Below are positions 1 to 64,000 of a stretch of DNA of 64,000 nt, one piece after another. This stretch comes from Arcobacter sp. (GTDB lineage: Bacteria; Campylobacterota; Campylobacteria; Campylobacterales; Arcobacteraceae). The stretch is from the NCBI RefSeq assembly GCF_050294675.1, contig NZ_JBNKON010000032.1; one strand, given 5' to 3'. The notes beneath the pieces are model-generated. The model was given only the letters and a program-made list of their open reading frames with translations, was not told where the DNA came from and did no database searches. Each line of letters starts with the position of its first letter. Position 1 is the stretch's first letter. Position numbers and translations under genes: made by a program.

Positions 1-448
1 TCTTACTTAATCCATTTGCACTTAACATTGCTAAAAGAGAAGCAGAAAAAGCTGCATCAGGTGTAATCATAATTTTTTTATTTTTTAAATCTTTTACATT
101 TCTGATATTTGATGATTTTTTTACCAATAGCATCAAAGGAGATTTTTGAAAAATGGCTCCTAATGCAATAATATCTTCACCATTTATTTTTTCAATTAAT
201 AAAGAAGACCTACCAATAGCAAAATCAGCCTTTTGTGTTTTGATTTCATCAATTAAATCAATATTTGGTTTAAACTCTTTTATATCTACGTCTAAACCTA
301 CTTCTTTGTAAAAGCCTTTTTCTTTAGCAATATAATATCCAGCAAATTGAAATTGATCTAACCAGTTAAGTTGAAGAGTCACTTTTTTTTCATTATCTGC
401 AAAAAGTAAAACTGAAAGAAAGAGTAAAAATAAAAGCATCTTTTTCAT
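1..448 (-). CDS. secreted solute-binding-like (NMT1/THI5/SsuA-type) domain protein, N-terminal part only (3' end off window)
   Basis: Hand translation of the minus strand from ATG 448-446 gives MKKMLLFLLFLSVLLFADNEKKVTLQLNWLDQFQFAGYYIAKEKGFYKEVGLDVDIKEF... This is a signal peptide followed by an LNW..QFAGYY.A.EKG.Y pattern typical of this binding fold. It is absent from the ORF track because it is truncated. Confidence 0.5.
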   Translation of the reverse strand, partial: MKKMLLFLLFLSVLLFADNEKKVTLQLNWLDQFQFAGYYIAKEKGFYKEVGLDVDIKEFKPNIDLIDEIKTQKADFAIGRSSLLIEKINGEDIIALGAIFQKSPLMLLVKKSSNIRNVKDLKNKKIMITPDAAFSASLLAMLSANGLSK

Positions 449-512
449 AATTAGCCTTTTATAATTACCTCATCATATCAACTTTTTAATTATTTTTCAA
501 GCTTTAAACTAT

Positions 513-1919
513 TTAATCTTTATACACGCTAATTTTTTCTCTTTTATTTACTCTAGTATTTCCCCTATTTGCTCCCACTTTTGATGGAGTAAATTTTGAA
601 TTATCTTTTGTTCTTCTATCATTATTATTTTTTTTAGATTCATTATCTTTTCTAAAAGTTTTTTTTTCTTTATTTCTATTTTCTTTTGAAGATTTAGAAT
701 TATTTTTGTTAAATGAATTTTTAGATGTTGAACTGTTTTTTCCTCTATTTCCACCCATTCTAATTGGCTCTGCTTTGATTCTTGGATCAACTTCAAAACC
801 TTCTATTACAACTTTTTTTATAGATGTTTTAATTAGCCTTTCTATACTTTTTAAATAATCATGTTCATCAATACATACTAAAGATACAGCTTCACCTTCA
901 TTTCCAGCTCTTCCCGTTCTTCCTATTCTATGGACATAATCCTCAGGAACATTTGGTAATTCAAAATTAACCACATGTGGCAATTGGTTTATATCGATTC
1001 CCCTTGCTGCAATATCTGTTGCTACTAATACTCTAACTGCTCCAGCTTTAAAATCAGCCAATGCTTTTGTTCTAGCACCTTGTGATTTATTTCCATGTAT
1101 AGCAGTTGCACTTATTCCATCGAGTTCTAATTGTTGACTTAATTTGTTTGCCCCGTGTTTAGTTCTTGTAAATACAAGTATTTGTTTCCAATTACCCTCT
1201 TTTATAAGTTTTGATAAAAGTGCTTTTTTTCTGTCTTTATCTACTAAATGCACAACTTGTGAAACCATTTCAGATGAAGTATTTCTTCTAGCTACTTCTA
1301 TTAGCTTTGGTTTATTTAGTATCCCATCGGAGAGTTTTTTAATCTCATCAGAAAATGTTGCAGAAAATAAAAGATTTTGTCTGTGAGCTGGTAAAAGTGC
1401 AATTACTTTTCTAATATCTCTTATAAAACCCATATCAAGCATTCTATCTGCTTCATCAAGTATAAAACACTCAACATGAGATATATCTATTGTATTTTGT
1501 TCTATATGGTCTAATAATCTTCCAGGAGTTGCAATTACTATATCAACACCTTTTCTTAAAAGTGCTTTTTGTGGGTTTATTCCAACTCCACCAAAAATAA
1601 CTGCTGTCTTTAAAGAAAGATATTTCCCATAGTCATCAACACTTTGTGCAACTTGAGCTGCAAGTTCCCTAGTAGGTGTCAAAATCAATGCTCTAATTGT
1701 TGGTTTTGTAGTTTTTATTTCTTTTTTACTTAATAATTGTAATAAAGGAAGTGTAAATCCTGCAGTTTTACCAGTACCTGTTTGAGCACCTGCTAAAACA
1801 TCGTATTTTTTCAAAATAACAGGAATAGCCTGTTCTTGAATAGGACTTGGTTTTGAATAACCTTTATCCTTAATTGCTTTTAATAATGGTTCAATTAAAC
1901 CAAGTTCTTTAAATGTCAT
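513..1919 (-). CDS. rhlE: DEAD-box ATP-dependent RNA helicase (RhlE-like)
   Basis: 468 aa. Motifs present: AQTGTGKT (I), PTRELA (Ia), DEAD (II), SAT (III), [10 protein letters not shown] (VI). Long basic N/K/R-rich C-terminal tail. Confidence 0.85.
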
Positions 1920-2019
1920 AAATGCCTTTTATAAATATATGTTGTTTTGTTGGTTGGTTTTTCGTAAGAGTTACTAGAAACTGAGTCAATCTGTGAGTAA
2001 TATATTTTTTATTTTCGAT

Positions 2020-2028
2020 ATTATATCA
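2020..2028 (-). promoter_or_regulatory. candidate extended -10 promoter (TGATATAAT on minus strand) for the helicase gene, implying a leader of about 90 nt
   Basis: Plus-strand attatatca is the reverse complement of TGnTATAAT. It lies in the 122-nt gap between the kinase stop and the helicase start. Confidence 0.3.
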
Positions 2029-2041
2029 TATAAATCAAACT

Positions 2042-3760
2042 TTAACTATTTTCTCTTCTATCTTTATTTGGAAGTGTGATTTTAAAGTTAATACCATCAT
2101 TATAATTTTTAACACTTATTTTACCATTTAGTTTATCTACTATAAGTTTTGTTGCATACATTCCTACTCCAGTGCCTTCGCCTATTGGTTTAGTTGTAAA
2201 ATTTAAATCAAAAATCTTATGAATAATATTCTCTTTTATTCCACCTGCATTGTCATAATAATTGATTTCAATATAATCACCTTTTTGAAAAAACATAATC
2301 AAAATTTTTCTTGTCTTAATATTGTTTTCTACAAAAGCATCCCTTGAATTACTTATAAAATTAAGAAAAATATGTTGAAATTCATTTGAAATACCAAAAA
2401 TTTTAATGCCTTTATCACCTTCTATTTTCACATCGATTTGATTACTTTTTAATTCATCCTCAACAATTAATAAAACATTTTCTATATTTTCATAAAGGGT
2501 AAATTTATCATGGGAATCACATGGATTAAAAAATGTTCTAAATCCATTTAAAGTGGAAGCTAAATGTATAATTTGACGTTTAAATTTTTCTGACAATTCA
2601 TCAGCATATGCTTGATTCATCTCCCCATGCCTTACACTCTCGCTTATGTCAATTGCATATAAGGACATTACAGATAGAGGCTGTTTCCATTGATGTGCAA
2701 TAATATCAACTAAATTCCCAACCAATGCTTTTTTTGATTGTTGAATTATATTTGAATCCAAAATCTCCATCTCAGTAATTTTTTCTTCAATTTGCTTTTT
2801 AAGATTTTTATTTATCTCATCTAATCTTTTTTTATCGGTTATATCTTTTCTAAATGAAATATAACCTATGATATTTCTATTTTTATCAAACTTTGGAACA
2901 ATAGTACCATCAATCCAATATATATTTCCATACTTATCTATATTTTTAAGTTCACCCTTCCAAGTTTTTCCAGAATTTATCTCTTCCCACATCTTTTTAA
3001 AAACTTCTTTTGGAATATCAGGATGTCTTATCAAATTATGAGGACGCCCTATTAACTCTGACTTTCCATACCCTGTTACTTCACTAAATGCCGTTGAGAC
3101 ATTTGTTATTATTCCATCCTTATCTGTTTCGGTCATCAAAACATATTTATCTACAGCCTTTAACAAATCTTTATACTTATCATTTTTTATTGCTAATTTA
3201 TTTTTTATATTATCTACATAATGTGCATGAATTAATAAAAGTAAAATCAAAACAGAAAAAACTAGAAATAAAATCTTTGTTCTATACTTCATATCATTGA
3301 TTCCTGTTTCAGTATTAAACTTTATATAGTAATTCAAGTTTTTAGAGGAATCATAATATGGAATCAAGGATATAGAAAAGGTATTTTTATTTGTTTCAAA
3401 TAAAAGAATATTTTTTTCTGCATTTTTAATTGTTTTAAAAACTTCTGTTTTTTTTAAATATGTTAATTGTTCTTCATTAATAAATATTTTTGAAAGCTTA
3501 TTTAATTTTACTTGAAGTTCATCTTTTGTAACTATATTTTGGACAGATTTTAAAATAATTATATTTTTAAATTTGTTATAAATCTTTTCATCAAACTCCT
3601 CAAAAAAGAAGTTTTTAATTATTTTAGACTCTTTAACATCATTATTTAAACTATTTTCTAAAACCTTTTCAAAATGCAAATTTTGATTATAAATTAAACT
3701 TGCATAAACAATTAATTCTAAAAAAAGAAAAATAACAATTGTAAAAACATTTTTACTCAC
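2042..3760 (-). CDS. sensor histidine kinase with extracytoplasmic loop and PAS domain
   Basis: 572 aa. Two hydrophobic segments (aa 5-25 and about 163-185). PAS-like TDKDGIITNVSTAFSEVTGY...WIDGTIVP. H-box IIAHQWKQPL. ATPase boxes DNAGGI and GTGVGMY. Confidence 0.85.
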   Translation of the reverse strand: MSKNVFTIVIFLFLELIVYASLIYNQNLHFEKVLENSLNNDVKESKIIKNFFFEEFDEKIYNKFKNIIILKSVQNIVTKDELQVKLNKLSKIFINEEQLTYLKKTEVFKTIKNAEKNILLFETNKNTFSISLIPYYDSSKNLNYYIKFNTETGINDMKYRTKILFLVFSVLILLLLIHAHYVDNIKNKLAIKNDKYKDLLKAVDKYVLMTETDKDGIITNVSTAFSEVTGYGKSELIGRPHNLIRHPDIPKEVFKKMWEEINSGKTWKGELKNIDKYGNIYWIDGTIVPKFDKNRNIIGYISFRKDITDKKRLDEINKNLKKQIEEKITEMEILDSNIIQQSKKALVGNLVDIIAHQWKQPLSVMSLYAIDISESVRHGEMNQAYADELSEKFKRQIIHLASTLNGFRTFFNPCDSHDKFTLYENIENVLLIVEDELKSNQIDVKIEGDKGIKIFGISNEFQHIFLNFISNSRDAFVENNIKTRKILIMFFQKGDYIEINYYDNAGGIKENIIHKIFDLNFTTKPIGEGTGVGMYATKLIVDKLNGKISVKNYNDGINFKITLPNKDRRENS

Positions 3761-4134
3761 TAGATACCTAATACTAATTCAAGCTTCTTTTCAATATTTT
3801 GCATAGAATCAAATGGTTTCATAATATAATGAGTTGCTCCGTATTTATGTGCTTTTAAAACTCTATCTAAAGTAGAACTTGCAGTCATCATAATAACTTT
3901 TATTTCCGGATTCTTATTAATAATTTTTTCTAATGCTTCAAGCCCATCAAGTTGAGGCATAACGATATCCAAAAATACGACATCTATTTTTGAGTCAATG
4001 TTATCTATTGCAGTAAGAGGATTTGTATAAGTAGAAATATTATATTTTTTATTTCTTGATAATGTTTTTGATAACATTTCAATTATCTCACTAGCATCAT
4101 CAACAATAGCTAAATTATAAGTTCTATCGCTCAT
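3760..4134 (-). CDS. single-domain (CheY-like) response regulator receiver
   Basis: 124 aa. Acidic pocket DD, phospho-acceptor context FLDIVMP, MMTA, and K in MKPF. There is a 1-nt overlap with the kinase start and a 3-nt gap after the chemoreceptor stop. Confidence 0.85.
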   Translation of the reverse strand: MSDRTYNLAIVDDASEIIEMLSKTLSRNKKYNISTYTNPLTAIDNIDSKIDVVFLDIVMPQLDGLEALEKIINKNPEIKVIMMTASSTLDRVLKAHKYGATHYIMKPFDSMQNIEKKLELVLGI

Positions 4135-4137
4135 TTT

Positions 4138-5547
4138 TTACCCCTTTTTTTTCTCAAATAATTTATCTGCAGCATCATGCATTAAATAATTATTTTTTTC
4201 TTCTAAAATTTTATCTAAATACTCAAATACACCTTCACTTGCTTCTTCGATTTTTTGAACTCTTTTTTCAATAACTTCTGTAGTACAAATCTCATCTTTA
4301 CTTGAACACTCATCTGCAAGAGCATTTGCATTATCATGTACTGCTTTATGATATGGTTCAAGTTGTTTATATGATTTTACGAAACTAAACTCTGTTTTTC
4401 CAAGTCCACTTTCATACCATTTACCAAGTCTACAATTATGATGGTCAACGCCATTAAATCCATTTGGTTCACCAAATAAAAGTTTATATAAATTGTTTTT
4501 ATAAATAATATGGTCAAGTTTAGCAAGATTTATAAAGATTTTATTACTTATACTTTCTACTTCAAAAACTGTTCTACTAGAGTTCTTTTCAAATCCATTC
4601 ATAAGTTTTATTAACTCATCAACTCTTACTTTAGTCTCATCAACTGCTTTTGCAATTTGATCTGAACTATTTTTAATATTTAAAGTTTCATTTTGTATTA
4701 AATCAACTACACTTTTTATCTCTTTTGCAGCTTCTGCACTTCTTGTAGCAAGATTTCTTACCTCTTGCGCAACTACTGCAAATCCTTTTCCAGCTTCACC
4801 TGCAGTTGCTGCTTCAACAGCTGCATTTAGTGATAAAATATTTGTTTGAAAAGCAATTGCTTCTATCATATTTATAACTGCTGTAATATTTTTACTATTT
4901 TCTACAAGGTTATGTACCATAGAATTTTCTGATTGAATATGAGATTGAATATCACTTGTATCTTTAACAATATTTTTAGTTAATTGTAAACCTTTTGCGG
5001 AACCTTCAGCTGTTTCTTTTGATTCAGTCATCATAGAATTTAAATCATCTAATAAACCAACATATGCACTTTGTGTTGAAGTTAAAGCATTAGCAATATT
5101 TTCACTGTTGTATTTTGTTATTGAACTATTTTCTGCATCTTTAATTGATACTTTTGTAAGAATAGCAATATTAACATTATCAAAACTTTGATAAGTAATT
5201 TTTGCTTCACAATCACCTAAAACAACTGTAGAATGATTTTCTTTAAGTGCATTTAAAATAAGTGAACTATCTTTTAAATGCGAAGCTGCTCTATCATTTT
5301 TAAATATTTCATTCATGTTTTTATCAAATGCTACTAAACCTTCTTCATAAGAAAATTTAGAAATATTTTTATAAATTTCTAACTCTTTTGTTAATTTAAC
5401 AATCTCTTTTTTTGACTCTTCTTCTTTTTTGTTTTTAAACTCTTCAAATTCCAATCTTTGTGAATTTAAACTCTCGTGTAATTCATTAATCTCTTTTTTT
5501 AGATTAACTATTTCAATATCTTTTTCCCTACAATTACCAAAAAACAT
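4138..5547 (-). CDS. soluble methyl-accepting chemotaxis protein with C-terminal CZB (chemoreceptor zinc-binding) domain, TlpD-like
   Basis: 469 aa with no hydrophobic TM segment. MCP hairpin tip [40 protein letters not shown] 3His/1Cys pattern: H346-xx-Y, C372-RLGKW, H400-xxx-H404. Confidence 0.85.
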
Positions 5548-5681
5548 ATTAACTCCTATATTAAGAAAAATAATATCAGAAATTAACTTAGTTTAAATAA
5601 TTATAAAATTCTTTATTTAAACATATATAGTTATTTTACTATCATATACAGTTATTTTAGTCTAAACAAAAAAATTTTGGT

Positions 5682-5687
5682 TATAAT
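5682..5687 (+). promoter_or_regulatory. candidate -10 box (TATAAT) for the divergent response-regulator operon
   Basis: ggttataatc lies 31 nt upstream of ATG 5718, and a TAGGA Shine-Dalgarno follows. Confidence 0.3.
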
Positions 5688-5717
5688 CAAATAATTATAA
5701 ATAAATTAGGACTTTTG

Positions 5718-6602
5718 ATGTTTAATATTTTAATTTCTGATGACAATGAAGCAAATATTTATGTGCTTGAAATGCTTATTGAAGAGTGGTTTGAAGAAAA
5801 TAACATAACTAAATATAAAATTGACACAGCTATAAATGGAAAAGAAGCTATCGAAAAAGTAGAAAATTGTATATATGATATAATTTTTTTAGATATTATG
5901 ATGCCTGTTATGGATGGCTTTGAAGCATTAGAATTTATACGAAATAAACAATTAGCATTGCAGCCTAAAATAGTTGTGGCATCTGCAATTATAAATGATA
6001 ATGAAAATAAAAATAAAGCAAAAGAACTAAAAGCAAACGCTTTTATCGTAAAACCTTTATCTCAAGAAACTATAAACATCATGCTTAATAGATATATTAA
6101 AAATATTATTAATCCAAAACAAACTGATGGAATAAAAACAAATACAGAATATATCTATTTTGATAAGGAAGAACAAATAAATGACCATATGCTAAGTGCA
6201 AAAAAACTATTAGCTGAATACCCTGAGAATATATTTGATAAAGATGATATTAAAGAATTAATCGAAGAAATAAATGAGCTAGAACAAGAGATTAAATTTT
6301 CAGCAAAACTTGAAGATACAATAAAAAACTTTTCTAATATAATTGAAAAATCTAGAATCTTACTTCTTAGTTTTTCAGAGTTTACAGAAATAAGTAACTT
6401 ATTAAATGAAATTAAAAATTATATGAATAAAATAGACATTTATCTATTAGAAAATGAAAGTAAAATCTCATTTCAAATATTAGAGTTAGCAGAGATTCTA
6501 TCTGATTGGCTTGAGAGTCTATTTATAGAAGAAAGTTTAGATGATATTTTCGTCATAAATTATTCTATGAAAAATAGTTTCAATACTCTAAAAAACTTAT
6601 AA
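5718..6602 (+). CDS. response regulator: REC domain plus about 170-aa uncharacterised helical C-terminal domain
   Basis: REC signatures: SDDNEAN, FLDIMMPVMDG, IVKPL. The rest is E/K/I/L-rich helical sequence with no DNA-binding or enzymatic motif I can recognise. The track begins at TTG 5715, and ATG 5718 is adjacent. Confidence 0.75.
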   Translation: MFNILISDDNEANIYVLEMLIEEWFEENNITKYKIDTAINGKEAIEKVENCIYDIIFLDIMMPVMDGFEALEFIRNKQLALQPKIVVASAIINDNENKNKAKELKANAFIVKPLSQETINIMLNRYIKNIINPKQTDGIKTNTEYIYFDKEEQINDHMLSAKKLLAEYPENIFDKDDIKELIEEINELEQEIKFSAKLEDTIKNFSNIIEKSRILLLSFSEFTEISNLLNEIKNYMNKIDIYLLENESKISFQILELAEILSDWLESLFIEESLDDIFVINYSMKNSFNTLKNL

Positions 6603-6621
6603 TAAAAGGAAAAATTAATTA

Positions 6622-6918
6622 ATGAAAAATAGTGAACAAATTATTATACTTATCATAACAATTGTGTCTGCAGGATTGACTTGGAAAATGGTTTTTGATT
6701 TTTACAAAACAAAAATTCATAAAGTATTTTCTCACCTAATTGCTGTTATTACCGCTTCTTTTATGCTTTTATCAGTCACATTTTTATTTATGAATAAAGA
6801 GTACCAAAGGGGAAGTGGTGAACCAGAAATGGTATTAAGCCTGTCATCTTTAGGAATTTTATTTGTTATGTTATTTGTTTTGTATATCTTTTTTAGATAT
6901 ATTCCTTCAAAAAAATAG
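6622..6918 (+). CDS. small integral membrane protein (3 predicted TM segments), function unknown
   Basis: 98 aa with hydrophobic stretches IIILIITIVSAGL, LIAVITASFMLLSVTFLF and LGILFVMLFVLYIFF. It starts 19 nt after the regulator gene. Confidence 0.5.
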   Translation: MKNSEQIIILIITIVSAGLTWKMVFDFYKTKIHKVFSHLIAVITASFMLLSVTFLFMNKEYQRGSGEPEMVLSLSSLGILFVMLFVLYIFFRYIPSKK

Positions 6919-7116
6919 ATGTATTTTTTAATCCCAGAAGATAAAAGAGTTCTAATATTTTATATATTAGTTATTATTACTGGAATATTTTTAGACTACT
7001 TAAATATAATTGCAACTGAAAAATTTATAGGTATAATTTTTCTTGTAGCTATACTATTTTTTGTAATAAGAACTCTTTTATTTGGTTATTGTACAAAAGA
7101 TTGTGATGAAAAATAA
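6919..7116 (+). CDS. small membrane protein (2 TM), function unknown
   Basis: 65 aa. It starts at the nucleotide immediately after the preceding stop. C-terminal CTKDCDEK. Confidence 0.4.
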   Translation: MYFLIPEDKRVLIFYILVIITGIFLDYLNIIATEKFIGIIFLVAILFFVIRTLLFGYCTKDCDEK

Positions 7117-7127
7117 CCAAACTTATT

Positions 7128-7146
7128 GATAATGAATATCAATATA
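7128..7146. promoter_or_regulatory. candidate Fur box upstream of the DUF2325 gene
   Basis: GATAATGAATATCAATATA matches 15 of 19 positions of the classical GATAATGATAATCATTATC. In a genome this AT-rich such a match can arise by chance. Confidence 0.35.
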
Positions 7147-7179
7147 ATTTTAATTTAAGTTTACTTTTAATATCATTTT

Positions 7180-7198
7180 AATAATTATTATCAATATA
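7180..7198. promoter_or_regulatory. second candidate Fur box upstream of the DUF2325 gene
   Basis: AATAATTATTATCAATATA matches 14 of 19 positions of the Fur consensus and lies 30 nt upstream of ATG 7228. Confidence 0.3.
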
Positions 7199-7227
7199 GA
7201 TGATAAACTTTTATTAAAGGATATGTC

Positions 7228-7557
7228 ATGAGTGTTTTAGTTATTGGTGGAGATAAAATATCAACTATTATATCAACATTACAAGAGCTAGGAGCAAGTT
7301 CTGTAAAACATTGGGACGCTAGAAAAAAATCTTCTGCACCTAAGAAAAAAATTCCACAAGATACTGATTGTATCATTATGTTAACTTCATTTTTAAATCA
7401 CAATGTAATGCACAAATACAAAAATATTGCAAAAAAACAAAACATACCTTATATTTGTACAAAGCACTCTTCAACATGCGTTTATGATGAATATAAAAAA
7501 ATGATTGATTCTAATAACTGCGAAAATTGTGACAGAATTTGTGGAGCTAGAAAATGA
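7228..7557 (+). CDS. DUF2325-like protein with Cys-rich C-terminus
   Basis: 109 aa. VLVIGGDK...DCIIMLTSFLNHNVMHKYKNIAKKQNIPYICTKHSS fits my recollection of the DUF2325 pattern (GG, D.vi..T..vsH, K..ak....p). The tail is CENCDRIC. Confidence 0.5.
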   Translation: MSVLVIGGDKISTIISTLQELGASSVKHWDARKKSSAPKKKIPQDTDCIIMLTSFLNHNVMHKYKNIAKKQNIPYICTKHSSTCVYDEYKKMIDSNNCENCDRICGARK

Positions 7558-7626
7558 AAATTTTAAAAAAAATTGAGAAATTAAAAAAGAGTATAAAACA
7601 TAATTTATATTTACAATCTATAGAAT

Positions 7627-7653
7627 AATATTTAAGGGAAATCCTTAAATATT
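7627..7653. terminator. bidirectional hairpin between convergent DUF2325 gene and fur
   Basis: Perfect 11-bp arms aatatttaagg / ccttaaatatt with a 5-nt loop. The right arm overlaps the fur stop codon. A/T runs flank both sides. Confidence 0.5.
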
Positions 7654-8098
7654 ATTGGCAATCTTTACAATTACCAAGTAATTGCATTACATGACTTGTA
7701 ACTTTAAAGCCATTGTCTTTTGCTATTTTATCTTGTCTTTTTTCTATCTCTTCATCTATAAATTCAACTATTTTACCACATGATATACATATTAAGTGGT
7801 CATGATGTTTTTTTGTATTTGATTCATACTTTTTGCCATCTGTACCAAAAGTAATAGAAGTGATTAAATGAACTTCTTCAAGAAATGATAAAGATCTATA
7901 TACTGTTGCTATTCCAATATTTGAATCAGGATTTGCAAGTTTTACTTCATTGTAAATCTCTTCAGCTGTTAAGTGTTCAGTTGCATTTAATAAAACTTCT
8001 AAAACAATTTCTCTTTGTTCTGTATATTTTAATCCCTTTTGCTTAACAATTTTTTTTAATTCTTCTTTAATATCTTCAAATTCTTCGTTATTAGTCAT
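7652..8098 (-). CDS. fur: Fur-family metalloregulator
   Basis: 148 aa. N-terminal winged helix, then HHDHLICISCGKIVEF and CKDC metal-site motifs. It is divergent from feoAB, with a Fur-box-like palindrome in between. PerR or Zur cannot be excluded from sequence alone. Confidence 0.75.
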   Translation of the reverse strand: MTNNEEFEDIKEELKKIVKQKGLKYTEQREIVLEVLLNATEHLTAEEIYNEVKLANPDSNIGIATVYRSLSFLEEVHLITSITFGTDGKKYESNTKKHHDHLICISCGKIVEFIDEEIEKRQDKIAKDNGFKVTSHVMQLLGNCKDCQ

Positions 8099-8158
8099 GA
8101 TAAATGTCCTTTTTATTTAAACATAAGAGTATAACAAATAAAATTTAAAAAATCAAAC

Positions 8159-8177
8159 TGATAATTACTATCATTTA
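8159..8177. promoter_or_regulatory. candidate Fur box in the fur/feoA divergent promoter region
   Basis: TGATAATTACTATCATTTA has TGATA/TATCA inverted arms. It matches 13 of 19 positions of the consensus. Confidence 0.4.
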
Positions 8178-8235
8178 AGTACATATTTAATTACTCTGGA
8201 ATACAATATGCACTTAAGTAAGTTAAAGAGGACAT

Positions 8236-8472
8236 ATGGATTTAAGTGAATTACAAAAAGGTGAATGTGGGATTATCACAAAAGTAACTGCAGAACAAGT
8301 TTTAAAATCTAGGCTAAACTCTTTTGGAATAACAAAAGGTGCTAGAATTTATGTTATTGAACAAACAATTTCAAAAAATACAATCGAAATAAGACTTCAT
8401 AGTACAAAAATTGCATTAAGAATTAATGAAGCAAAAACAATAGAAGTAGAAAGAACTGAATGCGAAATTTAA
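8236..8472 (+). CDS. feoA: ferrous iron transport protein A
   Basis: 78 aa with an FeoA-like pattern (L.ELQKGECGIITKV...RLNSFGITKGARI). It overlaps the feoB start. Confidence 0.85.
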   Translation: MDLSELQKGECGIITKVTAEQVLKSRLNSFGITKGARIYVIEQTISKNTIEIRLHSTKIALRINEAKTIEVERTECEI

Positions 8473-10577
8473 ATGAAAAAAAATTGATAAAAATTGCTCT
8501 AGTTGGGCAGCCAAATGTTGGTAAATCGATGCTTATTAATTCAATTTCAAACTCTAAATTAAAAGTTGGAAATTTCTCAGGGGTTACAGTTGAAAAAAAA
8601 CAAATAGAATTCCAATACAATGATTATCTTTTTCAAATCACAGACTTACCAGGTTCATATTCCCTAAACGAATATACAATTGAAGAAAAAGTTACAAAAA
8701 GTTATCTTGAAAAAGGTGATTATGACATTATCTTAAATGTACTTGATTCTACAAATCTAGAAAGAAACTTATACCTTACAACTGAACTATTAGCCTTAGA
8801 TAAAAAAATGATTATTGCTTTAAATATGAGTGATGAAGCAGACAATGAGGGATTAATAATAGATGAAAACCAATTAAGTAAAATAATTGGTAAACCTTGC
8901 GTTAAAACATCTGCTAAAAATAGAACAGGTATAGATACTTTAATAAAAACTTTAATTGAAAAATACAACTCTCCTAAATTTGAATCAAAACTAATTTTTT
9001 CAAATGTAATTGAAGAAGAAATATCTAATATTAAAACCCTTTTAATAGAAAAAAAATATGAAAGTGATGTTCACTATAGAGAAGTAGCTATTAAACTTTT
9101 ACAAGAAGATAAAAAAACTTTTTTAAAGTTCCATGATGAACCTATCTGGATAGAACTTCAACCTTTACTAAATGAAGCCTTTGAACATATTTATTTACAC
9201 TACAATACAAAAGATTTAGATGAAATCTTTGCAGATGAAAAAAATGCCTTTGCAAGAGGTGCAACACAAGAGGTTATTACATCAAAAAAAGAGTATGAAA
9301 AAGATTTAAGCTCAAAGATTGATTCAGTATTAATAAATAAGATTTTAGGAATCCCAATATTTCTATTTTTTATGTGGGGACTTTTCCAACTTACCTTTGA
9401 ACTTGGTAGTATTCCTATGGATATAATAGACTCATTTTTTGCTTCATTAGTAGATGGTACAAAAAATATACTTGGAGAGAATGAAATTTCATCTCTTGTT
9501 GGTGATGGTATTATAGCTGGAGTTGGTGCAGTAATTTTATTTTTGCCAAACATTGTAATACTATTTTTTGGAATTGCATTACTTGAAACTACTGGATATA
9601 TGAGTAGAGTTGCTTTTTTACTTGATGGCTTTTTTCATAAATTTGGATTACACGGAAAATCATTTATTCCTTTAGTTACAGGCTTTGGGTGTTCAGTTCC
9701 AGCTTATATGGCTGCAAGAACACTTAAAAACGATAGGGATAGATTATTAACACTATTTATTATCGGATTTATGTCTTGTGGGGCAAGACTACCTATATAT
9801 GTTTTATTTACTGGTGCTTTTTTTGCTGGAGAAAATGCAGGTAATATCCTATTTTTAATATATATTACAGGTGCCCTACTTGGATTGATTGCAGCTAAAC
9901 TTTTAAAAATAACTGTTTTTAAAAGTGAAGATGAACCTTTTGTAATGGAAATGCCAAAATATAGATTGCCAACTTTTAAATTAGTTTGGCATACTGTTTC
10001 AAATCAAGCATTAATGTATTTAAGAAAAGCTGGTACATATATTCTTGCAGCATCAATATTAATTTGGTTTGCATCAAATTACCCAAAAGATATAGAATTT
10101 GAAACAAAAATAAATATGCAAATAGAACAAACAACAAGTGAAGAAAAAAAACAAGAGTTACAAAATACTCTAATACAATATAATCTTGAAAACTCATATC
10201 TAGGAATTATAGGAAAATTTTCTCAGCCATTTTTTGAACCATTAGGTTTTGATTGGAGAATGACAGTTGCCTTAGAAACTGGACTTGCAGCAAAAGAGAT
10301 TGTTGTTTCTACATTAGGTATTTTATATGGTTTAGGTGATGAATTAAATGAACAAAGTGAGACTTTACTTAATAAAATAAAAAATAACATCCCAATAACT
10401 TCAGCACTCTCATTTATAATGTTTGTAATGATTTATATACCTTGTTTAGCAGCATCAATGGTATTTACAAGGGAAGCAGGAGGATGGAAATACTTAGTTT
10501 ATCTATTTGTTTTTACAACATCAACAGCATGGGTTTTATCTTTTATAACTTACAATATAACAAAAGTAGTTACATAA
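8460..10577 (+). CDS. feoB: ferrous iron transporter B (GTPase plus permease)
   Basis: 705 aa. G domain with GQPNVGKS, DLPG and NMSD, followed by a polytopic membrane domain. Confidence 0.95.
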   Translation: MRNLNEKKLIKIALVGQPNVGKSMLINSISNSKLKVGNFSGVTVEKKQIEFQYNDYLFQITDLPGSYSLNEYTIEEKVTKSYLEKGDYDIILNVLDSTNLERNLYLTTELLALDKKMIIALNMSDEADNEGLIIDENQLSKIIGKPCVKTSAKNRTGIDTLIKTLIEKYNSPKFESKLIFSNVIEEEISNIKTLLIEKKYESDVHYREVAIKLLQEDKKTFLKFHDEPIWIELQPLLNEAFEHIYLHYNTKDLDEIFADEKNAFARGATQEVITSKKEYEKDLSSKIDSVLINKILGIPIFLFFMWGLFQLTFELGSIPMDIIDSFFASLVDGTKNILGENEISSLVGDGIIAGVGAVILFLPNIVILFFGIALLETTGYMSRVAFLLDGFFHKFGLHGKSFIPLVTGFGCSVPAYMAARTLKNDRDRLLTLFIIGFMSCGARLPIYVLFTGAFFAGENAGNILFLIYITGALLGLIAAKLLKITVFKSEDEPFVMEMPKYRLPTFKLVWHTVSNQALMYLRKAGTYILAASILIWFASNYPKDIEFETKINMQIEQTTSEEKKQELQNTLIQYNLENSYLGIIGKFSQPFFEPLGFDWRMTVALETGLAAKEIVVSTLGILYGLGDELNEQSETLLNKIKNNIPITSALSFIMFVMIYIPCLAASMVFTREAGGWKYLVYLFVFTTSTAWVLSFITYNITKVVT

Positions 10578-10588
10578 TTTTTATGTGA

Positions 10589-10927
10589 TTACTCTTCTGC
10601 TTTTATCTCAAAAGTTGTATTATAAACTTGTTCTTTATCTGTTACTCTAAAAGTCCAAACTCCAAGTTCTCTACCACTTAAATATCTAAAATCGTACACT
10701 GAACCATGCCCTGATGGAAAAAGAACTTTTCTAGTTCTTGATATCTCCCCTTCTGGATTTATCCATTCCATTGTAACGAATTTATCTTCGATTGAACGTT
10801 CTGTCATATATTTACAAATTATTGAATTCTCTTCTTTTATAACTAAACAATCAACTTCACTACCAATATAATCACTTGCAACACAAGATGAGATTATTAG
10901 AAATGCAGTTAATAATAATTTTTTCAT
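10589..10927 (-). CDS. small lipoprotein, function unknown
   Basis: Start taken at the internal MKKLLLTAFLIISSC (lipobox ISSC). The longer track ORF (to 11026) would overlap bpt by 65 nt. Confidence 0.5.
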   Translation of the reverse strand: MKKLLLTAFLIISSCVASDYIGSEVDCLVIKEENSIICKYMTERSIEDKFVTMEWINPEGEISRTRKVLFPSGHGSVYDFRYLSGRELGVWTFRVTDKEQVYNTTFEIKAEE

Positions 10928-10961
10928 ATCTATCCTTAAAATAATCATGCAACAAGGTTTA

Positions 10962-11699
10962 TTATACCTTATATTTGTTCCAAATAGTATCCTCTTCCAA
11001 AGAAGCTCGATTTTCAAGGACTTCAAAAGGAGTATAAGCCTCTTTATAACCCATAGAAAAATGATCTTTTATCCAATATCCTAAATAAATATATGGTATT
11101 TTAAGTTGTTTAGCAATTTTTATTTGTGCTAAAATTGAAAATTTTCCAATTGAAAATTTTTCATAATCATGGTCATAAAAACAATAAATTGAAGAGATAG
11201 ATTTATCTAAAATGTCAGTCAAAGCAACACCGATTAACTTATCATCTCTCATATATAAAAACTCTTTTGTGTATGAAGTTTTACCTTCCACATATGACCT
11301 ATTATACTCCATAGGCTCTATTGGAGAATAAGGCCACCCTTTTTTTTCATTCATAAAGCTATGGTACTTATCATATAAATTTAAATGATCGATTGAAATT
11401 GAAGGGGGTTGAATATAAACCTTTGTATTTTTATTTTTGGCTAATACTCTTTTTTCTGATTTAGAGAATTTATAATTTTCAACATCTATTCTAATACTTA
11501 TACACTTTGTACAATTATTACACTCTGGAACAAAGTGCATTCTTCCAAATCTTCTCCAACCATGCTCAAGCATATTTTGATAATCATCAGGAGTACAATT
11601 TCTTAAGTATCTGTATCTTATATCAGATATTTCATTGTCAAAATAAGAACAATCTTTATTATTCTCAACAAACTCTACTTCATCATTTATTAATTGCAT
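10962..11699 (-). CDS. bpt: arginyltransferase-family Asp/Glu leucyltransferase (bacterial Bpt)
   Basis: 245 aa. HGWRRFGRMHFVPECNNCTKCISIR, then a C-terminal acyltransferase region (FSIGKFSILAQI...YLGYWI) characteristic of the ATE/Bpt family. Confidence 0.8.
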   Translation of the reverse strand: MQLINDEVEFVENNKDCSYFDNEISDIRYRYLRNCTPDDYQNMLEHGWRRFGRMHFVPECNNCTKCISIRIDVENYKFSKSEKRVLAKNKNTKVYIQPPSISIDHLNLYDKYHSFMNEKKGWPYSPIEPMEYNRSYVEGKTSYTKEFLYMRDDKLIGVALTDILDKSISSIYCFYDHDYEKFSIGKFSILAQIKIAKQLKIPYIYLGYWIKDHFSMGYKEAYTPFEVLENRASLEEDTIWNKYKV

Positions 11700-11701
11700 C
11701 T

Positions 11702-12442
11702 TTACTCGTTTATTTTTTCTTTTATCTCTTTAGCTATTGCGGAAATTCTTTTAATTTTTTCACTATTACTTAAGCTATCATCAATTATATGTTTTACAAA
11801 TGCAGAGCCAACTATTACTCCATCTACACCTTTAACTTTCTCTTTTGCAGTTTTTTCATCTACTCCAAAACCAATATAAAGTGGTGTTTGAGTATATTTT
11901 TTAACATTTTCTATTATAGATGTCAAGTCTTCGCTTTGACCACTACCTGTTATTCCTGCATATGCAACCAAATAGACAAATTCACTTGAATTTTCCACAA
12001 CCCTTTTTATTCTCTCTTCACTATGTGTTGGAGCAACAAAAGAGATTATTGATTGGTTATATTCTTTTGCTAAATCTTGATATTTAAGAGCTTCTTCATA
12101 TGGTAAGTCAGGGATAATAGCACCTTTTATACCACACTCTTTTGCTTTAGAAAAAAACTTTTCAACACCCATATGATAAAATGGATTTGCATAACCCATC
12201 CATAAAGTTCTAAGTTCAGGTGCAATTTTTGCAGATACTTCAAATAAATCTTTTAATTTAAAACCATTTTCCAAAGCAATTAAATTTGCTTTTTCAATAA
12301 CTGGACCATCAGCAACTGGGTCAGAAAAAGGTATTCCTAATTCTAAAATATCAACACCTGCATCTCTCATTGATAATGCTAAATCTAAAGTAAAATTGTT
12401 TTCAGGTAGTGATGAAGTAATATATCCAACAAGTTTTTTCAA
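11702..12442 (-). CDS. trpA: tryptophan synthase alpha chain
   Basis: 246 aa. ELGIPFSDPVADGPVIE and GFGV motifs. No trpB is adjacent. Confidence 0.9.
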   Translation of the reverse strand: MKKLVGYITSSLPENNFTLDLALSMRDAGVDILELGIPFSDPVADGPVIEKANLIALENGFKLKDLFEVSAKIAPELRTLWMGYANPFYHMGVEKFFSKAKECGIKGAIIPDLPYEEALKYQDLAKEYNQSIISFVAPTHSEERIKRVVENSSEFVYLVAYAGITGSGQSEDLTSIIENVKKYTQTPLYIGFGVDEKTAKEKVKGVDGVIVGSAFVKHIIDDSLSNSEKIKRISAIAKEIKEKINE

Positions 12443-12622
12443 AATATAATCCTAATAAAATATTAATTTTTAATTATTCTATCTAATTTTATCTTGAAGA
12501 GATATGAGAATAAACATCAGAATAAATATTAAAATATTTATCAAAGAGCTATATATTTCGATTTTTCAAAAAAAAGGATATTTTAGATACAATTATTACT
12601 TATAAATTTCAAGGATTATTCA

Positions 12623-13477
12623 GTGAGTATTATTAAAAATGATTTTCAAGGAAACTTACCATCTAGTAATGGTACCGCATCTGCTAGTTTTGAAAAAATG
12701 AGTATTAGCAAAATAAAAAAAGCAAAAAATAATAAAAAATTGACAATGATAACAGCCTATGATGCACTATTTGCAAAACTTTTTGAAGAGATTGCAGATA
12801 TTATTTTAGTAGGTGATAGTTTAAATATGAGTTTTGCTGGAAAACCTGATACTTTATCTGCAACACTTGAACAAATGATTTATCATACAAATGCTGTATG
12901 TAATGGGGCAAAAGAAGCATTTGTTGTACTAGATATGCCTTTTGGCACATATATTAACAAAGATGAAGCACTAACAAACGCTGTAAAAGTTTATCAAGAA
13001 ACCAATGCAGCTGCCATTAAAATTGAAGGTGGAGAAGATAGAGCTGAAATTGTTTCACACCTTACAAAAAACTCTATTGCAGTTATGGGACACATTGGGC
13101 TTATGCCACAATATGTTAGAAGTGAAGGTGGATACAAAGTTAGGGGAAAATCCCAAGAGGATAAAGAACAATTAATAAAAGATGCTATTGCTATTGAAAA
13201 AGCTGGTGCTTTTTGTATTGTAATTGAAGGTGTTATGAGTGATGTTGCAAAAGAGATAAGTGATACCATTTCTATTCCAACAATTGGAATTGGTGCTGGT
13301 AAAGACACGGATGGTCAAGTTTTAGTTTGGTCTGATATGTTAGGCTTTTTTGAAGAATTTAAACCAAAATTTGTAAGACATTACTTAGATGGTGCAAAAC
13401 TTGTAAAAGATGCTGTTAAACAATATAAATCTGATGTCCAAAATAAAACTTTTCCTAGTAAAGAAGAGGAATATTAA
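12623..13477 (+). CDS. panB: 3-methyl-2-oxobutanoate hydroxymethyltransferase
   Basis: [33 protein letters not shown] motifs. The track start is GTG 12623. ATG 12698 (MSISKIKK...) gives a more typical N-terminus and may be the true start. Confidence 0.9.
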
Positions 13478-13479
13478 AA

Positions 13480-14496
13480 GTGGATGATAGACTAGTAAAT
13501 GTAGAACAAATCTCTTTTGAAGATGAAAGTACAGAAGTAAATTTACGACCTTCATCATGGGATGATTATATAGGTCAAGAAAAAATCAAAAAAAATTTAC
13601 GTGTTTTTATTGATGCTAGTAAAAAAAGAAGTGAAGCACTGGACCATATCTTATTTTATGGACCTCCAGGATTAGGTAAAACTACATTATCTTATCTTAT
13701 TTCAAATGAAATGAACTCAAATATTAAAATTACAGCAGGTCCAATGATAGAAAAATCAGGAGATTTAGCTGCAATTTTGACAAATCTTGATGAGGGAGAT
13801 ATACTTTTTATAGATGAAATCCACAGACTAAGTCCAGCAGTTGAAGAGATACTTTATCCTGCCATGGAGGATTATAGACTTGATATTATAATTGGAAGTG
13901 GACCAGCAGCACAAACTGTAAAAATTGACCTTCCAAGATTTACACTAATTGGAGCTACAACTAGAGCTGGAATGTTATCAAATCCACTTAGAGAAAGATT
14001 TGGTATGCACTTTAGAATGCAATTTTATTCCCATGATGAATTATCAAAAATTATTCAAAAAGCTGGTTCAAAACTAAATAAAGAGTGTGAAAAAAATGCA
14101 AGTTTAGAGATTGCAAGAAGAAGTCGAGGGACACCAAGAATTGCCCTTAGACTTTTAAGACGAGTAAGAGATTTTGCAGAGGTTGAAAATGAACAATCAA
14201 TTCAATTAAAAAGATGTCAATATGCCTTAGATGAATTAGGTGTAAATGAAACAGGTTTTGACGAGATGGATATAAACTTACTTGAACTTTTAGTATCAAA
14301 TAGAGGTAAACCTATGGGGTTATCAACAATTGCAGCGGCATTGAGTGAAGATGAAGGAACAATTGAAGATGCCATTGAGCCATATTTATTGGCAAATGGA
14401 TATATAGAACGAACAGCTAGAGGAAGAGTTGCAAGTGTTAAAACATATGAACTATTTAGATTAACAGCACCTATTACAGAAGGTAAACTATTTTGA
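13480..14496 (+). CDS. ruvB: Holliday junction branch migration helicase RuvB
   Basis: 338 aa. [30 protein letters not shown], and the arginine finger region. GTG start. Confidence 0.95.
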
Positions 14497-15551
14497 AACC
14501 ACAAAATTTTTTAATTATTATAGGAACAATTACCCTATACTTTTTATTTGAACTTTTTAACCCTTACTTAAAATCAATGACCGTTGCCCTTTTATTAGCT
14601 GTTGCTACAAACTCTTTGAGTCTATATATAACTGCGAAAATACCTAATAAGTTTTTTTCTTCATTAATTATGACCATAATACTAACTTTAGTATTTTTTA
14701 TTCCACTAATTTATTGTGTATTCTCTTTTGCAACATTAATTAATAATATAGACCAACAAGCATTAGCAAAAATGCTGACAAAACTTGAATCATGGGTTAC
14801 CCTTTTACCAAATGACTTTACATTAGTAAAAGAGCAATTAATGGAGGCTATTGATAAAATAAATATTAAAGCGTACATAGAAAATCTTCTATCTTTTGGA
14901 GCATATTTAGGTAAAAATTCAGCAAAATTTATACTTGATATGGTAATGATATTAATCTTTTATTTCTTTTTTAACTTTTATTCTATTCCATTATCAAACT
15001 ATTTTAAAAGCTTACTTCCTTTAAAAAAAGAAGATGCTAGTGCACTATTTTTTGAATCATCAACTGTTATGAGTGTTGTTTTATACTCAATTCTTGCAAC
15101 AGCAATTTTAGAAGGTTTTTTATTTGGAATATTTATTTCATTTTTTGGATATGATGGAATTTTACTTGGAGTATTATATGGATTTGCTTCATTGATTCCT
15201 GTTGTTGGTGGACTTATTATGTGGCTTCCGATGGCATTATATGAAGGTTTTACTGTTTCTTCCACAAATGCAATTATAATTGCAATATACTCAATTGTAG
15301 TAATTTCAATTATTGCAGATACATTTATAAAACCAGTCATAATTAAATTTATTAATTTGAGAGTTGTAAAAACAAAAGCAAACATCAATGAACTTTTAAT
15401 CTTTTTCTCTATAATAGCTGGTCTTTCAACATTTGGATTTTGGGGTATGATTATTGGACCTGCAATGGTTACCTTTTTTATATCAATTATTCAACTACTT
15501 AAAAAGTTTTCAAATGAATATTCTATAAAAAAAGTAGATGATGAAATTTAG
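14493..15551 (+). CDS. AI-2E family (PerM-like) transporter
   Basis: 352 aa, about 8 TM segments. The conserved C-terminal region [15 protein letters not shown]...IKPVII is typical of the family. There is a 4-nt overlap with ruvB. Confidence 0.75.
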
Positions 15552-16645
15552 TTGAAATTAATTATATTTTTTTCAATAAATTCATCAAAATCATTTGATA
15601 AATAAACGCTCTTATCTACCTCTAGCCAAGTTAAATCTTTAAGATAAGATAACTCATTTGGAAGATGCGTAATATTATTATTTGATAGATTAAACTCTTT
15701 TAATTTTGAAAGATTATCTAAGTTATGAGGTAAGTTAATTAAACAATTATTTGATAACCACAACTCTTTTAAATTTGACAATTTTGATACCTCATTTGGA
15801 ATAGTTTTTAAATTATTACTATAAACCCAAAGATCAGTTAATTCTTGTAAATTTCCTATTGATGAAGGAAGTTTTTCCAACCTATTTTCATATAACCACA
15901 ATATTCGTAATTTTCGTAGTTCACCGAGACTTTCTGGTAATTCAACAAGATAATTATGATTTACAAGTAATTCAGTAAGATTTTTTAAATTCCCAATATC
16001 ATTTGGTAAAGATTCTAATTTATTGTTAAAAATACTTAAACTATCAAGATTTTCTAAATTACAAATACTACTTGGCAATATTCTTAACTGATTACCCAAC
16101 AAATTTAGCTTGACTAAATTTTTAAGTTGTCCAAATTTTGTAGGTAAAGAAGTTAAAGAGTTTTCAAATAATGCTAAAACTTCTAAATTTTTAAGTTCAC
16201 ATATTTCATCTGGCAATCTTGATAAATTATTTTTTGATAAACTTAACTCCACTAAATTTTGTAAATTTTTAATCTCTTTGGGGATAAATCTCAATCTATT
16301 TTTATATAAATGTAGCTTCTTTAATTTGGTTAAATTACATATTTCTCTTGGCAAATATGTCAGATTGTATTTAGATAAATTTAACTCTTCCAAATCCAAT
16401 AAAGCTTGTTTATCCCTTGGTAATCCCCTTGGATACTTACTATTAAAACCTTTATTAATATAATACAAATCATCAATTTTATTTTCATCTGCCCAATCAA
16501 AAATTCGTGTAACCCAAGAATCATCCAATAATATATCAATTGGATTTTCTAAAATTTTTTGAGTATATAAAATTAACGTTTTGCTTTTAAAAAGCTCCAT
16601 ATATGGAGTTGTACCTTTTATAATTAACCCTGCTCTACTAGTCAT
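15548..16645 (-). CDS. leucine-rich repeat protein (11 tandem 23-residue LRRs)
   Basis: Repeats fit LxxLxLxxNxLxxLPxxIxxLxx from aa 96 to 348 of the track ORF. About 95 aa at the N-terminus are non-repeat, and there is no signal peptide. The track start is GTG 16678, which overlaps the upstream gene. ATG 16645 (MTSRAGL) avoids that overlap. Confidence 0.85.
   Translation of the reverse strand: MTSRAGLIIKGTTPYMELFKSKTLILYTQKILENPIDILLDDSWVTRIFDWADENKIDDLYYINKGFNSKYPRGLPRDKQALLDLEELNLSKYNLTYLPREICNLTKLKKLHLYKNRLRFIPKEIKNLQNLVELSLSKNNLSRLPDEICELKNLEVLALFENSLTSLPTKFGQLKNLVKLNLLGNQLRILPSSICNLENLDSLSIFNNKLESLPNDIGNLKNLTELLVNHNYLVELPESLGELRKLRILWLYENRLEKLPSSIGNLQELTDLWVYSNNLKTIPNEVSKLSNLKELWLSNNCLINLPHNLDNLSKLKEFNLSNNNITHLPNELSYLKDLTWLEVDKSVYLSNDFDEFIEKNIINFN
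15635..16393 (-). repeat. coding tandem array: 11 x 69-nt LRR units
   Basis: Units read LEELNLSKYNLTYLPREICNLTK / LKKLHLYKNRLRFIPKEIKNLQN / ... / LKEFNLSNNNITHLPNELSYLKD. Confidence 0.85.
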
Positions 16646-16655
16646 ATTTACTCTT

Positions 16656-17594
16656 TTATATTGTTGTGGAATATTCACGCATTTTTGCGACCAAGTTTTC
16701 TTTTTCTTCTTTTAACTCTTGTTTCATTTCAAATATATATTCATCTAAATCATCAATTTTATTTATTAAAATAAAAGTTTCATCTTTTTTGATTATCTCA
16801 ATTTCTGTTTTAGCTAATTTTATTTTTTCCCTTGCTAATTCAATTTTATTTTTTAAAATATTTCTATCAAATAACGCATCAGAATCACAAGAAAATGTTT
16901 CACCATTTAATAAGCTATTTAATATCAAAGATACTTTTTTTAAATTGTTTTGTTGATATGCTGCATTTAACTCTTTAAAAATCTCTTCTGCTTTATCTTT
17001 TTTACTATCCTCAATAATATCTGGATGACATAATCTACTAGCTTTTTTATAAAGTCTTTTTAACTCTATTTTTTCTTTTTTAGAAAGTTCAAAGGGATCA
17101 TCAAGTTTAAACTTTTTTACCTCTTGATGAAAATTTTCAAAATCTTTTTTGGCTTCAAAATACTCATACTCATACTTCTTACCCTCTTTTTTATATAAAA
17201 ATTCAAAGTATTCTTCTCTTAATATAAGTATCTCTTCTATCAATACTCCAACTTCTTTATGGTATCTTCCATTAAAATCATTTATCTTGTTGTGATATTC
17301 TTCAATCTTACAACTTAAAATTAAAAGCTCTTTTTCTAAAACCTTTAATTCTAACTTTAAGCCTTGAACTTCTTTGTCTTCATGGATAACCAATGATGAA
17401 AATTGAGATAGATATTTGTCTATTAAAGTTATAACTTCTTGAAAATTTGTATCTTCAATTAATTTGAGTATGTTTTTTACTTTGTCATCGATTTGTAAAG
17501 AGTAAAGTCTATGAACTTGAGGATAAAGGCTCTCTTCATCTTCAATTGCAATACAACTTTTAATGATTTCTAATCTCTTTAAAATCTCTTTCAT
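16656..17594 (-). CDS. J-domain (DnaJ-like, HPD motif) protein with flanking coiled coils
   Basis: 312 aa. KRLYKKASRLCHPDIIEDSKKDKAEEIFKELNAAYQ is a J-domain helix II-HPD-helix III signature at aa 178-215. The N- and C-terminal parts are heptad-rich E/K/L sequence. No Zn-finger or DnaJ C-terminal domain is present. Confidence 0.7.
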   Translation of the reverse strand: MKEILKRLEIIKSCIAIEDEESLYPQVHRLYSLQIDDKVKNILKLIEDTNFQEVITLIDKYLSQFSSLVIHEDKEVQGLKLELKVLEKELLILSCKIEEYHNKINDFNGRYHKEVGVLIEEILILREEYFEFLYKKEGKKYEYEYFEAKKDFENFHQEVKKFKLDDPFELSKKEKIELKRLYKKASRLCHPDIIEDSKKDKAEEIFKELNAAYQQNNLKKVSLILNSLLNGETFSCDSDALFDRNILKNKIELAREKIKLAKTEIEIIKKDETFILINKIDDLDEYIFEMKQELKEEKENLVAKMREYSTTI

Positions 17595-17710
17595 AAGTAC
17601 CTTAATTTTTTTATAAATACACTATATTATACAAGAAGTTTAATCTTCATTTTTTTAAAAAATTAGAGAAAGAAAAAAATTATTTTAAAAATTATTTTAG
17701 ATATTAGAGT

Positions 17711-17738
17711 TATTTTTAGGCTTAAAAGCCTAAAAATA
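17711..17738. terminator. 13-bp perfect inverted repeat, probable terminator after the FTR-like/rhodanese gene
   Basis: tatttttaggctt aa aagcctaaaaata, with A/T runs on both sides. It lies 95 nt downstream of the stop at 17833 and upstream of the J-domain operon promoter region. Confidence 0.4.
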
Positions 17739-17832
17739 GGTATGTGTAGAGATTTTTATTTTTTTTACAATTTTAGAAAAAAAATATTTATGCTAATATT
17801 AAGAAATATAGAAAAATTATTTAATAATTTTT

Positions 17833-18573
17833 CTATTCTCCAGAGAGTAATTCACCTTGATAAGACATTATTCCATAATCTAAATTGCTAACACTTTTGA
17901 AACCATTAGAAAGCATAATAGTTTGACAATATGCACTTCTACTTCCACTGTGGCAATAAACAACAACTGGAATATCTTTTTTATCATCTAATACTTCAAT
18001 TGATTGGTAAAATGATGTTGTTGGAACTAAGTAATCCGTCCCTTTTATTCTATGTCCTACCCACTCCATCCACTCTCTTGTATCTACTAAATTAAAATCA
18101 ATAAATCCTAATTCTCTAGCTTCAAGTAAAGCTTCAACTTCTAGTGCATTTATTTGAGATTTTGTTAAGATTTTTTCACACTCTTCTTTTGTAAATCCTT
18201 TTGAATGGACAATTTCTTCATCTTTTTTAGTGCTATTATTTAAACTATCGACATACTCTTTTGTACAAAAAATACCACAGTGACAGTGACCTTGACTTGG
18301 TATCTCTTTTTTGAGTGCAGGAGTACATGGACAAAGTCTATTGTCTGCTTTATCTTTCTCTTCTTGAGTCTCACCAATTACCATAAAACATGGACAATAT
18401 CTCTTATCATATATAAGTTTATTTCTTGTTAATCCCATTTGGATTGATTCATTTACATCATCTTCAGGATTATAAACAAAACCATGTTCCTCACAAACTT
18501 TATCTGTAAACTGTCTTGTTAGCTCAAAGGTTGTTTGGAACTCATCACTATTGATATCAATCTTTTTTATCAT
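17833..18573 (-). CDS. fusion protein: ferredoxin-thioredoxin reductase catalytic-subunit-like domain + rhodanese domain
   Basis: 246 aa. CPC(F)...CPC(T)...CHCGIFC matches the CPC-CPC-CHC arrangement of the FTR catalytic chain. The C-terminal half has a rhodanese active-site loop, VVVYCHSGSRSAYC. Confidence 0.65.
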   Translation of the reverse strand: MIKKIDINSDEFQTTFELTRQFTDKVCEEHGFVYNPEDDVNESIQMGLTRNKLIYDKRYCPCFMVIGETQEEKDKADNRLCPCTPALKKEIPSQGHCHCGIFCTKEYVDSLNNSTKKDEEIVHSKGFTKEECEKILTKSQINALEVEALLEARELGFIDFNLVDTREWMEWVGHRIKGTDYLVPTTSFYQSIEVLDDKKDIPVVVYCHSGSRSAYCQTIMLSNGFKSVSNLDYGIMSYQGELLSGE

Positions 18574-19190
18574 TATTTTCCCATTTTAGAAATATATTTA
18601 GACAATGCTTTGATATCAGCTTCATTTAAGTGCATTACTTGACCTTTCATTACACCTTTCATATTTCCACCATAAGTATCATTTTTATAACCTAAAAGTG
18701 CATTTTCTATTTTTGCTTCATCCCATTCATTTATCTTTTGAGATTTACCTAAAGCATGAATTTCTCCATTTTGCCCATGACAACCAGCACACTTTATAAA
18801 TAAAGCTTTTGCATTATCATTTGCAGAATCATTTTTAGTTTCTATTACTTTATCAATACTTTTAGTGATATTTTCAGCAACATTATTTGTAATAACTTTT
18901 GCTTCTTTTGCAACATCAACACTAACTTCCTTTGCTTTTGCCACAACATCATTTGTAATATCTTTAGAGTTTTCAACAACTTTTAAAGTTTCATCTTTTA
19001 CAGCATTTACTATTTCTTTACTTGAGTTTAAAATATCATTACTTTTTTCTTTAATAATCTCAATATTTTTATTACTTTGTGTAGCTGACTGTTCTGTTTT
19101 AAGTTCAATATTTTGTTTCTCTTTTTTATCCTCTGTACAACCATTAAAAATCAAAACTGCAACCATAGAACTAAGTAATATTTTTTTCAT
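18573..19190 (-). CDS. cytochrome c (class I, c553-like) lipoprotein with long helical linker
   Basis: Start taken at MKKILLSSMVAVLIFNGC (lipobox; GGAG sits 7 nt upstream of ATG 19190). Heme site CAGCHG and a distal Met region (MKGVMKGQVM). The stop overlaps the next start (TAATG). Confidence 0.75.
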   Translation of the reverse strand: MKKILLSSMVAVLIFNGCTEDKKEKQNIELKTEQSATQSNKNIEIIKEKSNDILNSSKEIVNAVKDETLKVVENSKDITNDVVAKAKEVSVDVAKEAKVITNNVAENITKSIDKVIETKNDSANDNAKALFIKCAGCHGQNGEIHALGKSQKINEWDEAKIENALLGYKNDTYGGNMKGVMKGQVMHLNEADIKALSKYISKMGK

Positions 19191-19203
19191 ATTTTTCTCC
19201 ATT

Positions 19204-21438
19204 TTATAAACTTTTATAATCAAATTTAAATTCATCTTTTACAAAATCAACTTTAACTGTTCCACCATTTTTAAGTTTGCCAAAAAGAATCTCATCAGTG
19301 ATTTTATCTTTTATTTCAGTGGCAATTACTCTATTTAGTGGTCTAGCACCCATATCTTTATCATACCCAAGTCTAGCTAACTCATTTTTAGCTCTAGAAG
19401 TCAATACAATATCTATCTTTTTATCAGCAATTTGAGCTTTCATATCATCAACAAATTTACCAACAACTTTTGAAACAATATCTAATGTAAGTGGCTTAAA
19501 GGTTACAATAGTATCAAGTCTATTTCTAAACTCAGGAGCAAAGAATTTTTTGATTGCTTTATTCTCATTTAAAGTGTCATCCTTTGCAAATCCCATTACA
19601 TTTGCTTCTGATGAGCCTAAATTTGATGTCATAATTAATATTACATTTTGAAAATCTGCTTTATTTCCACTATTATCAGTTAGCTCTGCATTATCCATAA
19701 CTTGAAGTAAAATTGACATTAAATCAGGATGTGCTTTTTCTATCTCATCAAGTAATAAAACACAATGAGGATGTTTTCTAATAGCTTCAGTTAAAAGTCC
19801 ACCTTGCTCAAATCCCACATATCCTGCTGGTGCTCCAATAAGTCTAGAAACTGTATGTGCTTCCATATATTCACTCATATCAAATCTTTCAAAATGAATA
19901 CCTAATTGATTTGATAACTCTTTTGCAACTTCTGTTTTACCAACACCAGTAGGTCCAGTAAAAAGGAAACTTCCAACAGGTTTTGACTCTCCTCCAAGAC
20001 CAGCTCTATTTATCTTAATTGCTTTAATTATAGAAGTAATCGCATCATCTTGTCCAAAAACTCTTTTTTGCATATTTTTTTCTAAAGTTTTTAGTAATGT
20101 CAAGTCAGATTTTGTAGCTGATTTTGGTGGAATATTTGCCATAAGTGCGACTGTATTTTCTATATCAATAGCTGTTATATTTATAGGTTTTTTATTTTTC
20201 CCATCAGGGTTTAACTCTAATTTTTTAGTAGCTGCAACCTCATCAATAACATCAATAGCACTATCTGGTAAAAATCTATCATTAATATACTTTTTACTTA
20301 ATTCAACTGCCATTTCTAAAGATTTTCTATTAAATTTCACATTATGAAACTCTTCATATTTAGATTTTAATCCTTCTAAAATAGCTACACAATCCTCACT
20401 TGTAGGTTCACTTACATCAACTTTAGCAAATCTTCTACTAAGTGCCTTGTCTTTTGAAAAATCATTTCTAAACTCTGCAAATGTAGTTGCACCTATACAT
20501 CTTAGTTTTCCATTTGAAAGCATTGGTTTTAAAATATTTGAAGCATCCATAGCTCCTCCACCAACACTTCCTGCTCCCACAAGCGTATGTATTTCATCAA
20601 TAAATAAAATAGAGTGTGGGATTTTACTAATCTCTTTTAAAAGTGATTTTAATTTTTTCTCAAAATCACCTCTATATTTTGTTCCAGCTAACATTGAACC
20701 CATATCAAGTGAAAATACTTTTGAATCTTTTAAAATAGAAGGTATATTACCATTTGCAATCTCTAAAGCTAAACCTTCTGCAATAGCAGTTTTACCAACA
20801 CCTGGTTCACCTACAAGTATTGGATTATTTTTCTTTCTTCTACTTAAAATTTGAATAACCCTATTGATCTTTTTATTTCTTCCAACAACAGGGTCAATTT
20901 CACCTTTTTTTGCTAAGGCTACAAGCTCAACGGAATTATTATCTAAAACTTCATTTTTTTTATTTAATCTTCTATTATCTTCTTCATCACTCTCATCTTG
21001 AACATCAACTTCAATATCTCTATGAGCTATCTCTTCTAAAATATCAATTCTTTCAATTCCTTGGCTTTTTAAAGCAAAAGTTGCATATGATTTTTCATTT
21101 TTTAAAATTGCCACAAACATATCATCAACGCTTGCATAACCTTTACCAGAAGTTTGTGTATGGGCAACCATATGCTCAATAACAGAAGTTAATGTTGTAG
21201 TCTCTATTGGCTCATCATTTATATCATCAGGAAGCCTTGGAGTGCTTATTTCAATATGCGTTTTTGTATCATTAAATATTTTTTTAGTATCTAATCCCAA
21301 ATCATTTAACATGCTAGAAATAAACTCATCATTTAATAACATTAGAAATATATGTTCTAATGTTAAATACTCATGCTTACTACTTTTTGCATAGGATACA
21401 GCTTGCGCAAATATCTCTCTTAATTCTTTACTTATCAT
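19204..21438 (-). CDS. clpA: ATP-dependent Clp protease ATP-binding subunit ClpA
   Basis: 744 aa with two AAA+ modules (GEPGVGKTAIAEGLA; GPTGVGKTEVAKEL). It has no ClpB-type long middle domain and lies directly downstream of clpS. Confidence 0.9.
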   Translation of the reverse strand: MISKELREIFAQAVSYAKSSKHEYLTLEHIFLMLLNDEFISSMLNDLGLDTKKIFNDTKTHIEISTPRLPDDINDEPIETTTLTSVIEHMVAHTQTSGKGYASVDDMFVAILKNEKSYATFALKSQGIERIDILEEIAHRDIEVDVQDESDEEDNRRLNKKNEVLDNNSVELVALAKKGEIDPVVGRNKKINRVIQILSRRKKNNPILVGEPGVGKTAIAEGLALEIANGNIPSILKDSKVFSLDMGSMLAGTKYRGDFEKKLKSLLKEISKIPHSILFIDEIHTLVGAGSVGGGAMDASNILKPMLSNGKLRCIGATTFAEFRNDFSKDKALSRRFAKVDVSEPTSEDCVAILEGLKSKYEEFHNVKFNRKSLEMAVELSKKYINDRFLPDSAIDVIDEVAATKKLELNPDGKNKKPINITAIDIENTVALMANIPPKSATKSDLTLLKTLEKNMQKRVFGQDDAITSIIKAIKINRAGLGGESKPVGSFLFTGPTGVGKTEVAKELSNQLGIHFERFDMSEYMEAHTVSRLIGAPAGYVGFEQGGLLTEAIRKHPHCVLLLDEIEKAHPDLMSILLQVMDNAELTDNSGNKADFQNVILIMTSNLGSSEANVMGFAKDDTLNENKAIKKFFAPEFRNRLDTIVTFKPLTLDIVSKVVGKFVDDMKAQIADKKIDIVLTSRAKNELARLGYDKDMGARPLNRVIATEIKDKITDEILFGKLKNGGTVKVDFVKDEFKFDYKSL

Positions 21439-21441
21439 GAT

Positions 21442-21741
21442 TTACTCTTCTTCCATTATAGCTTTTAAAGGAAAGCCCTTTTGTCTAGCTAAATTTTTTA
21501 CTTGCATAACTTTTGTTGAAGCTATTTCATGGGTATAAACACCACACACTTCTTTTCCATTATTATGAATATTTAGCATAATAACAGTAGCTTCATCTGT
21601 ACTTTTTTTAAAAATCTTCACAAGTATATCAATTACAAAATCCATAGTTGAATAATTATCATTCAACAATAAAACCTTATACTTTTTTGGCTCTTGCACT
21701 TCTAAATCATCATTTAATTCTATTTCAAACTCATTTGCCAA
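21442..21741 (-). CDS. clpS: Clp protease adaptor ClpS
   Basis: 99 aa. YKVLLLNDNYSTMDFVIDILVKIF...ATVIMLNIHNNGKEVCGVYTHEIA is the canonical ClpS core. Confidence 0.9.
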   Translation of the reverse strand: MANEFEIELNDDLEVQEPKKYKVLLLNDNYSTMDFVIDILVKIFKKSTDEATVIMLNIHNNGKEVCGVYTHEIASTKVMQVKNLARQKGFPLKAIMEEE

Positions 21742-21796
21742 CTTAAAACCTTTTTAGGATAAAATCAAATAATATTATACCAAAAAAGAATTTACA

Positions 21797-22432
21797 ATGA
21801 TAAAAAAGAAAAATTACGTTTTAAATCAAAGCTTATTTATAAGTGCAACAAATACGAATGTTGGTAAAACTTATGCTGCCTCTATATTTTTAAAAAAACT
21901 TACAAAAGATGGTTTTAAAGTTGGATACTTTAAACCTATTGAAACAGGTGTTATTGATGCTCCAGTTGATGGTTTAGCTATGCTAGAATTAACAAAAAAG
22001 TTAAATCCAGATTTTAATGTGGATATTGATTTTGTTGTTCCATATCAATTTAAACTTCCAGCTTCTCCATATGTTGCTAAAAAAGATGTAAACATTGATT
22101 TAGAATTTTTAGTACAAAGGAAAAAAGAGCTAGAAAAACTTTGTGATATTTTGATTATTGAAGGTGCTGGTGGTTTGATGGTACCTATTTTAAAAGACTT
22201 TTTTATAGTTGATTTAATTAAAACATTTAACTCAAAAGCTATTTTAATATCTCCAAGTCGGCTAGGAAGTATAAATGATACTCTTCTTTCCCAAGAAGCT
22301 TTAAAAAATAGAGATGTTGATTTTGATTGGTACATAAACCTTTTTGAAGATAAAGATAGTTTTGATGAAGTTACTCTACCTTTTTACAAGGATTATTTTG
22401 GTGAAGTTTTTTATTTAGATGATATTTTGTAA
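21797..22432 (+). CDS. bioD: dethiobiotin synthase
   Basis: 211 aa. P-loop ATNTNVGKT, KPIETG, and IIEGAGGLMVP. Confidence 0.8.
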   Translation: MIKKKNYVLNQSLFISATNTNVGKTYAASIFLKKLTKDGFKVGYFKPIETGVIDAPVDGLAMLELTKKLNPDFNVDIDFVVPYQFKLPASPYVAKKDVNIDLEFLVQRKKELEKLCDILIIEGAGGLMVPILKDFFIVDLIKTFNSKAILISPSRLGSINDTLLSQEALKNRDVDFDWYINLFEDKDSFDEVTLPFYKDYFGEVFYLDDIL

Positions 22433-22471
22433 CCAAACAAAGATATAATAAAAAAAATCAAAAGGTTATCT

Positions 22472-23272
22472 ATGTCAAAAAATATTTTATTTGTTGCTGT
22501 TGAAATGCCAGTTTTAATCTCAAAAAAAGATTTAGAAGAAGAGTTTCCTGGTCTTATTCTTACTACTATTGAAAAATCTTTGGTGGGTGAAATTACAAAT
22601 GATAAATATATTTTTGCCTCTTCTTTTGGAATAATTACATTTTGTAATTTTTCCCATGAAGAGATAAAATCATTTTTAGCAAGACTTGATATAAAAGAGT
22701 CACATAGTTATAATACAGCTCTTATAAATCAAGATTATCCAATGATAATTGATGAAGAATATATAAAACCAAGTATCGATGAACACACAATAAAATACAA
22801 TAAATTTAATAAATCAATTGCTTCTATTATATCTTTAGCTCTTTCACAAAGCGTTGGATTAGAAATTAGTGAAAAATCTTTAGAAAGAAAAATGGTTGAA
22901 AGTAAATCAATTTATGACAAATTAGAAAAACTTAAAATAAAAGATAGAGCAGGATTAATGAGTTTTGCAAGTAGCATTGCAAAAGAGAGATTTGATATAC
23001 TAAATAAACTTTATTTGCTAGATAAACCAGATATTTTATGGGATGATATTGAGTTAGAATCTCTATATAATCAACTCTCACTTCAACTAGAACTAAAATC
23101 AAGATTTGAAGTTGTTGAATATAAAATGTCATACCTAAAAGAATCAGTTGACTTTGCAACAGATAGAGTTAATCAAAAATCTAGTGAATTCTTAGAGTGG
23201 ATTATTATTTGGTTAATTGTTATTGAAGTATTCTTTTCAATTTATGAATATATTGTAAAGCCTAATTTATAA
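22472..23272 (+). CDS. RMD1/DUF155-family protein
   Basis: 266 aa. FGIITFCNF, LALSQSVGLE, DKPDILWDD..LE.LY, and a C-terminal TM segment LEWIIIWLIVIEVFF fit my recollection of the DUF155 pattern. Confidence 0.5.
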   Translation: MSKNILFVAVEMPVLISKKDLEEEFPGLILTTIEKSLVGEITNDKYIFASSFGIITFCNFSHEEIKSFLARLDIKESHSYNTALINQDYPMIIDEEYIKPSIDEHTIKYNKFNKSIASIISLALSQSVGLEISEKSLERKMVESKSIYDKLEKLKIKDRAGLMSFASSIAKERFDILNKLYLLDKPDILWDDIELESLYNQLSLQLELKSRFEVVEYKMSYLKESVDFATDRVNQKSSEFLEWIIIWLIVIEVFFSIYEYIVKPNL

Positions 23273-24451
23273 ACTACCTAGAATCATTTTTTTATAATAA
23301 AAAGCTACAACAAAAAAAGCAAAACCTAAAATTATAGTAATAAAACTAAGAGGAATAATATCTGCCATAATTCCTATAAAAAAAGTTGTAAGTACATTTG
23401 ATAACATAAATATCATATCATTGTAAGATATTACACGTCCTAAATATTTATGTTCAACTCTTTCTTGTATAAAGGCATAGGTAATTGACCAAATAGTAGT
23501 CGTGGTAAAGCCTGTGAAAAATACCATCACTAAAGCTAAATAAAAATTAAATTGAAAAACTCCCCATAAAACAATAGCTAATCCCTGAAAAATAAAAAGC
23601 AAAGTCAATCTATCTTTATTTATCCAATTTGTAATAATAAATGGTCCTACCATAAGGGCTAATGCTCTTATTGCATTTGTAATACCAATTGATAAAGGAA
23701 CTGCAATAACATATTTGTACTCATTTTTTGCCAATAATGTCACAAGTGTATCAAAAGCTGTAATACCAACTGAAGCATGAAGTATCAAAAGGTGTAAAAC
23801 TAATTTATTGTTTTTAATATATAAAAATCCACCTTTTATCATAGATAAAATTTTCTCTTTTGTATGTATTATCTCTACTTTAAAATCAATATTAAAAAAA
23901 ACTACTATTGCCAAAATAAAAAATGAAGCATCTAAAATAATAGCCGTTTTTACTCCGTAATAATTTACTACAAGACCACTTATTGCCATACCAAAGGCAT
24001 AAGTAAATGACCAAATAATTGAATGTATTTCATTTGTTTTTTTTAAAACATCACCTGATACTATTTTGGGTAACAAAGTCATTTCAGCCGAAAAAAACAT
24101 AGAAGCACTACTCATACGAATAAAAATAAGTATCAGTAAAAGCCAAATATCATCTTTACTGTTAATAAATAAAAGCAAAAGTGTCATACATAATTCTGTA
24201 CTTAAAAGGGTCAACATAAGTGGTTTTATTTTAAATCTATCAATAATAGTACCAGATAAAGGAGCAATAACAATAGCAGGAATAAAGTGCATAGCAGTTA
24301 CAACAGAAATAGCCATGGCACTTGAGCCAAACTCTACAAGCATAGTATAAATAGCTACATTAGAAAACCAAGCTCCAAAATATGCAATTACTTGTAGAAG
24401 TGAAAGCTTTCTTACAAGGGGATAATTAACTAAAAGTTCACGATAATTCAA
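23267..24451 (-). CDS. MFS transporter
   Basis: 394 aa, about 12 TM segments. The loop motif GTIIDRFKIKP after TM2 is typical of MFS. There is a 14-nt overlap with the upstream gene. Confidence 0.75.
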   Translation of the reverse strand: MNYRELLVNYPLVRKLSLLQVIAYFGAWFSNVAIYTMLVEFGSSAMAISVVTAMHFIPAIVIAPLSGTIIDRFKIKPLMLTLLSTELCMTLLLLFINSKDDIWLLLILIFIRMSSASMFFSAEMTLLPKIVSGDVLKKTNEIHSIIWSFTYAFGMAISGLVVNYYGVKTAIILDASFFILAIVVFFNIDFKVEIIHTKEKILSMIKGGFLYIKNNKLVLHLLILHASVGITAFDTLVTLLAKNEYKYVIAVPLSIGITNAIRALALMVGPFIITNWINKDRLTLLFIFQGLAIVLWGVFQFNFYLALVMVFFTGFTTTTIWSITYAFIQERVEHKYLGRVISYNDMIFMLSNVLTTFFIGIMADIIPLSFITIILGFAFFVVAFYYKKMILGSL

Positions 24452-26144
24452 TGTTTACCAAGACCTCTTGAAAAATAGCAGAAGAAGACAATTCATCACT
24501 TTTGTAAGTATTTAAGTAATTTGCCTTTTTATTACCTGCATAAGCAAGACATGAGTTATCCTTTATATCTTCACTTAAAGCAACAATAAAATTTGCTTCT
24601 CCATATGGTGATGAAACTTTTACAAAAGAACCTTCTTTAAAGCCAGAGTTTGGATGTAAATATAGTTTATCATCACTTTTAAATTGAGAGTTTAGATTTT
24701 GTTTTCTTTTTGCCATTACCAAATAAAATTGACTGCTTTTTTTATCTTCATATAAATTTTTAATTTTTATATCTTCTATAAATTTAAAATTATCAATAAA
24801 TGAACTATCTTTTACTTTGTGATTTATATAATAATCTAAAATACTCTCTTCTTTATCTAACTTTTCAAATGAAAAAGCATCGTTTAAATAAGAAGTTAAT
24901 TCATACTCAGTAATTGTATTTTCATTTTTAGTTTTAACAGCATTTGAAAATGTTTTTAATTCATGCCCATATGATAGTCTCAAATCTTTTTTACTTAAAA
25001 AATCAGATGAAGGAATAATCAAATCAGCATATATACTCGTATCATTTAATACTGTACCATAAAAGACTACAAAACTCTTTTTCAAACCATCAACTACCTT
25101 TTTAGTATTTGGAGCACTTACAACAGGATTTGCCCCTTGAATGAAAACCAGATCATACTCACCAAAATCAACTTCTGGCAAATCAACTCTTTTTAATGGA
25201 GAAGCTTTAAGTGGCTTATCATATCCATAAGCAGAATCCGCCAAATACCATAATCCACCAGCATCTTTATTATGTATACCTAAATATGCTGCAAAAGAGT
25301 CTATTGTTCTTATAATTTGGGAACCTTCAAAATATTTTTGAATACCAATACCAACCATAATTGATACTTTTTTGTTTTTAATTATTTCAAAAAACTTTTC
25401 AAGTTCTAAATTTGTGATTCCTATTGTTTGTAGGTAAGATTTTATATCTTTTTTATTTACTATATTTAAAAACTCTTTTACACCACTTGAGTATTTTTCA
25501 ATGAACTCTTTATCTTCAAGGTTATTTTCACTTAGATATTTACTAAAAAGTAAGGCAAGTTCATAATCAGTTTTAGGATTAAGTTGAATATGCAATTCTG
25601 ATTTTTTAGCAATTGAAGTTCTTAATGGGTCAATAGTAATAAAGGTTTTATCTTTTACCAAATTGTACATATGGGGAGAAGTAACAGAAAAATTTCTTCC
25701 CCAACAAATAATAACATCAGAGTCAATAAGTTTTTGAATGGGAGGATTTACATTTCTTCCTCGACCTAGCGTAAGTCCAACATCTCCTGCCCCATCACAT
25801 AAACTTCCTTGAGTCAAAACTGAACCATATTTAGCAAAAAAAGTTTTAGGAGCACTTTGCATAATGCCTAAGTTTCCAGCTCCTTTATAGTAAAGAGTTT
25901 TCTTAGGATTTGTACTTTTTAATTTTTCTACTAATATTTCTAATGATTTATTTAAAGATATTTTTTCATTTTTAAAATAGGGATTTACTAAAAAATCTTC
26001 TTTTAGTAAGTTAGCAAAATTTACGCACATCTTTCCATTTGTTACTTTGTGCTCTTTACTCCCTCTAAAATTACTATTTTCATAAACTGCTTCACAGGCA
26101 TCAAAACAATCAAGTGGACAAGCTACTTTGTTATTTAAACTCAA
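24438..26144 (-). CDS. cytoplasmic molybdopterin (bis-MGD) oxidoreductase family protein
   Basis: 568 aa. N-terminal FeS Cys cluster CPLDCFDAC...C, with no Tat signal. It has the length and layout of a small DMSO-reductase-superfamily enzyme with a C-terminal beta-barrel segment (GSFVKVSSPYGEANF). Substrate unknown. Confidence 0.65.
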   Translation of the reverse strand: MSLNNKVACPLDCFDACEAVYENSNFRGSKEHKVTNGKMCVNFANLLKEDFLVNPYFKNEKISLNKSLEILVEKLKSTNPKKTLYYKGAGNLGIMQSAPKTFFAKYGSVLTQGSLCDGAGDVGLTLGRGRNVNPPIQKLIDSDVIICWGRNFSVTSPHMYNLVKDKTFITIDPLRTSIAKKSELHIQLNPKTDYELALLFSKYLSENNLEDKEFIEKYSSGVKEFLNIVNKKDIKSYLQTIGITNLELEKFFEIIKNKKVSIMVGIGIQKYFEGSQIIRTIDSFAAYLGIHNKDAGGLWYLADSAYGYDKPLKASPLKRVDLPEVDFGEYDLVFIQGANPVVSAPNTKKVVDGLKKSFVVFYGTVLNDTSIYADLIIPSSDFLSKKDLRLSYGHELKTFSNAVKTKNENTITEYELTSYLNDAFSFEKLDKEESILDYYINHKVKDSSFIDNFKFIEDIKIKNLYEDKKSSQFYLVMAKRKQNLNSQFKSDDKLYLHPNSGFKEGSFVKVSSPYGEANFIVALSEDIKDNSCLAYAGNKKANYLNTYKSDELSSSAIFQEVLVNIELS

Positions 26145-26841
26145 TTTTTACTAACCTTGAAAATACTTTTGGTTTGTCAACTACTATTTCTACTTTATAA
26201 GAAGAGATATGTTTACTATCTGCAACTTTATAAATCTTATCTATTTTTAAATCACTTTTTTGACCATCTAAATAAATTGTCTTATTAGAAATAGAGTCAT
26301 AGTCAGAGATTGGAATAAAAACTTCAAGTTTACCTTTACTTAAATCTTTTGATTCATAAAGTAATGTCCCAGGAGTTACATAATCACCTTTTTTTACACT
26401 TATATTATAAATATACATATTCTCTTCAAAAAGTTGTTTATTTTTAATAGTATCTTCTAAATTTGCAATTTTTATTAGTAAATCACTTTTTGATGATTGT
26501 AAATTTAACACTTGAATTTTTTGATTATCTTTTTCAAAAGCAGATTTTGAAGAGATCTTATATAATCTATTATAATTTTTCTCTTGGATATCTAACATTG
26601 AATTTAAAACTTCTAGTTTATTTTTCGTTTGAGCTAAATCAATTTTATCAACAGCATGATCTATCTCAATAATTTTTGTCTTTTTATTTACAGACTTTCC
26701 TTCAACTTCATCATTTGAAAAAATAATTTTTCCACTCACTGCTGATTTTACAACATAATTATTATACGGTTCTAATTTTGAGTAATATTCCATCCCAAAT
26801 ACAAAACTACATAAAAAAAGAACAAAACTAATAATTTTCAT
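26131..26841 (-). CDS. secreted membrane-fusion-protein-like (HlyD/biotinyl-lipoyl hairpin) protein
   Basis: 236 aa. Signal peptide, split lipoyl-like halves (VVKSAVSGKIIF..EGKSV and VKKGDYVTPGTLLYE) flanking a coiled coil, then a beta-rich tail. Confidence 0.4.
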   Translation of the reverse strand: MKIISFVLFLCSFVFGMEYYSKLEPYNNYVVKSAVSGKIIFSNDEVEGKSVNKKTKIIEIDHAVDKIDLAQTKNKLEVLNSMLDIQEKNYNRLYKISSKSAFEKDNQKIQVLNLQSSKSDLLIKIANLEDTIKNKQLFEENMYIYNISVKKGDYVTPGTLLYESKDLSKGKLEVFIPISDYDSISNKTIYLDGQKSDLKIDKIYKVADSKHISSYKVEIVVDKPKVFSRLVKIEFK

Positions 26842-26851
26842 AAATTTCCTT

Positions 26852-28318
26852 TTACAAAGCTAATGTTTCAACTATATTTACAATATCTTTTTTAATTAAT
26901 TTTAAATCAATTTTTTCATCTTTTTCAAGTTTAAAAATCAACTCATCTAAAATTTTATTATATCCAATATATGGAAGAAGTAGTTTGATCAACTCATTAT
27001 TATTTTTTGATTTTTTGATTGATTTGACTAAAGGCAAATCATCTTTTTGTTTTACTTTTCTATTTTTAACATAGAAGTATAAACCAAATATTAATATTGT
27101 AAAAAGCATACCTAAAATAAAAAATAGTAGTTGTTGTTTTAAAGAAGTTTTATATACTATTTTTTCTATCTCAATTTTTTCTTTTTTTACTTTTTCAAGA
27201 CCTTTAAATGTAGCTTTTTTTTCTATACTTTTAACTTTTATTTTATAACTTGGACTCTTTTGAGTTACTACTTTTTTAATATTTTGATCATAATAACTCA
27301 AACTTATAGAAGGTATCTCAAAATCTTTATTTGAAATTATTGAAAATGATTTTTTATAAGTTCCAACATTTTTATTATCTTCTATTTTTGTTTTGATTTC
27401 TGGTTTATTCTCAAATATAGTTACATCTTTTATATCTAATTTTATATCTTCAATATCATCAATATTTCCATTTCCACTTACTTCAAGTTGATAAGAAACA
27501 GATTCTCCCTCATTTATCTCTTCTTTTGAAACAGAAGTTTTTAATAAAAATTCACCAATTAAATTTACATTATTAGGTAAAGGTTTTACATCAAAAGTTA
27601 ATGAATTTGAATATATTTTTTCTGTTTTTGTTGCTGGAGAAAAAAGAGAATAACTATAAGCATTCATATCAATAACTTTTGCTTCTATTTTTATTGAAGG
27701 GATTTCAAGTAGTCCACTTTTTTGTGGAAATATTAAAAAGTTTAATTCTTGAACAACAAAACCATTCTCTTCATAACTACTATTTTGTTGTTCAATTTTT
27801 TTACTCCAAATATTATTAAAAATTGGCATATTAAAGGCTAAGTCAACTATTTGTAAATCTTTTTTATACTTAAATTTAAGATTTAATACAGACTCTTCTC
27901 CCACAAATAAAGAACTCTTATTTAATGAAATTTCAAAATCAAAATTTTTTAATTTTGATTTTTTAGGTATATATGAAGTGATTGATTTTTCTTTTGTATT
28001 AAAAGATTTTCCATCTATTTTAACCTCAAAAGAAGGAAGTATAAAATCCTTTTGAGGCTTAAAAGAATAAGTTTTTTTTATCTTATTAACTACATTACCA
28101 TTTATACTAGTAATTGTTCTACTTGTTCCTAGGTTAACTACAATTTGATTATCAATTTTATCGATGTTTGGGAACTCTATATCAGAGCCATTTGCCTCTA
28201 TTTCAAAAACAAAATTTTCACCTAAGATAAAATTATTATTTGATTTTAAAGCCACATCACACTTAGCAAATATACTAAAAAATATTAAAATAAAAAATAA
28301 TTTAAAAAATAGTTTCAT
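26852..28318 (-). CDS. BatD-like secreted beta-rich protein with C-terminal TM anchor
   Basis: 488 aa. Signal peptide, repeated beta-sandwich-like segments (PSFEVKIDGKSF; IPSIKIEAKV; IPSISLSYYD), a TM segment LLFFILGMLFTILIFGLYFYV, then a short cytoplasmic tail. The layout resembles BatD. The ATG lies 1 nt after the flhA stop. Confidence 0.35.
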   Translation of the reverse strand: MKLFFKLFFILIFFSIFAKCDVALKSNNNFILGENFVFEIEANGSDIEFPNIDKIDNQIVVNLGTSRTITSINGNVVNKIKKTYSFKPQKDFILPSFEVKIDGKSFNTKEKSITSYIPKKSKLKNFDFEISLNKSSLFVGEESVLNLKFKYKKDLQIVDLAFNMPIFNNIWSKKIEQQNSSYEENGFVVQELNFLIFPQKSGLLEIPSIKIEAKVIDMNAYSYSLFSPATKTEKIYSNSLTFDVKPLPNNVNLIGEFLLKTSVSKEEINEGESVSYQLEVSGNGNIDDIEDIKLDIKDVTIFENKPEIKTKIEDNKNVGTYKKSFSIISNKDFEIPSISLSYYDQNIKKVVTQKSPSYKIKVKSIEKKATFKGLEKVKKEKIEIEKIVYKTSLKQQLLFFILGMLFTILIFGLYFYVKNRKVKQKDDLPLVKSIKKSKNNNELIKLLLPYIGYNKILDELIFKLEKDEKIDLKLIKKDIVNIVETLAL

Positions 28319-28319
28319 C

Positions 28320-30431
28320 TTAGAACTCTACAGTTCCTTCAATTGAGAAATTAGCTTTAGAATCAAGCTCAGCATGACTTAATACTGCAATTTCTAAACC
28401 AAATTTTTCATATATTTCAGAAATTCTTTTTCTAAGTACTGGGTCAACCACCATAGCAACTTTATTGAAACCTCTTGCTTCAATATTTTTTATCATCTCT
28501 TTTGTACTTGTAACTAAGCTATTTATTTCACCAATTGATAACATTAATTGTGAAGCTCCACCTTTATCTTGGAGTTTTCCAATAAATTGCTGTTCTAATT
28601 CTGGTTTAATTGTAATAATATGTAAAATATTATCACTATCTAAATATCTATTTGTAATAAGTCTATATAATTTACTTCGTACATGCTCCAATAATACATC
28701 AGGAACTTTTGTATACTCTGCAATATCTGCAACTGCTTCAATGATTGTAAGCATATCAACAATTGGTATACCTTCATGTAAAAGATCTTTTGCAACTTTT
28801 AATAATGTTCCATGTGAAGTTAATTTCATAGCTTCATCAACTACAATAGGGAAATCTTTTTTTAATCCATCTACTATATCTACAATATCTTGTCTTGTTA
28901 TAATATCTTCAGCATGCCTTTTTATTATCTCTGATATGTGTGTAGAGATAATTGTTGGTGCATCAACAACAGTAAATCCCTTTAAAAGAGCATCATCTTT
29001 TAATTCTGGACTAATCCATGTAGCTTCAAGTCCAAATACAGGTTCTCTTACTTTTTTACCTTCAAGACTTGCCTTACTAGTTCCACCCATTGCCAAAAGT
29101 TTATCAACTTCCACTGTAGCAACAGAAAGAGGTATTCTTTTTAAATATAAAGCATATTCATTTGAATTTAAAGTAACCTCATCTGAAATTTTAATTTGTG
29201 GAATTATAAATCCTAAATCAGCAGCAACACTTTTTCTAATCCCTCTAATTTTATCTAATAAATCAGAATTTCCTTGAACCAATTGAAGAAGTCGCATACC
29301 TAGTTTTAACTCTAAAACTTCCATTTTCATAATATTATCAATTACTTCTTTATCATTAGAAGGTTTAGCAGCTTTCTCTTTTTGCTCTTTAATTTTATCA
29401 AGAATATCTTTTTTATCTTCCTCTTCTTTTTTCTTAAAAAAATTAGTTATTCTATTATTTTGTCCACTATCAATCATATAAATTATATAACCAATAAATC
29501 CTAATAAAAATCCCATTACAACTAAAATACCAGATGGGAAACCAGGTATAAATGCAAATAGTAATAAAGCAATACCTAAAAGCATCAATGATTTTGAATC
29601 TTTAACAAGTTGATTAATTGCTTGATCAGCAAATTTATCTTCATCAAGATTAGATCTAGTAATAATAATACCAGTTGCAGTAGATAAAATAAGTGCAGGA
29701 ATTTGTGCTACAAGACCATCACCGATAGTTAAAATTGTAAAGATTTCAGCACTTTCCGCAATTCCTAAATCATGTTGAAAAACACCAATTAATAATCCAC
29801 CAATAATATTTACAACTGTGATTATAATCCCTGCTGTTGCATCCCCTTGAACAAATTTTGAAGACCCGTCCATCGCTCCATAAAAGTTAGCTTCTGCTAT
29901 AAGTTCATGTCTTCGCTCTGTTGCTTCTTTATCATCAATAAATCCTGCATTTAAATCAGCATCAATGGCCATTTGTTTACCAGGCATAGAATCAAGTGTA
30001 AATCTTGCAGTTACTTCTGCAACCCTTGTAGAACCTTTAGTAATAACCATAAAATTTATAAGTACCAAAATAATAAATACGATAATACCAATTACCATAT
30101 TTCCACCAACAACAAAGTTTCCAAAAGCGGCAATAATGGAACTAACAGCATCAGGACCATTATGTCCATCACTTAAAATGGACCTTGTTGTTGCAATATT
30201 TAAAGATAACCTAAATAGTGCAAAAATTAAAATAAGGGTTGGAAATGTGGTTAAATCAGTAGGTTTTTGAATATATAACCCAATAAGTAAAATTAATAAA
30301 GAGATTGATAAGGATAAAATCAAAAAAAAGTCTAATATAAACTTCGGTAATGGAACAATTATAATAGACAATATTGCAACAAAAAATATTACTGCAAATA
30401 AATCTTTTGAAAATATCCTTTTAATATTCAT
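28320..30431 (-). CDS. flhA: flagellar type III export gate protein FlhA
   Basis: 703 aa. N-terminal 8-TM FHIPEP region (FPTLILIFALFRLSLNIATTR, GAMDGSSKFVQGDA) and a C-terminal cytoplasmic domain. Confidence 0.95.
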   Translation of the reverse strand: MNIKRIFSKDLFAVIFFVAILSIIIVPLPKFILDFFLILSLSISLLILLIGLYIQKPTDLTTFPTLILIFALFRLSLNIATTRSILSDGHNGPDAVSSIIAAFGNFVVGGNMVIGIIVFIILVLINFMVITKGSTRVAEVTARFTLDSMPGKQMAIDADLNAGFIDDKEATERRHELIAEANFYGAMDGSSKFVQGDATAGIIITVVNIIGGLLIGVFQHDLGIAESAEIFTILTIGDGLVAQIPALILSTATGIIITRSNLDEDKFADQAINQLVKDSKSLMLLGIALLLFAFIPGFPSGILVVMGFLLGFIGYIIYMIDSGQNNRITNFFKKKEEEDKKDILDKIKEQKEKAAKPSNDKEVIDNIMKMEVLELKLGMRLLQLVQGNSDLLDKIRGIRKSVAADLGFIIPQIKISDEVTLNSNEYALYLKRIPLSVATVEVDKLLAMGGTSKASLEGKKVREPVFGLEATWISPELKDDALLKGFTVVDAPTIISTHISEIIKRHAEDIITRQDIVDIVDGLKKDFPIVVDEAMKLTSHGTLLKVAKDLLHEGIPIVDMLTIIEAVADIAEYTKVPDVLLEHVRSKLYRLITNRYLDSDNILHIITIKPELEQQFIGKLQDKGGASQLMLSIGEINSLVTSTKEMIKNIEARGFNKVAMVVDPVLRKRISEIYEKFGLEIAVLSHAELDSKANFSIEGTVEF

Positions 30432-30451
30432 ATATTAAAAACTGTTTCAAC

Positions 30452-31567
30452 TTAAAGGAAATTAACTAATGATAAGCTATTTGTTTTACTTATAGTTGAA
30501 TAAAGTGTTTTATATATTAACTCTAGCTGTTTTGATTCCATTGCAACTTCAGTTGCATTTGCCATACTATTTTCTGTTGTTAATACATTAAAATGTGTCA
30601 ATTTTGATGTTACTCTTTCATACGCTGTTTCAAAAGTATCATTTCTTCCACCAAGTACACCGTGTGCATTATTTGCAGCACCAAAAGCACTATTTAAATC
30701 TTCTAAAGCTACAGATATTCCATCACCATCATTATTTCTTAAAGCGGTAATAACATCATCGATTGCTTGAAAACTATTATGTTTAACTGTAAAAGTTTTT
30801 TCGCTACCATCCTCATTTGTAGGAAGTTCTGTAATAGTATGTACTTTATCAGGAGATTCACCAGTCGTAGTTACTTCTATAAAGTTTTTAGTTAATTTTC
30901 CATCTTCATCATACTCTACAAGTACACTTCCTGCTGCATTTAATTTCCATTCTCTACCATTTTCATCGATGATTCTTTCACCCTCTTTGAAAGTTAATTC
31001 TTGTCCAGAAACAGATTTAGTAACATCGTATGACATAATGTCAAAGCCTGTAACTCCTCTATCTCTGTAAGAGTCAACTTCAACTGCACTTTGTCTTAAA
31101 TTTGGATTTCCATTATAAGTAATTTTTCCATTTTCATCTTTAACAAATGCTTGTACATTTGTTTGAGAACCTGCAAATATATACTCATCTTCAACTCTCT
31201 CATTAACAAGTGTAAAAAGGTTATTTTTAGCACCTTCAATTTGAGTAGCTATCGCTTCCCTAGAAACACTATCATTTGTATCATTTCTACCTTTTACAGT
31301 TTCAGATTTAATGAAGTCTAAAAGATTTTTGATTTCAGCTAATGTTGAATCAGAAACATCATTTTGAGCATTAGTTTTCTCAATTTGAGATTTTAGTCCT
31401 TCATATACATTAAGCTTGTCATTTAAATAAAGTTCTTGAGTATATACCTTTGTATCATCACTTCCCTTATCTATCTTTTTTAAAGTACTCATTTGGTAAT
31501 TATTTTTAATTTGCTGTTGATTTAGCATATCTAATCTATATAGTGTTGATCTGTCTGTATTAATCAT
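30452..31567 (-). CDS. flgL: flagellar hook-filament junction protein FlgL (HAP3)
   Basis: 371 aa. Flagellin-like N-terminus (QMSTLKKIDKGSDD) and a C-terminus ending SLSLVNFL. Shorter than a flagellin. Confidence 0.6.
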   Translation of the reverse strand: MINTDRSTLYRLDMLNQQQIKNNYQMSTLKKIDKGSDDTKVYTQELYLNDKLNVYEGLKSQIEKTNAQNDVSDSTLAEIKNLLDFIKSETVKGRNDTNDSVSREAIATQIEGAKNNLFTLVNERVEDEYIFAGSQTNVQAFVKDENGKITYNGNPNLRQSAVEVDSYRDRGVTGFDIMSYDVTKSVSGQELTFKEGERIIDENGREWKLNAAGSVLVEYDEDGKLTKNFIEVTTTGESPDKVHTITELPTNEDGSEKTFTVKHNSFQAIDDVITALRNNDGDGISVALEDLNSAFGAANNAHGVLGGRNDTFETAYERVTSKLTHFNVLTTENSMANATEVAMESKQLELIYKTLYSTISKTNSLSLVNFL

Positions 31568-32886
31568 TTAATCACCTCCATAAATTGGTTATAAATCTGG
31601 TTAAAGTCATGTTTTTCAGCTGTACCTTGAAAAAGAAAGCTTTTTATTTTCTCTCTTTTTGATAAAGCATCATCTAGCTCTTTATCCATACCTTGTTTAT
31701 AAGCACCCACACGAATTAATATTTCGTTCTCTTTTATAAGCGATAATACTCTTTTTAACTTTAAAAATCCATTATAATGCTCGGGACTAACAACTTTATC
31801 CATTACTCTTGATGCTGATTTTAATAAATCTATAGGCGGATATTGCCCTTGTTCTGTTAATTCTCTTGTTAATACAATATGTCCATCAAGTATAGATCTA
31901 CTTTGGTCAGCAATTGGGTCATTCATATCATCACCATCAACCAAAACTGTAAAGAATGCCGTAATAGAGCCTTTTTGTGTATTTCCAGCTCTCTCCATCA
32001 ATTGGGGTAAAAGAGCAAAAACTGAAGGTGGATATCCTCGACTTACAGGTGGTTCTCCTATACTAAGTCCTATCTCCCTTTGAGCCATTGCAAATCTAGT
32101 TACAGAATCCATCATAAGTAAAACATCATGGCCTTTGTCCCTAAAAAATTCTGCAATTGCCATAGCAGTAAATGCACCATATTTCCTCATAAGTGCAGAT
32201 TCATCAGAAGTTGCAGCGATTATTATTGTATTTTCTAGATTATTATTTAGATTATAATGAATAAATTCAGGAATTTCTCTTCCCCTCTCACCAATTAGTG
32301 CTACAACTTTTATCTGTGCTTCACACCCCTTTACTATCATACCCATCAAAGTAGATTTACCAACACCACTTCCAGCAAAAATTCCTATTTTCTGACCTTT
32401 TCCAGAAGTTAGCATTGAATCTATTGCTTTAACACCTGTTGAAAATCTTTCATCAATTATTCCTCTCTCTAAAGCTGGAATTGAGAGTTTATTTATTGCT
32501 GAATTTTGTTCTAGTTCTCCAATTTTTCCTTTTTTATCAATGGGTTCACCTAAAGCATTTACAACTCTACCCAACAAACCATAACCACTTTTTACACTAA
32601 GTCCATCTTTTTGTAAAAAAACCTTATCATTTATTCTAAAACCTTCAATAAAAGAGAATGGAACAATTTTAAAGCCATCACTTTCCACTGAAGCAACCAT
32701 CCCTAAAACTGTATATAAGTGCTGTTCAGACTCAATTTTTACAATATCTCCAACAGCAACTTCAATTCCAACTGCTTTAATTGTAGTTGAACTAATATGA
32801 GTAATTCTACCAAAAGGTATTATTAAATTATTTGTATCTATATCATCTATAAATTTATCTATATCTATCATATTACATCTTATCAC
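31564..32886 (-). CDS. fliI: flagellum-specific ATPase FliI
   Basis: 440 aa. Walker A GSGVGKST, Walker B LLMMDS, and F1-beta-like architecture. Confidence 0.95.
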   Translation of the reverse strand: MIRCNMIDIDKFIDDIDTNNLIIPFGRITHISSTTIKAVGIEVAVGDIVKIESEQHLYTVLGMVASVESDGFKIVPFSFIEGFRINDKVFLQKDGLSVKSGYGLLGRVVNALGEPIDKKGKIGELEQNSAINKLSIPALERGIIDERFSTGVKAIDSMLTSGKGQKIGIFAGSGVGKSTLMGMIVKGCEAQIKVVALIGERGREIPEFIHYNLNNNLENTIIIAATSDESALMRKYGAFTAMAIAEFFRDKGHDVLLMMDSVTRFAMAQREIGLSIGEPPVSRGYPPSVFALLPQLMERAGNTQKGSITAFFTVLVDGDDMNDPIADQSRSILDGHIVLTRELTEQGQYPPIDLLKSASRVMDKVVSPEHYNGFLKLKRVLSLIKENEILIRVGAYKQGMDKELDDALSKREKIKSFLFQGTAEKHDFNQIYNQFMEVIK

Positions 32887-34867
32887 ACATATCTTTGTAT
32901 AAAGAGTCTTTAGTATCTTTTATTTCTTTACATTTTAATATAAATTCATCTTTCAAATTATTTAAACCTTCATCATCATAAAATCTTATCAATTCGTAAT
33001 ATACTCGTGCTTTATCATTTGGTTTCATATTTCTAGTATTTTTTATTGAATCTGTTAAAAAAGTAATTCCAGCTGGTATATTATTTTTCTTTTTCTCTAA
33101 CATTGCAAGTTCAATATCAACAAAAGGAGAATAAACAAAAGCTTTTAACTCTTTTTGTTTATTATAAAGTTTTTCCAATACTTTTTCAGCTTCTACTTGT
33201 CTATCTTTTCCTATTAAATACAAATAATATTGATAATAAAAATCTACAATGATAGGATTATTCTCATTTTTTTCAATAAATTCTGGGAATCTTGTTGCAA
33301 AGTAAAAGAATTTTTCCATAGCAATAGAGTCATTTTTTGCAGTATAAACTAAAAATCTATATAAAAACTCTTTTTCTAAAACATCTTTATTATTTACCAT
33401 TTCTACTTTAGAAGAGTAATCCATCGCTTCATCAACTAAACCTAAAGCATATGCCATTCTTTCAAGGTATAAATATAGTGTAGCATCCCTACTTGAATTA
33501 AAAGTCTCTTTTAATAATTCATAAGCTCTTTCATATGGAACTTCAATCAAACACTCAAAAAACTTATATTTTACTTCCTTATCTTCAATTAAAAGCTCTA
33601 AAGTCTCTTTTCTAGAAGTTTTAAGAGCTTTATTCATTAGAAAACATTGATCTTTTTTTAAATAATCTTTTATCAAAGAAACATTAATTTCATCATATAA
33701 AACACCTATGTTTTCATAAGCAAATCTTTGTGTAATTGAGTTTGAGATTTTACTATAAACTTTTTTTGATTTTAAAAGAAATTCATATTTCTTTTCTTTT
33801 TTAAAATTTAATAACTCTTGTAATAAAGCTTTTTGTTTCATAGCTTCTGAGTTAGGATATTTTGAAGCAACTAACTCAGGAGTAATATTTCCCTCACGCA
33901 TTAAAATCTCATCAATAAACATTTTTGACTCTTGAACATATAAACCATCTGGAAATTCACTTAGAATATCTTTATATAACTCTTTTGCCTTAAATAAATA
34001 AAAATTTGTTCCATCATACATGCTCATATAAACATTTGCTAATTTAAATTTAAACTCTTCAATAAACTCACCTTGAGTTGCCCTATTTAAAAGTTCTTTT
34101 AAAATCTCAACTGCAAATTCAGGCATATTTGCAGCAACTAATTTATCAACTTTTTTTAATGCAATAAAAGAATCTTCTGAATAATAATCAATATTTTTAT
34201 CTAAAACCTTCGAAATAAGTTCATAGGCTTTTTCTTTTTGCCCATCTAAAACATAAACATCAAAAAGTTCATCAGCTACAATTGTTGCAACTAAAACGTC
34301 AGTAGTATCAACTAAAATATTGTATAAAGTTTTTATTGCATTTGAATAAGATTTTGTATACTTATAAACCTTTGCCAAATAAATTTTTCCATAGGCATTT
34401 GTAATTTTGTCAGAAAAATTGTTTATGATGATTTCAGCAAAATATTTTGCCTCTTTTACTCTGTTTGTATCTAACTTAAAATCTACCATAAGCATATATG
34501 CTTTTGCTAAATCTTCTTCTTGAATTTGACCTGTGTTAATAGCTAGTTCTAATTCGTTTGAAGCTTCAGAAACTATTCTTTTTGTCTCTTTTTTAAGAGC
34601 TATTTCTGAATATGTAAGAATAATATCTGAGTTTAGGATTTTTATTTTATTTTGTTCTTTAAAGTTTTTAATTTCTGCATATGCTTCATCTATTTTACCA
34701 TCTCTTGCCATTTTTTTTATTTGCTGTAAAAGTTCAAATCCATCTTTTATATCATTTTTCATTTTTTCAGATATTTGAACGCCTGATGGGTTTATAAAAC
34801 TATAATAAAAATCTACTTTTGCGTTTGAAAATGTAAATAGTAAAAATAATATCAATAAAAACTTCAA
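32873..34867 (-). CDS. secreted TPR-like helical-repeat protein embedded between flhB and fliI
   Basis: 664 aa. Signal peptide MKFLLILFLLFTFSNA. It is all-helical with repeated A/Y/L-patterned about-34-aa units (e.g. IYLAKVYKYTKSYSNAIKTLYNIL). There is a 3-nt gap to flhB and a 14-nt overlap with fliI. Confidence 0.5.
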   Translation of the reverse strand: MKFLLILFLLFTFSNAKVDFYYSFINPSGVQISEKMKNDIKDGFELLQQIKKMARDGKIDEAYAEIKNFKEQNKIKILNSDIILTYSEIALKKETKRIVSEASNELELAINTGQIQEEDLAKAYMLMVDFKLDTNRVKEAKYFAEIIINNFSDKITNAYGKIYLAKVYKYTKSYSNAIKTLYNILVDTTDVLVATIVADELFDVYVLDGQKEKAYELISKVLDKNIDYYSEDSFIALKKVDKLVAANMPEFAVEILKELLNRATQGEFIEEFKFKLANVYMSMYDGTNFYLFKAKELYKDILSEFPDGLYVQESKMFIDEILMREGNITPELVASKYPNSEAMKQKALLQELLNFKKEKKYEFLLKSKKVYSKISNSITQRFAYENIGVLYDEINVSLIKDYLKKDQCFLMNKALKTSRKETLELLIEDKEVKYKFFECLIEVPYERAYELLKETFNSSRDATLYLYLERMAYALGLVDEAMDYSSKVEMVNNKDVLEKEFLYRFLVYTAKNDSIAMEKFFYFATRFPEFIEKNENNPIIVDFYYQYYLYLIGKDRQVEAEKVLEKLYNKQKELKAFVYSPFVDIELAMLEKKKNNIPAGITFLTDSIKNTRNMKPNDKARVYYELIRFYDDEGLNNLKDEFILKCKEIKDTKDSLYKDMCDKM

Positions 34868-34870
34868 AAT

Positions 34871-35920
34871 TTACCTTTTATTTTTATTTAATTCATATAC
34901 ATATGAGAATACTTCAGCCATAGCCTTATAAAACTCTGATGGTATCTCTTGATCAACTTCAATTTGATCATATAAAGCCCTTGCTAAAGCTGGATTCTCA
35001 ATTATTGGAATATTATTCTCTTTAGCAATATCCCTAATTTTTAAAGCTAAAAAGTCAATTCCTTTTGCAACAATTTTTGGTGCAGAATCAACACTACTAT
35101 CATATTTTAATCCAACTGAATAGTGGGTTGGATTTGTTATTACAACGTCTGCATCTTTTGCATTGGATCTCATTCTTTCAAAGTGCAATTGAAATTGAAT
35201 ATTTCTAATTTTTGCTTTTACTTTTGGATCCCCTTCCATATTCTTATGTTCATCTTTTACCTCTTGTTTAGTCATTTTAAGAGATTTAATATAATAATGT
35301 TTCATAAAAAAGAAATCTATTATAGCAAATATTATTACTATAAATAATATAGCTTCTAAAAAATAAAGCAAAAGTATAAACATTGAATCCAATGATGTGG
35401 AAATATCTTTATCCATCATTGCAATAAAACCTTTATATGTAAGACCAAATAAAATTGCCATTACAAAAACAATCAATGATAATTTTGCTAAAAGTTTTAC
35501 TCCCTCTAATAATTTTTTTAAAGAAAATAGACCTTTAAGTCCTCCAATAGGATTTAATTTACTAAATTTTAATTTTATGGGATTCATTAAAAAACCAAAT
35601 TGTGCAATATTTAAAATTACCGCCAATATAATAACAAGTAGAAAGAATGGAGCCAATGCATAAAAAATTTGATACATTATAAAATATACAATATCATAAT
35701 AATCTCTACCAGTTAACTCTTGTCCTATTTGATTAAAAATATATATCATAAGACCTTTTATGGATGTATAAGTATAACTACTCCAAAAAAGCATATAAAC
35801 AGTACCAAATAAAAGAATAGTAGCCCCTACTACTTCTGCTGATTTAGGGACATTACCATCACCTCTTGCTTTACTTAACCTCTTGGCGGTGGGGTCTTCG
35901 GTTTTTTCTTCTTCTGACAT
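34871..35920 (-). CDS. flhB: flagellar export switch protein FlhB
   Basis: Start taken at MSEEEKTEDPTAKRLSKARGDG (GGAGG upstream). NPTH autocleavage site in VVITNPTHYSV. The track ORF extends to 35986 and would overlap fliR. Confidence 0.95.
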   Translation of the reverse strand: MSEEEKTEDPTAKRLSKARGDGNVPKSAEVVGATILLFGTVYMLFWSSYTYTSIKGLMIYIFNQIGQELTGRDYYDIVYFIMYQIFYALAPFFLLVIILAVILNIAQFGFLMNPIKLKFSKLNPIGGLKGLFSLKKLLEGVKLLAKLSLIVFVMAILFGLTYKGFIAMMDKDISTSLDSMFILLLYFLEAILFIVIIFAIIDFFFMKHYYIKSLKMTKQEVKDEHKNMEGDPKVKAKIRNIQFQLHFERMRSNAKDADVVITNPTHYSVGLKYDSSVDSAPKIVAKGIDFLALKIRDIAKENNIPIIENPALARALYDQIEVDQEIPSEFYKAMAEVFSYVYELNKNKR

Positions 35921-35930
35921 AATACCCCTC

Positions 35931-36680
35931 CTATTGAAATTTTGTGATAAAGTAATTGGTAAAAGCCTCAGTAAAGACTTCAACACCTAACATAATAAAT
36001 AACATAATTAAAGCAAATTTTAACTGAAAAGTAATAACAAAAGGTGAAAAAGCAGGCATAGATTTTGTGCCATATGCATAATATATATCAATAACAAAAC
36101 CAATAAAAAATAAAGGGAAAGCAAAGGCAAAAGTAAAAGCAAACATTCTGTTAATTTCATCTACTAACATCTTTATACCATCATATGAAAATATATTAAA
36201 GGAACCTAAATGAACAAATGAAAAACTTTTTGCTAAAATAGAAAAAGTCATCTCATACATCCCTGATTCAAAAAAAACTGCAAGTCCTATATAAAACATC
36301 AGTCTAGCTAATATCCCTTCATTTGTTCCAGAGGCTGGATCAAAGAAACTTGCCATTGCTAGTGCAGTTGCATAACCTACAAATTCTCCAATCATTTTTA
36401 CTGCATTAAAAATTATATTAACTAACATTGAAGCAACTAATCCCAATGTCGATTCTGAAATTATTGCCAACAAAAAATTATCTGAAGTTACTTGTGATTG
36501 TATATCAATTAGTGGAAATAAAAATATAGTAACATAAAATGCAAAAGCTGCTCGAATTGTGACAGTAACTGCCTTATGTCCAAAAATAGGCATAAGTGCC
36601 ATAAATGCAAGAATTCTAGCAAAAAGTAAAGTAAAGTTAATTACAACATTTTCATTTAATAAAGATAATAAAGCTTCCAT
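35931..36680 (-). CDS. fliR: flagellar export apparatus protein FliR
   Basis: 249 aa polytopic protein with a typical FliR N-terminus (LLFARILAFMALMPIFG). Confidence 0.85.
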   Translation of the reverse strand: MEALLSLLNENVVINFTLLFARILAFMALMPIFGHKAVTVTIRAAFAFYVTIFLFPLIDIQSQVTSDNFLLAIISESTLGLVASMLVNIIFNAVKMIGEFVGYATALAMASFFDPASGTNEGILARLMFYIGLAVFFESGMYEMTFSILAKSFSFVHLGSFNIFSYDGIKMLVDEINRMFAFTFAFAFPLFFIGFVIDIYYAYGTKSMPAFSPFVITFQLKFALIMLFIMLGVEVFTEAFTNYFITKFQ

Positions 36681-38515
36681 TAGAGATAATTATAGCTATT
36701 ATCTTCTATTACTTTACTTTCTTCAGTTTTTTTATTTAAAGCTACTGATTGATTTGAATTTTGCTCTTTATTATGCATGTTTTGATTATCTGAAAAACTT
36801 TCACTATTATCAAAATCACTAAAATCTAAATCAAATGAAGTTGCATTTCCTGCAAAACTTTTAAATAAACTATCTTTAAGTACTGTTTGATTATCCATCA
36901 AGCTCTCTTTTGTAGAACTATTGGTTGCTTTCATGCTAATAGATAAAGAGTTGTTTCTTTGTTCATTTCTAATTATTACGGCAATTGTTCCCAAAGATGA
37001 AGGATTTAAATTAATTCTAAATGCAGTTACAGGTGGTCTATAATTTTCATACATTACCCTAGCCATATCAGACATCATAGCAGCCATTTGTTGACGAGCT
37101 CCTATTATTCTATTTTGTATAGTTTGAGCTGCAGCTGAACTTACTGTTAAATTAACAAGTTTAGAATCTTTTAACTCATCATCGAAGATTTTACTTTGTA
37201 CTAAAAAGCTACCACCCTCTTTTTTTGAGTGCTGTTCTTTAGAGTTTTTTGAATTATCTGAACTATTTTTCAAAATAGCCAATCTATCAAAAGTTGAAGA
37301 TAATTTTGTCTCAATTTGCTGTTCAACTGGTTTTTCAATTTTAACTTCTACTTTTTCTAAACCAAGATTTAAAACCTTTGCACTATTTTCAATATCTTTT
37401 GTTGAAGTTGCATTTTTTGCAAGTTGAACACCCTCATGTTTTATCTCTAAGTTTTTATTATCTATCGATTTTTTTTGACTACTCATATAAATATTTGTCA
37501 GTAAATCATTTTTTGATTTTGCTACGTCTAATTGCTCGTTATTATTTTTTAATAACTCTTCTAATGACAAATTCTGTTTATTTAATCTATCAGTTTTTAT
37601 TATCTCTTTCTTATTTTTATTTAATATTTTATCAATTAATGATTCACTTTTTTTATTTGTATCTTTTTGAGATAATATTTCTTCTTTATTTAGCTCTATT
37701 TTTTCATTTGATAAATCTAAATTTAATTTTGATAACTCATTTGCTACTTTTTCATTTTTAACTTCATTGGAAGATATTTTTGTAGCATTATTTTCTTTTA
37801 CGTTGTCTTTTAAATTTTGCTCTTTATTGTTTTGTAAAACTGTATTTTCATTCTTTTTATTATTTTCAGCGATTTTATCTATATTTGAATCTAAATCTTT
37901 TTTTACTATATTTTGAGAGATTGAAGTTTCATCAACATTTTCTTTTTTAATATTTAAAATACTTTCTGAAGTTTTTTTATCCTTAACAACTTTATCTTTA
38001 TTTTCTAAAGGGAGTTCTACTTTTTCTTGAGTATTTTCTACTAGCTCATTTATTTTAGGTTCAGTTATCGTTGTTTTTACTTCTTGTTTTACTACATTCT
38101 CTTTTGTATTTTCTGTTTTCTCTTTTTTTTCTTCTTTTATATTCTCTGTTTTTACTTCTATTTTTGGATTTACTTCTTTTACATTAGCTTTTGTCTCTTG
38201 TACTAATCTATCCATTAACGAAGTTGTTTTTACTTCTTGTTTTACAACATTCTCTTTTATATTTTCTGTTTTCTCTTTTTTCTCTTCTTTTATATTCTCT
38301 GTTTTTACTTCTATTTTTGGATTTACTTCTTTTACATTAGCTTTTGTCTGTGAAGATAGTTTTTCTTTTGGATTTTCAATATCAGATTTAGCATCAGATA
38401 GCATTTTATCAAATAATGAACTTCCCTCTTTTTTAGGAGTATTTTGGGAAACTTTAGAATTACTTGAAATTTCTTTTGGGTTCGAGGGAACTAAAAGTTC
38501 TAATTCATTACTCAT
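36680..38515 (-). CDS. fliK: flagellar hook-length control protein FliK
   Basis: 611 aa. Low-complexity K/E/N/S-rich N-terminal ruler region. C-terminal Flg_hook-type domain (FRINLNPSSLGTIAVIIRNEQ). Sits between flgC and fliR. Confidence 0.75.
   Translation of the reverse strand: MSNELELLVPSNPKEISSNSKVSQNTPKKEGSSLFDKMLSDAKSDIENPKEKLSSQTKANVKEVNPKIEVKTENIKEEKKEKTENIKENVVKQEVKTTSLMDRLVQETKANVKEVNPKIEVKTENIKEEKKEKTENTKENVVKQEVKTTITEPKINELVENTQEKVELPLENKDKVVKDKKTSESILNIKKENVDETSISQNIVKKDLDSNIDKIAENNKKNENTVLQNNKEQNLKDNVKENNATKISSNEVKNEKVANELSKLNLDLSNEKIELNKEEILSQKDTNKKSESLIDKILNKNKKEIIKTDRLNKQNLSLEELLKNNNEQLDVAKSKNDLLTNIYMSSQKKSIDNKNLEIKHEGVQLAKNATSTKDIENSAKVLNLGLEKVEVKIEKPVEQQIETKLSSTFDRLAILKNSSDNSKNSKEQHSKKEGGSFLVQSKIFDDELKDSKLVNLTVSSAAAQTIQNRIIGARQQMAAMMSDMARVMYENYRPPVTAFRINLNPSSLGTIAVIIRNEQRNNSLSISMKATNSSTKESLMDNQTVLKDSLFKSFAGNATSFDLDFSDFDNSESFSDNQNMHNKEQNSNQSVALNKKTEESKVIEDNSYNYL
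38071..38349 (-). repeat. direct duplication inside fliK: two 126-nt near-identical copies, 153-nt (51-aa) period
   Basis: 38071-38196 and 38224-38349 differ by only a few substitutions. The protein reads TKANVKEVNPKIEVKTENIKEEKKEKTENI/TKENVVKQEVKTT twice. Confidence 0.9.
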
Positions 38516-38536
38516 TATTTGTCCTTATATGGATCT

Positions 38537-38995
38537 CTATCTTAATATCTCTAGTGTTTTTGAATCAATTGATTTATGTGTAGTAAAAGCAGAAACATTT
38601 GCCTCATAAGATCTCATAGCTTCAATTAAATCAACCATTTCAATTACTGGATTGATATTTGGATAAGCAACATAACCATCTTCATTTGCATCTGGATGAT
38701 CAGGCTCAAATTTCATAATAGGTTCTTCTTTAGATTCAACTATTTGCTTTATTCCAACACCACTTAAATTTTTATTAGGTAAAGGTGTTTCTTTATCTTG
38801 AATTGGACTTGCAGCTAGTTTTTCTTTCTCACTTAAAAGCATCTCTTGAAAAACTACATTTTGTTTTTTATATGGACCACCATCTGTAGAATGAGTAGTT
38901 TGAGCATTTGCAATATTTGCACTTACCACATTAATTCTAGTTCTTTGTGCACTCATTCCTGAACTTGCAATATTATATCCATCAAAAAAACCCAT
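38537..38995 (-). CDS. flgC: flagellar basal-body rod protein FlgC
   Basis: 152 aa. GMSAQRTRINVVSANIANAQTT at the N-terminus and MVDLIEAMRSYEAN at the C-terminus. Confidence 0.9.
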   Translation of the reverse strand: MGFFDGYNIASSGMSAQRTRINVVSANIANAQTTHSTDGGPYKKQNVVFQEMLLSEKEKLAASPIQDKETPLPNKNLSGVGIKQIVESKEEPIMKFEPDHPDANEDGYVAYPNINPVIEMVDLIEAMRSYEANVSAFTTHKSIDSKTLEILR

Positions 38996-39007
38996 AATTA
39001 ACTCCTA

Positions 39008-39313
39008 TTAAACTTGCATTGCCATTATTTGTTTAAATGCACCCATTGCTTTATTTTTAACTTCTAGAGCAAGTTTTAAACTAAGTTCTGCTTCTTCTAT
39101 CTTTTGTACAGCTTCTTGTAAGTTTTCAACTTTTCCAGTAGCAATATTCTCCATAGCTTGATATCCATCAACCTGAGTTTGATTTACTTCTTTTATTGCA
39201 CTATTTAACATTGATGCAAAAGATTCACCTGTATTATCATTATTTTGATCAATCTTTTGAACATCATTTTTATTAAATACATTTGAAATGCCATTAATTC
39301 CTGAAATATCCAT
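39008..39313 (-). CDS. fliE: flagellar hook-basal body complex protein FliE
   Basis: 101 aa. C-terminal LSLKLALEVKNKAMGAFKQIMAMQV is typical of FliE. Confidence 0.85.
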   Translation of the reverse strand: MDISGINGISNVFNKNDVQKIDQNNDNTGESFASMLNSAIKEVNQTQVDGYQAMENIATGKVENLQEAVQKIEEAELSLKLALEVKNKAMGAFKQIMAMQV

Positions 39314-39324
39314 TTAATTCCTCT

Positions 39325-39654
39325 CTAACTAGCTGTTGAAGTGCTATTTTTATTATTTACATCAGTTGTTGTTAACTCACTTAAAAGTTCATCAATCTTC
39401 TGAGTATGGTATTTAAAATCTAGCTCAGCTTTTTTATTGTCAAGATTAAATAATAGTATTAATAATGACAACATTATATTTGATAAAGTTTTTAAAAAAA
39501 TTGTAGCAAATATAATACCTAAGACCATTTCCATCGGCGTAAATAGATGAATATTAAATATGAAAAACAAAGATGTACCAAAAAAACCTAAAGCTACATA
39601 AAATCTAAAAATTCCACTAGCTATAACTGTTTTTGAAAATCTTTCTATTATCAC
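39325..39654 (-). CDS. small membrane protein (2-3 TM), function unknown, between flhG and fliE
   Basis: 109 aa with hydrophobic segments, then a polar tail (DELLSELTTTDVNNKNSTSTAS). Gaps to both neighbours are 11-12 nt. Confidence 0.5.
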   Translation of the reverse strand: MIIERFSKTVIASGIFRFYVALGFFGTSLFFIFNIHLFTPMEMVLGIIFATIFLKTLSNIMLSLLILLFNLDNKKAELDFKYHTQKIDELLSELTTTDVNNKNSTSTAS

Positions 39655-39666
39655 ATTTTATCCAGA

Positions 39667-40494
39667 CTATTTATTTAAATTTTGTAGCAGTGAACTAACA
39701 ATAAACTCCAATTCCTTTGTAACAGTTTGATTTTCAAACTCATTTACAAACAATTTTCTTAGTCTTCCCGTTGTAGAAATATTTTTAGAACTGCTTACAT
39801 TACCTAGATATTTTATCATAAAATCACAATTTAATCTATTTTTAAGTGCAAGATTTTGTAATGAATTAGTTATAGTTTCGCCAATTTTATAGTTTTTTGT
39901 ATGATTGAAGCATAACATAAGCGAATTTTTATCTTTGGAGAGCATTTTCATCAAAGCATAGACATCTGTCAAGGCACTAGGATCTGTTGTAGTTAGTGCC
40001 AAAATATTTGAAGAAATTGTCAAAAATTCTTTTACATATTCATTAAGTCCTGCACCTGTGTCAACTAAAACTATATCAAATTTTTCAATATCTATAATAT
40101 CTTGTACAATTCTAGCCAATACTAAACTATTAGAATGTTTTGAATATTGATAACCACTTTTTCCAGCTATTAAAGTTATATTTGGATACTGCGTTTTTAT
40201 AAATACATCTTCTAAATCTGATTTACCATCAATATAATCAAACATAGTAAGAGTGGGTTTTACATCAAATAAAACCTGCATATTTGCTAATCCAATATCA
40301 GCATCAATTACTCCTACTTTTAATCCAGCTTTTGCAAACAAATATGCAATATTTGCTGTAAAAGTTGACTTACCAACGCCACCTTTCCCTGATGTAATTG
40401 TTAAAAGCTTTGTCTTTGATGGGCTAACTCTATGTTTTCTTTTTGTTAAATTAACTAATTTATTAGCTTGTGTTGAAATAGTATTAATCATCAT
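39667..40494 (-). CDS. flhG: flagellar number regulator FlhG (MinD/ParA-type ATPase)
   Basis: 275 aa. Deviant Walker A SGKGGVGKST. N-terminal (D/T)QA..L-like activator peptide (STQANKLVNL). Directly downstream of flhF. Confidence 0.85.
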   Translation of the reverse strand: MMINTISTQANKLVNLTKRKHRVSPSKTKLLTITSGKGGVGKSTFTANIAYLFAKAGLKVGVIDADIGLANMQVLFDVKPTLTMFDYIDGKSDLEDVFIKTQYPNITLIAGKSGYQYSKHSNSLVLARIVQDIIDIEKFDIVLVDTGAGLNEYVKEFLTISSNILALTTTDPSALTDVYALMKMLSKDKNSLMLCFNHTKNYKIGETITNSLQNLALKNRLNCDFMIKYLGNVSSSKNISTTGRLRKLFVNEFENQTVTKELEFIVSSLLQNLNK

Positions 40495-40498
40495 TTAC

Positions 40499-41659
40499 CT
40501 ATTTAGGGCAAGAGTGTTGCATAAAACATTTAATCAAAAATGATGAATCAGAAACAACTAAATCATCAGGAACATTTTGTCCTATAGAAATATATGTTAT
40601 TGATTTTTTTGTTTTATGGGCAAATGAGATTAAATTACCAAAACTTTTTGTTTCATCTAATTTAGTAAAAGTTAAATAATCAATATTTAGTCTTGAATAA
40701 TTTGTATAAATATCCATTAAATCACTTTGTTTAACATTTGCTGGGAGTACTAAGATTTTCTCAATTGGAAGTTCGTCAACCTTTTTTTGAAACTCATTTA
40801 TTATCTCTATTTTATCAACATCATATTGACTTGAACCAGCTGTATCAATAAAAATATAATTACAATCTTTTAGTCTTAATAATGATTCAACCAAATCTTC
40901 AGGTTTTTTTACCACCTCTAAAGGCAGTCTCATAATATTTGTATATGCTTGTAACTGCTCAATGGCACCTACTCTAAAAGAATCTAATGTAACAACACCA
41001 ACTTTATAGTTTTCTCCTAATTTATAAGCATATCTAGCTGCTAATTTTGCAATTGTTGTAGTTTTCCCAACTCCTGTAGGCCCAACCATCATCATAATTT
41101 TTCTTTGGTGTTTACGAAGTGGTACCTCATTTTTAATAGGAATTATTCTTCTTAATATTAATTTAAAAAAGTCATTTATTTTTTGGGGATTAGACTTCAT
41201 TCCAACAGGTAACTGTTTAATTGTTTTTTTCATGATTGTATATGTCATCTCTTGATCAAACTCATTTGACTCAAAAAGATTATATATATCAACAAATTCC
41301 GGAGGAATAGTTAAATCATAAAGTTGTGATTTAGGATCCCAGATTGATTTTTGGACTTGCTCAATGGCATCTTGCATTTTAAGAATTTCTTCTTTAAAAT
41401 CATAAACTTTTGCAGAAAAATCACTATCTTTTAATTTACTATTTGTTGTTACTATTTTTTTTGTGAAATTTGATGTTTTTTTAGGTCTTTGAATATCTTG
41501 TTCTTCTTCTATTGCAACAACAACTTCATACATACTATTTTTACTTTTAGGATCAGAAATTTTTTTAGTTGATATTACAATTGCATCTTCTCCACACTCC
41601 TCTTGAGCTTTTCTTAGTGCTTTGGTAGGTGTTTCCCCCAAAAAAGACAACATATTCAT
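40499..41659 (-). CDS. flhF: flagellar biosynthesis SRP-type GTPase FlhF
   Basis: 386 aa. G boxes GPTGVGKTTT, DTAG, TKLDE. Confidence 0.9.
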   Translation of the reverse strand: MNMLSFLGETPTKALRKAQEECGEDAIVISTKKISDPKSKNSMYEVVVAIEEEQDIQRPKKTSNFTKKIVTTNSKLKDSDFSAKVYDFKEEILKMQDAIEQVQKSIWDPKSQLYDLTIPPEFVDIYNLFESNEFDQEMTYTIMKKTIKQLPVGMKSNPQKINDFFKLILRRIIPIKNEVPLRKHQRKIMMMVGPTGVGKTTTIAKLAARYAYKLGENYKVGVVTLDSFRVGAIEQLQAYTNIMRLPLEVVKKPEDLVESLLRLKDCNYIFIDTAGSSQYDVDKIEIINEFQKKVDELPIEKILVLPANVKQSDLMDIYTNYSRLNIDYLTFTKLDETKSFGNLISFAHKTKKSITYISIGQNVPDDLVVSDSSFLIKCFMQHSCPK

Positions 41660-42057
41660 CTATCTCTTCCATCTTTATAAATTTTTTCTATTTTTCCATT
41701 ATCTCTTTTTATTTTTATATATTCATCATTTTCATACATTATTTTACCATTTGTTTCAATTTGAATTGAACCAAAGTTAAATATAACTTTATTTTGAGAT
41801 TCTCTTTCTAACTCATCATGACAAATTATTTTGTCTTTTTGTAAATATTTTTTAGAATAATATTTCTCTTTTTTTAATTCTGCAATTGTAATAGGCTTAC
41901 AATCCTCTGGGACTTTTTCTATTTGTGCAAGAAAAATATTTGATGGAGTTATAAGATTTTTATATGGAATATCAATTTTTGCTACAATAACATCAACTGA
42001 AAAAAGTTTTAATGCAAACAAAGAAAAAAAACTAAAAAAACTAAACTTTAATTTCAA
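41656..42057 (-). CDS. flgA: FlgA-like periplasmic P-ring assembly chaperone (short form)
   Basis: 133 aa. Signal peptide, a SAF-like segment, and a C-terminus GSIQIETNGKIMYENDEYIKIKRDNGKIEKIYKDG resembling the FlgA tail (g..i...G.al..g..gd.I.v.n..sgk). The assignment is tentative. Confidence 0.4.
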   Translation of the reverse strand: MKLKFSFFSFFSLFALKLFSVDVIVAKIDIPYKNLITPSNIFLAQIEKVPEDCKPITIAELKKEKYYSKKYLQKDKIICHDELERESQNKVIFNFGSIQIETNGKIMYENDEYIKIKRDNGKIEKIYKDGRDR

Positions 42058-42418
42058 TTATATTTCCTCCGTTTTGATTGGTTAATTCATCAACAATATC
42101 TTTATACATTTGTTGAATAGGAAGAACAATTGATGCTAATTTTGCATTTAAAATATGCAATTCTGTCAACTCTTTTTCTAATAAATCTACATCTTCCCTA
42201 TATATATTTATATCAATTCCTTCTTGCATTTTTTTAACTAATTCATTATTTAAATTTTGTCTTAAATCAATTATTTTATCCATACAATCTTGTTTTTGAT
42301 CATTTCTATCTAAAAGCTTTTCATGCTTGGCTGCTTTAATATCTTCAATATCACTATTTATTAAATCTTTCATTTTGAAAACTAAAGAACTCATCTCATC
42401 TGTAATATTTTTTATCAT
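42041..42418 (-). CDS. FlgN-like helical protein (possible export chaperone)
   Basis: 125 aa, all-helical. The pattern IEDIKAAKHEKLLDRNDQKQDCMDKI resembles FlgN. The assignment is tentative. Confidence 0.35.
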   Translation of the reverse strand: MIKNITDEMSSLVFKMKDLINSDIEDIKAAKHEKLLDRNDQKQDCMDKIIDLRQNLNNELVKKMQEGIDINIYREDVDLLEKELTELHILNAKLASIVLPIQQMYKDIVDELTNQNGGNIIEIKV

Positions 42419-42439
42419 TTTATTACCTAATTTAAACTA

Positions 42440-42727
42440 TTATTTTTTGCTCAAAAACTCATATAGCATATTACTTATACCCATTCCACCTGCAACATCA
42501 CTTGATACAGCATCAGTGTACATTCCTTTTATAATATCAGAACCAGCACCTTCACCTGCTAATGTAGAAGAACTTAAAGATATATCCATAATCTGCTTTA
42601 AAAAAAATGCTTCAAAATTATCACATACATCTTTTAATTTTTTATCATCTAAATTTTTAGTATTAACTTTGTCAAATTTTTTTTGGTTAAGCGTCGAAAT
42701 ATCAACATTATTAGCTAATTCTATCAT
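42440..42727 (-). CDS. rod-binding protein (FlgJ N-terminal domain only)
   Basis: 95 aa. FEAFFLKQIMDISL matches the Rod_binding signature (FEA.FL.QML). No muramidase domain is present. Confidence 0.65.
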   Translation of the reverse strand: MIELANNVDISTLNQKKFDKVNTKNLDDKKLKDVCDNFEAFFLKQIMDISLSSSTLAGEGAGSDIIKGMYTDAVSSDVAGGMGISNMLYEFLSKK

Positions 42728-43494
42728 TGTTCCAACCTATCAAAGAAATTCTCTTTTTCTAATATATTTTTTTGCTCTGTTGAAGAGACAAATCTAATTT
42801 CAACTCTTCTATTTTCAGCTGCATTTTCACTTTTTGGTCTATAAGAGCTATATGCAGATACTTTTAATTGTGCAGGATCTATTCTATTTTTAATTAACTC
42901 TTTCACAACAGATATTGATCTCAATGCTGAAATATCCCAACCATCTCTTGGTATAGTGTCACTTGAAAAATTGCTTCTATCAGTATAACCAATTATTTCT
43001 ATATCAAAAGTTTGAGGCATGGTTCTAATTACCCTTGCTATTTTAGAAATAAATCTTTTGGCTGATTTATTATTTAATTCATATTCACCTTCATCAAACA
43101 TTAATGAAGAAGGAACATCTAATGTAAACTCATTATTCCCTTCTGTAATTTGAACTTGCTCACTTTGTGTTGAAGTTTGTTCATTTACTTCATCAGCAAT
43201 TTGAGTCATCTCTTCTACAGCTGATTGTGTATCTTGTGCATTTGCATCGCCATCATTACTAGCATCTTTAGATGTATTTGTTGCTTCATCTCTTTTTACA
43301 GTATCTTGAGTTTGATCTAAGAAACCCATTGCTTTTCTCATAATTTCAAAATACTCTTCAACTTTCTTCTTATCCATAACTGCCATAGATAATAAAAGAA
43401 TAAAGAATGTAAGTAAAAGTGACATCAAATCACCAAATTGTACTAGCCAACCTGGTAAACATTTAGGACAATCAGGACATTTTTTATCAGCCAT
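42724..43494 (-). CDS. motB: flagellar stator protein MotB
   Basis: 256 aa. N-terminal CPDCPKC, then the plug/TM segment with the conserved Asp (QFGDLMSLLLTFFILL). OmpA-like C-terminus (NRRVEI). Confidence 0.9.
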   Translation of the reverse strand: MADKKCPDCPKCLPGWLVQFGDLMSLLLTFFILLLSMAVMDKKKVEEYFEIMRKAMGFLDQTQDTVKRDEATNTSKDASNDGDANAQDTQSAVEEMTQIADEVNEQTSTQSEQVQITEGNNEFTLDVPSSLMFDEGEYELNNKSAKRFISKIARVIRTMPQTFDIEIIGYTDRSNFSSDTIPRDGWDISALRSISVVKELIKNRIDPAQLKVSAYSSYRPKSENAAENRRVEIRFVSSTEQKNILEKENFFDRLEQ

Positions 43495-43506
43495 TTTTAT
43501 ACTTTA

Positions 43507-44262
43507 TCATTGAGGAGCTTCAACTAACATTGCATTTAGTTTCATTTTGATATTACCAATTGATTCTTCTGCAGAAATCATTGCAGTACCACTTATAATA
43601 ACTTCACATGCAGTCACTTCTGTCTTATGCTTTTGAGCAAGTTTTGACTCAATTAAACCTGCCATAAGTGTACCTGTAAGTGCACCATACATTGTTGTAA
43701 GTAATGCAACAGCCATTGCAGGTCCAACAGCAGCAGGGTCAGAAAGATTAGCAAGCATAGCAACAAGCCCTACTAGTGTACCAATCATCCCCATAGCACC
43801 TGCTGTTCCCCCCATATTTCCAAAAACACTTATTAAAGAAGTATGTCTTTTATCCATATGTTCTAATTTTAATTCTAACAAAGGTACCAATACATCAGGT
43901 TTTGTTCCATCAACTAGAAGTTGAAATGCCTCTTTAAAAAAAGCATTATTTTCAGCTAGAACCTTTTGCTCAATTTGCATAACACCATGCTTTTTTATCT
44001 CTGTAGCATAAAAAATTATTTTCTCAATTAGTTCAGGTAATGGCTCAATTTTAGATTCATTTAATGCTACTTTAAAACCTGCAGTAATTCTTTTCAATTC
44101 TGATGGCTGAAATTGACCAGCTGTTACAGCTATTGTTCCTCCAAATACAATAAAAATTGAAGGAATATCTATATAAGGTCCAAAACCAACTCCACCTAAC
44201 ATAATTGCAAGGGCAACTAGTACCCATCCACCAACTAAGCCCCCAAGAGTACTTTTATCCAT
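43507..44262 (-). CDS. motA: flagellar stator protein MotA
   Basis: 251 aa, 4 TM. Conserved C-terminal TM3/4 region GMIGTLVGLV...GPAMAVALLTTMYG. Confidence 0.9.
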   Translation of the reverse strand: MDKSTLGGLVGGWVLVALAIMLGGVGFGPYIDIPSIFIVFGGTIAVTAGQFQPSELKRITAGFKVALNESKIEPLPELIEKIIFYATEIKKHGVMQIEQKVLAENNAFFKEAFQLLVDGTKPDVLVPLLELKLEHMDKRHTSLISVFGNMGGTAGAMGMIGTLVGLVAMLANLSDPAAVGPAMAVALLTTMYGALTGTLMAGLIESKLAQKHKTEVTACEVIISGTAMISAEESIGNIKMKLNAMLVEAPQ

Positions 44263-44265
44263 TTG

Positions 44266-45168
44266 CTATCCTAATCCTATTTGACTTAATCTTGATGAAT
44301 CATTACCAATATTTTTAATTTTTAAACCAAATTTTCCCTCAACAATAACAGCTTCACCTTCACCAATTTTAATACCATTAACTAAAATATCTAAAGGCTC
44401 ATTTACCATTTGTTCTAACTCTATAATTTCACCAATATCCCATTTTAAAATATCTTTTAATAAAAATAATTTTGTTCCAAGCCTAACACTTAGTTTTAAT
44501 TTTATATCAAAAAGAAGTTTTAAATTTTTAGATGACTCTTCAGATAATAATGAGTCAATACCACTAGTAGATGGTATCGAAGAAAAATTTTGACCTACAT
44601 CATTTTGCAAATTTGTATCACTTATATTAGAATTATTTTCAACAGCTTCATTCCCAGTTATTCCAGATAAAAAAGGAAGCATAATATCATCAAAACCAAT
44701 AATCACTTCCGAAATAGAATTATCTAAATTTAGTTTAAAAGAGTAGGTATTTTCATTATTTTCTCTTTCACTACACTCAACTATCTTTGAACCAAGAATA
44801 ACATGCTTTAGACCAGAAATATCAGGAAAACCTTGTGCATTTGTAGAAGTAGATATACTTCCACAAATGTTAGATACAATTTCATTAACTGCATCTGTTA
44901 TTTCATCATCAATATGCTCTTTTAAGTCACCTGTTCCACCAAGCATTAAATACTCAAACTTTGCAGCACTTGATGTTGGAATAAAAAAATTCCAATTTGA
45001 TACAATATCTTTGAATTCAAATTTTACATCAATCTCTACACATTGAGAAGAATCAACCTTCGAAAAATCAGCTACTTCAACACTCTCACATTTAGTTGGT
45101 TGAGAAAGTAATTGTTCTAAAGTGTTTGATAATTCATCTTTTAATATATTTGATAAATCAGATGCCAA
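44266..45168 (-). CDS. fliY: flagellar motor switch protein FliY (CheC-like middle domain + FliN/SpoA C-terminal domain)
   Basis: 300 aa. The C-terminal 80 aa, LSVRLGTKLFLLKDILKWDIGEIIELEQ...LDILVNGIKIGEGEAVIV, form a SpoA fold. The N-terminus lacks an EIDALL-type peptide. Confidence 0.65.
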   Translation of the reverse strand: MASDLSNILKDELSNTLEQLLSQPTKCESVEVADFSKVDSSQCVEIDVKFEFKDIVSNWNFFIPTSSAAKFEYLMLGGTGDLKEHIDDEITDAVNEIVSNICGSISTSTNAQGFPDISGLKHVILGSKIVECSERENNENTYSFKLNLDNSISEVIIGFDDIMLPFLSGITGNEAVENNSNISDTNLQNDVGQNFSSIPSTSGIDSLLSEESSKNLKLLFDIKLKLSVRLGTKLFLLKDILKWDIGEIIELEQMVNEPLDILVNGIKIGEGEAVIVEGKFGLKIKNIGNDSSRLSQIGLG

Positions 45169-45181
45169 AACTAAACCTTAA

Positions 45182-45496
45182 TTATTTTTTATTTAAATCT
45201 TCTATTAACTCATTTAAATGAGCTTTTACCTTCATCATATCTTCTGTTGGATATTTAAATTCTGCATCACCTCTTGTAACTTTTACAAAAAAGTCTTTGC
45301 TCTCTTTGTTATATCCAAACTTTACATTGTCTAAGACAACTTCATTAATAGAGTTTGTTTGCTCATTAGGTTTTACGTTTTTATACTTTTCATCGGGTAC
45401 AATTCTATCTTTTTCATCTACCTCTTGTACCTTTTTGATTTTAATTTCATGATTTGCTTTTGCAACATCGATTTCAGGTATTCTACCAATTTCCAT
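45182..45496 (-). CDS. flaG: flagellar protein FlaG
   Basis: 104 aa. The pattern VKFGYNKESKDFFVKVTRGDAEFKYPTEDMMKVKAHLNE is typical of the FlaG family. Confidence 0.6.
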   Translation of the reverse strand: MEIGRIPEIDVAKANHEIKIKKVQEVDEKDRIVPDEKYKNVKPNEQTNSINEVVLDNVKFGYNKESKDFFVKVTRGDAEFKYPTEDMMKVKAHLNELIEDLNKK

Positions 45497-45579
45497 AGCT
45501 TCTCCTTTATCAATTTATTTTAAATGATTATATCTAAAAAAATTTAAATTAAGAAATTTTGAATTAAATTACTTAAAAA

Positions 45580-47589
45580 TTAGAGTGCTTCTAGTAATTT
45601 TTCAAATCCCTCTAATTTAAAATCTATCATATCATCTAAATAAGGTTTTAATAAAAACTGCTTTGCACTACTTATTTTTAACTCTTGGATTAATTGAACT
45701 CCCGTTAAAAAATCTGCTCCACTATCATTTAATAACCCTTTTATTAGTGAAATCTGAACTGAGGCTTCATTATAATTTCCATCATCTAAATAACAAGCAA
45801 CTGTTAAATACATTGTATATTTATCTTCAAGTTTATATTCACTTTGTAGAGTTTCAAGTAGTTTAAGAGCTTTTTTAGGATAACCATCATGTAAAAGCTT
45901 TAAAGCCTTTGTTCTTAAATAAGTAGGTGTAATATTACTCTCCATACTAAAATCAGCTTTATTAAATAAACCTAAAGCTTTTAATAAATCAACATAATAT
46001 TGTGTAATTAATATTGAACCATCTAAAAAGTTATTATTTATTTTTAAAGGAACTGTATCTTGAAGTCTTGAAAAATATGAAAAATCATTTTCATTTTCCC
46101 TTTTTATTACTTTTTTTATTAAGAATGTTAAGGGTTCTTTAAAATTATCTTTTATAAGTGGCTCATCTATTGTTGCTTCGCCAGCTTCAAACTTTGGCAA
46201 AAAGTTTAATGCCTTATAAAAAATAGTTTTTGAATAGTGTTTAGGTTCAGTAGAGACTCCAATATTTTCATTAATAATCAAATTATATATTTTTTGCCCA
46301 AAATATTGGTACATACCTTTTTTAAGTTTTACATTAGTATCTAAGTAATCTTTATCTTTAAGAGTAGTATTTGATCTAATTGCAGTAATTAATGTCATAA
46401 CAGAATATAGCTTATTTCCAGGATTTAATTTTGTTGCTTGTTCAAAATATTTTAGAGCATTATAAAAATCATCTATTTGAGCATAAGATAAACCTAAATT
46501 ATAGTATATATAAGATTTTGTATCTTTATTTAGCATTTTTTTAAGTTCAGTAACTTTTTTAATTGGATCTTTTTTAATCAATTCTAAAAACTTAGCATTG
46601 TATGTAATCATATCATCTAAATTTTCTAAACTTTGTTCATCTTTAAAAATAAAACCTTTAGTAGAGTCATAAATTATCTCTTCATTATCAGAAAAAATAT
46701 AAGGGGCGTAATAATATATATAATCAATTTTTCTATTTAAATCAAATTTTGTTACAAAATTAAAATACTCTTTAGGTGAATATTTATCTTTATTAAAAAA
46801 CATTTTTAATTCTAACTCTTTATTTGCTTCAAATGCAGATCTTCTATTTTGTATAATAGTTAAATTTTCATCTAATTTTTTAAGATTATTTGATTTTAAA
46901 TTACTAAAAATCATAAACCATAAAATTTTATCTTTCATTTTTAAATTGACACTATCTTCATAAGCTTTTGAAAGTAATAAATCAGCTTTTTCATAATTTC
47001 TTAGTTTTATAAAAAGAAGTGCTTTTTTTAAATCAGAAGCATAATCCATTGATTCTAAAAGTTTTAATGACATTTCATAATCTTTTAATATGATATAAGT
47101 ATCAGCAACCAATCTTTTCCCATGCTCTGACAAATCTTTTCTAGTTTTAGCTATTTCAATAATTTTCTTTAAAAATTTTTTATTATCAGAAATTAAGTAT
47201 AAATAATAACATGCTGACATATAAGAGTATGTATTTTTTGTCATTGCTTCTTCATGATTATATATTCTTTCTAAATATATTTTTGCATTATGAACTGAGT
47301 TTAATTTGTAATATGCGATTCCTATATTCAAATAAGATGGTATTTGTAAGAATTTTGATGTCTTTTTTAAAATATCTATTGCTTTTAGGTATTCACCCTT
47401 TTCTAAAAGTAAAACCGCTTCATTAAATTGAATTTGTTGAGATAAATTTTTTTGATTTTTTGTTAACTCATTATATTTGAAAATTATTTCTGGTTGAGAT
47501 TCAACTTTAGAAACATCTTCTGCAAATAGAAAAGTTTTTGAAAAAAGAATTAATAAAAAAAAGAAAAACTTTTTTTTTAATATAAACAA
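45580..47589 (-). CDS. secreted TPR repeat protein embedded in the flagellar run
   Basis: 669 aa. Signal peptide, then clear TPR units (e.g. YYNLGLSYAQIDDFYNALKYFEQATKLNPGN; LNIGIAYYKLNSVHNAKIYLERIY). Confidence 0.6.
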   Translation of the reverse strand: MFILKKKFFFFLLILFSKTFLFAEDVSKVESQPEIIFKYNELTKNQKNLSQQIQFNEAVLLLEKGEYLKAIDILKKTSKFLQIPSYLNIGIAYYKLNSVHNAKIYLERIYNHEEAMTKNTYSYMSACYYLYLISDNKKFLKKIIEIAKTRKDLSEHGKRLVADTYIILKDYEMSLKLLESMDYASDLKKALLFIKLRNYEKADLLLSKAYEDSVNLKMKDKILWFMIFSNLKSNNLKKLDENLTIIQNRRSAFEANKELELKMFFNKDKYSPKEYFNFVTKFDLNRKIDYIYYYAPYIFSDNEEIIYDSTKGFIFKDEQSLENLDDMITYNAKFLELIKKDPIKKVTELKKMLNKDTKSYIYYNLGLSYAQIDDFYNALKYFEQATKLNPGNKLYSVMTLITAIRSNTTLKDKDYLDTNVKLKKGMYQYFGQKIYNLIINENIGVSTEPKHYSKTIFYKALNFLPKFEAGEATIDEPLIKDNFKEPLTFLIKKVIKRENENDFSYFSRLQDTVPLKINNNFLDGSILITQYYVDLLKALGLFNKADFSMESNITPTYLRTKALKLLHDGYPKKALKLLETLQSEYKLEDKYTMYLTVACYLDDGNYNEASVQISLIKGLLNDSGADFLTGVQLIQELKISSAKQFLLKPYLDDMIDFKLEGFEKLLEAL

Positions 47590-47607
47590 TTTAATGACAT
47601 TCTCCTA

Positions 47608-47937
47608 TTAAATCATAGTATTAACTTGAGCATAAAGCTCTTCAGACCTTTTTTTAAGTTTGTCAATTTGGTGTCTTAACTCATTGTTTTGTAATTTAAC
47701 ATCTCGTAAATCATTTCTTGCAACTGAAAGATTATTTTCAGTACTTTTAATTGCTTCATCTTGAGCTATAACCTGTTTATTATATCTATCCATCAATTGT
47801 GTATATTTATTTTTCTCTTCTTCTAATATATTCTTTTCTTCATTAACTTTTACATATAAAGACCTATAAACATTAGTTGTAGAAAAATAGTATAAAAACA
47901 TAATCATTAAAAATAGAATCAATAAAAAATTTTCCAA
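47608..47937 (-). CDS. single-TM coiled-coil protein, function unknown
   Basis: 109 aa. TTG start preceded by AGAGGA. N-terminal TM segment LLILFLMIMFLYYF, then about 80 aa of heptad-rich sequence. Confidence 0.45.
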   Translation of the reverse strand: MENFLLILFLMIMFLYYFSTTNVYRSLYVKVNEEKNILEEEKNKYTQLMDRYNKQVIAQDEAIKSTENNLSVARNDLRDVKLQNNELRHQIDKLKKRSEELYAQVNTMI

Positions 47938-47954
47938 AATTATCCTCTTTAAAA

Positions 47955-47980
47955 AAATAGATAGAAAAATCTATCTATTT
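47955..47980 (-). terminator. rho-independent terminator-like hairpin after flgE
   Basis: The minus strand reads aaatagatag-attttt-ctatctattt followed by tttt. It starts 7 nt after the flgE stop. Confidence 0.5.
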
Positions 47981-47986
47981 TATTTA

Positions 47987-50341
47987 TTATCGTTTTAAAC
48001 CAATTAGTGTTGTTAATAATTGATCAGACGTAGTAATTGACTTAGCATTTGCCTCAAAAGCTCTTTGAAATACCATTAAATTAACTAAACTTTCACTTAA
48101 ATCAGCTGTACTTAATTCTAAAGTTTTAGACTCAATTGTAGCAGTTCTATCATTATTAATATTGTAAGTTGGCTCACCACTTTGAGTAGTTTTTGCTAAA
48201 AGGTTATTACCTTTTGGCTCCAATCCTCTTTCATTATTAAATAATGCTATTGCAACTTGTCCTATTGCAAACTCTGCACCATCTTGCTTCATAGTAATTA
48301 AGCCTGCTGCATTTACAGAAAACTCCCCAAAGGCGGAGTCGGATATACCCAAGGTGTCAAGCCTTAGTTGTAAAGAATCTTGTGAAGAGGTTTGGTCAAG
48401 TGTTGTTTTTATCTCTAAAAACTCTGCACCTGCACCTTTCCTACCTGATGCAGTTGCATTTTTATCAATACCTCCAGCTACTTTACTAATAGATAAAGTA
48501 GTAGGATATGTAACTCCTGCACCTGAAGTTTGCTGAATAATTAATTCACCATTTACTACAAGTGCAGTATATGGCATAGAAACAGTTACACCACTTGCAT
48601 TAGTTGCTGTATTTTTAGAAAATATATCATTTATTTTTCCCGCAAGTGTATCTAAATCTCTAGGAGAAGAAATTGTACCACCTGTTGTTGTAATAGCACT
48701 TAATACTGTACCATCAGATAAAGTAATTGAAGGAACTGTTATAGTAAAATTAGTTTGTCCATTTGCTAAAAGTGCAGCTGTACCATCAAAAGTATATGAA
48801 CCTGCACTTCCCGTTGCTGTATATGTTTGTGCATTTGCAAATAACTCTGAACTAAATTCCACATCATACTCTTTTGCTTCAATAACAAGGTTTCCATTGA
48901 TATTTTTTGCAGTAAAATATTTATTAAAATTATCAACAGAAATATTTGTACTTCCTGTCGCATTAGTAGTAAGATTAGTTATTATCGTATCTATATCAGT
49001 AGTTGGGTTAATTGTAATTGCCGAACCAAAGTTAATTGTTCTCTGTAAATCTTTATCATAAACACTAAAATCAAAAGTGTATGAATCTGCACCATTTAAA
49101 TTTAATTCTTCAATTGTAAATACATCCCTTTGATTACCAGTAATTGCCATTGCTAAAGCATCCCTAGCACTTTCTAATCCACCAAGACCAATACCAACTT
49201 GAGCAATAGTTGCACTTGTTGTTTCATTTACAGAACCATAAACAACTGTTGTACCAGAAACTTCTGCAACTTCAGTTATTTTAAATTCCTGACCTGGAAT
49301 CATTGACTGAATTTGAATCATACCCAATAATACATCTGCATCTTTTGTAGATTTAGTAAAAGTATCAAAAGATTCAAATGAGTTTATTGCACTTCCTGTT
49401 TCAGTATTTCCTGTTATATCTTTATCTGTTACAGTATATGCAACCATACCTGTAATAGAAGAAATTTGATCAGCTAAAGCTTTGTATGTTGCAATTTGAC
49501 TTGCTTGTACATCAGTTAAAGTTGTAACTCCATCATCTGCTAATCTTGATGGTTGAGAAATATAGTTTTGAGAATATTTTTTACCATCAATATAAACATA
49601 TATTTGGTCACCCTCTTTAGTTAAATCTGTACCAATAAAATTTATCTGTGAAATTTGAGCTTGTGCACTTTGTGAAGTTCCATCAGGATTATCTTGATAT
49701 GCAGATAAGGCATCAGAATAATTTGCAACTAAAGCTTTTACATCATTAATTTTTGAAGCTTGATTTTTTAGTCCATAACCTGAATAAACATCTTTCACAT
49801 CACTTTTTGATGTTTGTTCATAATTTGTTGCTTTTGCAGTATAAGTTTCAACCGATTGAGAAAGACTTACAATTTTAGATGTTAAAAGTTCTGTATATGC
49901 ACTTGTAAAAACATTTATATTTGGATTTGTTGATAATATATCATCAGAAGTAAGAGTATTCATAGCCCAGCCCTGAACTTCATTTCCAGCGGCATCTTGT
50001 AAAGTACCATTATCTCCCATTCTGAAGTTTCCAGCTCTTGTATAAAATGTTTCACTAGTTCCTGTTGAACTTTTACTTGAAACTGCAAAAAAACCATGCC
50101 CTGATAATGCCATATCATAATCAACACCAGTAGTTTTTAAATTACCTTGAACATAAAGTTTTTCTGCATCTAATACTTTTGCACCTTTTCCTATTTTGTC
50201 TTGATACATTTGGTCAGCAAAAGAGATTCTTGATGACTTATAACCTATTGTATTAACATTTGCAATATTATGAGACTCATTGTCTAAAGCTTTTTGTTGT
50301 GCTGCTAGACCAGAAATCCCTGTCCATAGTGCTCCAATCAT
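47987..50341 (-). CDS. flgE: flagellar hook protein FlgE (large, Campylobacterota-type with big central insertion)
   Basis: 784 aa. N-terminus GISGLAAQQKALDNESHNIANVNTIGYK, DMALSGHGFF...FYTRAGNF. C-terminus MVFQRAFEANAKSITTSDQLLTTLIGLKR. Confidence 0.9.
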   Translation of the reverse strand: MIGALWTGISGLAAQQKALDNESHNIANVNTIGYKSSRISFADQMYQDKIGKGAKVLDAEKLYVQGNLKTTGVDYDMALSGHGFFAVSSKSSTGTSETFYTRAGNFRMGDNGTLQDAAGNEVQGWAMNTLTSDDILSTNPNINVFTSAYTELLTSKIVSLSQSVETYTAKATNYEQTSKSDVKDVYSGYGLKNQASKINDVKALVANYSDALSAYQDNPDGTSQSAQAQISQINFIGTDLTKEGDQIYVYIDGKKYSQNYISQPSRLADDGVTTLTDVQASQIATYKALADQISSITGMVAYTVTDKDITGNTETGSAINSFESFDTFTKSTKDADVLLGMIQIQSMIPGQEFKITEVAEVSGTTVVYGSVNETTSATIAQVGIGLGGLESARDALAMAITGNQRDVFTIEELNLNGADSYTFDFSVYDKDLQRTINFGSAITINPTTDIDTIITNLTTNATGSTNISVDNFNKYFTAKNINGNLVIEAKEYDVEFSSELFANAQTYTATGSAGSYTFDGTAALLANGQTNFTITVPSITLSDGTVLSAITTTGGTISSPRDLDTLAGKINDIFSKNTATNASGVTVSMPYTALVVNGELIIQQTSGAGVTYPTTLSISKVAGGIDKNATASGRKGAGAEFLEIKTTLDQTSSQDSLQLRLDTLGISDSAFGEFSVNAAGLITMKQDGAEFAIGQVAIALFNNERGLEPKGNNLLAKTTQSGEPTYNINNDRTATIESKTLELSTADLSESLVNLMVFQRAFEANAKSITTSDQLLTTLIGLKR

Positions 50342-50379
50342 GACTTATCCTTTTTTTAGATAAAATTATAAACATTTAT

Positions 50380-50419
50380 GTTTATTAATCAATACTTTTA
50401 TAAGTACTAATTAATAAAC
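50380..50419 (-). terminator. imperfect 40-nt hairpin between the two flgE paralogues (attenuator or terminator candidate)
   Basis: gtttattaat...attaataaac forms 10-bp perfect outer arms with partly paired inner arms (agtactt/aagtatt). It begins 4 nt after the upstream stop and has no strong T-run. Confidence 0.3.
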
Positions 50420-50422
50420 ATC

Positions 50423-51886
50423 TTATGATGTCTTAAGTGCTATTGCTGTTTTTAAAAATTCATCTGAAGTAGTAATTGATTTAGAATTTGCTTCAAAAGC
50501 CCTTTGTGCAATTAAAAGTTTTTGTAAACCTGTAGATACACTTATATTACTTACTTCAACACTATTAGATACGACTTCATTTAAAGTATCAGCATTTTTA
50601 GCTTCTCCTGAAGCTTTAGTTGCAGAATATAAATTATTACCCTCTGCTTTTAGTGACTGTTCATCTGGGAAATATGCAGTTGAAACTCTACCTGCTATAT
50701 AAGTATTAGTCCCTTGTGTTAATAATAAAATTCCATCATCACTAACGCTAAGTGAAGTATCATTATATGAAGCAAGTCCAATATTTGTCAATTTTAAATT
50801 AATACTTTCCAATGATAAACTTGCTTGATTTGGAGCAGGAATTCCATTTTGTATATCTAAAAATTCTGCATTTGCTAATTGAACTGCACTGTTTAGTGCA
50901 TCCCTTGCCGATTCAACCATTGCTAAACCTGAACCTTCTACTGCATCAATTACTTCAATAATTGGAGCACTTGAATTTATAACAGGTGAAGATATTTTTG
51001 TATTATTTCCTGGTATTAAATTATCAATTGTTAAAGTGCCAGTTGCTGAATCAAAAGATGATGTAAATCCTTGTAAATCAGAAATTTTATCTGCAAATTT
51101 ATTCATAGTTGTTAATGCATCTGTATCAAAATATTGTCTTACTAAGTTAGTTCCTAAATATAACTCAACAAAATCATTTGAATTTGTTAATTCATTATTA
51201 TAATTCGAATATGTTAAATTAGTTTGTTGAAAAGTTGAAGCGACAGAAACTTCATTTGGATTTGACTCTAAAAGTTTTAATTTTTCATTATAATTAGTTT
51301 TTAATGCTTCCACATCTGATATAACAGAAGTAGCAGATTTATAATTTTGTCCTGAAATACCAACATCAGTAGCTGTTTTTGTATAATCCGTAGCTTTTGC
51401 ATTAATTGATACAGTTCTATCTTCTTGTGTAATTATTGATGAAGCTAAATGCTTCGTATAAGTATCACCAAAAGCTACTGTATCATTAGAAGAAGTTGTT
51501 GAAATAATTTGAGTTTGCAAGCCCATTACGGTAAAACCTTCATTATTTATAAGTGTTCCATCACTTGATTCTTGAAAATTACCAGCTCTTGTATAGTATG
51601 ATTCATTAGTTTCAGGATCTGTTACAATAAAAAAACCTTTTCCTTGAATAGCGAAATCATAGGCATTACTTGTATCTTTTATACCACCTTGATGAAAACT
51701 TTTCTGAATAATTTCATTTGCTACACCTTTTCCGTAACTACCATTTTTATACATCATATCTTCAAAAGAAATTTGATCTTCTTTGTGACCTATATTATTA
51801 ACATTGGCAATATTATTTGATGCAACATTTACAGCACTAGATGATGCAAATATTCCAGATAATCCATTGTATAAGCCACTAATCAC
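50423..51886 (-). CDS. FlgE-family hook protein paralogue (short form)
   Basis: 487 aa. N-terminus LSGIFASSSAVNVASNNIANVNNIGHK, DFAIQGKGFFIV...YYTRAGNF. C-terminus LLIAQRAFEANSKSITTSDEFLKTAIALKTS. Directly downstream of flgD. Confidence 0.75.
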   Translation of the reverse strand: MISGLYNGLSGIFASSSAVNVASNNIANVNNIGHKEDQISFEDMMYKNGSYGKGVANEIIQKSFHQGGIKDTSNAYDFAIQGKGFFIVTDPETNESYYTRAGNFQESSDGTLINNEGFTVMGLQTQIISTTSSNDTVAFGDTYTKHLASSIITQEDRTVSINAKATDYTKTATDVGISGQNYKSATSVISDVEALKTNYNEKLKLLESNPNEVSVASTFQQTNLTYSNYNNELTNSNDFVELYLGTNLVRQYFDTDALTTMNKFADKISDLQGFTSSFDSATGTLTIDNLIPGNNTKISSPVINSSAPIIEVIDAVEGSGLAMVESARDALNSAVQLANAEFLDIQNGIPAPNQASLSLESINLKLTNIGLASYNDTSLSVSDDGILLLTQGTNTYIAGRVSTAYFPDEQSLKAEGNNLYSATKASGEAKNADTLNEVVSNSVEVSNISVSTGLQKLLIAQRAFEANSKSITTSDEFLKTAIALKTS

Positions 51887-51895
51887 TTTTTTTCC

Positions 51896-52378
51896 TTAAT
51901 AAATTTTAGTTATATTGTTATACTTAATTTGAGACATATCTTTAGAAAGTAAAAGTTTTCCATTTTCTTTGTCATATCCAATTACTTCATAACCTGTAGC
52001 AACAACCTCACCATCAAGTGACTCAACTGAACTAATTTGAAAACTTTTTAAATTCCCATCTTGTCCATATGAACCATTTTCAACAATTCTTCCTATTACA
52101 TCTGTTGCACTAGCTAATGCCATTTGAGCAAAAGAGTTTTGTAAAGATTTCATTGCTTCAATTGTTGATAAGTTTGTTTGAATACTTGACATCTGCATTT
52201 GAGAGTCTAACATACTTGCAGAATCCATCGGTTTAGTTGGATCTTGAAGTTTTAACTCTTCAAGCATTAACTTAAGAAAATCTTCATTAGTCAGTCCATC
52301 ATTACTTATAGTTTTAGTGTATGTTTGACCATTTGCTGTTGTTGTAGTATTTACACTTACATTATCTACTGACGCCAT
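51896..52378 (-). CDS. flgD: flagellar hook assembly/capping protein FlgD
   Basis: 160 aa. FLKLMLEELKLQDPTKPMD signature. Confidence 0.85.
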   Translation of the reverse strand: MASVDNVSVNTTTTANGQTYTKTISNDGLTNEDFLKLMLEELKLQDPTKPMDSASMLDSQMQMSSIQTNLSTIEAMKSLQNSFAQMALASATDVIGRIVENGSYGQDGNLKSFQISSVESLDGEVVATGYEVIGYDKENGKLLLSKDMSQIKYNNITKIY

Positions 52379-52387
52379 AATTTTCTC

Positions 52388-52675
52388 CTATAACATATTT
52401 TCTTCAAAGAAATATCGTACAACATTATCTGAATCCATTGAATCTTGTACTCTTACTGCCAATTTTTCATCAATAACAATGATATCACCAGTACCAATAA
52501 TTCTTGAGTTAACATAAATATCACCTCCAGCACCTGCTGGTTTATCAAGTGATAATATGTCTCCTTCACCCAAATCCAAAAACTCTTTTATAGTTATATT
52601 TGCACTTCCAAGCATTACATCTACAGTTATTTGTGTATCAACTAATAAATCATATACTCTGTCATTAATTTCCAT
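52388..52675 (-). CDS. fliN: flagellar motor switch protein FliN
   Basis: 95 aa SpoA domain: ITVDVMLGSANITIKEFLDLGEGDILSLDKP...IYVNSRIIGTGDIIVI. Confidence 0.75.
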   Translation of the reverse strand: MEINDRVYDLLVDTQITVDVMLGSANITIKEFLDLGEGDILSLDKPAGAGGDIYVNSRIIGTGDIIVIDEKLAVRVQDSMDSDNVVRYFFEENML

Positions 52676-52707
52676 AATTAAGTCTCTTTTTTGATATTTT
52701 ATAGGAA

Positions 52708-52716
52708 ATTATAACA
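52708..52716 (-). promoter_or_regulatory. candidate extended -10 promoter (TGTTATAAT) for fliN-flgD-flgE paralogue
   Basis: Exact TGnTATAAT on the minus strand within the largest gap (137 nt) of the gene run, about 33 nt upstream of the fliN ATG. Confidence 0.35.
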
Positions 52717-52812
52717 CAATGATTTATAGTAATATTTATAAAAAATGTTAAAAAAAGTCTGATTTTAAAGAGTTTTTAGCTTTTTAAGCTAATATTAATT
52801 GTTGTAGTATTT

Positions 52813-53484
52813 TTACATAATTGAATCTAATGATTCAAGCATTGAATTAACTTTTGCCTCAATATTTCCATCAAAATTACCTAAATCACTAGCAATTACA
52901 ACACCACCAGCTGTAACATTTGCATCTTGAACTAAAGAAATATGTGTACCTTCCAAATTTAAATCATTTTTTAGAAGTTCAAAATCCCTAGGATTTAAAT
53001 GTATTTTTACTTTTGAAGCTGTTTTTATTTTGTCAAGAATATTATGAATTGTCTCTTTAGCAATTCTTGCTGAATTTTCACCAATTTCTACTGATATGAT
53101 TTTTTTTGCTATTGATATGGAAGTTTTAAGGATTTTTGTTTCCATTTGGAAAGTTGCTTGTTCAAAAAAAGCAGCATAATGCTTTAAATCTTTTATTGCT
53201 TGAACCACTTGATGGTCAATATCTTTTCCACCAGCTAATCCTATATGTTCTAAACCATCTACCTTTTGTTGAACTGCAGCAATAGTTCCAGCAAGTGCTT
53301 TAATTTCCGCTAAAATTTGATCACCATTTATACTAACTTGTTTTTGATCTAATTTTGCAACTTGTTGCATTTGCTCTGTTTGAGTAATCTCGCCAGTATT
53401 AAGAAATGTACCTAATTGAAAATTTTCAACCCCATCATTTGCTTTTATTACTTTAGCATTTGAATATACGTTATTTTTTTCCAT
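52813..53484 (-). CDS. fliH: flagellar export ATPase regulator FliH
   Basis: 223 aa. Central helical region plus a C-terminal FliH-type domain (AGGVVIASDLGNFDGNIEAKVNSMLESL). Follows fliG with a 1-nt overlap. Confidence 0.65.
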   Translation of the reverse strand: MEKNNVYSNAKVIKANDGVENFQLGTFLNTGEITQTEQMQQVAKLDQKQVSINGDQILAEIKALAGTIAAVQQKVDGLEHIGLAGGKDIDHQVVQAIKDLKHYAAFFEQATFQMETKILKTSISIAKKIISVEIGENSARIAKETIHNILDKIKTASKVKIHLNPRDFELLKNDLNLEGTHISLVQDANVTAGGVVIASDLGNFDGNIEAKVNSMLESLDSIM

Positions 53485-54491
53485 TATTCAACATCCCTTT
53501 CAATTACACCCTCTTCAATAAGTTTTTGGGCTGCATCAAGCATTTTTCTTTGAGCTGTTTCAATATCTCTAATTTTAACTTTTGTAAGCATTTCAAACTC
53601 TTCTTGAAATCTATCACTTGCTCTTTGTGACATAGCACCTCTTACTATATCTAAATCATCTTCTGTTGCATTTTTCATGGCAACTGCAACATCAGCCATC
53701 TCAACATTTTGAAGAATTTTCATTACATCATCTTTATCTAAAGCAAGTAAATCTTCAAATACGAACATATTTTCTTTTATTTTTGTAGCTAGTGCTGTAT
53801 CAACTCCATTAATATTTTTAAGAATATCTTGTGATTTTGGTCCCATTCTATTCAACATATCAGCAACAACTTTTACACCACCAACATCAACAATAGATGA
53901 TAATAATGACTCCAATTTTTTTTCTAAAACTAAAGAAATTGTTCTAACAACATCTGGAGAAACATCTTTTATTGTGGCCATTTGCATTGTAACTTTTACT
54001 TTTACATCTTCGTCTAGTTGATTTAAAACATCAGCTGCACCACCAGATTCCATATGAGCTAAAATAACTGCAATTGTTTGAGGAGACTCTTCTTTAATAA
54101 AATCTGCAAGTTGTTTAGGATTGATTGCATCAAGATAATTAAAAGATTGAGATGCCAATTGCATTTTAGATAGTTTTGCTAAAATCTCATCTGCATCATT
54201 TTTACCCAATGATTTATATAATAAGTCTTTTGCATAATCATATCCACCAGCACTAATAAAACCTTTTGTTCTTGTATATAAATGAAACTCTTCAAGAATA
54301 GCTAATGAAGTATCTTTATCAATTGAACCTAATTGTGTAATTGAAGTTGATATATTTTCAACAATATGACGAGGTAAATGTTGAAAAATCTTAACAGTAG
54401 CTTCTTCTCCAATCAAGACAAAAAAGATAGCTACCTTTTGTAGCATTGGCATCCCTTTTGTTAGTTCATGATCATACGGATTTTCTATCAC
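53484..54491 (-). CDS. fliG: flagellar motor switch protein FliG
   Basis: 335 aa. KVAIFFVLIGEE, and a C-terminal charged torque helix region (RASDRFQEEFE). ARM-repeat layout. Confidence 0.95.
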   Translation of the reverse strand: MIENPYDHELTKGMPMLQKVAIFFVLIGEEATVKIFQHLPRHIVENISTSITQLGSIDKDTSLAILEEFHLYTRTKGFISAGGYDYAKDLLYKSLGKNDADEILAKLSKMQLASQSFNYLDAINPKQLADFIKEESPQTIAVILAHMESGGAADVLNQLDEDVKVKVTMQMATIKDVSPDVVRTISLVLEKKLESLLSSIVDVGGVKVVADMLNRMGPKSQDILKNINGVDTALATKIKENMFVFEDLLALDKDDVMKILQNVEMADVAVAMKNATEDDLDIVRGAMSQRASDRFQEEFEMLTKVKIRDIETAQRKMLDAAQKLIEEGVIERDVE

Positions 54492-56239
54492 TATTTACCT
54501 TTCTTAGCATGTCTTTTACCAGTATCTTCTGATAATAGTAATTCTATCATTTTCGCCATTTCAGCAGGTTCATTATTTATTATTTTATCAATCTCTTCAA
54601 TCAATACCTCATATTTTGCAGCTGATTCTTCATCTAAACCTTCAAGATTATTTACTATTTGACTTCTTACTTTAGATTTTAATCTTCCTTTTGCACTACC
54701 AAGATTATACTCTTCTTCTAAGTTGGTATCATCTGTTAATCCAGGAATATTTATATCAGAATCACCTCCTGAAGAGCCCTTTTTAGAACCTGATTTTCTT
54801 CCTGTTGTACCTTCTCCTAAAATTACTATATCATTTTTTACAATAAATTTTTTATAAAAAACAAATAATAAAATTAATGCAATAAGATATTGAAAATATT
54901 CACTAAATTCACTTAATATTGTTTTTATCATTCCAATTGTATCAACAGGGCCTTCAGATATAGGATTTCCATTTGCATCTACATTAACATTTCCATCTGT
55001 AAGTGTTACAAATTTGAAATCTTTTACTGTAATTTTATCACCTCTTCTCTCATCATATCCTATTGTATCTTGTACAACTTCAACAATATTATTTAAAAAT
55101 TCATCCTTATTTTGTACATCTTTTAATACTGTAGAATCAAAAGTAACAGCGGCTGTAACCTTATTAATTGTGGAATAGTTTTTATCTTCATGATCAATAA
55201 CTTTTTTAGAAATCTCGTAATTAATTATATTTTTAGAGGATTCATTATTCGAAGAACTATTACCATTCGCTGCATTTGCATCTGGTGCTTGTATATTACT
55301 TTGAACACCAGGAACTGCAGCACTATCGGTTGTAGTTCCTTGAGATGAAGATGTATTTTCAGTTGTTTGTTGGCTTCTTATTGTACCCTCTGGTTCAAAA
55401 ATTTCTTCTTGTATATGCTTTTTAGAAAAATTTAAATCTAAAGAGACTCTAGCTACAACTCTTCCTTGTCCAACAAATGGTTCTAGTAAGTCAACTATCT
55501 TCTCTTCAAAATCTTTTTCAAGTTTTAACTTATATTTATTTTGAGAAATAGAACTTAAATTATCAATATCTTCTTTTGATTGTTCTAATATTGAACCATC
55601 TTGGTCAATAAGTTTAATATTTTCATTTGTCAAATTTGGAATTGCCGAAGAGATAAAATTTTTAATTCCATCAATTTGTTTTTGTGTCAAAAAAACACCA
55701 GGCTTCAAACTTAAAACAGCAGATGCAGTAGGTGGAGTTTTTCTTTCTGTAAAAATTGTATCTTTTGGAATACCAATTTTTACAGAAGCTCTCATTATCC
55801 CAGATAATGACTCTAAAGCCCTTGATAATTCACCTTCTAATGCTCTTAAATATTTAACTTTGTTTTCGAAATTTGTTGTACCTAAAGAGGATTTTTCAAA
55901 AATTTCCCAACCTACATGTTGACTTGTTGCAGCATCACTTGTAACTAATTTAATTTTTGCAATGTTAATAAAATCTTTTGATGTTTTTAAAGTTAAAGAA
56001 TTACCACTCCCAACCACTGAAAACACAATACCAGCTGCATCTAATTCACTTGATGCTAACATAACTTGGTTTTTTGTAAGATTTGTTGCTATTGTATAGT
56101 TTAATTTACTATCTTCAGCTTTTATATTTGAATAAATTAATAATCCAAGTAAAAGAACTAGTAATAGTGAAAATCCTCCAATTATTACTGCTCTTTGCGC
56201 AGAATTTAAATTATTAACAAACTTTAAAAGTTGATCCAT
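54491..56239 (-). CDS. fliF: flagellar MS-ring protein FliF
   Basis: 582 aa. N-terminal TM segment, RBM domains (LEGELSRALESL), a second TM segment, and a C-terminal FliG-binding tail. Confidence 0.95.
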   Translation of the reverse strand: MDQLLKFVNNLNSAQRAVIIGGFSLLLVLLLGLLIYSNIKAEDSKLNYTIATNLTKNQVMLASSELDAAGIVFSVVGSGNSLTLKTSKDFINIAKIKLVTSDAATSQHVGWEIFEKSSLGTTNFENKVKYLRALEGELSRALESLSGIMRASVKIGIPKDTIFTERKTPPTASAVLSLKPGVFLTQKQIDGIKNFISSAIPNLTNENIKLIDQDGSILEQSKEDIDNLSSISQNKYKLKLEKDFEEKIVDLLEPFVGQGRVVARVSLDLNFSKKHIQEEIFEPEGTIRSQQTTENTSSSQGTTTDSAAVPGVQSNIQAPDANAANGNSSSNNESSKNIINYEISKKVIDHEDKNYSTINKVTAAVTFDSTVLKDVQNKDEFLNNIVEVVQDTIGYDERRGDKITVKDFKFVTLTDGNVNVDANGNPISEGPVDTIGMIKTILSEFSEYFQYLIALILLFVFYKKFIVKNDIVILGEGTTGRKSGSKKGSSGGDSDINIPGLTDDTNLEEEYNLGSAKGRLKSKVRSQIVNNLEGLDEESAAKYEVLIEEIDKIINNEPAEMAKMIELLLSEDTGKRHAKKGK

Positions 56240-56256
56240 CTATTATTTATCCTAAA

Positions 56257-56664
56257 TTAGTTTTTAGCAGAAGCGTCTATTACTGATGTGAAAAAAGTAA
56301 CATCTTTTCTTATTGAAGCTTGAAGAGCTTGAAATATTGTATTATTTTTAGCCATTTCACTCATTTGAGTATCTAAATTTACATTATTTCCATCATTTTG
56401 CTCTTGCAAATTTTCCACTTCATAAACTTCCATTTTTGGTCTATTTGAATTATCAACTTTTTCTTTAATATGTCTTTGATTAGTAGTAGTCAACTCTAAA
56501 TCTTTTTGTCTATTTTTTTCTTTTAGTTGTGATTCAAAGCTTAACTCTTTTGTTTTGTAATCAGGTGTATTTATATTTGCTATATTACTAGAAATAACTT
56601 TTTGTCTCTCTGCCCTATAATTCAAATGATTAAATAAAGTTTCACTTACATTACTTGCTTTCAT
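56257..56664 (-). CDS. flgB: flagellar basal-body rod protein FlgB
   Basis: 135 aa. RQKVISSNIANINTPDYK at the N-terminus. Confidence 0.85.
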   Translation of the reverse strand: MKASNVSETLFNHLNYRAERQKVISSNIANINTPDYKTKELSFESQLKEKNRQKDLELTTTNQRHIKEKVDNSNRPKMEVYEVENLQEQNDGNNVNLDTQMSEMAKNNTIFQALQASIRKDVTFFTSVIDASAKN

Positions 56665-56666
56665 AA

Positions 56667-57395
56667 TTATTTACTTTCACCTATTTTAGTTATTGCTTTT
56701 GAATTTAAATCATTAATCCCTGTTATACCCTTTTGAGCTTGCTCATAACTTCTTTGCGCTTCAATTAATTGAACCATTGCTAATACAGCATTAACATTTG
56801 AGCCTTCTAAAGAGCCCTGAAGAACAAATTTTTCATTGTCTTCCATTGCTTCAACTTGAGCTGCAACTTGCTGTTCATCTTTTAGTTTATAATTATTGTT
56901 ACCATATTTTTTTAAGTTATCATAATCAATTTTAAAAACACCTACAGCTTGCCCAAAACCTTCTTCTATTGCGACAGGTTCTCCATCAGCACTTAAAACA
57001 TTATTTCCATTACTATCTACTAAAAATCCATCAAGGTTTTTAAAAGAACCATCTTTAGTATATTGAACATCGCCATTTTGTGTTAAAACTGCAAAAAAAG
57101 TATTTGGGTCTTTTAATGCAAAATCTAAGTCATTTCCTGTATTAACAATTGCACCTTGTGAACTATTAACATACTTTTGATCTATTTTAGGAACTTTATT
57201 TGTAAGTTCATTAATATATTCAGATTTTTTGCCATCCATCTTTGCTTTTGCTAAGTAGTGATTAAATGTTCCTTCGGATACGCCCTCTTCTTTAAAACCA
57301 ATTGTTCTACTATTAGCCAAATTATTAGAAACTACATCAACTCTATTAATTTGATTTACCATTGCTGCTGCTAGGGGGTACATACCTTGATTCAT
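56667..57395 (-). CDS. flgF: flagellar proximal rod protein (FlgF / FlgG2-type)
   Basis: 242 aa. VVSNNLANSRTIGFK at the N-terminus and LIEAQRSYEQAQKGI at the C-terminus. Confidence 0.65.
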   Translation of the reverse strand: MNQGMYPLAAAMVNQINRVDVVSNNLANSRTIGFKEEGVSEGTFNHYLAKAKMDGKKSEYINELTNKVPKIDQKYVNSSQGAIVNTGNDLDFALKDPNTFFAVLTQNGDVQYTKDGSFKNLDGFLVDSNGNNVLSADGEPVAIEEGFGQAVGVFKIDYDNLKKYGNNNYKLKDEQQVAAQVEAMEDNEKFVLQGSLEGSNVNAVLAMVQLIEAQRSYEQAQKGITGINDLNSKAITKIGESK

Positions 57396-57405
57396 TTTTT
57401 AATCC

Positions 57406-58587
57406 TTATTTACCAAATTCTGCAATTAACGATTCTAAATCATCACTATTTACTAAATCATCAGTATTATCTCCTGGTAAATGGGTAGCACCAGGAAGAG
57501 AAATTGATTTACTCTCATCATCAAAAATAGCATTTAATTGTCTTGATAAATTTATTACCAATCCCATAACTCTTTCAATTTTTTGTCTATTTATATCATG
57601 AAACTGCATAAGTTCCATTGTATCAAAAAGTTCTTTATCTCTATTATGAAGTCTTGCTTGTATCTCTTTTGGTTTATCAATTAAGCCTTTAATTAAATCC
57701 AAATTATTTGAAAACTCTTTAACATTTGGAAATTTTTTATTTAGCATCTCTAACATTTTAAGTTGAGATTGCATAAATTCATCTAATTGTTTGGTAGTTT
57801 TTCTTAATTCTTCATTATCTTCTAAAATATAACTTAGGGCATCAAATATTTTTGTAGCTTTTTCTTCTGAATCATTTGCCACTTCACCTAATTGATTAGG
57901 AATATTAATTTGATCTACATTAACTACATTATTACCTTTTTTACTTTTAGTAGAAATTGGCTCTTCACTATCTTTAACTTTATCCATCTCATCAATAGAT
58001 TCAGCATCTAAATTAAAATCAAAATCATTTAAATAATCATCTACTTCTAAGTCTTTATTATTCTCTAATCCTGCTATTAAATCATCAATTTCACTTGTAT
58101 CAACATCACTATTTGAATCATCATTTGAAACCGTATCATCATTTTCTGACATAATTCCATTTAAAATTGAATCTATTTCATCATTAGAAACAGAAGATTC
58201 TTCTTCATTATTAGTAGTATCTTCATCAACAGAATTTAATAATTCATCAACATCTACATCTGAAACTTCTTCTTTAGTCTCTTCTTCTTTTTCAGGTTCA
58301 TTTGATAAATTAGAATCTTCTTCTTTATAAGAATTTATTAATTCATCAACATCAATATTATCTTCTTCATTTTTTTCTTCTTTATCTGACGAAGTTTCAT
58401 CTTTTTGTTCATCTTCTACTTTAGCATTAGATAAATCAGTTTGTGCTATTAAATCAGCTATATCATTTTCTGACATATTTTCAGAATCTTTTTCATCAGA
58501 AGCTACATCATCATTTTCAGAATTTTCATTTTCAGAGATATCCAGCCCATTCATCAGTGCTTCAATCTCTTCTTGACTCATACTCAT
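57406..58587 (-). CDS. cheZ: CheZ-like CheY-P phosphatase with long acidic N-terminal extension carrying repeated EIDxLL-type motifs
   Basis: 393 aa. FHDINRQKIERV parallels E. coli CheZ FQDLTGQVIKRM (catalytic D-x3-Q). The C-terminal DDLESLIAEFGK parallels the CheZ C-terminal CheY-binding peptide. It lies next to cheY. The first about 175 aa are D/E/N/S-rich. Confidence 0.65.
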   Translation of the reverse strand: MSMSQEEIEALMNGLDISENENSENDDVASDEKDSENMSENDIADLIAQTDLSNAKVEDEQKDETSSDKEEKNEEDNIDVDELINSYKEEDSNLSNEPEKEEETKEEVSDVDVDELLNSVDEDTTNNEEESSVSNDEIDSILNGIMSENDDTVSNDDSNSDVDTSEIDDLIAGLENNKDLEVDDYLNDFDFNLDAESIDEMDKVKDSEEPISTKSKKGNNVVNVDQINIPNQLGEVANDSEEKATKIFDALSYILEDNEELRKTTKQLDEFMQSQLKMLEMLNKKFPNVKEFSNNLDLIKGLIDKPKEIQARLHNRDKELFDTMELMQFHDINRQKIERVMGLVINLSRQLNAIFDDESKSISLPGATHLPGDNTDDLVNSDDLESLIAEFGK

Positions 58588-58607
58588 AGCTATACCTTTT
58601 TAATTAA

Positions 58608-58979
58608 CTATTTTTTTAATACACCATCTAATTTTTCTTTTAATATCTCAGCATTAAAAGGTTTAACTATGTAATTATTAACTCCAGCTTTTAAAGCAGT
58701 AATAACTTCACCTTTACCACCTTCTGTTGTAATCATGATTATCGGTGTACTTTGATGATTACCTTCTTTTCTTACTTTTTTAACTAAATCAAGTCCATTC
58801 ATATTTGGCATATTCCAATCAGTTAAGATAACATCATATTGTGATTTAGATAACATAGTCCAAGCTTTAACTCCATCTTCTGCTTCATCGAAATCTTCTT
58901 TATCAATTCCTAGTTGCATTACGACATTACCAATAATTCTTCTCATAGTAGAACTATCATCGACTATAAGTATTTTCAT
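58608..58979 (-). CDS. cheY: chemotaxis response regulator CheY
   Basis: 123 aa. VDDSSTMRR, TDWNMPNMNG, TTEG, and NNYIVKPF are canonical CheY residues. Confidence 0.9.
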   Translation of the reverse strand: MKILIVDDSSTMRRIIGNVVMQLGIDKEDFDEAEDGVKAWTMLSKSQYDVILTDWNMPNMNGLDLVKKVRKEGNHQSTPIIMITTEGGKGEVITALKAGVNNYIVKPFNAEILKEKLDGVLKK

Positions 58980-59075
58980 TTATACACCTTTGTTAAAAAT
59001 TCAATTTTTTTTACATTATAATTAATTTGTTTTAAATCTACACTTAATATTAGTAACATTTTACTTTAAATTTAT

Positions 59076-59103
59076 TTGAATTTAAAAATTCTTTAAATAT
59101 AAT
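59076..59103 (+). promoter_or_regulatory. candidate sigma70-type promoter for flgG (TTGAAT-16 nt-TATAAT)
   Basis: Read directly in the cheY/flgG divergent region. The -10 box ends 30 nt before ATG 59134. Confidence 0.35.
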
Positions 59104-59133
59104 AAATCAGATTTTGGCAATAAAGGATTCACC

Positions 59134-59925
59134 ATGATTAGAGGAATGTACAATGCTGCATCAGGAATGTATGCGCAACAGCATCAAATTGATGTTACGT
59201 CAAATAATATAGCCAATGTAAATACAGCTGGATTCAAAAAAGATCGAGCTGAATTTCAAGACCTTATGTATCAAAGATTAAATTTCACAGGTGGTTCTAC
59301 AAGTGAAAATACAAGAAATCCAACTGGAATTGATGTTGGACTTGGGGTAAGAATCTCAGGTATTCAAAAGTCTTTTGAAGAGGGTGATTTACAAACTACT
59401 GGAAATACCTTTGATATTGCTATTGAAGGAAGAGGATTTTTTAAGGTAACTATGCCTGATGGAGAAACTGCATATACTAGGAATGGTGGATTTAAAGTAA
59501 ATTCAGAAGGTACTATTATAAATGGTAATGGATATCCATTGGATCCTGAAATAACTGTTCCTGATAATTTAATTGATGTAAATATAGCTAATAATGGTAT
59601 TATAACTGCTACAGATCCAACCACTGGTGAAGAGCAAGAGCTAGGTCAAATTACATTAGCTGATTTTGTGAATCCTGCTGGGTTAAAACCTATTGGAGAA
59701 TCATTATTCCAATCAACAACTGCTTCAGGTAATCCAATTGAAGCAAATCCTACAGAAGACCAATTTGGTGGACTTAGACAAGGAATGATAGAAATGTCCA
59801 ATGTAAAATTAGTTACTGAGATGGTAGATTTAATTACAGCGCAAAGAGCATATGAAGCAAATTCAAAAGCTATACAAACTACAGATAAGCTGTTAACAAT
59901 TGCTAATCAATTAAAAACTAGTTAA
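59134..59925 (+). CDS. flgG: flagellar distal rod protein FlgG
   Basis: 263 aa. MIRGMYNAASGMYAQQHQIDVTSNNIANVNTAGFK, DIAIEGRGFF, and LITAQRAYEANSKAIQTTD. Confidence 0.95.
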   Translation: MIRGMYNAASGMYAQQHQIDVTSNNIANVNTAGFKKDRAEFQDLMYQRLNFTGGSTSENTRNPTGIDVGLGVRISGIQKSFEEGDLQTTGNTFDIAIEGRGFFKVTMPDGETAYTRNGGFKVNSEGTIINGNGYPLDPEITVPDNLIDVNIANNGIITATDPTTGEEQELGQITLADFVNPAGLKPIGESLFQSTTASGNPIEANPTEDQFGGLRQGMIEMSNVKLVTEMVDLITAQRAYEANSKAIQTTDKLLTIANQLKTS

Positions 59926-59938
59926 TTTTTAGGTTAAA

Positions 59939-60373
59939 ATGGATTTAGAAGAACTAAAGAGACTTAGAGAACGAAATTTTTTAGATCATAAGAAGAAAAA
60001 AAGAGAATATTATCTAAAAAAGAAGTTAGAAAAAGAGTCTAATGAATCGTTAAAAAAGTCAAAACAACAAATATATGATTATGAAAATGATCTTAATATT
60101 GATAATTTTGACTTAAAAATAAAAGAAATCATAAAAAAGCAAAAATCTCATGTTGATAGTAGAAAAGAAAAAATTGTACAAAAAATAAAAGACTACAGAG
60201 AACAAAAAAAGAGTTACTATATAGAAAACAGAGAAAAAAGGCTGGAATATGATAAAGAATATAGAGAAAAGAAAAAAGAAGAATTAAGAGAATACAGAAA
60301 AAGATATTACGAAGAGAATAAAGAAAAAATTTTATCAAGACAAAAAGAATACAGAAAATCATCTAAAGAGTAA
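59939..60373 (+). CDS. highly basic K/R/E/Y-rich repeat protein, function unknown
   Basis: 144 aa with reiterated (K/R)EYR and YY.(E)N(K/R)EK motifs (REYYLKKK; KSYYIENREKRLEYDKEYREKKK; REYRKRYYEENKEKILSRQKEYRK). It starts 13 nt after flgG. Confidence 0.5.
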   Translation: MDLEELKRLRERNFLDHKKKKREYYLKKKLEKESNESLKKSKQQIYDYENDLNIDNFDLKIKEIIKKQKSHVDSRKEKIVQKIKDYREQKKSYYIENREKRLEYDKEYREKKKEELREYRKRYYEENKEKILSRQKEYRKSSKE

Positions 60374-60375
60374 AA

Positions 60376-61665
60376 ATGGCAGAAAATCAAGAAAAAACAG
60401 AAGCAGAACTTTTAGAAGAAGCTATGCAAAACTTAGGTTTAGAAGAAGTTGTTGAAGAAGTAAAGAGTGATGAAGTTTTGGTTGAAGGTGGATCTTCTAA
60501 GTTAACAGATGAGGATATTAAATCATTAATAGAAGATGATGAAGATAATTCAAAAGAAGAAGAAACAAATATTTCAAAAGAAGAACCAAATGTCACAGAT
60601 GAAATATCTGCAGTTGAGGATATCAATTTAAATAATATTCCTGATAAAGATTTAGCTAATGAAACAGATGGTTTAGAATTAGATGAAGATTATCCTGTAC
60701 AAAAGAAACAAAATAAAATATTAAGAATCTTAATTATTTTTGTATCTATCCTATTAACACTTGTATCAGTAGGAGCCGTTCTTTATTTTATTGGATTTTT
60801 TGATCCAGAACCAGTAAAAGAAGTAAAAAAAGAAGAGATTAAACCTCAAAAAGAAGAGTATAAATTTAATACAAAAGATATTGATACAAATAGATTAAAC
60901 AAAAAGTTAAATTTATTGACCAAATATGAAATTGTAGAAAATCCTAATATTGAAGAAGAAAAAAGAAAAGAAAAAGAAAAATTATATCTTGAAGCAAAAA
61001 AACAATTAGAGATGGAAAGATTAGCTCAAATTGAAAAAATAAAAGAAGCAGAAAGAAAAAGAATGGCAGAAGAACTTCCGGCAATTCAAAAACAAGATAT
61101 TAATGAAAACATAGATAAAGAGATTGAAAAGGTAATAGATAAAGAAGAAGTACCTACTCAAATAAAAGAAGAAGCTACTGTTTCAACAAATGAACAAGAA
61201 CCACAACAAGTAGAAGATAAAACAACAAATGAAGATGCAAACACAGTAACTCAAACTAATATTGAAAATACTCCTTCAAATACAACACCTGAAAATGAAA
61301 AAAAAGTAGAAGAAACAACTTCTGTAGTAGTTGAAAATACAGAAACAAAGGTTGAACCTACACCAGTAAAAGAAGAAGTAGCTGTTGCTGAAGAAAAACC
61401 TAAAGAGAGTCAATTTGTTAAAATTATAAAAATTGCAACAAAAAGTAAAGATATATATAAATCTTACCTTGACAAAATTTATTCTGTTAGTGATGATGTG
61501 ACTTTATGTAGAGATTACCAAAATAATGTAGAGATATTTATTGGTCCATTTGAAGATGATTCAAGTAGAAGTAAAATTTCTCAAGAATATTTATCAAAAT
61601 ACAATATAAAAGTAGAAGAGTATGATTATACTAAAGATGAATATACTAAAAGATGTAATTACTAG
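60376..61665 (+). CDS. bitopic membrane protein: acidic N-terminus, one TM, E/K/T-rich linker, C-terminal SPOR-like domain
   Basis: 429 aa. TM segment ILRILIIFVSILLTLVSVGAVLYFIGFF (about aa 113-140). The C-terminus, FVKIIKIATKSKD...VEIFIGPFEDDSSRSKI, resembles a SPOR repeat (tentative). It starts 2 nt after the previous stop. Confidence 0.5.
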   Translation: MAENQEKTEAELLEEAMQNLGLEEVVEEVKSDEVLVEGGSSKLTDEDIKSLIEDDEDNSKEEETNISKEEPNVTDEISAVEDINLNNIPDKDLANETDGLELDEDYPVQKKQNKILRILIIFVSILLTLVSVGAVLYFIGFFDPEPVKEVKKEEIKPQKEEYKFNTKDIDTNRLNKKLNLLTKYEIVENPNIEEEKRKEKEKLYLEAKKQLEMERLAQIEKIKEAERKRMAEELPAIQKQDINENIDKEIEKVIDKEEVPTQIKEEATVSTNEQEPQQVEDKTTNEDANTVTQTNIENTPSNTTPENEKKVEETTSVVVENTETKVEPTPVKEEVAVAEEKPKESQFVKIIKIATKSKDIYKSYLDKIYSVSDDVTLCRDYQNNVEIFIGPFEDDSSRSKISQEYLSKYNIKVEEYDYTKDEYTKRCNY

Positions 61666-62189
61666 CTATTTTCTAAAATAGCTTTTGCATCTTTTGCATC
61701 AATTTTCTTATTAATTATATCAACATTTAAAATATAATTTTTTTCATAAGGCAATAAAAAAGTCTTAGGAAAACTTTTCTTTACTAAATCTTGCGTAGTC
61801 TTGATTTCAAAATAATCTCCAAGTGGATATCTATGTATATCAACTATTTGACCTAATAATTCACCATCTTCATAAATCTCACAATTCATTAAATCAAACC
61901 AAAAATATTGATTCTCTTCTAATTTACAATTTTGTTTAGTATCTTCAGGAGATGTAAAAAGTTGTTGATTAGTAAATTTTTTAGCCTCATCGATATTATC
62001 TATTTCATTAAATAAAATAGTACCTCTTGATTCATTAAAATCTTTTACGGTAAGTAAATTACCCTTGTTAGTTGTAAAAGTAGCACCTTTTTTAAACTGC
62101 TCAGGAAAATCAGAATCAATGAAAATTTTAATTTCACCTTTTAATCCTACTGATTTTCCAAGTTTAGCTACATAAATTTTATTATTCAT
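61662..62189 (-). CDS. rimM: 16S rRNA processing protein RimM
   Basis: 175 aa. IYVAKLGKSVGLKGEIKI at the N-terminus and a PRC-barrel C-terminus. Conserved rpsP-KH-rimM synteny. Confidence 0.85.
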   Translation of the reverse strand: MNNKIYVAKLGKSVGLKGEIKIFIDSDFPEQFKKGATFTTNKGNLLTVKDFNESRGTILFNEIDNIDEAKKFTNQQLFTSPEDTKQNCKLEENQYFWFDLMNCEIYEDGELLGQIVDIHRYPLGDYFEIKTTQDLVKKSFPKTFLLPYEKNYILNVDIINKKIDAKDAKAILENS

Positions 62190-62195
62190 TGTAAG

Positions 62196-62435
62196 TTAGT
62201 TAGAAACTACTTGTATTTTGTATGATATACCATCTTTTGCTTTACAGCCATTAGCCATAGTTTTTAAAGCATTTATCATATTTCCATTTTTACCAATAAG
62301 TTTACCCACATCATGAGTATCTGCGCTTATAGTAACTTCAACAAAAGTATCATCTATTTGCTCTTCACTTACAACTATCGAGTCCGGGTTACTAGCAATT
62401 AGCTTAACATAACTTTCAATGAAATTTTTTATCAT
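62196..62435 (-). CDS. KH-domain RNA-binding protein (YlqC/UPF0109 type)
   Basis: 79 aa. GKLIGKNGNMINALKTM is the KH GXXG loop. Sits between rpsP and rimM. Confidence 0.75.
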   Translation of the reverse strand: MIKNFIESYVKLIASNPDSIVVSEEQIDDTFVEVTISADTHDVGKLIGKNGNMINALKTMANGCKAKDGISYKIQVVSN

Positions 62436-62443
62436 GTTAAAAC

Positions 62444-62674
62444 TTATTTTGCTTCAGCTAATTTTTTAACTTTTTCAGAAGGTTTAGCACCAACACTTAA
62501 CCAATAGTTATATCTCTCTTCGTCAAGTTTTAATACTTTTGGTTCTGCTACTGGGTTATAATAACCAATTGATTCAATCCATCCTGAATCTCTTCTTTTT
62601 CTTGAATCTGTTACTACGATTCTGTAAAATGGTTTTTTATTTCTTCCCATTCTTGTTAATCTAATTACTGTCAT
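62444..62674 (-). CDS. rpsP: 30S ribosomal protein S16
   Basis: 76 aa. [41 protein letters not shown]. Confidence 0.95.
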
Positions 62675-62693
62675 GTCTTTCCTTTTTTTATTT

Positions 62694-62743
62694 AATAGTA
62701 TTGAATTCTAAACTCATAAATAAGTTTACAACTCAATACTATT
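62694..62743 (-). promoter_or_regulatory. 50-nt nested stem-loop in the ffh-rpsP spacer (candidate leader structure)
   Basis: Outer arms aatagtattga / tcaatactatt (11 bp, perfect) and inner arms taaact / agttta. On the coding (minus) strand the structure is followed by an A-run and the AAGGAAAG Shine-Dalgarno, not by a T-run. Confidence 0.3.
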
Positions 62744-62753
62744 TGTTATAGTT

Positions 62754-64000
62754 TTATCTTGGTAAGCCTTGCATCCCACCAGGACCTTTCATTTGGGACA
62801 TCATGCTTGATAAACCTTTCATCCCACCTTTGTTTGATAGCTGCTTAGCCATTTTTGATGCACTTTTAAATTGTTTTAATATTTTATTAACTTGTACTTC
62901 TGATAATCCAGAACCTACTGCTAATCTTTTCTTTCTACTTGGATTTAAAAGTGATGGTTCATTTCTTTCTTTTGGTGTCATTGAACCAATTAATGCTTTT
63001 ATTCTTTTAATCTCATCAGAATTCTCAAAATCCATATCTTTTAACTGTCCTGCCATTTGTGACATACCAGGGATCATTCCCAAGATAGATTTCATAGAAC
63101 CTAATTTACTCATCATTTTAAGTTGCTCTAAAAAGTCATTAAAGTTAAATTCACCTTTTTTGATTTTTTTAGTTACTTCTTTTGCTTTTTTCTCATCAAT
63201 AATAGCTGATGTTTTTTCAGCAAGTCCTTCAATATCTCCAGCACCCATAAGTCTAGAAACAATTCTATCTGGAATAAAAACTTCCAAATCTGGCATTTTT
63301 TCACCAATACCAATAAATCTTAAAGGAACACCAACTTGATCAGCTAAAGATATGGCAACACCACCTTTAGTATCACCATCATATTTAGATAAAATAACAC
63401 CATCAATACCAATTTGCTCTTTAAATGATGTTGCTGTTCTTGTTGCATCGTGACCTGTTAAAGAATCTGCAACATAAAAAATCTCATTTGGATTAAGTGC
63501 ATCTTTAACTTGTGCTAATTGTTTCATCAACTCTTCATCAATTGCCAATCGTCCAGCTGTATCCACTAATAAAACGTCATATAACTCTTTTTTAGCTTTT
63601 TCTTGAGCAGCTTTTGCTATTTTTACTGGATCTTTTTCATTATCATCAAAGTATAAATCAACTTCTATTTGTGCACATATTTGTTTTAATTGTTCAACTG
63701 CTGCAAGTCTTTGTAAGTCACACGCTGCTATTAAAACTTTTTTCTTTCTTAGCTTTAAATATGTTGCTAATTTACCAGTTGTTGTTGTTTTACCTGAACC
63801 TTGAAGTCCAGTCATTAAAACTGTTGTTGGAGGTGTATTAGAAAATACAAATCCCTGATTACCCTCAGCTGTTAATATACTAGTTAAATTTTCTTGTAAA
63901 GCTTTTAAAAATGAGCTTTGCCCTATTCCTAACTCTTTAGTTCTTAATTCAACATTATTAATTAAATCTCTTGTAGTTTTGTGGTGTACATCTGCTTTTA
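62754..64000 (-). CDS. ffh: signal recognition particle protein Ffh (5' end off window)
   Basis: The reading frame stays open to the window edge upstream of the track start. G domain GLQGSGKTTT, DTAGR, TKYDGD->SKYDGDTKGG. Met-rich M domain at the C-terminus. Confidence 0.95.
   Translation of the reverse strand, partial: KADVHHKTTRDLINNVELRTKELGIGQSSFLKALQENLTSILTAEGNQGFVFSNTPPTTVLMTGLQGSGKTTTTGKLATYLKLRKKKVLIAACDLQRLAAVEQLKQICAQIEVDLYFDDNEKDPVKIAKAAQEKAKKELYDVLLVDTAGRLAIDEELMKQLAQVKDALNPNEIFYVADSLTGHDATRTATSFKEQIGIDGVILSKYDGDTKGGVAISLADQVGVPLRFIGIGEKMPDLEVFIPDRIVSRLMGAGDIEGLAEKTSAIIDEKKAKEVTKKIKKGEFNFNDFLEQLKMMSKLGSMKSILGMIPGMSQMAGQLKDMDFENSDEIKRIKALIGSMTPKERNEPSLLNPSRKKRLAVGSGLSEVQVNKILKQFKSASKMAKQLSNKGGMKGLSSMMSQMKGPGGMQGLPR

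Follow-up and report, generated by a model that had tools for sequence, protein, structure and literature searches.

An Arcobacter CheZ of predicted phosphatase activity with six spaced motifs in its acidic N-terminal half

CheZ is the textbook case of a phosphatase tethered to its substrate by a single peptide on each chain. In a stretch of Arcobacter DNA of 64,000 nucleotides, called the window throughout, the open reading frame at 57406-58587 appears to depart from this layout. The first-pass annotation had read it, on the reverse strand, as a CheZ-like phosphatase whose acidic N-terminal half contains six FliM-N-type motifs, and the frame is indeed present, with 393 aa. The locus thus raises the question of what kind of CheZ this is, whether its repeated motifs are genuine, and which partner they may bind. 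The coordinates of the features discussed are collected in Table 1.

Table 1. Positions of the genes, motifs and domains considered in the window
Feature	Residues (aa)	Position (nt)	Strand	Description	Basis or remark
cheZ	393 aa	57406..58587	(-)	epsilon-type CheZ phosphatase (CheZ_Pase family), predicted	ORF, NF041271, PF28017
cheY (CheYz)	123 aa	58608..58979	(-)		NF007901 CheY, E=2.8e-37
flhG		39667-40494		MinD-like ATPase	
Motif 1	4-14	58546..58578	(-)	SQEEIEALMNG	N-terminal FliM_N-like peptide
Motif 2	38-49	58441..58476	(-)	MSENDIADLIAQ	contains ENDIADLIAQ (40-49)
Motif 3	76-86	58330..58362	(-)	DNIDVDELINS	strict match
Motif 4	109-119	58231..58263	(-)	SDVDVDELLNS	strict match
Motif 5	133-144	58156..58191	(-)	VSNDEIDSILNG	I for L at fifth core position
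Motif 6	163-173	58069..58101	(-)	DTSEIDDLIAG	strict match
Helical hairpin	229-356	57520..57903	(-)	half of presumed four-helix-bundle dimer	AlphaFold2
Catalytic D331-x3-Q335	331-335	57583..57597	(-)	DINRQ	invariant in 120 homologues
Flexible linker	357-380	57448..57519	(-)	hairpin to C-terminal peptide	AlphaFold2
C-terminal amphipathic peptide	381-393	57409..57447	(-)	SDDLESLIAEFGK	candidate CheY-P tether of canonical CheZ type

Identity of the C-terminal part

The assignment of the protein to the CheZ family follows from NCBIfam NF041271 and Pfam PF28017, not from PF04344. The NF041271 model (Phos_CheZ) aligned its positions 69-240 of 242 with aa 222-392 (E=2.8e-29), in agreement with the CheZ profile similarity expected from the first-pass reading, but its score of 102 bits does not reach the 350 bits set as equivalog cut-off. 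P0001, a protein 99% identical to this one, and all 120 best homologues have a recorded PF28017 (CheZ_Pase) match. The canonical profile PF04344, which the first-pass annotation had put forward for this purpose, gave no match at E<=1 in a local Pfam scan of the protein. The only local Pfam match, Guanylin, was rejected as spurious. A precomputed PF04344 match is carried by a few of the homologues (P0062, P0065, P0075 and P0113).

The C-terminal part of about 170 residues (aa ~222-393) is predicted to have the anatomy of CheZ, consisting of a hairpin with Asp331 and Gln335, a linker and an amphipathic peptide. In the AlphaFold2 model, the hairpin helices span residues 229-285, 290-302 and 305-356, with ten-residue block means of pLDDT between 86 and 96 over residues 241-350, and hairpin conservation among 30 close orthologues is 0.82. 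The catalytic stretch FHDINRQKIERV (aa 329-340) brings D331 and Q335 into register with E. coli CheZ (FQDLTGQVIKRM; FQDLTGQ of 1KMI_Z), although the similarity to this protein is marginal (E=0.4). The linker that follows has no predicted secondary structure, its pLDDT falling below 50 at residues 363-367, and leads to the terminal peptide DDLESLIAEFGK (aa 382-393), for which a helix is predicted at residues 381-392. In this conserved peptide (DDLESLIAEF), L387 and I388 are invariant among 120 homologues, and D383, L384, E390 and F391 are conserved in at least 90% of them. Both hallmarks on which the CheZ call had originally been made, the DxxxQ and the C-terminal peptide, are borne out, with conservation in the 120 homologues, and the gene adjoins cheY. 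When the model was compared with the PDB by Foldseek, the matches were generic coiled coils and hairpins only (E>0.4), and CheZ, including 1KMI, was absent from the top 50, a result that is uninformative for a helical hairpin joined to a disordered half.

Judged by its sequence, the protein is an epsilon-type CheZ phosphatase, with predicted catalytic activity. It belongs to the same family as the epsilonproteobacterial CheZ proteins HP0170 (CheZ_HP of H. pylori) and Cj0700 of C. jejuni (NF041271; PF28017), and like them it has the DxxxQ within Q(F/Y)(H/Q)DI(N/H)RQKIERV, a C-terminal D(L/I)(E/D)xLI..F peptide and an N-terminal M(S/T)QEE(I/L)(E/D)ALM peptide. In this family, CheY-P phosphatase activity is experimentally established for HP0170 and Cj0700 only (PMC3143842; 10.1101/2023.01.06.523011). 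Compared with the short forms of Helicobacter sp., H. mustelae and Sulfurospirillum, which are about 230-280 aa long, the 393-aa protein has about 150 extra acidic residues, with five more motif copies. Like E. coli CheZ (1KMI), it combines, by prediction, a helical hairpin, a flexible linker and a C-terminal helix, CheY binding being putative here, and the AxxFQ-DxxxQ motif of the E. coli protein (PMC7750401) is partly retained as LMQFHDINRQ.

The motif array and its variation in the family

The N-terminal ~200 residues are acidic (37% D+E) and predicted to be disordered, and this half of the protein contains six [DE][IV][DEA]x[LI][ILM] motifs, whose cores start at residues 7, 42, 79, 112, 137 and 166, with a spacing of 25-37 aa. 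The strict form [DE][IV][DEA]xL[ILM] matches five times in aa 1-200, the sixth copy being EIDSIL. In 20,000 composition-preserving shuffles of the same 200 residues, the mean was 0.036 strict matches and the maximum 2 (P<5e-5), while all remaining open reading frames of at least 90 aa in the window (~22,000 aa) contain two strict matches in total. The six spaced copies described in the first-pass annotation are therefore real, and every residue range quoted there is correct, including IDVDELINS at 78-86, DVDELLNS at 112-119, NDEIDSILNG at 135-144 and SEIDDLIAG at 165-173. The pattern extends beyond the core as [M/V]-S-x-acidic-acidic-(I/V)-acidic-x-(L/I)-(L/I/M)-(A/N)-(G/S/Q). AlphaFold2 predicts short helices at all six motifs (residues 5-12, 40-55, 80-92, 111-122, 135-147 and 165-176), flanked by linkers with pLDDT below 50, such as residues 15-36. 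The chain of E. coli CheZ has, to our knowledge, a single tether and a structured N-terminal helix, and no acidic disordered motif array.

Conservation separates the motifs from their surroundings. Among 30 close orthologues, core identity reaches 0.63-0.97 in five of the six motifs against 0.39 in the linkers, so that the conservation on which the first-pass reading depended is found for all copies except motif 3, at 0.31, which falls in a gap-rich region of the alignment of diverse homologues. Residues Q5, E6, E7, I8, E9, L11 and M12 of motif 1 are invariant in 120 homologues. Motif 2 reads MSEDDIxxLIAQT in most long forms (mean identity 0.82), and motifs 4, 5 and 6 score 0.64, 0.63 and 0.79, respectively. 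The array is real and under selection.

At the DNA level, Tandem Repeats Finder and direct-repeat searches detected only weak repeats across the array, with 70-84% similarity over 25-40 nt. A recent tandem expansion, slippage or an assembly artefact was rejected as its origin on these grounds.

Motif 1 is no peculiarity of this protein: M[ST]QEE[IL][DE]ALM is near-universal in the small epsilon-type CheZ family, including the Helicobacter and Sulfurospirillum short forms. The internal copies behave differently. Counting them across relatives, as the first-pass annotation had proposed, gave 0 to 6 among family members, with variation even within the Arcobacteraceae, many of which have none; the protein studied here is therefore near the top of the range, and the core function can do without internal copies. 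Copy number rises with protein length (Spearman 0.73), and proteins with zero internal copies have a median length of 247 aa.

Such a distribution would also be compatible with neutrality, the internal copies being remnants left by duplication of the N-terminal segment in a tolerant acidic low-complexity spacer in which only the N- and C-terminal peptides matter. The range of copy number with its simple dependence on length, the poor positional conservation of motif 3 and the absence of any internal copy from many Arcobacteraceae all fit this explanation. We nevertheless consider it improbable, given that core conservation clearly exceeds that of the linkers in four of the five internal motifs (0.63-0.82 versus 0.39), that chance would produce 0.04 copies, and that the degree of DNA divergence indicates old copies in which the motif has nonetheless been kept. 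Our literature search found no description of a motif array in CheZ or of an N-terminal FliM mimic. The six-copy layout is unusual for a CheZ and so far undescribed in the literature found, as the first-pass annotation had suspected, the gene pair itself being already published (PMC9321776).

Motif class

The description of the motifs as FliM-N-type holds for motif 1, while the internal copies do not appear to be specifically of this type. When a profile of the family N-terminus was searched against the whole PDB (177,635 sequences), the FliM N-peptides of T. maritima and Salmonella ranked first and second (4IGA_B, 8UMD_C; E=0.074 and 0.33), E-values that are marginal because the motif is short; phmmer with the 25-residue N-terminus alone found no match in the PDB. 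Motif 1, SQEEIEALMNG, matches SQAEIDALLNG of Salmonella FliM and SQEEINQLI of T. maritima FliM. Like the FliM/FliY peptide (LSQxEIDALL), it lies at the very N-terminal end, ahead of a disordered linker, and by sequence it appears to be the only copy combining a FliM_N-type consensus at a free N-terminus with a flexible linker behind it. The profile of the internal motifs did not retrieve FliM from the PDB. Its best natural matches there were the paxillin LD motifs 4EDN_K and 2VZD_C (E ~0.02), in addition to de novo designs, and since these are unrelated amphipathic motifs, the class is generic.

The relationship of the copies to the terminal peptides of the family was assessed by scanning aa 1-225 with two PSSMs, whose sole source was the N- or the C-terminal peptide in short-form homologues. 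The C-peptide PSSM scored six positions higher than the median shuffle maximum, precisely those of the motifs; two of the six also passed the 95th percentile, and motif 3 obtained the highest score. The N-peptide PSSM recovered three of the six motifs, all above the 95th percentile, motifs 5 and 6 being the only internal copies among them; motif 6 was significant with both matrices. Outside the six motifs, no position of aa 1-225 exceeded the shuffle median with either PSSM. N-terminal, internal and C-terminal peptides share a common logo, acidic(0)-hydrophobic(1)-acidic(2)-x-L(4)-hydrophobic(5)-small(6)-x-hydrophobic(8). The internal copies have this core and the upstream [MV]-S in common with the FliM_N class, and like the FliM/FliY peptide they retain hydrophobic(-4), Ser(-3), acidic, I, D, x, L, L, but they have no Gln; moreover, the carrier here is a phosphatase with six copies and not a switch protein. 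By their pattern, the six motifs belong to the same class as the FliM N-terminal peptide and CheZ's own C-terminal peptide, and the internal copies are no closer to the family's N-terminal peptide than to its C-terminal one.

Paxillin presents several acidic amphipathic helices of the LDxLLxxL type along its disordered N-terminal half. This array is an analogy only, with no evolutionary relationship implied, and differs in that paxillin is a eukaryotic scaffold, not an enzyme, whose partners are FAT, parvin and similar helical bundles. Since the motif class is that of a generic helix-bundle-binding amphipathic helix, as in paxillin LD, the motifs might also act within CheZ itself, folding onto its four-helix bundle or driving oligomerisation, with an autoinhibitory or cooperative effect and no external partner. 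The block-mean pLDDT of motif 1 (74 over residues 1-10) and motif 2 (83 over residues 41-50) is rather high for free helices, and E. coli CheZ has a comparable N-terminal helix whose function is unknown (PMC7750401). However, a single packing helix needs no six copies with disordered linkers of ~20-30 residues, the copy number varies freely between relatives, and the N-terminal copy matches FliM_N past its hydrophobic face (S-Q-E-E-I-[DE]-A-L-x-N-G), which together make such an intramolecular role very unlikely.

Genomic setting and putative binding partners

Only 20 nt separate the stop codon of cheY, on the upstream side, from cheZ, whose first ATG is preceded by an AAGG ribosome-binding site about 8 nt 5′, and the two genes are presumably co-transcribed. 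Of the 57 related loci that were parsed, 55 have a cheY gene directly upstream of the cheZ-type gene, and the remaining two are cut off at a contig end. The adjoining CheYz is the presumed substrate of this CheZ. Among solved structures, H. pylori CheY1 is nearest to CheYz (3GWG, E=2.9e-45), and the alpha4-beta5-alpha5 segments of the two proteins are almost identical. The cheYz-cheZ pair of Arcobacter flagellar loci has already been published, together with the retention by CheYz of the FliM-binding residues W58, K91, K119 and Y106 and a chemotaxis system of hybrid type that includes five CheY paralogues (PMC9321776). In F3-class species, by contrast, cheZ is found beside trhP (PMC9321776).

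In the window, cheZ is located within the flagellar structural locus, and a FlhF/FlhG pair is encoded in the same cluster. The FliY of the cluster (44266-45168) has no N-terminal EIDAL peptide of the FliM type, which confirms a statement of the first-pass annotation. No FliM was detected in the 64-kb window by tblastn with an approximate E. coli FliM query, nor among the open reading frames of the flagellar cluster by Pfam or NCBIfam scans.

FlhG binds the EIDAL motif of FliM or FliY in other bacteria with polar flagella, and in Shewanella the FliM motif is reported to be both necessary and sufficient for this binding (bioRxiv 10.1101/2022.04.21.489128). Since FlhG shares the site, similarity to FliM_N does not single out CheY. 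The motifs could then serve as localisation or assembly handles that bind FlhG or some other polar or motor partner, for instance ChePep or the SpoA domains of FliN/FliY, making CheZ polar or titrating FlhG, a role for which the presence of FlhF/FlhG in the cluster and the position of cheZ inside the flagellar structural locus both speak. H. pylori CheZ was reportedly found to be polar by Lertsethtakarn et al. in 2015, in dependence on the acidic protein ChePep, but the same study is said to have mapped the determinant of polar localisation to the central domain and not to the N-terminus. Background on ChePep is given in PMC3143842. Two further observations argue against handles of this kind, which we regard as unlikely: the motifs resemble CheZ's own C-terminal CheY tether as much as FliM_N, and the gene partner in the 55 of 57 parsed loci is cheY, not flhG.

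By its sequence, the protein is the CheZ of an Arcobacter-type flagellar and chemotaxis locus, encoded directly downstream of the motor-binding CheYz, and its motifs are, somewhat more likely than not, CheY-P docking sites. We infer from the sequence comparisons that CheY docking is the best-supported function of the motifs, FlhG or others being possible partners. Each motif would dock on a phosphorylated receiver domain, at its alpha4-beta5-alpha5 face; CheYz is the chief candidate, the alternatives being other CheY paralogues or the receiver domains of CheA or CheV. Indeed, HP0170 and Cj0700 act on or bind several such domains, namely CheY, CheA-RR and CheV (PMC3143842; bioRxiv 10.1101/2023.01.06.523011). 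A CheZ dimer would surround its two active sites with up to 14 tethers, and the array could capture CheY-P at high local concentration before handing it over to the catalytic bundle. CheY-P bound in this way would also be kept off the motor, because FliM_N and the CheZ peptide share one CheY surface. The invariant N-terminal copy may represent a second docking site inherited from the ancestor of all epsilon-type CheZ proteins, to which internal copies would have been added in the Arcobacteraceae lineage to tune capacity. In H. pylori, N-terminal deletions of CheZ kept phosphatase function and left the phosphatase-dependent phenotypes assayed unchanged (PMC11237671), which is in line with a docking role that is accessory and not catalytic and suggests that any contribution of docking may be subtle.

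A broader interpretation, which we put forward tentatively and hold to be rather doubtful, is that the whole epsilon-type CheZ family carries a hitherto unrecognised FliM-mimicking N-terminal peptide, multiplied in the Arcobacteraceae into a CheY-P decoy or sponge and possibly a CheY hub. Such a peptide would account for the N-terminus of H. pylori CheZ, to which no function has been assigned. With up to 14 sites per dimer, such a sponge would be stoichiometric and of high capacity, and would compete directly with the FliM sites of the motor, so that signal termination would proceed by sequestration and hand-over and not by catalysis alone. As a hub, it might integrate the ancestral CheYz with the F7 system, which was acquired horizontally, and its five CheY paralogues.

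With its seven candidate tethers on each chain, this natural CheZ would offer a system in which docking valency can be related to signal gain, speed and buffering. The family-wide FliM-like N-terminal peptide also provides a testable hypothesis for the N-terminal region of CheZ in H. pylori and C. jejuni, whose function in H. pylori was still described as unknown in 2024 (PMC11237671). If the motifs bind FlhG instead, signal termination would be tied to how the number of flagella is controlled, likewise a novelty. In Arcobacter, the array may illustrate the adaptation of an ancestral CheY/CheZ pair to a recently gained kinase pathway.

CheZ anatomy and genomic setting

The cheZ gene is an open reading frame of 393 codons, with an AAGG ribosome-binding site about 8 nt 5′ of its first ATG; its upstream neighbour, cheY, has its stop codon 20 nt 5′ of the same ATG. 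A local Pfam scan returned no CheZ match for its product, but the NCBIfam profile Phos_CheZ (NF041271) matched residues 222-392 (model positions 69-240 of 242; E = 2.8e-29), with a score of 102 bits, under the 350-bit equivalog cut-off, and PF28017, named 'CheZ_Pase' in the gene-context look-up, was precomputed on 120/120 of the best database homologues. A profile of 120 homologues aligned with E. coli CheZ (1KMI_Z) at E = 0.4 only, with an exact register on the active-site helix (FHDINRQKIERV versus FQDLTGQVIKRM). D331 and Q335 are invariant in the 120 homologues, as is most of MELMQFHDINRQKIERVM. The hallmarks cited in the first-pass annotation, namely this catalytic pair and a terminal acidic amphipathic peptide, are both present. 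AlphaFold2, run on the 120-homologue alignment, predicted a helical hairpin at residues 229-356 (block-mean pLDDT about 86-96 over most of its length), after which a linker of low confidence leads to a terminal helix (381-392). A Foldseek search of the model against the PDB gave generic hairpins only and was uninformative.

The structure nearest to the window CheY is H. pylori CheY1 (3GWG, E = 2.9e-45), to which its alpha4-beta5-alpha5 segment is nearly identical. The window protein thus has the anatomy of a CheZ and is paired with a motor-type CheY. The same arrangement was reported in Arcobacter by Mo et al. 2022 (PMC9321776), who described five CheY paralogues, retention of the FliM-binding residues in CheYz, the paralogue encoded beside cheZ, and the cheYz-cheZ pair as a remnant of an ancestral F3 chemotaxis system. 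Given the family profile, the catalytic residues, the cheY pairing and this report, the CheZ assignment is sound, and both it and the pairing were already known.

The window is a large flagellar locus encoding FlhA, FlgL, FliI, FlhB, FliR, a FliK-like protein, FlgC, an FlhG-like protein, FlhF, MotB and MotA, as well as FliY, two FlgE-like proteins, FlgD, FliN, FliH, FliG, FliF and rod proteins. No FliM gene was detected within the 64 kb, where FliY, FliN and FliG are all present, so the FliM of this organism must be encoded elsewhere. Two large proteins of the flagellar cluster (669 and 664 aa), which carry no family assignment, may be motor-scaffold components, possibly PflA/PflB-like.

Features of the cheZ region and flagellar locus (window coordinates)
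Feature	Position	Strand	Remarks
cheZ	57406-58587	-	393-aa product
cheY	58608-58979		immediately upstream of cheZ; NF007901, E = 2.8e-37
FlhF GTPase and adjoining MinD-like ATPase (presumed FlhG)	39667-41659	-	same cluster as cheZ
FliY	44266-45168		lacks an N-terminal EIDAL peptide
FliN	52388-52675
FliG	53484-54491
FlgE/hook-type proteins (two, adjoining)	47987-50341; 50423-51886	-	784 and 487 aa
FlgD	51896-52378		after the two FlgE/hook-type genes
669-aa protein	45580-47589	-	TPR repeats
664-aa protein	32873-34867	-	TPR/ARM-like matches sub-threshold only
144-aa ORF	59939-60373	+	extremely K/E/R-rich; just downstream of flgG; no Pfam match
429-aa ORF	60376-61665	+	acidic, E/K-rich; one predicted transmembrane segment; no family match
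CheZ residues 183-200	57988-58041	-	DDYLNDFDFNLDAESIDE

A motif array in the acidic half

Residues 1-200 of CheZ (37.5% Asp+Glu, 12.5% Ser, 12% Asn) contain five matches to the strict pattern [DE][IV][DEA]xL[ILM], with cores starting at residues 7, 42, 79, 112 and 166, and a sixth copy, EIDSIL at residue 137, which has Ile where Leu is expected. The six-copy array of the first-pass annotation therefore stands, and its peptides and residue numbers were all correct on the translated ORF. Shuffling these 200 residues 20,000 times gave a mean strict count of 0.036 and never more than two. Across the remaining window ORFs of 90 aa or longer, which total about 22,000 residues, only two strict matches occur. 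The array is thus genuine rather than an effect of acidic composition.

AlphaFold2 placed helices at all six motifs (5-12, 40-55, 80-92, 111-122, 135-147 and 165-176); pLDDT averages about 52-83 in the ten-residue blocks containing them and drops under 50 in the intervening linkers. Helices predicted amid such low-pLDDT linkers are typical of short binding motifs embedded in disorder. That they instead pack intramolecularly or drive CheZ oligomerisation seems improbable to us.

To gauge conservation, the window protein was aligned with 29 orthologues, and identity to its own residues was averaged over each region. Mean identity reached 0.97, 0.82, 0.31, 0.64, 0.63 and 0.79 for motifs 1 to 6, 0.91 for the C-terminal peptide and 0.82 for the hairpin, against 0.39 for the intervening linkers; the motif 3 region is heavily gapped in the diverse-homologue alignment. 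DNA repeats among the copies are weak, stretches of 25-40 nt being 70-84% identical, and Tandem Repeats Finder detected no array, save one trivial 6-nt repeat of 22 bp. From the weak DNA repeats and the motif-versus-linker contrast, we conclude that the copies are old and maintained at the protein level. The same contrast weakens the reading of the internal copies as neutral repeat remnants, to which we give little credence.

Two further elements were observed. The DDYLNDFDFNLDAESIDE segment, between the array and the hairpin, is conserved in close orthologues without being an EIDxLL motif, and could serve as an additional interaction element. The N-terminal part of the 429-aa ORF contains the EIDAL-like stretches TEAELLEEAM and DEDIKSLIED, and may represent a second motif bearer beside the flagellar genes.

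Family distribution and motif class

With the CheZ C-terminal domain alone as query, just 136 clusters were matched among 1.84 billion representative proteins, so the family is small. Nearly all full-length members begin with M(S/T)QEE(I/L)(E/D)ALM, including 210-280-aa forms with YQDIHRQ active sites, several of which are assigned by cluster look-up to Helicobacter sp., H. mustelae and Sulfurospirillum. Eight N-terminal residues (M3, Q5, E6, E7, I8, E9, L11, M12) do not vary among the 120 closest homologues, at overall identities down to 33-40%, and conservation is just as high for the C-terminal D(L/I)(E/D)xLIxxF peptide. Among 177 full-length members, internal copies number 0 (60 members), 1 (36), 2 (31), 3 (23), 4 (16), 5 (8) or 6 (3), and their number follows protein length (Spearman 0.73). 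The GTDB species-representative relatives comprise Arcobacteraceae (Arcobacter, Malaciobacter, Halarcobacter, Aliarcobacter, Poseidonibacter, Ca. Marinarcus), one Sulfurospirillum MAG and several assemblies labelled only Campylobacterota, Campylobacterales or Campylobacteraceae; the nearest (64-69% identity) have 4-6 internal copies. A 99%-identical copy occurs in the MAG assembly GCA_050296495.1. In 55/57 parsed loci cheY lies directly upstream of cheZ, the other two ending at a contig edge.

A 14-column profile of the family N-termini, searched against all 177,635 distinct PDB sequences, ranked first the T. maritima FliM N-peptide co-crystallised with CheY (4IGA_B, SQEEINQLI, E = 0.074) and second Salmonella FliM residues 7-18 (8UMD_C, SQAEIDALLNGD, E = 0.33). 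This ranking is specific, with E-values that are marginal, the profile being very short. A 22-column profile of the internal copies (window 58069-58476) did not retrieve FliM from the PDB; among natural proteins it matched paxillin LD motifs best (DDLDALLADLEST; E of roughly 0.02), which shows these copies to be acidic amphipathic helices of a generic class. Of the six FliM-N-type motifs initially proposed, the label holds for the N-terminal copy; the internal ones do not appear specifically FliM-like. Paxillin, a eukaryotic scaffold, likewise has several acidic amphipathic helices arrayed along a disordered N-terminal half, a convergent likeness.

N-terminal, internal and C-terminal peptides share the logo acidic(0)-hydrophobic(1)-acidic(2)-x-L(4)-hydrophobic(5)-small(6)-x-hydrophobic(8), and in the internal copies position -4 is hydrophobic and position -3 is Ser, which recalls the 'LS' in FliM LSQxEIDALL. 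PSSMs derived solely from the terminal peptides of short-form homologues were scored against a background set to the composition of the acidic region itself. Under the C-peptide PSSM, the positions scoring higher than the median shuffle maximum were precisely the six motifs, two of which also passed the 95th percentile. Under the N-peptide PSSM, three motifs passed the median, each of them above the 95th percentile as well. No non-motif position exceeded the median with either. By logo and scans together, the six motifs and the C-terminal peptide form one motif class, whose terminal members correspond to the classical CheY-P docking peptides FliM_N and CheZ_C. In the E. coli structures 1F4V and 1KMI, both of these peptides occupy one and the same surface of CheY, alpha4-beta5-alpha5.

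Proposed accessory docking sites on CheZ

CheZ thus carries a conserved helical motif array of the docking-peptide class, and we lean, by a modest degree, towards its motifs being accessory docking sites for phosphorylated receiver domains. By tethering these domains, they would raise the local substrate concentration around both active sites of the CheZ dimer and would also keep CheY-P from FliM. Alternatively, the motifs could bind FlhG or another polar partner, such as ChePep, the acidic polar protein that partners CheZ in H. pylori. The EIDAL motif of FliM is an FlhG-binding site too in polar flagellates (bioRxiv 10.1101/2022.04.21.489128). Since an FlhF/FlhG pair is also encoded in the cheZ locus, a role in localisation or FlhG titration is possible. 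The polar-localisation determinant of H. pylori CheZ, reportedly mapped to the central domain, counts against this alternative, which we regard as rather unlikely. As for docking of receiver domains, the CheZ homologues of H. pylori and C. jejuni bind several such domains or dephosphorylate them (PMC3143842; bioRxiv 10.1101/2023.01.06.523011), and Arcobacter offers five CheYs (PMC9321776). N-terminal truncations of H. pylori CheZ keep phosphatase function, which fits an accessory rather than catalytic role, and the region is still termed 'of unknown function' (PMC11237671).

As the first-pass annotation had supposed for the array, no account of the FliM-like peptide or the array was found in the Arcobacter evolution paper (PMC9321776), the 2024 H. 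pylori paper (PMC11237671) or full-text searches on EIDAL/CheY, CheZ in Arcobacter and CheZ disorder; the words N-terminal, motif and FliM are all absent from the C. jejuni Cj0700 preprint (10.1101/2023.01.06.523011). What appears new here is the N-terminal FliM-like peptide and the internal array, the CheZ identity and the cheYz-cheZ pair being known. The finding lends itself to a direct, inexpensive experiment and suggests a plausible role for a CheZ region under study since 2010.
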